Origin: Pseudidiomarina andamanensis
GTDB lineage: Bacteria > Pseudomonadota > Gammaproteobacteria > Enterobacterales > Alteromonadaceae
DNA: 32,000 nt
NCBI RefSeq assembly: GCF_009734345.1
Contig: NZ_CP032551.1
Location: 1,800,001-1,832,000 of the forward strand
Direction: 5' to 3'
The notes under the pieces were generated by a model, which searched no databases, was not told the DNA's origin, and saw only the letters and a program-made list of their open reading frames with translations. Shown here one piece after another: positions 1-32,000 of this stretch. The translations under genes and the position numbers were made by a program. Position 1 is the first letter of the stretch, and each line of letters begins with the position of its first letter.

Positions 1-489
1 TTTGAACAACATGCTACGAGCCTTAAAGCTTTTCAAAACGAGTTCAATAGAGAGCAACGCTTAATTTTTGATTGGCTGCTTTTACTTGGGCAAAAAGAAA
101 ATTCACAGGCTGAACTCACAGCCTTTGCTGAGCGCGTGATTAATCAACAGCCTTCTCGGTTAGTTGAAATAAAGTTATTGAGCGAACTCGTTTTCAGAGG
201 CAAATTCCCGGAATCAGCAACAGTATGGAAACGTCTCGAACAAATTAGTAACGAGCGGGTGTTTGCATCTTACTTGCCATACCTCGCCGCTCGCGGCTTT
301 GACAACTCAAAACAGTTACTGCAAGCTGCATTACAGCAACATGCGAGTTTTTGGCGTAACTATGAGTTATATTCATACCTTAATGATGTCGCTTTTGACG
401 AACAACAACGTGCTGCTTTTGAGCGGCTAATCGAAAATATGAATGAAGAACAGCAACAAGCCTATAGAGCATTCGCTAGAAGTCGATGA
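1..489 (+). CDS. Hypothetical protein, 5'-truncated by the window edge
   Basis: Frame 1 is open from nt 1 to the TGA at 487-489. The listed ORF 136..489 is only its first in-window Met. The protein is Gln/Glu-rich and helical-looking, with no motif I recognise. It overlaps the downstream kinase ORF by 47 nt. Confidence 0.45.
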   Translation, partial: FEQHATSLKAFQNEFNREQRLIFDWLLLLGQKENSQAELTAFAERVINQQPSRLVEIKLLSELVFRGKFPESATVWKRLEQISNERVFASYLPYLAARGFDNSKQLLQAALQQHASFWRNYELYSYLNDVAFDEQQRAAFERLIENMNEEQQQAYRAFARSR

Positions 490-1192
490 ATTAGAGGGGT
501 TACTGGCTCAAGTTCAAGAACAGCAGCGTTTGCTTCAACAGCAGCTCGACTATGAACATCACGCTATGCTTGGCCTAGCGAAACGATTGTGGGTGCAACA
601 AGAGCAAGAGAGAGCCTATTTCGCTCGAGAGCTACATGATGATATTGGCCAGCAACTCATCGCTCTGAGGGCGCAAATAGATTCATTGCAAAACCCAAAG
701 TTCAAACAAATACAAGATGGGTTACTACAAGTTATTGAAAGTACGAGAAGTCTTTCACGTATTATGCATCCAACGATTCTCTTTGATCTTGGTTTGGAGC
801 GTGCTCTTGCCTGGCTCAATCGACAACTACTAGAGCCAGTTGGCGTGCAGTTGCAGAGTCGTTACGATGTATCGATTGAACTTCCAAATGCCGTCAGCTT
901 GTTGCTCTTCAGAATTGCGCAAGAATCGTTCGTGAATATTGTGAAGCATGCTCGAGCGAATCAAGTTGAATTGGCAATCATAGAAACATCTCAAGGCATT
1001 GCGATAAAAATCAAAGATGATGGTATTGGGTTTGACGCAAAAACAGCTGTCCGTGGTATCGGTTTGCAAAGCCTAAAAGATAGAGCTTTAGCCTGTGGTG
1101 CAACCTTAGACATAAAATCAATACCGAAAAGCGGTTGCGAAATAAGTCTATTGTTGCCTTATCAACAACTCTCCGAGCTTGGCGACCTATGA
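443..1192 (+). CDS. Sensor histidine kinase core (HisKA_3 + HATPase_c, NarX/DegS/LiaS type), no transmembrane segment
   Basis: H-box ELHDDIGQQLIALR; N-box FRIAQESFVNIVKHA; G1 IKDDGIGF; G2 GIGLQSLKDRA. A coiled-coil-like Gln-rich N-terminus is present. An in-frame TGA (440-442) lies immediately upstream of the ATG. There is no obvious SD. Confidence 0.85.
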   Translation: MKNSNKPIEHSLEVDELEGLLAQVQEQQRLLQQQLDYEHHAMLGLAKRLWVQQEQERAYFARELHDDIGQQLIALRAQIDSLQNPKFKQIQDGLLQVIESTRSLSRIMHPTILFDLGLERALAWLNRQLLEPVGVQLQSRYDVSIELPNAVSLLLFRIAQESFVNIVKHARANQVELAIIETSQGIAIKIKDDGIGFDAKTAVRGIGLQSLKDRALACGATLDIKSIPKSGCEISLLLPYQQLSELGDL

Positions 1193-1815
1193 TTTCGCTC
1201 ATTCTAGCTGACGATCACACGATGGTGCGACAAGCCATTGCAACGACCTTAAAAGCGACGGGATTATTTACAATCGAATATGAGTGTAGTGACGGTTTAG
1301 AGTTAGTTGAAGCTGCGCTAAAAACTCCCGTTGATATCGTTTTAATGGATATTTCTATGCCGAGAATGAATGGTTTTGCAGCACTTGAAAAGCTTCTTCA
1401 TCATCGGCCACAAAGTAAGGTCATTATTCTAAGTATGCATAGCGAGCCTGAATATGTTGAAGCAGTAAAATTAGCAGGTGCTCGGGCTTACATTCAAAAA
1501 GATGCTCCTTCAGAGCAACTTATTCAAGTGATACAAGATGTTGCTGCTGGTAAGTTTTATTTTCCTCTTAAAACAAACCAATCATTGGCATCACTATCCT
1601 CACCTACCAATCCAATAGAGGGATTAACACGGCGCGAACGGGAAATTTTCTATTTAGTCGTTGCCGGGCGAAGCAACAAGCAAATTGCACAATTACTCTC
1701 ATTGTCAGCAAAAACCATTGAAAACCACCGTACTAATATCTTCAAAAAACTGAAAGTTACTTCCACTGTAGAACTCATCCATTTTGCAGCCAAAAATGGA
1801 TTACTTGAACCTTAA
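1189..1815 (+). CDS. NarL/FixJ (LuxR-type HTH) family response regulator
   Basis: Receiver motifs are ILADDH, VLMDISMP (phospho-Asp), ILSMH and KDA. The C-terminal GerE/LuxR HTH reads LTRREREIFYLVVAGRSNKQIAQLLSLSAKTIENHRTNIFKKL. I prefer the ATG at 1189 because it forms an ATGA overlap with the kinase stop (1190-1192). The track's 1135 start would add 18 non-receiver residues. Confidence 0.9.
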   Translation: MISLILADDHTMVRQAIATTLKATGLFTIEYECSDGLELVEAALKTPVDIVLMDISMPRMNGFAALEKLLHHRPQSKVIILSMHSEPEYVEAVKLAGARAYIQKDAPSEQLIQVIQDVAAGKFYFPLKTNQSLASLSSPTNPIEGLTRREREIFYLVVAGRSNKQIAQLLSLSAKTIENHRTNIFKKLKVTSTVELIHFAAKNGLLEP

Positions 1816-3047
1816 AATGATTCTTTCGCCATGGCCACAACCGTATCGAGAAGCACGTTTGTGCCGGCTTCAACATCATGCCAATGCGACCATTCATCAG
1901 GCGCGTGGCTCACACCATTGATTGACGGAATAAAAATTAGGCCGGCGTGCGTGATTTCACTAAGGAATTGCGTGTCGTGCCCAGCACCGCTTGGCATTCG
2001 CGTATAACTATAACCACGCTGCTTAACCTGCTTCTCAATTAAATCAGTGAGTGGTTCCGAGCATGGTTTTGGCGAGAGCCAACTCACTTGCTCGTATTCA
2101 AACATTAACCGGTGACGTCGAGCAATTGCTGAAAGAGTTTTACGGCAGGCATTAGCAAGCTCTTTCATAATGCCTTCATCCATATCACGCCCAACAATGG
2201 TGAAAATCGCTTCCCCTGGAACCGTGTGTGGGTGACCTGGCTTCAGCTCAACTTTACCCACCGTGATACGGGTTTTATCGGTGCCATTTTCGTCAATTAT
2301 ACGCTCAATTTCATGAGCAAAATCAGCAAGCCCCATAAATGCATCACTACGCATATCCATTGGTGCTGTTCCAGCATGATCAGCTTTCCCTTTGAGGTGA
2401 ACAATCCATTTGAACACCCCTGAAATACCTTCAACCACACCAATTTGGAGTTCACGTTGAAACAGTACTGGCCCTTGCTCAATGTGCAGTTCAACAAAGC
2501 CTTTCAGTTGCTCCGGCCGCCACGCGGCATCAAGCGCTTGCATCGCATCGAGTCCCTGAGCTGCCATCGCATCTTTCAAATACACATTATCGGCATCATG
2601 CGCTGAGAGTAACCAGTCCGGATTCAAGCAACCAGAAATTGCTTGTGCACCCAGCATACCACCAAACCGACCTTCTTCCTCGGCGGTGGCCACACCCCAA
2701 ATAGGCGTTTCTATATCCGGTTGCTGTTCATTAATGGTTTCGATGACTTCGAGTGCTGACATCACACCCAACGCACCATCGAAAATACCGCCAGCGGGAA
2801 CCGTATCAATATGCGAACCCATCAAGATAACGGGCTTGTCGCGGTCGCCGCGACCAAAAAACACGTTACCGGCACCATCCATGTAGGTATCTAACCCAGC
2901 TTTTTTGGCTTTATCTTGCAGCCAGCGTCGGCTCTCCATGTCAGCATCAGTGAAGCCAATGCGGTACATGCCGCGGTCTTGTTCGTTGTAGCCTATTTTG
3001 GCAAGTTCAAGTAAGTTTGCTTTCAGTCGTTCTCCGTTGATAACCAT
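1812..3047 (-). CDS. M20-family Zn-dependent amidohydrolase (allantoate amidohydrolase / N-carbamoyl-L-amino-acid hydrolase type)
   Basis: 411 aa. Motifs: MGSHIDTVPAGGIFDGALGV, ATAEEEGRFGGMLG, HIEQGPVL, SGAGHD. Length and layout are typical of the AmaB/AllC/HyuC group. The substrate cannot be assigned from sequence alone. Confidence 0.85.
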   Translation of the reverse strand: MVINGERLKANLLELAKIGYNEQDRGMYRIGFTDADMESRRWLQDKAKKAGLDTYMDGAGNVFFGRGDRDKPVILMGSHIDTVPAGGIFDGALGVMSALEVIETINEQQPDIETPIWGVATAEEEGRFGGMLGAQAISGCLNPDWLLSAHDADNVYLKDAMAAQGLDAMQALDAAWRPEQLKGFVELHIEQGPVLFQRELQIGVVEGISGVFKWIVHLKGKADHAGTAPMDMRSDAFMGLADFAHEIERIIDENGTDKTRITVGKVELKPGHPHTVPGEAIFTIVGRDMDEGIMKELANACRKTLSAIARRHRLMFEYEQVSWLSPKPCSEPLTDLIEKQVKQRGYSYTRMPSGAGHDTQFLSEITHAGLIFIPSINGVSHAPDEWSHWHDVEAGTNVLLDTVVAMAKESF

Positions 3048-3054
3048 AGAACCC

Positions 3055-3097
3055 CGTTATTCGTTATTCGTTATTCGTTATTCGTTATTCGTTATTC
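3055..3097. repeat. Perfect tandem heptanucleotide array (CGTTATT)x6, 8 nt upstream of the amidohydrolase start codon
   Basis: Read directly: six exact CGTTATT units at 3055-3096, plus C at 3097. On the minus strand this is (GAATAAC)n followed by GGGGTTCT-ATG. Confidence 0.95.
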
Positions 3098-3153
3098 ACT
3101 GATTAGAGTATAGAAGGTCACGAAAGTTTTGTTTAATTAGGGTTTGTCTTTCT

Positions 3154-3190
3154 CGAATAACCAATAACGAGTAACGAGTAACGAGTAACG
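3154..3190. repeat. Inverted partner heptamer array (GAATAAC, CAATAAC, GAGTAAC x3)
   Basis: Read directly. It is the reverse complement of the 3055-3097 array with one substituted position per unit. The arms are separated by about 56-62 nt, and a TTTTTTGTTT run follows on the + strand. Confidence 0.9.
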
Positions 3191-3205
3191 TTTTTTGTTT
3201 GGAGC

Positions 3206-3231
3206 AAAAAAAAGCCCGGCGAATGCCGGGC
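3206..3231 (-). terminator. Rho-independent terminator downstream of ahpD
   Basis: Stem GCCCGGC / GCCGGGC with a 4-nt loop. It is preceded on + by A8, which is a U-run on the minus-strand transcript. Confidence 0.8.
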
Positions 3232-3315
3232 GGAATGAGAACAACCAGATCTCAGGGAAGTTGAGCACACTATAATGCGCAAGTGTGACAAGTAAGTGAC
3301 ATCAAGCGATTAAAA

Positions 3316-3843
3316 TTAAGCAATGCGTTTTGCAGTTGCCGCAGCATTTAATACCGCTGCCATTTTAATCGAGTTTTGAATCACTTGAGCTGAAATATCG
3401 TGCTTCAGCAATACACCAACGTGTGAGTCGATGCACATACCACAGCCGTTTAATGCTGATACTGCCAATGAATACAGTTCGAAATCAGCTTTATCAACGC
3501 CTGGGTTTGCCATGCCATTCATGCGCAAGCCAGCTGGCAATTTGCTGAACTGCTTGTCGGTGCACAAATGCAAGAAACGGTAGTAAACGTTGTTCATCGC
3601 CATTAGTGTTGCGGCTAATTTCGCTGCGCTATCAACGTTTGCTTCAATTTTACCTTCGGCTTCAGCTTTTACTGCGTCAATTAACTCGTTATCGCCAATT
3701 GAATACACCAGTGACAACGCTGTGCCGTAGAATTGGGTCGCGGTCATACCCGAAGTATCGACATTGCCGAAAATATTCGACAAGTTGAGTTTGGTATCTT
3801 TACCGTGGTCGCCCAAACCTTGTTTGTAATCTGCAATGCTCAT
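3316..3843 (-). CDS. ahpD: Alkyl hydroperoxidase AhpD (carboxymuconolactone decarboxylase family)
   Basis: 175 aa with the CxxC..H active-site motif NGCGMCIDSHV. It sits directly downstream of a peroxiredoxin. SD AGGAGGA lies upstream of the ATG. Confidence 0.9.
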   Translation of the reverse strand: MSIADYKQGLGDHGKDTKLNLSNIFGNVDTSGMTATQFYGTALSLVYSIGDNELIDAVKAEAEGKIEANVDSAAKLAATLMAMNNVYYRFLHLCTDKQFSKLPAGLRMNGMANPGVDKADFELYSLAVSALNGCGMCIDSHVGVLLKHDISAQVIQNSIKMAAVLNAAATAKRIA

Positions 3844-3858
3844 ATAAATCCTCCGCTT

Positions 3859-3885
3859 AAAAAAGGTGCCGCTTTCGCGGCACCT
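3859..3885 (-). terminator. Intercistronic terminator-like hairpin between ahpC and ahpD
   Basis: 9-bp stem AGGTGCCGC/GCGGCACCT with a 4-nt loop, followed on the minus strand by U6. A second hairpin (AGACATCAC/GTGATGTCT, 3888-3920) lies just after the ahpC stop. Confidence 0.6.
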
Positions 3886-3922
3886 GAAGACATCACTTAT
3901 TTGTGGGGGATGTGATGTCTGC

Positions 3923-4474
3923 TTACAGGGTGTCGCCGCCTACTGCACGGTTACATGGACACAATTCGTCCGTTTGCAAACCGTCAAGAATACGCAGTAC
4001 TTCTGCTGGGTTACGACCTACGTTCAAGTTGTTTACTGACACGTGCTGAATAGTACCGTGTGGATCAACAACGAAGGTTGCACGCAATGCGACGTTTTCA
4101 ACTTGGTCACGAACACCTAAACCATCAACCAAAGATTTCACGCCGTTGTCAGCGAATGACCATTGGTTCAAGCTCTTCAGATCTGGGTGTTCACGGCGCC
4201 ATGCCAATTTGACGAATTCGTTGTCAGTGCTACCACCTAATACAACCGCATCACGGTCAGCGAATTCCTCGTTTAGTTTCGCAAACTCAACAATTTCAGT
4301 TGGGCATACGAAGGTGAAATCTTTTGGATAGAAGAAGATGATCTTCCATTTGCCTTCGAAGCTTTCGTTGTTAATTGTCTCAAATGCGCTTTCGCCGTTT
4401 TCTTCTGGCATGTTGAAACCAGGTTTTACGCCGACTACTTCAAATTCTGGTAATTTATCGCCTACGGTTAACAT
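3923..4474 (-). CDS. ahpC: Peroxiredoxin AhpC (AhpD-dependent, actinobacterial-type with C-terminal CPC)
   Basis: The peroxidatic Cys lies in FTFVCPTE. The C-terminal motif is ELCPCN. The start is taken at the ATG at 4474 (MLTVGDKLPEF) with SD AGGAG 7 nt upstream. The track's longer 4600 start adds a non-homologous leader. Confidence 0.9.
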   Translation of the reverse strand: MLTVGDKLPEFEVVGVKPGFNMPEENGESAFETINNESFEGKWKIIFFYPKDFTFVCPTEIVEFAKLNEEFADRDAVVLGGSTDNEFVKLAWRREHPDLKSLNQWSFADNGVKSLVDGLGVRDQVENVALRATFVVDPHGTIQHVSVNNLNVGRNPAEVLRILDGLQTDELCPCNRAVGGDTL

Positions 4475-4661
4475 ATTGCTTGTCTCCTTGTTCGACAGAC
4501 TAATTGGGAAAATCAAAATTGTTGAGGCCTGTCGCCTCAGCTCGCAGACAATAATAGGGGCTCGATTAAATTTGTTAAAACGAATAAAACGGATTAACAT
4601 AATCGAAAATACTAATTGAACAAAAATTTGTTTTATTTAAATAGCCACGGTGAGGCACGAG
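4475..4661. promoter_or_regulatory. Divergent ahpC / oxyR promoter-operator region
   Basis: AT-rich 187-bp divergent intergenic region. It contains a CGATTA (4563-4568) ... TAATCG (4600-4605) dyad spanning about 43 bp, which is the size of an OxyR footprint. I could not match the ATAG-N7-CTAT consensus convincingly. Confidence 0.45.
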
Positions 4662-5576
4662 ATGAGCAAACTACCTAGTTTAAAAAATCTGAGCTATTTA
4701 CTGGCATTACACCAGCATCAGAATTTCAATCGCGCAGCGCAGGCGTGTAACGTCAGTCAATCAACTTTGAGTAGTGGTATTCAAAACCTTGAAGAGCAAC
4801 TTGGATGTCAGTTGATTGAACGTGACCATAAATCATTTTTGTTCACCGGCATGGGTGAAGAGGTGGTGGAGCAAGCACGCCAAATTCTTACCTCAACCGA
4901 AGAGTTACTGTATTTCGCCCAAAGCCAAGGCAAAATCATGGAAGGCCCGTTACGCCTTGGTTGCATTCCAACCATTGCGCCGTTCTTGCTTGGTGATTTG
5001 ACCAAGAAGCTAAAAGCCGATCATCCCAAGCTGCAATTAAGCATTCGCGAAGACACCACGGTCAATTTGCTACATTTGCTACGCAACGGTGAGCTTGATG
5101 TGTTAGTGCTGGCGCTACCTGTCGATTTGCAAGGTAATCAAAGTTATGTGCTCGGGCGTGATCCGTTCAAGTTAGTGATGCACTCAAGTTTGGCAGAAAA
5201 ACTCGCTGAGCCGGTGCAATATAATCAGTTACCCGACAATTCCATTTTCTTGCTCGAAAAAGAGCATTGCTTAACCGGGCATGCGGTATCGGCTTGCGAA
5301 CTAGCTGATTCAAGTAAGATTAATCCGTTTACCGCCACTAGTCTGCATAGCTTAGTACAAATGGCTGACGCTGGACTTGGCGCAACCTTTATTCCGCAAA
5401 TGGCAATTGACCGTGGAATTTTGAATGGTACTGAATTGGTTGCGTTGCAGCCGAGTGGGCAACAAGCATCGCGAGAAATTGGGTTGATTTATCGACCGAC
5501 GACGAACCGTCGTACAACTTTCCGTAAATTAGCTGAGTGTATAGCGCAGTTATTGCCAGAGCCGCTACTGAAATAG
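4662..5576 (+). CDS. oxyR: LysR-family hydrogen-peroxide sensor OxyR
   Basis: N-terminal LysR HTH: LSYLLALHQHQNFNRAAQACNVSQSTLSSGIQNLE. The redox pair HCLTGHAVSAC has the same 9-residue Cys spacing as E. coli C199/C208. The gene is divergent from ahpCD. The ATG at 4662 is preferred over the GTG at 4650. Confidence 0.88.
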   Translation: MSKLPSLKNLSYLLALHQHQNFNRAAQACNVSQSTLSSGIQNLEEQLGCQLIERDHKSFLFTGMGEEVVEQARQILTSTEELLYFAQSQGKIMEGPLRLGCIPTIAPFLLGDLTKKLKADHPKLQLSIREDTTVNLLHLLRNGELDVLVLALPVDLQGNQSYVLGRDPFKLVMHSSLAEKLAEPVQYNQLPDNSIFLLEKEHCLTGHAVSACELADSSKINPFTATSLHSLVQMADAGLGATFIPQMAIDRGILNGTELVALQPSGQQASREIGLIYRPTTNRRTTFRKLAECIAQLLPEPLLK

Positions 5577-5582
5577 CGGCTC
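5559..5582. terminator. Hairpin overlapping the oxyR stop codon, possible bidirectional terminator
   Basis: 9-bp stem GAGCCGCTA/TAGCGGCTC with a 6-nt loop between convergent genes. The U-tract on either strand is weak. Confidence 0.35.
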
Positions 5583-5606
5583 TGAATTATTCAAACGGGT
5601 TTTTAA

Positions 5607-6032
5607 TTAAGGCGCGGTGCGAAGTTCACTCAAACGCGGGCCAATGCTGGCTTGGTTTGGTGCTTTCTCAGCGCTTACTTCCGCTTGAGTCAGATCAACT
5701 GGCTCGCCAACTTCGGCAGAAATCAGCGCCTGCAATTGATCTGGGGTCAGATTTTTACCGGTATGCACAACACGTACACCAGAATCATCACCCGTTGCCG
5801 CAGTGCCTGGTAAATATATCGTGCCATTTGAGAAGTCGACCGCAAAAGCAATTACACCAGGGACCAAAAAGAATAATAATCCAATACCGTTGAGTGCAGC
5901 GACGCCTGGATCGATTTTGCCACTCACCTGTCCTTTACGCTCAGGATACAAGATTGTACCGCAAGCACTAAGATGCAGAGTCGTTAAAATCAGAACCGCT
6001 GCTTTTAGTGTGTTACGCTTGAAATTTACCAT
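5607..6032 (-). CDS. Hypothetical lipoprotein with an internal hydrophobic segment
   Basis: Signal peptide plus lipobox LHLSAC-G. A hydrophobic stretch follows: GIGLLFFLVPGVIAFAV. The N-terminus (CGTILYPERKG) loosely resembles YceK/YidQ-type lipoproteins. That resemblance is weak. Confidence 0.7.
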   Translation of the reverse strand: MVNFKRNTLKAAVLILTTLHLSACGTILYPERKGQVSGKIDPGVAALNGIGLLFFLVPGVIAFAVDFSNGTIYLPGTAATGDDSGVRVVHTGKNLTPDQLQALISAEVGEPVDLTQAEVSAEKAPNQASIGPRLSELRTAP

Positions 6033-6166
6033 TACAGCCTCCTTGGGTGGGCATGTTAATTTCCTGTAATAACTGAAGTGTAACGAAAAAAAAGCAATCC
6101 AAAATTCAATTTAATCTATATTTACACTAGTAAAGATTCGTAAATGATCAATAAAAGGAGCACCTT

Positions 6167-7303
6167 ATGTTACGCAAATTACTGGCCGTGAGTGTCACTG
6201 CGGCGCTAGCCGTGACTGCTACAACCGCTGCTGCAGAGACGGTTTCAACAGAGCGTCACAAGGTTTCTGTGAACACCATTACGGACAAATTAAATAAACC
6301 ATGGGGCATGGCATTTTTGCCATCAGGTGAGCTGTTAATAACCGAAAAATCAGGCACCTTACGTCGAGTGACACGCGATGGTGTAATAAGCGATGCGTTG
6401 AGCGGCGTTCCAGCGGTGGTTGATAAAAGCCAAGGCGGATTACTTGATGTAGCTGTCGACCCGAACTTTGCTGACAATCAGTTTGTTTACATCAGCTACT
6501 CAGAGGCGGATCCTGCTGGTGGCGAAGGGAATAGCACTGCGGTGATGCGTGCGAAATTATCAGACAATGGCTTAATCGACGGTGAAGTCATTTTCCGTGG
6601 CGCGCCGAAGTATAAAAGCGGCGCACACTTTGGTTCGCGCTTAGTGTTCGCCCCTGATGGTCACCTATTTATTACTCTAGGCGATCGCTATTCAGCCATG
6701 GATGATGCGCAAACTCTGGATAACCATCACGGTAAAGTTGTTCGTATAAAGCCAGATGGTAGCGTTCCAGCCGATAATCCGTTTGTTGGCCAAGACAACG
6801 CGCTTCCTGAAATTTGGTCGTACGGTCACCGTAATGTGCAAGGCGCTGCCATTCATCCAACAACGGGCAAATTGTGGACCGTTGAGCACGGACCAAAAGG
6901 TGGTGATGAAATTAACATTCCTGATGCCGGAAAGAATCACGGTTGGCCAATTGCAACCTATGGCGTCGATTACGATGGTAGCATCATCAGTAATAAAACC
7001 CACGTTGAAGGCACCGTACAACCGCATTACTACTGGGTTCCTTCCATTGCGACATCCAACATGATCTTCTACACCGGAGATAAATTTCCTGCATGGCAAG
7101 GCGATTTACTGGTCGCCGCATTGAAAGGTTCACAAGTTGCCCGTCTTGATCTTGAAGGTGATCGCGTGATGCATGAAGAAACCTTGTTTGAAGAAGCGGT
7201 GAAACAACGTATTCGCGATATTGAACAAGGTCCAGATGGTTATATTTATCTGATTACCGACGATCGCGCTGGTCAACTCATTCAAATCAAACCTGCGGAA
7301 TAA
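6167..7303 (+). CDS. Periplasmic PQQ-dependent sugar dehydrogenase (soluble aldose sugar dehydrogenase YliI/sGDH beta-propeller family)
   Basis: Sec signal peptide ending AAAE. Motifs: PWGMAFLPSGELLITEK, GGLLDVAVDPNF, HFGSRLVFAPDGHLFITLGDR, GKVVRIKPDGSVPADNPF, IWSYGHRNVQG, GPDGYIYLITD. SD AAGGAG lies upstream. Confidence 0.85.
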   Translation: MLRKLLAVSVTAALAVTATTAAAETVSTERHKVSVNTITDKLNKPWGMAFLPSGELLITEKSGTLRRVTRDGVISDALSGVPAVVDKSQGGLLDVAVDPNFADNQFVYISYSEADPAGGEGNSTAVMRAKLSDNGLIDGEVIFRGAPKYKSGAHFGSRLVFAPDGHLFITLGDRYSAMDDAQTLDNHHGKVVRIKPDGSVPADNPFVGQDNALPEIWSYGHRNVQGAAIHPTTGKLWTVEHGPKGGDEINIPDAGKNHGWPIATYGVDYDGSIISNKTHVEGTVQPHYYWVPSIATSNMIFYTGDKFPAWQGDLLVAALKGSQVARLDLEGDRVMHEETLFEEAVKQRIRDIEQGPDGYIYLITDDRAGQLIQIKPAE

Positions 7304-7305
7304 CT

Positions 7306-9294
7306 ATGTTTGTAAGCAGTCACTTACTGATTTTATCAACGCTGGCTTCGGCCAGCGTTGCTGTTGATGAAGTCATTGTGGTGAACCAAAGTCGTCCACG
7401 GACGGCGCTTGAAACACCTGCATCGGTGAGCAATCGTGACGTTGACGATCAACCTTCAGGCCTGCGCATTGATGCTGCTGAATTACTGAAAGGTTTAGCG
7501 GCTGTGCAAGCAGACTCACGGGCGAATTATGCGCAAGATACACGGATTACATTGCGTGGTTTTGGTGCTCGTTCAGCTTTTGGTGTGCGCGGCGTTATTT
7601 TGCAACTTGATGGTATACCTCTGACCATGCCGGATGGACAAGCGCAAACGTCGAGTATTCTGTTAGATGAACCGCGTAACGTACAGATCATTCGTGGACC
7701 ACTGGCAACCATTTACGGCAATAGTGCCGGTGGTATGATTCAATGGTTTAGTGAGCGCCCTGATAGTTCTGGGCTGCGTTTCGATGCCATGTTTGGTGCC
7801 AACTCAACCGAGCGCCAACTAGTACAGGGCGAATGGGTGACCGATGGCAACGCAGTGCGACTAACCGGTACTCGTTTACGTACCGATGGGCCGCGTGACC
7901 ATAACCGTGCAGAGCGTGATCAACTCGCATTGCGTTGGTATCACGATGTAACCGATTCAATTGAAATGATTGTGCGCTTAGATGATAACTATGCGCCTTT
8001 CTTACAAGATCCAGGTTCGCTGACGCCAGAAGATTGGCAGGTTGACCCAACCCAGACCTTCGCCGGTGCCACTCGTTTTAACACTCGCAAAAATATTCAC
8101 CACCAACAAGCATCTGTTTCATTGCGTAGCACCGATGGATGGCATGTGAGTACATGGAAGGGCTGGCGCGAAATAGAGCAGTACTTGCCGTTCCCTGGCA
8201 CAGATATTCGTGGCTCTGGGGCTGTGATTGACTTGCGTCGTAGCTTTATTGGTATGGATGCCAGCTATGATTACGATTGGTCGCTGGTTACGCCACTCAC
8301 GACAACCTTTGGCATTCATCACGCAGAACAAGATGATCGTCGCTTTGGTTACACCAATAACTTTGGTGAACGTGGTGATTTACGTCGTAACGAACTCGGT
8401 GAAGTCACACAACAAGCCGCGTATACCTTGTGGGATTGGCAGCCAAGCGAACAGCTAACGCTGCTTGGCGGGCTACGCTACAGTGAGGTTGAATTCGCCG
8501 TGGATGATTATTTTATCGTGCCTGAAAATCCCGACGATAGCGGCGAGCAACGTCAACATGCTTGGAGCTGGAGTCTTGGTGCCAATTATGCGTTAACGGA
8601 TGCGTGGTCGGTGTTTGCTGCTCGTGGTAATGGCTTTGAAACGGCCACGCTCACTGAAATGGCCTACAGCAACACAGAAACCGGCCTAAATACCAACCTC
8701 GGTGCTGCGTATAACCAACAGTGGGAAGTTGGCGTGAAATGGCAAGCGTCGACCGTGCAAGCTCAGCTGACCGCATTTGTGATTGATACCACCGACGAAA
8801 TTGTTGTCGACCAGAGTCTTGATGGCCGCACGACCTACACCAATGCTGGTTTAACCAAGCGTGACGGAGTGGAGTTCGAGGTGAATTGGCTAGCGCATGA
8901 ACAGTGGCAGTGGCGCGGCGCGGCAACTTTACTCAGCGCTGAATATGCCAACGGTGCACGTTTACCTGGCGTCGCTGAACAGCAGTTTTTCAGTCAGCTC
9001 GACTGGAATTACCGTCCGCAACAGCGCCTCAGTTTAATCACTGAATATCGCGGTGACATTACCGCCACCGACGCCAATGATGTGATTGCGCCGAGCCATA
9101 CGCTCTGGCATTTAAACTGGCGCGGCTCCTACGCCATGGGTGACTGGCAAGTGAGCCCGTGGCTAAATTTGCACAACCTGACCGATGAGATTTACGTTGG
9201 CTCCGTGGTGGTGAATCAGGGCAATGGCCGCGCCTTTGAACCTGGTGTTGGCCGCGAGCTGCAAGTAGGCGTGCAACTTAATCGTCGCTGGTAA
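7306..9294 (+). CDS. TonB-dependent outer-membrane receptor (resembles the YncD/PqqU type, from memory)
   Basis: Signal peptide; TonB-box-like DEVIVV; plug motifs NYAQDTRITLRGFGARS, DGIPLTMPDGQAQTS, IRGPLATIYGNSAGG. The C-terminal barrel ends in ...QLNRRW. The start lies 2 nt after the dehydrogenase stop. Confidence 0.85.
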   Translation: MFVSSHLLILSTLASASVAVDEVIVVNQSRPRTALETPASVSNRDVDDQPSGLRIDAAELLKGLAAVQADSRANYAQDTRITLRGFGARSAFGVRGVILQLDGIPLTMPDGQAQTSSILLDEPRNVQIIRGPLATIYGNSAGGMIQWFSERPDSSGLRFDAMFGANSTERQLVQGEWVTDGNAVRLTGTRLRTDGPRDHNRAERDQLALRWYHDVTDSIEMIVRLDDNYAPFLQDPGSLTPEDWQVDPTQTFAGATRFNTRKNIHHQQASVSLRSTDGWHVSTWKGWREIEQYLPFPGTDIRGSGAVIDLRRSFIGMDASYDYDWSLVTPLTTTFGIHHAEQDDRRFGYTNNFGERGDLRRNELGEVTQQAAYTLWDWQPSEQLTLLGGLRYSEVEFAVDDYFIVPENPDDSGEQRQHAWSWSLGANYALTDAWSVFAARGNGFETATLTEMAYSNTETGLNTNLGAAYNQQWEVGVKWQASTVQAQLTAFVIDTTDEIVVDQSLDGRTTYTNAGLTKRDGVEFEVNWLAHEQWQWRGAATLLSAEYANGARLPGVAEQQFFSQLDWNYRPQQRLSLITEYRGDITATDANDVIAPSHTLWHLNWRGSYAMGDWQVSPWLNLHNLTDEIYVGSVVVNQGNGRAFEPGVGRELQVGVQLNRRW

Positions 9295-9320
9295 GCCATC
9301 GCTCGATATCTTATAGCAAT

Positions 9321-9348
9321 AAAAAAGCCACCTTCTGGTGGCTTTTTT
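9321..9348. terminator. Bidirectional rho-independent terminator
   Basis: AAAAAAGCCACC-TTCT-GGTGGCTTTTTT, placed between convergent genes. Confidence 0.85.
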
Positions 9349-9360
9349 AATAGCGGTTAT

Positions 9361-10041
9361 TTAACTCTTAAGTTTTTTCAGTAGCTGCTCGGCAACTGCC
9401 TCTGAACTCGCCGGGTTCTGGCCCGTGATCAGATTGCCATCCACCACAGCGTAGGGCTTCCAATCATCAACTTTTTCATAAAGGCCGCCCAACTCTTTTA
9501 ACTTATCTTCCAGCAAGAATGGCACTACGTCGGTTAGCCCAACCGCAGCCTCTTCGCTATTGGTAAAACCACTTACTTTACGGCCTTTTACGAGCGGCTC
9601 ACCCGCCGGCGTTTTGGCGTTCACTAGTACGGCAGGCGCATGGCAAACTGCAGCGACTGGCTTTTCTTGTTCCCAAAATTGTTGAATGAGACCAATGGAT
9701 AAGGGGTCTTGGCTTAAATCCCATAGCGGACCATGACCTCCTGGATAGAAAATCGCATCGAATTCATCCGCTGTCACATCACTTAATTTGAGCGTGTTGG
9801 CAAGTTGCGTCATTGCTGCTTCGTCTTCAAACAAACGTACCGTTGCATTCGTCTGTGCATCAGCTTGTTCACTATTCGGATCAATTGGCGGCTGTCCACC
9901 TTTCGGGCTGGCTAACACGACTTCAGCGCCAGCATCTTTAAAGGCGTAGTAGGGCGCGGCAAATTCTTCCGCCCAAAAACCCGTTTTATGGTCACTGTCA
10001 CCGAGCTGCTCGTGCGAAGTTAAAACCATTAAAATTTTCAT
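9361..10041 (-). CDS. DJ-1/PfpI family protein (Hsp31-like class I glutamine amidotransferase fold)
   Basis: Motifs: MKILMVLTSH...GFWAEEF, FYPGGHGPLWD, and the nucleophile elbow AAVCHAPA. SD AGGAG lies upstream. Confidence 0.8.
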   Translation of the reverse strand: MKILMVLTSHEQLGDSDHKTGFWAEEFAAPYYAFKDAGAEVVLASPKGGQPPIDPNSEQADAQTNATVRLFEDEAAMTQLANTLKLSDVTADEFDAIFYPGGHGPLWDLSQDPLSIGLIQQFWEQEKPVAAVCHAPAVLVNAKTPAGEPLVKGRKVSGFTNSEEAAVGLTDVVPFLLEDKLKELGGLYEKVDDWKPYAVVDGNLITGQNPASSEAVAEQLLKKLKS

Positions 10042-10121
10042 GAGCTTGCTCCTATTTTATTGCTTCGTGTTAGAGTTACATGGATGCTACAACATACTTT
10101 TTCAAGTAAGGAACAGATCAC

Positions 10122-10616
10122 ATGGCAATCGCGTGGAAGCCTGTTGAACCCAGTTATAAAACTTATCTTCAACTCATCGTACTTATCGACATGCTCATAC
10201 TCGCAGCTATCGGTATCGGTATTTATGTGTTTGTCCCCACCACCAGTTGGTTACCAAACCCGCTCTGGTTCGGTATTCCATGGGTTGCTTTGACGCTGTT
10301 TTTTGGATTGTTTTGGTCCGCGCGCCGATTCCAATTTACCGCCTATGCTCGCACTGCTGAAGCGATGTATTTACGCCGTGGTGCACTTTGGCGATTAACG
10401 CGTGCCGTTCCTTTGAACCGCATACAACATGTTGAAGTTCGGCAAGGCTTCATTGAGCGCACGCTCGGTCTAGCCCATTTGACACTTTATACAGCAGGGA
10501 GCGGCGGTGCCGATTTAAGTATTCCTGGCTTAAAACTCAATGATGCTGAGCAGATGAAAGCATCTCTGGTGAATACAATTGCTGACGAACCGACAGAAGA
10601 TGATGACCATGCCTGA
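10122..10616 (+). CDS. Membrane protein with bacterial PH domain (bPH_2, YdbS-like)
   Basis: Two N-terminal TM helices, then YLRRGALWRLTRAVPLNRIQHVEVRQGFIERTLGLAHLTLYTAG, which is the pattern I associate with PF03703. Confidence 0.7.
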   Translation: MAIAWKPVEPSYKTYLQLIVLIDMLILAAIGIGIYVFVPTTSWLPNPLWFGIPWVALTLFFGLFWSARRFQFTAYARTAEAMYLRRGALWRLTRAVPLNRIQHVEVRQGFIERTLGLAHLTLYTAGSGGADLSIPGLKLNDAEQMKASLVNTIADEPTEDDDHA

Positions 10617-12090
10617 GCTAACTTGGCAACGCACGCCACTTCTTACCATCGGCTTCTTTATTGCAAAAGAAGTACGTCATTTGATTCGTAATATCACGAA
10701 TTTATTGCCGGTACTCGCCGTGATATTTGTCAGCAACAGTGCGTGGTTATCTTATGCGGTTGGAGGTGGTTACCTCGCCTTCATTATTATTAGTGCCATT
10801 CTTAATCACCACTTCTTTTTGTACGCGCTTGCTGATGATGCGGTGCATCTGCGTACAGGCGTATTCGGAAAGAAAAGCCTGACCTTAAAATATGAGCGCA
10901 TTCAACAAGCAGAGATCGACCAAAGTTGGTATTTCCGACCATTCGGTTTAGTTATTTTACGCGTGGATAGTGCCGGTTCGGCTGGAAAAGAAGTCGAGAT
11001 TCCAGGCTTATCCATCGACGCCGCTCAGCAGCTTCGGCAACGTATGCTGTCACACGCACACAGCAACCATCGCGAACCAGAGGCAGGAGAAATTGAACTG
11101 AAAAGTGAAGCGTCTCCAGAGACTGAGGTTGTCTTCTCGTTAAAAGAAATCATCCGCGCTGGCATTATGGACAATAAGATCTTCGTGCTGCTGGCTGTAC
11201 TCATCTATCCGCTCTCGCAAACCGATGTTTTAGAGGAAACTGTGGTGCCTTGGCTAGAGGCCAATATCGCGTTTCTTGAAGAAAGTTTATGGTTAAACGT
11301 CGCACTCATTGTAGCCGCGCCGATAGTACTCTTTGTGCTAGCTATCGGGGTCACATTAGTACGTTATTACAATCTGCACTTCAGTATCCTCAACAAGCGC
11401 TATCAAGCAAAAGCTGGTTTATTTACCATTCGCACCGTCAGTTTTCGCTATCAAAAGCTACAGCGAGTTCAACTTCGACAAAACCTACGAGGGCGTTTAC
11501 TCAAGCGCTTTAGTCTGCGAGTGAGTCAACTACAACCCTCCGCTCACGCCCAGCAGCAAACAGGTAACGCATCGTTCATTTTACCGGTACTGACCCAATC
11601 ATTGGTCAGCAATCTCTGTCAATGGTTGCAACTGCCGCGCCATACCAATCTGAATTGGCAGCGGATTCCTTTTATCGCGTTGCTGAGTCCGTCATTTTGG
11701 ATTGCGCTTGTTGCCCCTAGCGCTTTGGCGGCTGCTTACTTTAATGACGTGCCACTGACATGGAGTTTGCTCGGTGCCGTTTCGCTTTGGCTGATGTTGC
11801 AAAGTTACGCTATTGCTCGCTGGCGCAACTACGGTTTTACCTTCGATAACGGCTGGTTGGCGATAAAGCGCGGCGTGTTTGGGCGTAAAGAAAATTGGTA
11901 TCCATTGTACAAAGTACAGCAAATTGATGTTTACCAATCGCCCTGGCTACGATTATTAGGTTATGCCGATATTCTTGTGCATACCGCCGCCGGTGCTGAA
12001 GTGATTAAGTATCAGCCGGCGCAGCTAGCCAAACAACTGCAACAGGATTGGACGGGACAAATCGGACGAAATCACCAGCGCTGGTTGTAA
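10609..12090 (+). CDS. Membrane protein with three bPH_2 repeats (YdbT-like)
   Basis: The unit TM-pair + ...Y.RIQ..E..Q....R..GL..L.V.. occurs three times. The ATG at 10609 overlaps the upstream stop by 8 nt. The track's 10579 start is also possible. Confidence 0.7.
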   Translation: MPELTWQRTPLLTIGFFIAKEVRHLIRNITNLLPVLAVIFVSNSAWLSYAVGGGYLAFIIISAILNHHFFLYALADDAVHLRTGVFGKKSLTLKYERIQQAEIDQSWYFRPFGLVILRVDSAGSAGKEVEIPGLSIDAAQQLRQRMLSHAHSNHREPEAGEIELKSEASPETEVVFSLKEIIRAGIMDNKIFVLLAVLIYPLSQTDVLEETVVPWLEANIAFLEESLWLNVALIVAAPIVLFVLAIGVTLVRYYNLHFSILNKRYQAKAGLFTIRTVSFRYQKLQRVQLRQNLRGRLLKRFSLRVSQLQPSAHAQQQTGNASFILPVLTQSLVSNLCQWLQLPRHTNLNWQRIPFIALLSPSFWIALVAPSALAAAYFNDVPLTWSLLGAVSLWLMLQSYAIARWRNYGFTFDNGWLAIKRGVFGRKENWYPLYKVQQIDVYQSPWLRLLGYADILVHTAAGAEVIKYQPAQLAKQLQQDWTGQIGRNHQRWL

Positions 12091-12114
12091 GGTGGGAGTT
12101 AGGTCATGAAACGC

Positions 12115-13524
12115 CTAATTAATACTCCCAACCCGTTTCATGGCGCCCCAATGATGTTTTCGTCCACGTGCCCATTGCCAAAAGCCGCGCATACGCCACC
12201 AACTATTGAGCTGTCGGTAACCAAAGTTTTCCAAAACAGCGACCACGATAAGTTGTGCGAGTGCGCGATTTGAAGAGTAGGTTTTGAATGTCAGTTCTTC
12301 GAGTATTAACGAAAAAACGGACATTAATACACCAAATCCAAAAGCTGCGACAATAAAGGTGAGGGTAAAGCTGATACTTACCGCTCCGGTGACATAAAAG
12401 TATGCCGATAACGCATAGGCCAGTAACTCAAGTAAAGGTCCGAGCCCCTCAAACAGCAACATAAACGGATAGGCAAGCCAGCCAACGGTGCGCCCGCGCA
12501 ACGAGAAAAATAACCGACTGTTGCGGGTTAAGCTTTCAAGAAGACCGCGCTGCCATCGAATTCGCTGATTTTTTAAAGTTTGTAAATCTTCCGGTGCTTC
12601 GGTCCAACAAACCGGATCAGGTATGAAAGCAATATGATACGGCTTATTCTTCTGTTGAAAGTGGCGATGTAACCTGAGCACGAGTTCCATATCTTCACCA
12701 ATGGTTGCCGTTTGATAGCCACCGCAATCTAACACTGCGCGCTTTTGAAATAAGCCAAAAGCACCAGAGATAATCAACATACCGTTGAGTGGCGACCACC
12801 CCATTCGGCCGAACAAAAATGCTCGCAAGTATTCAATCACTTGGAATTTCGCAAGCCACGACTTAGGTAATCCGACTTGGGTTAGCAAGCCATGACGGAC
12901 TTGTGAGCCATTCGCGATTCGAATCGAACCACCTACCGCAATCGTTTCAACACGATCAATAAAAGGTCGGACAATTCGCTGCAAACTATCTCGTTGTAAA
13001 ATCGAATCGGCATCAACTGCACAAAAGAGCGGATATTTTGAAGCATTAATGCCCGCATTCAACGCATCGGCTTTTCCGCCGTTCTGTTTATCAATTACCC
13101 GTAACTGGGGATATTCCTCGGAGCGATAGACACCACGAATCGCTTGCGTTTTCAGTTGCTGACGATAGGCCTCAGTGTGCAAATGGAGATTAAATGCTTG
13201 TTGAAGATGTTTTAAGGTGTCGTCCTTTGACCCATCATTGACAACAATGACCTCATAGCGCGCATAATCAAGCTGCAAGATACTCTTCACTGAAGCGACG
13301 ATACTCGCCGATTCATTGTAAGCCGGCACTAAAACCGACACAGGTGGCAACAGCGGACCATAACTTTCTGGTAAAAGCGTGTTGTCGTAATCTTCCATAT
13401 AACGTCGAATCGCGCGATAGCTCATGACGTTGAGCAAGAAATAAATGGCGGTTAACCCTAAAAAGTACACAATGAATAAAAGCTGAGCGATCTCGAGCCA
13501 AGTTAAATGACTATAAGACGCCAT
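12115..13524 (-). CDS. Processive family-2 glycosyltransferase (PgaC/NodC/BcsA-like membrane polysaccharide synthase)
   Basis: Motifs: VSVLVPAYNE, VIVVNDGSKDDT, AVDADS (DxD), IGEDMEL, NQRIRWQRG (QxxRW). There is one N-terminal TM and about four C-terminal TMs. The ATG at 13524 (MASYSHLTWLEI) overlaps the upstream gene's end by 14 nt. Confidence 0.85.
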   Translation of the reverse strand: MASYSHLTWLEIAQLLFIVYFLGLTAIYFLLNVMSYRAIRRYMEDYDNTLLPESYGPLLPPVSVLVPAYNESASIVASVKSILQLDYARYEVIVVNDGSKDDTLKHLQQAFNLHLHTEAYRQQLKTQAIRGVYRSEEYPQLRVIDKQNGGKADALNAGINASKYPLFCAVDADSILQRDSLQRIVRPFIDRVETIAVGGSIRIANGSQVRHGLLTQVGLPKSWLAKFQVIEYLRAFLFGRMGWSPLNGMLIISGAFGLFQKRAVLDCGGYQTATIGEDMELVLRLHRHFQQKNKPYHIAFIPDPVCWTEAPEDLQTLKNQRIRWQRGLLESLTRNSRLFFSLRGRTVGWLAYPFMLLFEGLGPLLELLAYALSAYFYVTGAVSISFTLTFIVAAFGFGVLMSVFSLILEELTFKTYSSNRALAQLIVVAVLENFGYRQLNSWWRMRGFWQWARGRKHHWGAMKRVGSIN

Positions 13525-14569
13525 ATCGAATCTCCGTCGCGACTTGCTGCAGCATTGTTTTCGCGTACTCATCCGTTAAAGCTTCAGAGCGCTTCAACAA
13601 GGCATCAATGTCAGCGTTGGGCTGTTCGAGCAAGCCCTCGGCAGCCCGATAACGAACCCACCATGAGCTATCACACAGAAGCGTCCACAAAAGCTCGCTA
13701 TCCTGCGGTTCAGCTAAGCGCGCTAGCGCAGCTGTTGCTTGTATGCGTATCGGATTGATATCGCTGCGCGCATAAACTCGAACGATTGGTAATAATTTAG
13801 GAGTCGAAATAAGGGCCAGAGTCGCAGCGACCACGTCGACATTATCCGAAAATTTATCAAGAATTTGTCGGATAAACGTTTCTGACATCGGCAACTCCAT
13901 CCCTTTTATCACCCTCAGTAGATACCCTGCATGTTGCGGTGAGTTGGCCAAAATACTCTGACTAGTCGCTTCACTGAGAAGTTTTGGTGGGCATTCGCGC
14001 AAGATGGTCACGAGCCTTTCAGGCGCAATGAAATGAACGTTTTTTAACAACAAGGGTAGGGCTGTTTTTGCGTCATAGCGCATCAGCGCTCGCAGTGCCG
14101 TGAGAATAACCATACTGCTGTGGTGATCCGTCAACTCTGCCAAGCGAATGACCGCTTTGGCTGACATGTGCTGCAAATCGCCCAACGCGATACAACAGGC
14201 AATCAGATGCCGCGTATTATCCGATTTCATAACGCCTAAAATCCGCGGTTCAAACTTTAGCGTATCGGCCAGTCGTTGCAGGCCATCATCTGCATCGCCG
14301 CGCACATATTGATGCATCTGTGACCACTTCTGAATCACCCACAAAAAGATATCAATATTGGTCTTAAACTCTTTCGCGCGAATAGGATCTAATTCAATCG
14401 CTTCACGTTTATCGCAGGCTCGAAATAGAACCATTTGCCAATAATGTTTACGCTGTTCAATTTCGTCCTGGCGCTGTTGATGTTGACGTCGTAAATAGAA
14501 CAACACAACCAACGTAAAAAGAACCGCAACTAGAATGAATAGCGCAATGGAAGAAATAATGGTGAACAT
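13511..14569 (-). CDS. Single-pass membrane protein with a cytoplasmic alpha-helical repeat (HEAT/ARM-like) domain, function unknown
   Basis: N-terminal TM IISSIALFILVAVLFTLVVLFYL followed by RRQHQQRQ. The remainder is Leu/Ala-rich helical repeats (e.g. ...ILTALRALMRY.., ..VVAATLALIS.., ..RIQATAALARLAEP.., ..WWVRYRAAEGL). The ATG at 14569 is preferred. The track start at 14596 is a TTG. Confidence 0.65.
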   Translation of the reverse strand: MFTIISSIALFILVAVLFTLVVLFYLRRQHQQRQDEIEQRKHYWQMVLFRACDKREAIELDPIRAKEFKTNIDIFLWVIQKWSQMHQYVRGDADDGLQRLADTLKFEPRILGVMKSDNTRHLIACCIALGDLQHMSAKAVIRLAELTDHHSSMVILTALRALMRYDAKTALPLLLKNVHFIAPERLVTILRECPPKLLSEATSQSILANSPQHAGYLLRVIKGMELPMSETFIRQILDKFSDNVDVVAATLALISTPKLLPIVRVYARSDINPIRIQATAALARLAEPQDSELLWTLLCDSSWWVRYRAAEGLLEQPNADIDALLKRSEALTDEYAKTMLQQVATEIRYGVL

Positions 14570-14573
14570 TTGC

Positions 14574-15347
14574 TCAGAAGTGATAGCGAACACCAAATTG
14601 CGTCCCTATTCGGTCGTAATAATCACCTTGTTGTTGAAAGCTAAACGCCCAACGCCAATCCCAACTTTGATTCAATTCATGTAAACCGTACAACGCAATA
14701 CCTTTAACGCTGGTTGCAACAATCTCATTTGCGTTGATTTTTTCGATTTCATCACCCGCATTTAATGCAACTGTCCAGTGACTGCGTTTGCGGTAGTAAT
14801 AACTCAAGCTGGCTTGGTGCGACAATCCATCACCGTCGCCAGCTTGTAGCTGTTCATACCGAATTCTATAAGCCCAGCGCCAGCGATTAATATACCGCTC
14901 TAAACCTAGACTATACCCTTGGCTAGTACTACTCGACCAACTGTTACGATGCACACCAATACTGGCGATGTAGCCATTACCTAATTCACGTGATGCATAA
15001 CCGTTGACACTATATTCAGGCCGCACGCGCTTTGTAGAGGAATAGGACACTTCAAGTTGGCTTTGCCAGAGTTCACTGATTCGAAAATAACTGCCGACGT
15101 ACCATTCATTATCAAATTGTGAGAAGCGCTCCGTTCGTTGGTAGCGCGCATAACCCAGCCAATCGGGTGATAATTGCGTTTCGTAATTCAAATAACCAAG
15201 TGACCAATCGGTGTAATGACCACTTAGCGAATCTTGGCCAGCACCAAATTCGAATGAACTGTTGGTATCGCTACTCGCTAAAATTGGCGTCGACATGGTG
15301 ACGATGAACGTCGCAACAACAAAGTTAAACCATCCAGATTTAGTCAC
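14574..15347 (-). CDS. Small outer-membrane beta-barrel protein (YaiO-like by size and architecture)
   Basis: Signal peptide FNFVVATFIVTMSTPILA-SS. The body has alternating aromatic/polar beta-strand patterns, and the terminal residue is an aromatic ...GVRYHF. At 257 aa it matches the size of E. coli YaiO. The GTG start forms a GTGA overlap with the upstream stop. Confidence 0.65.
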   Translation of the reverse strand: MTKSGWFNFVVATFIVTMSTPILASSDTNSSFEFGAGQDSLSGHYTDWSLGYLNYETQLSPDWLGYARYQRTERFSQFDNEWYVGSYFRISELWQSQLEVSYSSTKRVRPEYSVNGYASRELGNGYIASIGVHRNSWSSSTSQGYSLGLERYINRWRWAYRIRYEQLQAGDGDGLSHQASLSYYYRKRSHWTVALNAGDEIEKINANEIVATSVKGIALYGLHELNQSWDWRWAFSFQQQGDYYDRIGTQFGVRYHF

Positions 15348-15739
15348 TCCTGCGAGCTCCTCTTTATTTGCAGTAGTTTCCGAATACGCGCCTGTAACTC
15401 TTTGGGTTGAAATGGCTTAATGACATAGTCATTCGCTCCTTCATCCAACGCACTGGCAATATCATCTTCATCTTGCAGGTCCGTTAATACCAGGATCGGG
15501 ATATGATTAATCTGCGTTGTACGACGAATCCAACGAAGCAGTTGACGACCGGTAATTATCGGCAATAAAAGATCAAGAATAATTAAATGATAGGAGGGGT
15601 TCTCACGAAGTTCCTTTTGGGCATAGTCGCCATCACTGACCGTCTTCACCTGATAGCCCTCTCGACTCAGCAAAAACTCTAACAACTCACGCAACGTTTG
15701 ATTATTTTCAACAATCAAAATTTGTTTTGTTACCGACAT
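15344..15739 (-). CDS. Stand-alone CheY-like receiver protein
   Basis: Motifs: ILIVENN, LIILDLLLP (phospho-acceptor Asp), ILVLTD (Thr), YVIKPF (Lys). There is no output domain. The ATG at 15739 is preferred over the TTG at 15742. Confidence 0.85.
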   Translation of the reverse strand: MSVTKQILIVENNQTLRELLEFLLSREGYQVKTVSDGDYAQKELRENPSYHLIILDLLLPIITGRQLLRWIRRTTQINHIPILVLTDLQDEDDIASALDEGANDYVIKPFQPKELQARIRKLLQIKRSSQE

Positions 15740-15818
15740 CAAATAACCGCTTCCTAAATCGCTCGCATAGACTTAAAACTAGCAGAGTAGGAACGTTCGC
15801 TCAAATTTTGAAAACTTT

Positions 15819-18386
15819 TTAATTTTCAGAAACTAGATTAATGTTTTCGATGAGTCGTTGTTGCCATTGCGGAATTGGCGCTGGTTTACCAAACAGGTAA
15901 CCTTGGAACTTTTTGCATCCGAGTGCTTTAAGGTGTTCAAGCTGCTTTTCGGTTTCTACGCCTTCAGCGATGACAGAAAAATTTAAATTTTCGCCCAAGC
16001 CTAAAATGGTTTTTATAATAATTTCGTCGTTCGCATCAGCTAACATATCACGCACAAATGATTGGTCGATTTTGAGCTGTTGTAACGGTAGTTTTTTTAA
16101 ATAGGCCAACGAGGCATAGCCCGTGCCGAAATCGTCGAGCGAAAACCGTACGCCAAGGTCGCCTAATTTACACATGCGTTTAACGGTCACTTCGATATTG
16201 TCGATAAGCATACTTTCGGTGATTTCAAGCTCCAACAAACCGCGCGGCAGGCCCGCTTCGTGTAGACAATGTTCAACTTGTGCGACAAAACCACCGTGAC
16301 GAAATTGTCGCGGACTAATATTCACCGCCAGCGGAATACTTTTCAACGCGTCAATTTGCTGCCAATCCCGCAATGTTCGGCAAGCTTGCTCAATCACCCA
16401 GGTGCCGATGGGAATAATTAAGCCACTGGCTTCGGCTATTGGGATAAATTCGGCAGGAGCAATCGTGCCTAAATCAGGATCGGTCCAGCGCAACAATAAT
16501 TCACCTGCAATAACCTCGTTACGCGAATTGACTTGAGGTTGCAGATAGACATCAAGCTCTTGATGCTGCACCGCTTTACGCAACGCTGATTCAATCAACA
16601 TACGCCGACTAATCGCTTCTTGCATGGCTGGATTGAAAAAGCGGATGGATCCACCCCCTTGTGATTTAGCCTCCGAAATTGCCAAATCCGCATTTTTGAG
16701 CAAGCCCGCAGCATCACCTTGGCTATCGGAAAACATGGTAATCCCAATACTCGCTGAGGTTGTATGCTTGATATCGCCCAGATCAAACGGTTGCGCCAAA
16801 ACATCCAATATTTCGCGAGCCCAATTTCGCACTTCCATAACCGCCTGATCCGCATCTTGGCTGACATCTTCGAGAATCACCAAAAAGTCATCCGACCCTA
16901 ATCTTGCGACGGTGTCGGTTTCATCAACGCGCGCGCGAATGCGTTGAGCGACTTCCTGTAACAGCTTATCGCCCGCAGCATGACCAAAGGTTTCATTAAT
17001 AACCGTAAAATGGGTGAGATCAATTGCCACCAGTGCGCCTTCGTAGCCCGTACGTGCGGCACTGGTGACCGCGTGCTCCAAGTTTTGGAGCAGCAGTTTA
17101 CGATTGGCGAGCCCAGTAATATTGTCGTAATACTCCAATTTGTTGAGCGATTCCTTAATATGAATATGCTCGGTAATATCTGTTGAGATTCCACAAAGAG
17201 CGTAGACCTGATCGTGGGTATCTTTTAGCGGGATTTTCACGGATAAAAAGTGTCGAACATCGCCGCTTTGTGTTGCGTTATCTTCTTCCTCTGAAACGCG
17301 CAAACCTTGCTCGATAACACGGCGATCGTTCTCGCGTAAATGTTGGCATGTTTTTTCGTCAAAAAATGCGGCATCGGTTTTGCCGATAATTTGCTGCGGT
17401 GTCGTACCTAAATAATCACAAACTTTTTTATTGGCATATTGATAACGAAGCTCGCGATCTTTAATAAAAATATAGGCTTCAACTGAATCTAAAATGGTAT
17501 TGAGCTTTAACTCACTATGCGCGAGTTCAAGTGTGCGCTCATGTATTCGACGACGTAACAGGAGTGACACACCGATCACTAATAGCAAAGCACTCGCAAG
17601 CCCTATCACCAACGACCAAGGGAATGGCTCTGGTGCGCTAGGATTGGCGCGCCACTTTTTTAAAGTTTCGTACAATGGCGATTGAGGATCTTGTTGCCAA
17701 TCACTCAAATATTCATCGATTTTATCGAGTACAGGTTGAAGATCAGCGCGGGTTGCGACGACAAATAATCGTGCTGGCTGGAACATGACAGGGGTTGGCT
17801 CTAAGCCTAAATCTCGAGCTTTAATATCCCCATATAAATGATTTGCGGCCACAGCTTCAGCTCGCCCATCAACGACCGCCTGAAAACCCGCATCAAACGA
17901 ATCGACTGGGATTAATGTGACATTTAAGCCGAAATTTTTCGTAATGTCAGCAAGGTAGCTTTCTTGAATCGAATTATCGAGAACCGCGATTCGTACGTTA
18001 TCTAAATCAAGAAGCGTGGTGACTTTTAATGTGCTCTTGCCGTACAACTGTGACCATGAGTGAAGAAAGGGGATTTCATGAAAGCGGAATGTTTCATCGC
18101 GTTTCGTACTTAAAGCAACATCCGGCATTAAATCAATGTCACCACTTTGCAGTAACGATAAACATTGATTCCAGTTACAAGGTACCGCTTCGATGCGCCA
18201 GCCTTCGCGGCTCGCGATTTGCATCAATAATTCGCCAAATATCCCGGATATTTGGTCATCTTTCACCAATATTTTGGGTGGGTTTTCATAAACCCCGACG
18301 CGCAATGTTATTGGTTGTGAGAACGCGACTTGAACCCATACAAGTACGGCGACACTCGCAACGAACAGCCCCCAAAACTTTCGCAA
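15819..18386 (-). CDS. Periplasmic SBP(type 3)-TM-PAS-GGDEF(degenerate)-EAL signalling protein, predicted c-di-GMP phosphodiesterase
   Basis: The signal/TM is followed by an amino-acid-binding-protein-like domain (LRVGVYENPP...DLMPDV...), a second TM (WSLVIGLASALLLVIGVSLLL) and a PAS domain. The GGDEF domain has the A-site RLGSDDF, and DETD occupies the RxxD I-site position. The EAL domain has ELLLRW, NISPRQF, ELEITES, DDFGTGYASL, EGVETE and QGYLFGKP. The start codon is a TTG. Confidence 0.88.
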   Translation of the reverse strand: MRKFWGLFVASVAVLVWVQVAFSQPITLRVGVYENPPKILVKDDQISGIFGELLMQIASREGWRIEAVPCNWNQCLSLLQSGDIDLMPDVALSTKRDETFRFHEIPFLHSWSQLYGKSTLKVTTLLDLDNVRIAVLDNSIQESYLADITKNFGLNVTLIPVDSFDAGFQAVVDGRAEAVAANHLYGDIKARDLGLEPTPVMFQPARLFVVATRADLQPVLDKIDEYLSDWQQDPQSPLYETLKKWRANPSAPEPFPWSLVIGLASALLLVIGVSLLLRRRIHERTLELAHSELKLNTILDSVEAYIFIKDRELRYQYANKKVCDYLGTTPQQIIGKTDAAFFDEKTCQHLRENDRRVIEQGLRVSEEEDNATQSGDVRHFLSVKIPLKDTHDQVYALCGISTDITEHIHIKESLNKLEYYDNITGLANRKLLLQNLEHAVTSAARTGYEGALVAIDLTHFTVINETFGHAAGDKLLQEVAQRIRARVDETDTVARLGSDDFLVILEDVSQDADQAVMEVRNWAREILDVLAQPFDLGDIKHTTSASIGITMFSDSQGDAAGLLKNADLAISEAKSQGGGSIRFFNPAMQEAISRRMLIESALRKAVQHQELDVYLQPQVNSRNEVIAGELLLRWTDPDLGTIAPAEFIPIAEASGLIIPIGTWVIEQACRTLRDWQQIDALKSIPLAVNISPRQFRHGGFVAQVEHCLHEAGLPRGLLELEITESMLIDNIEVTVKRMCKLGDLGVRFSLDDFGTGYASLAYLKKLPLQQLKIDQSFVRDMLADANDEIIIKTILGLGENLNFSVIAEGVETEKQLEHLKALGCKKFQGYLFGKPAPIPQWQQRLIENINLVSEN

Positions 18387-18438
18387 GTAGATAACCTTTT
18401 TTAATAAATTGAGTTAAAGATATAGCAGTGATTATCAA

Positions 18439-18900
18439 TTAAAACCAGCGCCGAACCTTTTTTCGATAAAAGATAAATTCATCGCCAAATTTTTCCTCTA
18501 GAATGCGCTCTTCTGGAATAATCTGATAGCGATTTATGAATAAAATATAGACAACTAGCCATAACAACGCAGGCAAGCTCGCCAACCACACGCCCCAACC
18601 AGCCAAAGCTAATAAAAATCCAAGATACATCGGGTTGCGCGTGAAACGATAAATACCACTTGCCACAAGAGCACTACTGGCGTTCGGGTTCATCGGGTTT
18701 GCGGTGGTTTTCGCCTGGCGAAATGCAACAACGCCAGCGACAGCAATAAATGAACCTGCCGTCACTAAAGCAAAAGCGAGTGCTTTTGCATCTGTAAAAT
18801 GCCAAGGTTCCATCGGTATCAACTTGGCTGTGAAAGCCATGAGGCCGGCAATAACGAGCACCACGACAACTGGTGGAATTTTTAACTCTAAAGTTCGCAT
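18439..18900 (-). CDS. Isoprenylcysteine carboxyl methyltransferase (ICMT)/phospholipid methyltransferase family membrane protein
   Basis: About 4 TM helices. Motif GIYRFTRNPMYLGFLLALAGW, and C-terminal EERILEEKFGDEFIFYRKKVRRW. SD AAGGAG lies upstream. Confidence 0.8.
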   Translation of the reverse strand: MRTLELKIPPVVVVLVIAGLMAFTAKLIPMEPWHFTDAKALAFALVTAGSFIAVAGVVAFRQAKTTANPMNPNASSALVASGIYRFTRNPMYLGFLLALAGWGVWLASLPALLWLVVYILFINRYQIIPEERILEEKFGDEFIFYRKKVRRWF

Positions 18901-18935
18901 TCCGATACTCCTTATTTATCGCTAGATTTGATACC

Positions 18936-19514
18936 ATGAGTGGCGTTATGTCACACAATACTATTGCTTTGAATCAACAGCGTCAGCCACTAGACCACCT
19001 TGAGTCGGTCTGGTTATTTGGCTATGGCTCATTGATTTATAAAGCGGATTTCCCTTATATACAACGTCGACCTGCAAAAATTCATGGCTGGTTACGGCGT
19101 TTTTGGCAAGGTTCGCACGATCACCGCGGCACACCCGAAGCACCCGGTCGCGTCGCAACATTAATTGAAACACCTGGCGCAGTATGCGCCGGTATGGCCT
19201 ATGAAGTCACGCCCGATGTGTTTGCTCACCTTGATCATCGTGAGAAAAATGGTTATCTGCGCTTTTTTACTGAGTTTGAGTGGCTCGATGGTTCGGGCTC
19301 GGTAACCGGCTTAGTTTATGTTGCAGGCCCAGATAACGACGCCTTTTTAGGCGAAGCACCGGAAACGGAAATTGCAGCCCATATTGCGCGTTCAGAAGGG
19401 CCGAGTGGACCCAACGATGAGTATTTACTGAAGCTAGCAGATGCCTTGCGTGAGCTAGGCGAACACGATGACCATGTGTTCGCCATTGAGGCGGCGCTAA
19501 AAAAGCAGGCTTAA
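18936..19514 (+). CDS. chaC: ChaC-family gamma-glutamylcyclotransferase (glutathione-specific)
   Basis: Motifs: WLFGYGSLIYK, GWLRRFWQGSHDHRGTPEAPGRVATL, REKNGY, and GPSGPNDEYL in the C-terminal part. The start is uncertain (ATG at 18936 or 18948). The track start at 18873 would overlap the divergent gene. Confidence 0.8.
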   Translation: MSGVMSHNTIALNQQRQPLDHLESVWLFGYGSLIYKADFPYIQRRPAKIHGWLRRFWQGSHDHRGTPEAPGRVATLIETPGAVCAGMAYEVTPDVFAHLDHREKNGYLRFFTEFEWLDGSGSVTGLVYVAGPDNDAFLGEAPETEIAAHIARSEGPSGPNDEYLLKLADALRELGEHDDHVFAIEAALKKQA

Positions 19515-19987
19515 GCTTGTTTCTTCGCCGGTTTTTCCGAAACGTAAATCGTGATGGTGCCGTCAATTACCATGGTTCCGTCGGCTCGAAAGCCTTGCAC
19601 GGATACCGGTAAGTCACCAACTTGCCAAGCAGCCGGATCGCTTTTAGCTACAATTCGAATATCACTGTCAGCTTTGGCGGTGTAGTTCACCTGCATCCCT
19701 TTTGGAATCCAGCGCAGATGCTTGGGAATGGATGCTTCTGCTAATGCTCCCATTGCCATTTCTAAACCATTACACAGCGCAATGGCATGTACCGTGCCAA
19801 TGTGATTTGCAACCGCCTTACGTTTTTTAAATGTCAGCACGCAATGATTCGGTTCTAAGACTTCAATGGTTGGTTTAATGGTTTTGAAATAGGGTGCTTT
19901 TGCGGCAAACATACGCGAAAAAAGCGCGCGCCCAAAAGGATACTTCAACGTTTTATGGTAAAGCTTCAACAAGTAATTATCAGTCAT
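19511..19987 (-). CDS. Hotdog-fold thioesterase (DUF4442/PaaI-like)
   Basis: 158 aa. Motif NHIGTVHAIALCNGLEMAMGALA followed by beta-rich sequence, typical of 4HBT/PaaI-like hotdog proteins. This is a family-level call only. Confidence 0.6.
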   Translation of the reverse strand: MTDNYLLKLYHKTLKYPFGRALFSRMFAAKAPYFKTIKPTIEVLEPNHCVLTFKKRKAVANHIGTVHAIALCNGLEMAMGALAEASIPKHLRWIPKGMQVNYTAKADSDIRIVAKSDPAAWQVGDLPVSVQGFRADGTMVIDGTITIYVSEKPAKKQA

Positions 19988-20001
19988 GATTTACGCCATT
20001 T

Positions 20002-20940
20002 TTAAATGTTCAGCAGCAAGAATCCAAAACCAATTCGGTTCTGACGATGATTATAGTCAAGTAATGTCTCGCCGTAGCCCGAGAAGAACTGTATATAGAA
20101 GCGCAGACCATCTGGCTTGCTTGAATTCACTGGGTGGGTGAAATCAAGTTGCCATGAGCCTTTATCCCACGAAAGCTCGCGGGTAATTCGCGTCAAACTA
20201 TACGTGCTGAGTGAGCTCCGCCATGAAAAGCGATTTTCAAAGTTACCTCGGTAACGCACTAAATCTGGGTTATCATCGTCATCACCAGTTTCATTAATCC
20301 GTTGCTTCCAAGTGGTTTCCCAAATAACAGGGCCCCATTCAGCCGCACCACCGAAGTAAATGTAGTTCCAACTACGTGAATCGGGCTTGCGTTGTCCGTT
20401 CGACTCATGCGCTAAGCCAGCCTTGGCAAAACGCACTTCAGCATCACCGGGTAGAAAATCCCACGTGTCTTTCCAAGGCAGAATATAAAACACTTCTGGC
20501 TTATAGTTGGTGCTACGAAACGGTGAAGAATCTTCTGAATTCCAAGCCTGCCACAATGAAGTTTGCGAGTAAGCCACCCATAAGTCACCGTCTAACAGAA
20601 GATCTTCAAGTAGCTTGGTGCGAAGTGATAACTGCAGCTTCACCTCATTCGGCTTAGAACTCTCTAATGGCGTACCCGCACCACGTGAAGGCGAGCTCGG
20701 TTGCATGTTAATATTCGAGCTATGATGTACCGGCAGAATAAAGTTGGGATTAAATGTTCGTAACTCGAAAATGCCGCGTTTTTGCTCTTCCCCAAGCTCC
20801 CAAAAACGTCCAATCAAATCAATTTCTTTGAATGTCTCGGCGTCAATCTCTTGCTCTTGCTCAGTTTCGGACAAATCCTGTCCGTACACTAAAGGTGTCA
20901 CCAGAAGTAATGCGATAAGACTCGCTTTACGCATCCACAT
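20002..20940 (-). CDS. pldA: Outer-membrane phospholipase A
   Basis: Signal peptide; catalytic motif GLAHESNGQ (His-x-Ser-Asn-Gly); barrel strand pattern ending in ...GFGFLLLNI. Confidence 0.88.
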   Translation of the reverse strand: MWMRKASLIALLLVTPLVYGQDLSETEQEQEIDAETFKEIDLIGRFWELGEEQKRGIFELRTFNPNFILPVHHSSNINMQPSSPSRGAGTPLESSKPNEVKLQLSLRTKLLEDLLLDGDLWVAYSQTSLWQAWNSEDSSPFRSTNYKPEVFYILPWKDTWDFLPGDAEVRFAKAGLAHESNGQRKPDSRSWNYIYFGGAAEWGPVIWETTWKQRINETGDDDDNPDLVRYRGNFENRFSWRSSLSTYSLTRITRELSWDKGSWQLDFTHPVNSSKPDGLRFYIQFFSGYGETLLDYNHRQNRIGFGFLLLNI

Positions 20941-21961
20941 AGTACTTCTCCACTAGGTCTGCGCCACACAGTAACGACGGCGTGTAATAACCACCTTGCG
21001 GCGATTGCGCCATAATGAATTGTGCGACATCCACACCACCGTAACTCGTGAGTTTGTAGCCATTCATTACTTTAATACGCAGCGTTTGCACTTCGCCTTT
21101 ATCATTTTTGGCCTCACCCCAAACATACGTAATGGCCTGCTCAAGTTGCTTGTCGCTTGGCCCGGGTGGCTGCTGCTCAATTTTCTTCTCAAGAAATTTT
21201 TTCATAAATTCAAAACGCAGCAGCCAACGGAACCAATTCAAACGTTTTAATTTTTTCACAAGGTTTGGCGACGCTGGAATATACACTTCAATGTTAGGAA
21301 TGCCGCTGGTGTAATAAGCCGTTGAGACATCACCCCAAGGGATTGTCATGGCGAATTTCTCACCGTTTCCAAAATCTATATAGCGGGTGTGATAAGCCAA
21401 TGGCACGCTGGTGATCTTGCCATCTTGGCGAACTGCACCGCCTTCGCCTAACCGACGAACACTCGTTTTAGCCGTACCGCGACTCATGCGCGAAGCAGAA
21501 TCAAAGCCAAGAGTCAGTGATGTCGCATCGGGTAGTTGTTGCTTAAGCTTTGCTGCCACACAGTCAGTTGGAATAACGTCAAAACCCACGCCTGGACATA
21601 ACACCACGCCTGCATCTAACGCTCGTTGATGTTGTGCGTGTGCATATTCAAATACGCCCAACTCACCGGTGATATCGGTGTAGTGGGTTTTGCTGGCAAG
21701 ACACGCTTCAATCATCGGCGCTGCGGTGACTTCAAACGGACCGGCGCAGTGCACCACGACATCAATGTCCGCTAATGCTTGCTGGAGCGCCTGAGTATCA
21801 GTTAAATCAACCACAACCGATGGTAATTCAAGCTCGCCAGCAAGACGGTGAATGGCTTCGCTATTACGCCCTGCAAGTACTGGTGTTAACCCTTGGGCTT
21901 TGGCGTGTTTTGCCATGAGTGTGCCGGTGTAGCCATTGGCACCATAAATCATCCATTTCAT
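20927..21961 (-). CDS. Saccharopine dehydrogenase-like NAD(P)-binding oxidoreductase
   Basis: Rossmann N-terminus MIYGANGYTGTLMAKHA and VVHCAGPF. Its length and C-terminal domain are typical of the Sacchrp_dh_NADP family proteins found in bacteria. Confidence 0.7.
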   Translation of the reverse strand: MKWMIYGANGYTGTLMAKHAKAQGLTPVLAGRNSEAIHRLAGELELPSVVVDLTDTQALQQALADIDVVVHCAGPFEVTAAPMIEACLASKTHYTDITGELGVFEYAHAQHQRALDAGVVLCPGVGFDVIPTDCVAAKLKQQLPDATSLTLGFDSASRMSRGTAKTSVRRLGEGGAVRQDGKITSVPLAYHTRYIDFGNGEKFAMTIPWGDVSTAYYTSGIPNIEVYIPASPNLVKKLKRLNWFRWLLRFEFMKKFLEKKIEQQPPGPSDKQLEQAITYVWGEAKNDKGEVQTLRIKVMNGYKLTSYGGVDVAQFIMAQSPQGGYYTPSLLCGADLVEKYYVDA

Positions 21962-21962
21962 A

Positions 21963-22421
21963 TCATTTCTCTCGCATTTTTGTTACGGCGCTGGTGGCAT
22001 TATGCATACGTGCCGCAGCAGCTACTTCTTTGCTGACAATGGTTTTCCCGACTGGAGATAACGCCACGCCAGCCAGCTTTAAGTGCTGAATGCCGAACGG
22101 AATACCAATAATGGTAATAAATAAGGCAATGGCTGATACGAGGTGCCCTAACGCCAACCACCAACCGAGGAAAACAAACCACAGTACATTCCCGAGACAG
22201 CCAAGGCTACCCGTGCCGAGATCGCCTCGCTGGGTTAACTCTTCGCGGTCAATGGCTTCTTGACCAAATGGGAAAAATGAGAACATGCCAATAACGAAAC
22301 ACGAACGACCCCATGGAATTCCAACGATAGTGATAAATGCGATTAAACCTGCGAACCACCAGCCCAGCCCCATGATGGCACCGCCCAATATAAACCACAG
22401 AATATTTCCTAATGTACGCAT
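21963..22421 (-). CDS. yccF: YccF-domain inner-membrane protein
   Basis: The motif is duplicated: GNILWFILGG...GIPWG and GNVLWFVFLGWWLALGH...GIPFG. The stop lies 1 nt from the next gene's start. Confidence 0.8.
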   Translation of the reverse strand: MRTLGNILWFILGGAIMGLGWWFAGLIAFITIVGIPWGRSCFVIGMFSFFPFGQEAIDREELTQRGDLGTGSLGCLGNVLWFVFLGWWLALGHLVSAIALFITIIGIPFGIQHLKLAGVALSPVGKTIVSKEVAAAARMHNATSAVTKMREK

Positions 22422-22551
22422 GTTGAATGTCCTTTTACGCGCAAAATGTACCAGATAGCCTCAGTGTAAATCGCAAAAGGTTTGTAAACCACCTCGAAAT
22501 TTTTTCTGGCTTAACTATGTTAGTAAGTAACATCAAAACAGGAGGTTGATT

Positions 22552-22956
22552 ATGAAAACTTTACAGGCATTGATTTTGGCATCATTGGCAACCGTTTCGT
22601 TGACCGCTTGCTCACAACAAGAGCAAGAAGATACGCGTGAAAAGGCGCAATCGTCACTGGAACAAGCCACTGAAGCCACTAAACAGGCGGCTGGCGACGC
22701 AGCAGATTTTGCTCGTGAAACCGCCGAACGCACTGGCGACTTTTTAAGTGACAGTGCCATCACAGCGCGCGTGAAAACGGCATTATTTGAAGCTGACCAA
22801 GTCAGTGCCGGAAACATTAATGTCGAGACCATCAACGGCCATGTTGTACTTAGCGGGGTTGTCGCAACATCTGAAGAAGCCGACCTTGCTGTGCAACTTG
22901 CACAAGGCGTTGAAGGTGTGAAATCAGTAGAAAATGATATTGAAGTGCAAGAATAA
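22552..22956 (+). CDS. BON-domain lipoprotein (OsmY-like)
   Basis: Lipobox SLTAC. BON domain: ITARVKTALFEADQVSAGNINVETINGHVVLSGVVATSEEADLAVQLAQGVEGVKSVENDIEV. The ATG at 22552 has SD GGAGG 6 nt upstream. The track start at 22546 is a TTG. Confidence 0.85.
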   Translation: MKTLQALILASLATVSLTACSQQEQEDTREKAQSSLEQATEATKQAAGDAADFARETAERTGDFLSDSAITARVKTALFEADQVSAGNINVETINGHVVLSGVVATSEEADLAVQLAQGVEGVKSVENDIEVQE

Positions 22957-22977
22957 CCTTGAGCTCTGATAGCTAAG

Positions 22978-23004
22978 ACGGCGCTCTCGGGCGCCGTTTT
23001 TTTT
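22978..23004 (+). terminator. Rho-independent terminator
   Basis: ACGGCGC-loop-GCGCCGT followed by T8. Confidence 0.85.
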
Positions 23005-23108
23005 CTAAACATGAATCACGATATGACTTATGCCAAAGTCGAATAATCCAAACCGTGCTGGTATGCGTTACACTCTTTATAGCAACGTTTTTTATCAAGG
23101 AGCAACGC

Positions 23109-23972
23109 ATGTCGAATACTTATACCCCACCAAAAGTTTGGCAGTGGGATCAAGAAAGTGGCGGTAAGTTTGCCTCAATTAATCGACCAATTGCTGGCGC
23201 AACGCATGACAAAGAGCTGCCTGTAGGAAAACACCCGCTACAACTTTACTCATTGGCCACCCCTAATGGCGTGAAAGTAACGGTGATGTTAGAGGAACTA
23301 CTCGAACTTGGTATCACTGAAGCTGAATACGATGCGCATTTGGTACAAATTCTAGAAGGTGACCAATTCAGCAGTGGTTTTGTTGCCGTCAATCCGAATT
23401 CAAAAATCCCTGCGTTGCTCGATGTGAGCACCCAGCCACCGAAGCGCGTTTTCGAATCGGGTTCCATCTTGCTGTATTTGGCAGAAAAATTTAATGCGTT
23501 CATACCTAACGAGCCCGCGAATCGAACCGAAACATTAAATTGGTTGTTCTGGCAAATGGGTAGTGCGCCACTGCTAGGCGGTGGATTCGGCCACTTTTAT
23601 GCCTATGCGCCGGAGAAGTACGAGTATCCGATTAACCGCTACACCATGGAAATTAAACGCCAACTGGATGTATTAGACCGCCAATTGGCGGAAAATACCT
23701 ACATTGCTGGTGACGAATACACCATTGCCGACATGGCAATATGGCCTTGGTACGGCGCACTAGTAACTAATCAAGTGTATGATGCAGCCGAGTTTATTGA
23801 AGCGCATAAGTACAAAAATGTTCTGCGTTGGGCAGAATTAATTGCCAAGCGTCCAGCAGTACAGCGCGGACGTATTGTCAATAAAACCTGGGGTGACTTA
23901 AATAAGCAGTTACATGAACGACATGATGCCAGTGACTTTAAATTGAGAACGCAGGATAAATTAGAGAAATAA
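23109..23972 (+). CDS. yghU: Nu-class glutathione S-transferase (YghU-like)
   Basis: Motifs: YTPPKVWQWDQESGGKFASINRPIAGATHDKELPVGKHPLQLYSLATPNGVKV, FESGSILLYLAEKF and WLFWQMGSAPLLGGGFGHFY match the YghU/YfcG family as I recall it. The ATG at 23109 has SD AAGGAG upstream. Confidence 0.85.
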   Translation: MSNTYTPPKVWQWDQESGGKFASINRPIAGATHDKELPVGKHPLQLYSLATPNGVKVTVMLEELLELGITEAEYDAHLVQILEGDQFSSGFVAVNPNSKIPALLDVSTQPPKRVFESGSILLYLAEKFNAFIPNEPANRTETLNWLFWQMGSAPLLGGGFGHFYAYAPEKYEYPINRYTMEIKRQLDVLDRQLAENTYIAGDEYTIADMAIWPWYGALVTNQVYDAAEFIEAHKYKNVLRWAELIAKRPAVQRGRIVNKTWGDLNKQLHERHDASDFKLRTQDKLEK

Positions 23973-23982
23973 TAGAGAGAAG

Positions 23983-24009
23983 AGCCGCGCTACAATGCGC
24001 GGCTTTTTG
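23983..24009. terminator. Terminator hairpin between convergent yghU and the GlsB-family gene
   Basis: AGCCGCGC-TACAAT-GCGCGGCT followed by TTTT on the + strand. Confidence 0.7.
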
Positions 24010-24016
24010 GTACTAA

Positions 24017-24262
24017 CTAAGCTTTCTTAAAGGCGCGAACAATAAAGAGTAAGACCACAGCGCCAATCGTGGCGACAACGATACTCCAGATGATACCGCC
24101 ACCGCTCGATACCCCTAAAAAGTTAAACAGAAAACCACCTATCATCGCACCAATTACGCCGATAACCATGTTGCCGATGAGACCAAAGCCGCCGCCTTTC
24201 ACTAACGTGCCTGCAAGCCATCCGGCAATGATACCGACCAATAAGAACCATAAAATGCCCAT
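24017..24262 (-). CDS. GlsB/YeaQ/YmgE family stress-response membrane protein
   Basis: About 81 aa and Gly-rich, with 3 TM helices: GILWFLLVGIIAGWLAG...GFGLIGNMVIGVIGAMIGGFLF. The ATG at 24262 is correctly spaced from SD GGAG. Confidence 0.8.
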   Translation of the reverse strand: MGILWFLLVGIIAGWLAGTLVKGGGFGLIGNMVIGVIGAMIGGFLFNFLGVSSGGGIIWSIVVATIGAVVLLFIVRAFKKA

Positions 24263-24333
24263 GATCATCTCCTTTTTCTTGTTTTAACAGGTTCTTAGTA
24301 AGCGTAGCAGGAGTTTGAAATAAATAAACTTGC

Positions 24334-24354
24334 ATACCTAGCAGATCTAGGTAT
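24334..24354. promoter_or_regulatory. 21-bp palindromic operator 1 (ATACCTAG-N5-CTAGGTAT), between a candidate -35 and -10
   Basis: Read directly. The candidate -35 TTGCAT (24330-24335) and -10 TATAAG (24352-24357) are 16 nt apart. Confidence 0.65.
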
Positions 24355-24361
24355 AAGCTTT

Positions 24362-24382
24362 ATACCTAACAGTTCTAGGTAT
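24362..24382. promoter_or_regulatory. 21-bp palindromic operator 2 (ATACCTAA-N5-CTAGGTAT; the outer 7 nt of each arm pair, the innermost position does not)
   Basis: Read directly. It is a near-identical second copy starting 28 bp downstream, over the predicted transcription start of padR. Confidence 0.65.
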
Positions 24383-24397
24383 AACTGGATATTTTAT

Positions 24398-24760
24398 ATG
24401 AACCTCTCAAAAGATCTCATGGCGGCCTCTTCCACACCCATCGTTTTGGGCGTTATTGCTGAAGGCGAAACCTATGGCTATGAAATTGTAAAACGCGTTG
24501 AAGAGCTCTCAGGTGGTGCCCTTCAGTGGACTGACGGCATGTTGTACCCGTTACTTCATCGACTCGAAAAACAAGGCTATTTAGGCTCCCGCTGGCTGGT
24601 CGGTGACTCCAATAGAAAGCGCAAATACTACGCTATTACCGACGAGGGTATTGCCGCTTTGAATGAACAACGCCAGCAATGGCAAGTAATTAACAATGCG
24701 CTCAACCAAATTTGGCGCGATATGACACGGAGCGATGACCATGATGTCCAATTCGTCTAA
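24398..24760 (+). CDS. PadR-family transcriptional regulator
   Basis: Winged-helix motif ETYGYEIVKRVEELSGGALQWTDGMLYPLLHRLEKQGYLGSRW....KRKYYAITDEG. Confidence 0.88.
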   Translation: MNLSKDLMAASSTPIVLGVIAEGETYGYEIVKRVEELSGGALQWTDGMLYPLLHRLEKQGYLGSRWLVGDSNRKRKYYAITDEGIAALNEQRQQWQVINNALNQIWRDMTRSDDHDVQFV

Positions 24761-26099
24761 TCAACCCTTTGAACTTGAGCAAAACATTGCGCAGTGGCGC
24801 GAATTTGTCCTTCGGCGTGCCGCTATTCTTGAAGAAGATGCTGATGAACTCGAAAGCCATTTGCGCGACCAAATTGACGCGTTATTAGAGCGCGGGTTGC
24901 ACGCCGATGAAGCGTTCCTTGTCGCCACTAAACGCATTGGTAATCTTGAGGCCGTATCGAAAGAGTATGCTGAAGTGCATGCGGGGAGACTGTGGCGCAA
25001 TATTGTTTGGGGCACTGATAAACCGTCATGGAACACCGACTTTTATCTTGCCTTACTGCTGGCGTGTTGCGCGGCGGTGCTATTTCACTTGCCCAAACTG
25101 TTTGGAGTCACGCCCGAAACCCACGAATGGGTATTTGCACGCAATTTCACCTTGTTCTGCTTGCCTATGCTCGGCGCTTATTACGTGGTGAAGCATCAAC
25201 TTGGGCAACGCGGCTGGTACTGGTTAGTTGGTGCTTCTCTGGGAATTGCTACGGTGATAAATTTGATGCCCTGGCAAGCCGAGTCGGCAACACAATCGCT
25301 AAGTCTAATTCATCTCCCCCTATTACTCTGGTTTCTAGTTGGCGTTCTCTACACCGGCAACTGGTGGCAAACCGATGGGCGACGCATGGACTTTGTTCGC
25401 TACTCGGGTGAATACGCTATTTATTTTGTATTGCTAGCGCTGGGTGGTATGACGTTAATCGTCTTAACGAATGGCATGTTTTGGTTGATTGGCATGAACA
25501 TCGAGTGGTTTACGCATCAATGGCTACTACCTAGTGGTGTTATGGGAGCCGTGATTATTGTCGGCTGGTTAGTTGAAGCAAAACAGGGCGCGGTTGAGAA
25601 TATGGCACCTGTACTGGCTCGCATTTTCACACCTTTATTCACCTTATTGATGCTGACGTTTTTAGTGATCATGTTCGTCACCGGGCGCAGTTTTGATGTT
25701 GAACGAGAGCTTTTAATTGGTCTTGATGCGCTGTTGATTGTGGTGTTGGGCTTGGTCTTGTACGCGGTGTCGTCTCGCGAATCAAACAAAGCACCTAGCA
25801 TTTTTGATCGCCTACAATGGCTGCTCATTGTGTCGGCATTATTGGTTGATGTGTTGGCATTAGTCGCTATCGGTGGCCGCATTGCCGACATGGGCTTTAC
25901 CGCCAACCGTACCGCAGCAATGGGCGAAAACCTCATATTATTGGTTAGTTTAAGCGGTTACGCTTGGTTGTACTGGCGGTTTATACGCGGCCAACGTTCA
26001 TTTGCTCTACTGGAGCAATGGCAAACTCGGTTCATTCCCGTGTACGCCATTTGGGCTGCAATTGTCGTGTTTCTATTCCCACTGGTGTTTGGGTTCTAG
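24735..26099 (+). CDS. Polytopic membrane protein (about 10 TM) with an N-terminal cytoplasmic helical domain, coupled to PadR; possibly DUF4153-like
   Basis: It overlaps the padR end by up to 26 nt. The N-terminal roughly 90 aa soluble helical region (ELESHLRDQIDALLERGLHADEAFLVATKRIG) resembles the 'permease prefix'/DUF1700-type domains found next to PadR genes. The remainder is hydrophobic. Confidence 0.7.
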   Translation: MTMMSNSSNQPFELEQNIAQWREFVLRRAAILEEDADELESHLRDQIDALLERGLHADEAFLVATKRIGNLEAVSKEYAEVHAGRLWRNIVWGTDKPSWNTDFYLALLLACCAAVLFHLPKLFGVTPETHEWVFARNFTLFCLPMLGAYYVVKHQLGQRGWYWLVGASLGIATVINLMPWQAESATQSLSLIHLPLLLWFLVGVLYTGNWWQTDGRRMDFVRYSGEYAIYFVLLALGGMTLIVLTNGMFWLIGMNIEWFTHQWLLPSGVMGAVIIVGWLVEAKQGAVENMAPVLARIFTPLFTLLMLTFLVIMFVTGRSFDVERELLIGLDALLIVVLGLVLYAVSSRESNKAPSIFDRLQWLLIVSALLVDVLALVAIGGRIADMGFTANRTAAMGENLILLVSLSGYAWLYWRFIRGQRSFALLEQWQTRFIPVYAIWAAIVVFLFPLVFGF

Positions 26100-26107
26100 C
26101 GGCAGAA

Positions 26108-27031
26108 TTAATGATCGTGGTCATGGTCGTGATGGTGATGGTGATGAACACTCCCATCACGACAAATTTCACCAGGCAGTTCCAGTTCAATGGTGGTGTG
26201 ACTCAACTGAAACGGCAGCAGGGCTTTGTCTATGGCGTCTTTCAAATAGCGGCGTTGCTCACTTTCAATATCTTCATCAAGCACCAAATGTGCGGTTAAT
26301 ACGTGATGTTCACCGTCAAGCGACCAAAAATGAAGGTGATGCACGTCTACCACATTCGGTAATTGCTTCAAGGTTGCGGTGACGGTTTCCACCGTGCCAT
26401 TGTCCGGCGCGGCTTGGAAAAATAAGCGGGCGGTTTCGTGCAAGTTGCGAATCACGTTAAACAAAATGAACACCGTGAAGGCAATGGAAAGCAGCGGATC
26501 GAGAATCGGCCAATCCACAAATAATAGCACGATGCCGACAATCAGCACCGCAACCCAGCCCAGCACATCTTCCATTAAGTGCCAGTTGATCACACGTTCA
26601 TTTAAGCTTTTACCTTTCGACAGTTTAAACGCGGCAAAGCCATTTACCGCAATGCCGAGAACTGCTAATGCAATCATGCCATCAGCCATAGGCATTTGTG
26701 GGTTCCACAGGCGTGGAATTGCTTCAACTAAGACCCAAGTCGAGCCAATAATTAGCACCACCGCGTTAATAAAGGCGCCCGCCAAACTCAACCGGCGATA
26801 CCCATAGGTAAACTGATTATTCGCGCGCTTACGGCCTAATTTGTTGAGTATCCACGCCATACCCAGTGATAAGCTATCGCCCAAATCATGTACCGCATCT
26901 GCCAAAATAGCCGTACTGTTGGTTAGCACACCACCAACAAATTCAATAATGGTGAAACAAAAGTTAAGCAAAAACGCCCAACCAAGACGTTCCGATGCCA
27001 TATCTTTGCTGTGATCGTGATGGTGTCCCAT
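26108..27031 (-). CDS. Cation diffusion facilitator (CzcD/ZitB-type Zn/Co/Cd efflux) with His-rich termini
   Basis: Six TMs with HDLGD in TM2 and a HLMED-type site in TM5. The N-terminus is MGHHHDH and the C-terminus is HHHHHHDHDHDH. Confidence 0.88.
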   Translation of the reverse strand: MGHHHDHSKDMASERLGWAFLLNFCFTIIEFVGGVLTNSTAILADAVHDLGDSLSLGMAWILNKLGRKRANNQFTYGYRRLSLAGAFINAVVLIIGSTWVLVEAIPRLWNPQMPMADGMIALAVLGIAVNGFAAFKLSKGKSLNERVINWHLMEDVLGWVAVLIVGIVLLFVDWPILDPLLSIAFTVFILFNVIRNLHETARLFFQAAPDNGTVETVTATLKQLPNVVDVHHLHFWSLDGEHHVLTAHLVLDEDIESEQRRYLKDAIDKALLPFQLSHTTIELELPGEICRDGSVHHHHHHDHDHDH

Positions 27032-27041
27032 AGTTTTTCCG

Positions 27042-27290
27042 TTAGCGCTTCATCATGAGTGTTTTTAGCATGTCATCACCGGTATCGGTGTTCAATGTAA
27101 TTAGCGACCAAACAGCTGATAGAACGAGAATAACCGTGTGCGTAATCCAACTATCGAAATTAATATCAACTACAAAGCTAATAAGCCACGCGCCCAAATA
27201 GGTGAGGCCAATACTTGGCACGCAGAAAATGGCGAAGGCTACCGAAACAATCACGGTAGCCAGTACAACGTTGAGTAATTTTTTTAGCAT
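27042..27290 (-). CDS. Small hypothetical membrane protein (about 3 TM)
   Basis: 82-aa hydrophobic ORF, 10 nt upstream of the CDF gene on the same strand. It has no recognisable motif. Confidence 0.5.
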   Translation of the reverse strand: MLKKLLNVVLATVIVSVAFAIFCVPSIGLTYLGAWLISFVVDINFDSWITHTVILVLSAVWSLITLNTDTGDDMLKTLMMKR

Positions 27291-27329
27291 GAATAAACTT
27301 TAAGTATTAAGGTTTTGAAGGCCAGAATA

Positions 27330-27815
27330 CTATGTATCTGGGTTGTTGACTATCAACCAAACAAACACGCAGCTCGCGAAATACTGAAAGGCACCCGTTA
27401 ACGACATGCCTCCAGCTTGGGTTTGCCACATTTGCATGAGCGCGCCGCCGAATACACCAAAATAACCAAACCAAACGACAATGCCAACGCCTGCACCGTA
27501 GAGTGCGAACGCTTTGCGCTGATTAAATTCTTTTGCTGCCGCCTTACGAGCTTGCCACATTTGCCAACAGCCAATAAATAACAACAACGCCGCAATTAAT
27601 TCGCTCGTGATAATGACAACCACTGCCGTCCATACGACCGATGGCGCTGTTATTGCAGGAAAAATTGAGTGTGGATATACGCTATGGTCAGCGAGAGAGA
27701 GTACGTACGCTATGGCAGCATAGCATGCTTCTATATTGGCAATATTTTGTAGCGCATAGAGCAGAGCCATAAGCCCAAGGAGTAAAACGAAAATACATTT
27801 AAAGGTGCGGATCAT
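27330..27815 (-). CDS. Small integral membrane protein (DUF2165-like)
   Basis: 161 aa with 4 TMs. The overall pattern resembles DUF2165 proteins as I remember them. This is a weak family call. Confidence 0.6.
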   Translation of the reverse strand: MIRTFKCIFVLLLGLMALLYALQNIANIEACYAAIAYVLSLADHSVYPHSIFPAITAPSVVWTAVVVIITSELIAALLLFIGCWQMWQARKAAAKEFNQRKAFALYGAGVGIVVWFGYFGVFGGALMQMWQTQAGGMSLTGAFQYFASCVFVWLIVNNPDT

Positions 27816-27892
27816 GAGATGCTCTCCGATACGTTGGGATTATTCCCGCCCCAAAGTATAGACACCTTTGAAAATTATGAACGCCGCGCAAT

Positions 27893-27916
27893 AAAAAGGG
27901 CTCCGAAGAGCCCTTT
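27893..27916 (-). terminator. Rho-independent terminator downstream of glmS
   Basis: AAGGGCTC-CGAA-GAGCCCTT, preceded on + by A5, which is a U-run on the minus transcript. Confidence 0.8.
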
Positions 27917-27934
27917 CATTTTTGAATCGTGTGA

Positions 27935-29767
27935 TTATTCAACCGTAACCGATTTTGCCAAGTTGCGCGGCTGATCCACGTCGGTGCCTTTGATGATGGC
28001 AACGAAGTAGGAGAGCAACTGAAGCGGAATGGTATATACAATTGGTGCAATTAGTTCGTCACAGTGCGTGACGTTGATGACGCGCATGCTGTCGTCGCCC
28101 TTGAAGTGGGCGTCTTTGTCGGCAAACACATACATGATGCCGCCACGAGCACGAACTTCTTCAACATTTGATTTAAGCTTCTCAAGCAATTCGTCGTTTG
28201 GTGCCACCACAATCACCGGCATATCAGCGTCAATGAGTGCCAATGGGCCGTGCTTCAATTCACCAGCTGCATATGCTTCCGCGTGAATATAAGAAATTTC
28301 TTTAAGTTTTAACGCACCTTCCATCGCAATGGGGTATTGCGTGCCACGGCCTAAGAACAAGCTATGGAACTTGTCCGCAAACTCAGGCGCTAAGGCTTCA
28401 ATGCGGTCACTTAACAATAACGCTTCTTCGAGCTTAGCTGGCAACGTTTTCAGCGATTTCAACACAGCTTCTTGTTGCGAAGCTGGCATACCGCGGAACT
28501 GACCTATGGCCAAGGTTAACATCAACAGCCCGACTAACTGGGTGGTGAATGCTTTGGTTGATGCCACGCCAATCTCGGTGCCGGCACGCGTCATATACGC
28601 TAAGTCTGATTCGCGCACCATTGATGAGGTACTGACGTTACAAATGGTCAGGCTGCCTTTGTAGCCTAACTCTTTGCTTAATCGCAGTGCCGCCAAGGTG
28701 TCCGCGGTTTCGCCAGACTGTGAAATGGTGACCAACAAGCTATTGGGATGCACGTGCGATTGGCGATAACGAAATTCAGAGGCAATTTCAACGTTACATG
28801 ACACGCCCGCCATAGATTCGAGCCAATAGCGCGCGACCATGCCCGCATGGTACGACGTACCACACGCCACAATTTGGACGTGCTCGATGTCTTTTAACAG
28901 CTCTAATGAGCCATTGCCGAACACATCGTCTGCTACATGACCATCAACAATACGGCCTTCTATAGCGTTGCGCACTGCGCTTGGCTGCTCATGAATTTCT
29001 TTGAGCATAAAGTGACGATACTCACCTTTACCACCAGCGTCATAGTTACCGTCTGATTCGTGAATTTCGCGTTCAACACGTTCGCCCTTAGCGTCATAAA
29101 CCTTCACTTCGGTGCGGTTAATGTCAGCCATGTCGCCTTCTTCGAGGTACATGAACTTTCGTGTTACGGGTAACAATGCGAGTTGGTCTGAGGCGACAAA
29201 GTTCTCGCCAATACCTAAACCAACTACCAACGGGCTACCCGAGCGAGCAACGACCAAACGACCAGGTTCACGGCAATCCATCACGACGGTACCGTAGGCG
29301 CCTTCAAGTTGTCGCACGGTGGCTTGCACAGCTTCAAATAAATCATCGTGGGTTTTACGTTCGTGATGCACTAAGTGACAAATCACTTCGGTGTCGGTAT
29401 CTGAGGCAAAGGTATAGCCTAAGCCTTTTAACTGCTCACGTAATTTATCGTGGTTTTCGATAATGCCGTTATGCACAACGGCAATGCAGTCTTCTGAAAT
29501 ATGCGGGTGAGCGTTTGCTTCGGTAACGCCGCCATGGGTTGCCCAACGGGTATGTGCGATACCAGTTGTGCCCGATAGTGGGTGCTCACCAACGGCATCT
29601 TTTAATGCCTGAACTTTACCAGTGCGGCGAACGCTCTCGATTACGCCTTGTTCGTTTAATACAGCCAAACCCGCAGAATCGTAACCGCGGTATTCAAGAC
29701 GCTTTAAACCTTCAATGAGAATTTCGCTAATACGGCGCTCTGAAGTTGCGCCAACAATTCCACACAT
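27935..29767 (-). CDS. glmS: Glutamine--fructose-6-phosphate aminotransferase
   Basis: N-terminal MCGIVGA nucleophile, two SIS domains and the C-terminal ...[10 protein letters not shown]. Length is 610 aa. Confidence 0.97.
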
Positions 29768-29772
29768 ATCGC

Positions 29773-31137
29773 TTATCCTTTTTTCACTGGACGTTGCCAG
29801 CCACTAATATTCCGTTGTTTACCGCGCGCAACCGCTAGCTCTTCGTCTTCGACACTTTTGGTCACCGTTGACCCAGCGCCTACCGTTGCGTTTTTGCCAA
29901 CGCGAACCGGTGCAACTAATGAGCTATTTGAGCCGATAAATGCGCCATCATCAATCTCGGTCACAAATTTATTTACACCGTCGTAATTACAGGTGATAGT
30001 GCCCGCGCCTATGTTCACGCCAGCACCAATTTGTGCGTCACCAAGGTAGGTGAGGTGGCTCGCTTTTGAGCCTTTACCCATGCGCGTTTTCTTAATTTCG
30101 ACAAAGTTGCCAACTTGCACACCTTCGGCTAAGTCAGCACCTGGGCGTAAACGCGCAAACGGGCCAATGGCACAGTTCTCAGCTAACACAGCGTCTTCAA
30201 TGACACTATTGGCTTTCACGCGTGAACCGGCGCCAATTTTACAATTACGCAGTACACAGTTGCTTTCGATAACGACGCCTTCACCAAGTTCCACTCGGCC
30301 TTCAAAAATAACATTCACGTCAACCACAACGTCGTTGGCAATGATCACTTCACCGCGCACATCCACACGCGCTGGGTCCATCAATGTAGCGCCGTCTAAC
30401 ATGAGCTGTTCTGCTTGACGAGCTTGATAGGCACGCTCTAGTCCAGCTAGTTGCACGCGATTATTCGCACCTTCAACTTCGCTAATCGCTTGTGGCTGCG
30501 CCGTTGCAATGGTCACACCTTCGTCGGCTGCCATCGCCACAATATCGGTGAGATAGTATTCGCCTTGGGCGTTGTTGTTCGACAGATTGCTTAGCCAGCG
30601 TTTCAACGCAGCGCTGTTTACGGCCATCATGCCAGTGTTCACTTCGGTAATGGCTAATTGCTCTGAATTTGCGTCTTTTTGCTCAACAATACCTACGACA
30701 GCGCCATTCACATCGCGCACAATACGCCCATAACCGCTAGGATCAGGCAAGGTTACTGTCAACAACGCCAATTCGGTATTGGCCGCTGCGTCTAGTAAAA
30801 CGCGTAGCGTTTCTGTACGCGTAAGCGGAACGTCGCCGTATAAAATCAATACCGTTTCATTATCATCCAAATACGGCACGACTTGTTGCACAGCGTGGCC
30901 AGTACCTAATTGTTCGGCTTGCTCAACAAAATTCAATTGCTGCCCAGCAAGTTTATCCATTAATACATCGCCACCATGGCCATAAATAACGTGCACATGC
31001 GCAGGTGTTAAGGTGCGCGCGATATCAATCACGTGTTGAACCATCGGTTTATGGGCAACCGGATGCAGCACTTTCGGCAATGCCGAACGCATACGTGTGC
31101 CTTTACCTGCGGCGAGTACAACAACACTCAGAGACAT
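29773..31137 (-). CDS. glmU: Bifunctional UDP-N-acetylglucosamine pyrophosphorylase / GlcN-1-P acetyltransferase
   Basis: Motif [12 protein letters not shown], with a left-handed beta-helix hexapeptide repeat C-terminus. The ATG at 31137 has SD GGAAGGA. The track's 31161 start adds 8 aa. Confidence 0.95.
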
Positions 31138-31209
31138 GAATCCTTCCGTTTCTGTATTCAAAAAAGTTAATGGGCTATTTTAATGCTGTTTACAACAAAT
31201 TAACAGGCG

Positions 31210-31242
31210 AAAAAAAGACCCGCAAACCGAGATTTACGGGTC
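31210..31242 (-). terminator. Rho-independent terminator downstream of atpC
   Basis: AGACCCG...CGGGTCT stem, preceded on + by A7, which is a U-run on the minus transcript. Confidence 0.75.
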
Positions 31243-31271
31243 TTTTCATTTTCTTAAAGCTGGCGTGCTGA

Positions 31272-31688
31272 TTATTTACGCAATTTGCGAATAACCTGCA
31301 ACTGAGCCATCGCTCGAGCCAGTTCTGCTGCCGCTTCTGCGTAGCTTAAGTCAGAACTTTGATCTGCAATTGCTTCTTCAGCGTGTTTCTTGGCTTCAAG
31401 AGCTTTTTGTTCATCAAGCTCTTCACCACGAATGGCCGTATCAGCAAGGACCGAGACGTTATGCGGCTGCACTTCAAGCACACCACCAGCAACGTAGATG
31501 ATTTCTTCTTCGCCACCTTCTTTCACCACACGAACCATACCTGGCTTAATCGTGGTTAAAAGCGGGGCGTGACCTGGGTGAATACCCAGCTCACCTTCGC
31601 TACCGGTCACTTGCAGGGTCTCAACGGCACCAGAGAACAAACGTTCTTCGGCGCTGACCACATCAAGCTGTACAGTTTTAGCTGCCAT
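31272..31688 (-). CDS. atpC: F0F1 ATP synthase epsilon subunit
   Basis: Sequence [13 protein letters not shown].., with a C-terminal helical hairpin. It lies immediately downstream of atpD. Confidence 0.95.
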
Positions 31689-31705
31689 TTAAACCTCCCG
31701 GTTTA

Positions 31706-32000
<295 letters not shown>

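Follow-up and report, generated by a model that had tools for sequence, protein, structure and literature searches.

Four adjacent minus-strand genes of Pseudidiomarina andamanensis, encoding in order a receiver, a YaiO-family outer-membrane barrel, a transmembrane (TM) HEAT-repeat protein and a GT2 membrane synthase, probably constitute a compact, phosphorylation-controlled, PNAG-like synthase-dependent exopolysaccharide machine. It is present in a stripped-down form in the window, the whole 32,000-nucleotide stretch of contig NZ_CP032551.1 that was analysed. The first-pass annotation had proposed a minimal synthase-dependent exopolysaccharide system of five genes under c-di-GMP control. The synthase signature of the GT2 and the co-conservation of the module bear out the core of that proposal; the number of genes and the c-di-GMP control are not supported. 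A literature search returned no experimental description of the operon, in agreement with the earlier statement that the architecture is experimentally uncharacterised. The operon is widespread, yet unstudied in the literature found.

The features are, in window coordinates:

12115..13524, minus strand: GT2 membrane synthase, PgaC-like, 469 aa (Pfam, NCBIfam, motifs, TM segments)
13511..14596, minus strand: single-pass inner-membrane HEAT-repeat protein, 352–361 aa (HEAT_2, AlphaFold model)
14574..15347, minus strand: YaiO-family outer-membrane beta-barrel, 257 aa (TIGR04390, PF19413, AlphaFold model)
15344..15739, minus strand: stand-alone receiver, OmpR/PhoB type, 131 aa (Response_reg, residue census, alignment)
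15776..15804, minus strand: promoter-like element TTGAGC-N17-TAGTTT (sequence and conservation in alignment)
15819..18386, minus strand: SBP-PAS-GGDEF*-EAL neighbour gene, outside the conserved module (Pfam, motifs, neighbourhood)

Gene order and conservation of the four-gene unit

An ORF check of the window found the five minus-strand ORFs at the coordinates given previously, and the Pfam and NCBIfam domain calls agree with the domains predicted for them. The operon genes are joined through start/stop overlaps. Two junctions described before, the GTGA overlap of the receiver and barrel genes and the 14-nt overlap of the HEAT and GT2 genes, are real and are reproduced by the gene calls of P. 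maritima. The start of the HEAT gene, placed earlier at 14569 after a 4-nt gap, is most likely at 14593/14596, where the gene would overlap the barrel gene by ~20 nt. A 360-aa form is the choice of gene callers, and its additional N-terminal residues FAITSEQ align with the Idiomarina homologues. Based on the syntenic, Pfam-annotated P. maritima locus, the flanking genes encode PEMT, ChaC, two bPH_2 proteins, DJ-1 and a TonB receptor.

For a neighbourhood survey 88 loci were collected, with 74 scorable loci from other species and denominators of 65–69 per feature. The GT2 gene is directly downstream of the HEAT gene in 62/69 loci, a small receiver is found upstream in 46/68, and a YaiO gene lies within 5 kb in 51/65. 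The complete order of the window is present in 33 of 65 loci. Hosts of the module include Gamma- and Betaproteobacteria, Nitrospira, Acidobacteria, Verrucomicrobia and others, and the flanking contexts are unrelated. Judged from gene order and sequence, the conserved unit is four genes, receiver–YaiO barrel–TM-HEAT–GT2, from 15739 to 12115 on the minus strand. The co-conservation of five genes envisaged at first is seen across many phyla for these four, but not for the SBP-PAS-GGDEF*-EAL gene.

Relatives carry additional components. In many of them the YaiO homologue has TPR repeats fused to its N-terminus, as in loci L025, L030 and L037, a CE4 deacetylase gene follows the GT2 gene in loci of the L033/L042/L080 type, and in some a second YaiO gene is accompanied by an OpgB-like Sulfatase-domain protein (NF009027, E 2e-7). 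By analogy with known systems, the TPR-barrel fusions, CE4 deacetylase and OpgB-like transferase are hallmarks of synthase-dependent export, and on the same comparison what the window contains is a PNAG-like architecture in reduced form. The description of the cluster as lacking canonical partner genes therefore applies to the window, but not to these relatives.

The encoded proteins

The GT2 has Glyco_tranf_2_3, Glycos_transf_2 and Chitin_synth_2 domains (Pfam/NCBIfam). Its motifs are DGS97, DAD171–173, GED276–278 and QRIRW320–324, and hydrophobic TM segments, one N-terminal and at least two C-terminal, lie either side of the catalytic domain. The motif residues are kept in 48–60 of 60 family members, with the exception of the variable second x of QxxRW, and there is a family-specific C-terminal signature, ENFGYRQLNSWWR...WGxMxR. 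Identity to E. coli PgaC is 28% over 354 aa (E 9e-30). The best NCBIfam match is PgaC_IcaA, yet the score of 147 bits is below the equivalog cutoff of 422 and the GT2 is therefore not a PgaC ortholog. The best solved-structure match is BcsA (4hg6/4p00), aligned over residues 27–384 (E 1e-8). By sequence, the GT2 is closest to PgaC and carries every processive-synthase motif. The motifs, the flanking TM helices and the whole-length alignment with BcsA and PgaC uphold the original assignment to the processive membrane synthases. Also as reported before, no match to PilZ, PgaA/B/D, BcsB/C, Alg or Pel domains was found by Pfam or NCBIfam in any of the five proteins.

The HEAT protein matches HEAT_2 (Pfam, E 1e-13) and has a TM helix at residues 8–26, followed by an Arg-rich juxtamembrane stalk. 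Its AlphaFold model (pLDDT 95.7) is a solenoid of ~9 helical hairpins, which is predicted to be cytoplasmic by the positive-inside rule. Homologues at E<=1e-30 comprise 1,837 representatives of 50%-identity clusters, including some giant multi-repeat HEAT proteins. A structure search gave generic alphaRep/ARM/PP2A-A matches only, and no functional analogue. HEAT solenoids are generic, which counts against the reading preferred below.

At the profile level the barrel is a member of the YaiO family, as first suspected, with 106 bits to TIGR04390 (cutoff 32) and 50.9 to PF19413 (cutoff 23.9). It has a signal peptide at approximately residues 1–25, short loops and a C-terminal Phe, with no TPR domain in the domain calls. 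The AlphaFold model (pLDDT 88) has 14 strands; the best TM-scores are to the 14-stranded OmpG, and the PgaA barrel 4y25 gives a TMq of 0.60. The exporters PgaA, BcsC and AlgE have 16–18 strands. The window barrel is smaller than these, which counts against its reading as an exporter.

The receiver consists of a Response_reg domain alone (Pfam, E 3e-26), without an output domain. It keeps D57, T87, Y106 and K109, and the Mg-site Asp13 is replaced by Asn. Among 48 operon-linked receivers, D57 is present in 46, K109 and T/S87 in all 48, and Asp13 in 44. The Mg-binding Asp13 position is His in the P. woesei receiver, therefore phosphorylation may be impaired in exactly this clade. Histidine kinase genes (PAS-HK or hybrid HK-Hpt) are found within 1.5 kb of the operon in 12/74 loci; no kinase gene is near the operon in the window.

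Regulatory input and alternative readings

The product of the gene 5' of the operon contains SBP_bac_3, PAS_4, GGDEF (E 2e-40) and EAL (E 8e-71) domains (Pfam), in the layout signal/TM, periplasmic SBP_bac_3, TM, PAS, GGDEF, EAL. The GGDEF domain has the degenerate motif GSDDF (residue 497) and no RxxD, and the full set of EAL catalytic residues is present. The protein is probably a c-di-GMP phosphodiesterase gated by a ligand. Only 2/74 loci have a GGDEF/EAL gene within 1.5 kb of the operon, and the adjacency of this gene is found only in the P. maritima/P. woesei clade, being absent from another Pseudidiomarina, Idiomarina, Rheinheimera and nearly all other loci. In P. woesei the GGDEF-EAL gene and the operon are separated by an opposite-strand gene of 345 aa. 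At best, therefore, the link to c-di-GMP is a local one. Since the adjacency is confined to one clade, sequence comparison indicates that the conserved regulatory input is two-component phosphotransfer, not c-di-GMP.

The EAL and receiver genes are 79 nt apart, and the gap holds TTGAGC-N17-TAGTTT directly 5' of the receiver gene. This element is kept in three Pseudidiomarina species, and in P. woesei the gene upstream of it is divergent. A generic consensus promoter scan did not flag it, so we infer a promoter from its conservation; the four-gene operon most likely has its own. No terminator was found between the EAL and receiver genes, therefore read-through co-transcription is possible in P. 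andamanensis. The restriction of the EAL gene to one clade, the intervening gene in P. woesei and the promoter-like element together speak against the earlier claim that the output is controlled by a dedicated c-di-GMP enzyme.

A five-gene system in which this enzyme sets a local c-di-GMP pool, and the HEAT protein, the GT2 or the degenerate receiver contains an unrecognised receptor for it, is unlikely. It would accord with the contiguity and common orientation of the five genes in the window and P. maritima, with the short, terminator-free gap 5' of the receiver gene, and the loss of Asp13 fits a move away from phosphorylation. Local c-di-GMP control also occurs in other synthase systems, NfrB being a cyclic-di-GMP-activated glycosyltransferase in the E. 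coli K-12 record. However, besides the 72/74 loci without such a neighbour, PilZ, MshEN, GIL and I-site modules are absent from the five proteins (Pfam, NCBIfam, motifs), the enzyme resembles a phosphodiesterase rather than a cyclase, and the conserved motifs in the HEAT protein and at the GT2 C-terminus are shared by the whole family and are not particular to this clade.

A GT2 product that stays in the periplasm or cell envelope, for example an OPG-like glucan or a membrane-anchored oligosaccharide, is also improbable; the barrel would then have another role, say in uptake or anchoring. The OpgB-like phosphoglycerol-transferase homologue of some relatives, the small size of the barrel and the lack of an encoded periplasmic scaffold in the window would suit such a product, but the GT2 is nearest PgaC, not OpgH, the barrel gene is translationally coupled within the operon, and the TPR-barrel fusions and CE4 deacetylases of relatives point to export. 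That the GT2 is simply a non-processive, lipid-linked transferase of O-antigen, LPS core or capsule synthesis, with unrelated neighbours, is highly improbable. The weak, N-terminal-only matches to non-processive GT2s (WcaA, PglI, EpsE) span ~50 residues of the GT-A fold, whereas BcsA and PgaC align over the full length and the GT2 has conserved QxxRW and GED motifs and conserved TM helices on either side. In addition, the HEAT, YaiO and receiver genes show strict co-conservation with the GT2, and no Wzx/Wzy/Wza or ABC-transporter genes were found nearby (window ORFs, P. maritima locus).

In the preferred reading, a phosphorylation-controlled exopolysaccharide machine, the GT2 would be a processive PgaC/BcsA/NodC-type inner-membrane synthase, polymerising a sugar nucleotide and passing the growing chain out by way of its own TM channel. 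A HexNAc is the probable sugar, because of the affinity of the GT2 to PgaC and the CE4 deacetylases in relatives. The HEAT protein, held near the synthase by its single TM helix, may be its obligate partner, filling the functional position of PgaD, and a docking platform for the stand-alone receiver. The receiver would pass a histidine-kinase phosphosignal that switches polymerisation on or off, from a kinase that would be unlinked in the P. andamanensis genome and operon-adjacent in other lineages. The YaiO barrel would be the outer-membrane exit, here without the periplasmic TPR scaffold of many relatives, and any control by the neighbouring phosphodiesterase would be a local add-on. No periplasmic bridge between synthase and barrel is encoded at the window locus, which counts against this reading.

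Relation to known systems

PgaABCD/IcaADBC, the system for poly-beta-1,6-GlcNAc (PNAG), has the nearest synthase. As in PgaABCD, the synthase gene adjoins that of a small membrane partner, in the position of PgaD, and there is a dedicated outer-membrane barrel; relatives of the operon add a PgaA-like fusion of TPR and barrel and a CE4 deacetylase like that of PgaB. The partner in the window is a 350-aa TM-HEAT solenoid, however, whereas PgaD has two TM segments, and the YaiO-family barrel is 14-stranded without TPR, whereas that of PgaA is 16-stranded. The window has no deacetylase, and a phospho-receiver is built into its operon. PgaCD is activated by c-di-GMP.

The uncharacterised E. coli locus yaiS-yaiP-yaiX(IS2)-yaiO likewise combines a YaiO-family barrel with a membrane GT2. 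The size of YaiO (257 aa) and its proximity to yaiP are as first described, and both barrels match TIGR04390 and PF19413. The likeness holds for the family profile but is otherwise remote: the barrels have no pairwise similarity by BLAST, and YaiP matches the window GT2 over the GT-A domain only, at 26% identity. The E. coli locus encodes neither a HEAT protein nor a receiver but includes genes for an acyltransferase and a deacetylase. E. coli NfrB-NfrA-YbcH is also a compact synthase-dependent system of GT2 and outer-membrane protein. NfrB carries a c-di-GMP-binding MshEN domain, which the window GT2 lacks, and the similarity is remote only (E 2e-5). NfrA, at 990 aa, has no similarity to the window barrel, and the HEAT protein and receiver are missing.

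The xagABCD operon of Xanthomonas and the xag-like sfz/sfb stalk clusters of iron oxidisers are biofilm/EPS operons centred, like this one, on a COG1215 GT2; Sfz3 (XagC-like) is a polytopic inner-membrane protein and Sfz4 (XagD-like) is glycosyl-hydrolase-like with an N-terminal lipoprotein-type signal (PMC3609779, PMC4643136, PMC8250860, PMC9040811). No Sfz3 or Sfz4 homologues are present in the 88 collected loci, and Sfz2 is only 22–25% identical to the operon GT2s, which indicates a different system, the comparison being made through Sfz2, Sfz3 and Sfz4. The cellulose synthase BcsA-BcsB differs in its PilZ, BcsB and BcsC, none of which is found in the five proteins, and in matching at only E 1e-8; the GT and TM core and the DxD, ED and QxxRW motifs are common to both.

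Gene content and distribution of the operon

The first-pass annotation had interpreted five minus-strand ORFs as a c-di-GMP-linked polysaccharide synthase cluster lacking canonical partner genes. All five ORFs are present where they had been placed, and the domains ascribed to them are all confirmed by Pfam and NCBIfam. Its reading of the cluster is partly borne out. The cluster is a real, conserved and probably synthase-dependent system; however, it is composed of four genes rather than five and c-di-GMP does not appear to be its conserved regulator.

Genes of the operon and of its upstream neighbour (window positions, strand, description, basis)
15819–18386, minus: gene with SBP_bac_3, PAS, GGDEF and EAL domains (Pfam, NCBIfam)
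15344–15739, minus: bare receiver gene (Pfam, NCBIfam)
14574–15347, minus: YaiO-family barrel gene (TIGR04390, PF19413)
13511–14596, minus: HEAT_2 repeats behind one TM helix (Pfam, NCBIfam)
12115–13524, minus: membrane GT2 gene (Pfam, NCBIfam)

The start of the HEAT gene, previously set at 14569, is more probably at 14593 or 14596, which gives an overlap of about 20 nt with the barrel gene. Gene callers pick this 360-aa form, and its additional residues align with Idiomarina homologues.

Synteny between the window and the Pseudidiomarina maritima contig extends over about 19 kb and includes the GGDEF-EAL gene and both flanks. The order receiver, YaiO, HEAT, GT2 is also kept in the HEAT-homologue neighbourhoods of Idiomarina piscisalsi, Rheinheimera, an uncultured gammaproteobacterium, a metagenomic Idiomarina-like contig and another Pseudidiomarina. 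In these five the genes overlap and the flanks are unrelated, and none has an adjacent GGDEF or EAL gene. The GGDEF-EAL gene, which had been counted as the fifth member of the cluster, is next to the operon in the window, P. maritima and P. woesei alone, and in P. woesei it is separated from the receiver gene by an opposite-strand gene for a 345-aa membrane protein.

Among genomes scanned at one per species, at least 473 have relatives. The best 80 loci were retained, and all their stop-to-stop ORFs were labelled by HMMs derived from the window proteins, leaving 74 loci that could be scored. GT2 is directly downstream of the HEAT gene in 62 of 69 loci and a small receiver is upstream of it in 46 of 68. 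The YaiO gene is directly upstream in 41 of 68 loci and within 5 kb in 51 of 65; the complete window gene order is found in 33 of 65. The hosts include Idiomarinaceae, Rheinheimera, Xanthomonadales, Burkholderiales, Gallionella, Methylococcales, Nitrospira, Acidobacteria, Verrucomicrobia and Anaeromyxobacter. Nitrospira is the sole lineage in which HEAT and GT2 are not adjacent. Its variant (collected loci L037, L041, L043, L060 and L078) has a hybrid HK-Hpt followed by one or more receivers and then HEAT; the YaiO protein, TPR-rich and 650 aa long, is encoded on the opposite strand, and GT2 is several kb away.

Synthase, HEAT protein and barrel

The GT2 carries the D, DxD, (T/G)ED and QxxRW motifs of processive synthases (DGS97, DAD171–173, GED276–278 and QRIRW320–324). 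These residues are kept in 48–60 of 60 family members, the exception being the variable second x of QxxRW. Hydrophobic segments at residues 15–33, 354–372 and 390–408 bracket the catalytic domain, as do the flanking TM helices that form the translocation channel of such synthases. Of the solved structures, BcsA is the best match over the full length, aligning over residues 27–384 with TM regions included. Among the E. coli proteins compared, the GT2 is much nearer PgaC (28% identity over 354 aa, E 9e-30) than YaiP (3e-8) or NfrB (2e-5). As in synthase-dependent EPS systems, an inner-membrane synthase and a dedicated outer-membrane β-barrel share one operon in the window.

The C-terminal signature ENFGYRQLNSWWR...WGxMxR of the GT2 is family-specific and highly conserved. 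It lies C-terminal to the last TM helix, in the cytoplasmic tail (window 12115–12270), and is a candidate for contacts with the HEAT protein or the receiver. The idea that this region holds a c-di-GMP motif peculiar to the clade was rejected. The Arg/Trp-rich tail is conserved across the whole family and is therefore no evidence for c-di-GMP binding.

The AlphaFold model of the HEAT protein (pLDDT 95.7) has a long helix at residues 2–51, made up of the TM segment plus a stalk, followed by approximately nine helical hairpins. Positive charges follow the TM helix and the solenoid is therefore placed in the cytoplasm. A structure search with this model and a PDB profile search gave matches to designed alphaRep/ARM proteins, importin and PP2A-A alone, none of them a functional analogue. 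Searched with a profile at E≤1e-30, a set of 1.84 billion cluster representatives yielded 1,837 matches, each standing for a 50%-identity cluster; this number takes in some giant multi-repeat HEAT proteins. Nearly all of the best 150 of these 1,837 matches are full-length, at about 350 aa. With a Lysobacter homologue as the query, the 120 close relatives listed included no Xanthomonas and no informative name.

The barrel belongs to TIGR04390 (106.1 bits against a cutoff of 32; protein residues 33–257 on profile positions 4–230 of 230) and to PF19413 (50.9 against 23.9). BLAST detects no similarity between it and E. coli YaiO, and its membership of the YaiO family is therefore at the profile level only. 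A signal peptide, a closed β-barrel in the predicted model and a C-terminal aromatic residue, the features expected of the family, are all present. The protein ends in VRYHF, and Phe is the last residue in 34 of 46 homologues. In the model, short loops connect 14 strands; the pLDDT is 88 overall and exceeds 90 within the barrel, while the N-terminal signal region is of low confidence. By TM-score the model is nearest to 14-stranded OmpG, and its TMq to the PgaA barrel is 0.60. The barrel is 89% identical to its P. maritima counterpart, and a PDB sequence search with it gave no match. A periplasmic TPR scaffold is absent from this 257-aa protein and its neighbours.

The known systems differ from this one to varying degrees. 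PilZ, MshEN, PgaA/B/D, BcsB/C, Alg and Pel domains were not found in the five proteins by Pfam or NCBIfam. The operon would work in the manner of PNAG synthesis, but it is set apart from the PNAG system by the GT2 score against the PgaC/IcaA equivalog TIGR03937 (147.3 bits, below the 422-bit cutoff) and by the missing PgaA, PgaB and PgaD. The domains of these, namely the TPR and 16-stranded porin of PgaA, the CE4 and GH-like domain of PgaB, and PgaD, were found neither in the five proteins nor in the neighbouring ones, and BLAST against the E. coli PgaA, PgaB and PgaD gave no match. The uncharacterised E. coli yaiS-yaiP-yaiX-yaiO cluster has the barrel family in common with the operon and nothing else. 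NfrB carries an MshEN domain, which the only remotely similar window GT2 does not. Xanthomonas xagABCD was rejected as the same system by way of Sfz2, Sfz3 and Sfz4, published xag-like proteins from the stalk clusters of iron oxidisers that served as proxies for XagBCD. Sfz2 has 22–25% identity to the operon GT2s. The XagC-like polytopic membrane protein Sfz3 and the XagD-like, glycosyl-hydrolase-like Sfz4 have no homologue in the collected loci, and xag therefore appears, through these sequence proxies, to be a different system. The library that could be searched holds no description of the YaiO family in such a role or of a HEAT-GT2 operon, and the system in the window is apparently uncharacterised so far.

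Receiver and neighbouring GGDEF-EAL gene

The conserved regulator of the operon appears to be the phospho-receiver rather than c-di-GMP. Among 48 operon-linked receivers, D57 is present in 46, T/S87 and K109 in all 48, and D13 in 44. The window receiver has D57, T87, Y106 and K109, but E12-N13 where Asp12/Asp13 would form the acidic Mg2+ pocket. A histidine kinase or hybrid kinase is located within 1.5 kb of the operon in 12 of 74 loci, and a GGDEF or EAL gene in 2 of 74. PAS-HisKA-HATPase kinases or Hpt-bearing hybrid kinases abut the operon six times as often as c-di-GMP genes do. The receptor modules considered for c-di-GMP were PilZ, a degenerate GGDEF I-site, MshEN and the PgaCD interface; no known receptor domain was found in the five proteins with Pfam and NCBIfam. 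One kinase was noticed in the window, a short HisKA_3/HATPase_c protein (249 aa, no obvious sensor domain) whose gene overlaps that of a NarL-type response regulator (443–1815, plus strand); no other was seen, and nothing connects this one with the orphan receiver.

The product of the GGDEF-EAL gene was compared with the EAL residues ExLxR, N, ExxE, DDFGTG, KxD, EGVE and QG and with the GGDEF motif GG(D/E)EF. The EAL residues are all present (ELLLRW629, NISP689, EITE721, DDFGTG751, KIDQSF772, EGVE808 and QGYL828). The GGDEF motif is degenerate, as GSDDF497, and there is no RxxD I-site. Because of this, and because the EAL catalytic residues are complete, the product is probably a phosphodiesterase only.

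A TTGAGC-N17-TAGTTT block (window 15804–15776) lies upstream of the receiver gene and is conserved in the window species, P. maritima and P. woesei. This conservation suggests that the operon has its own promoter. A generic promoter and terminator scan found nothing over the shuffled background and did not flag this block. On the other side of the GGDEF-EAL gene, 52 nt upstream and on the same strand, is a PEMT/ICMT-like methyltransferase gene (18439–18900, minus strand). This arrangement is kept in P. maritima, and the two genes may therefore form one transcription unit.

The Mg-binding residue 13 is Asn in the window receiver (15344–15739) and His in that of P. woesei (locus L009, 5821–6207); the other non-Asp cases among the 48 are one more His and one Ser. 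Both the window and P. woesei replacements fall in the small clade in which the GGDEF-EAL gene adjoins the operon. In the P. maritima/P. woesei clade control might have been rewired, as reflected in the degenerate Mg site of the receiver and in the phosphodiesterase gene that has newly come to lie beside the operon; this reading is drawn from three closely related genomes, with the receiver residues read in two.

Accessory genes, putative polymer and proposed mechanism

Fuller versions of the system are found in relatives. N-terminal TPR repeats are fused to long YaiO homologues in L025, L030, L037 and L008. A CE4 polysaccharide-deacetylase-domain protein of about 630 aa follows GT2 in nine loci, and a Sulfatase-domain protein of about 830 aa, with the phosphoglycerol transferase OpgB as best match, accompanies a YaiO gene in eleven. 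The commonest accessory gene, in 25 loci, encodes a protein of about 340 or 600 aa (for example L025 9416–11245 and L030 13281–14291) for which Pfam, NCBIfam and PDB sequence searches give no match; it is part of these fuller versions. The window has no TPR fusion, CE4, Sulfatase or ~600-aa accessory gene and therefore holds a reduced version; the minimal form of the system is a lineage-specific reduction.

Synthase-dependent export is typically marked by TPR-barrel fusions and CE4 deacetylases, and their presence in the relatives also points to a polymer of the N-acetylated hexosamine type. UDP-GlcNAc is likely the substrate class of the operon synthase. About 14 kb from the operon, GlmS-like (GATase and SIS) and GlmU-like (NTP_transferase and Hexapep) genes (27935–31161, minus strand) would make UDP-GlcNAc and are probably housekeeping. 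In Gallionella, a betaproteobacterium and a MAG, a second YaiO barrel gene is paired with a TPR/Sulfatase (OpgB-like) protein of about 820 aa beside the operon (L029 9425–10303, minus strand; L073; L084; L008 4098–7439). This pairing suggests that the polymer is decorated with phosphoglycerol or a similar group.

In the mechanism proposed, the GT2 would polymerise and translocate the glycan. The HEAT protein, anchored beside it, would be its obligate partner and would offer a surface on which the receiver docks; the receiver would pass on a kinase signal and so gate synthesis, and the YaiO barrel would be the exit for the chain. The analysis shows the domain identities, the intact motifs, the structural models, the co-conservation and the association with kinases; the identity of the polymer, the contacts between these proteins, the sign of the regulation and export by the barrel are the parts that we infer. 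To our knowledge, the well-studied synthase-dependent systems (cellulose, PNAG, alginate, Pel and NfrB) are all activated post-translationally by c-di-GMP. It is tentatively proposed, with rather more doubt than confidence, that the operon represents a broad synthase-dependent family in which a built-in phospho-receiver has replaced the usual c-di-GMP receptor and acts on the synthase via a membrane-anchored HEAT adaptor, the minimal form exporting through a scaffold-less 14-stranded YaiO barrel. Cellulose, PNAG, alginate and Pel would then be joined by a fifth archetype. A widespread system that has a stand-alone phospho-receiver, paired with a HEAT protein, as its sole conserved regulator would be a second way of gating a processive synthase, and a function would be assigned to the YaiO barrel family and to the bacterial HEAT family with its 1,837 cluster representatives. 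The operon family is present in environmentally important biofilm formers, including Nitrospira, Gallionella, Lysobacter and marine Idiomarinaceae, and the polymer made by it may therefore be a matrix component that is common but has gone unrecognised. With only four genes, the Pseudidiomarina version is compact enough to be reconstituted directly.

Elsewhere in the window, Pfam gives no match at E≤1e-5 for a 454-aa ORF (24735–26099, plus strand). A pair of overlapping genes (10122–12090, plus strand), both encoding bPH_2 (YdbS/YdbT-like bacterial PH domain) membrane proteins, is convergent with the GT2 gene and is kept in P. maritima and P. woesei.
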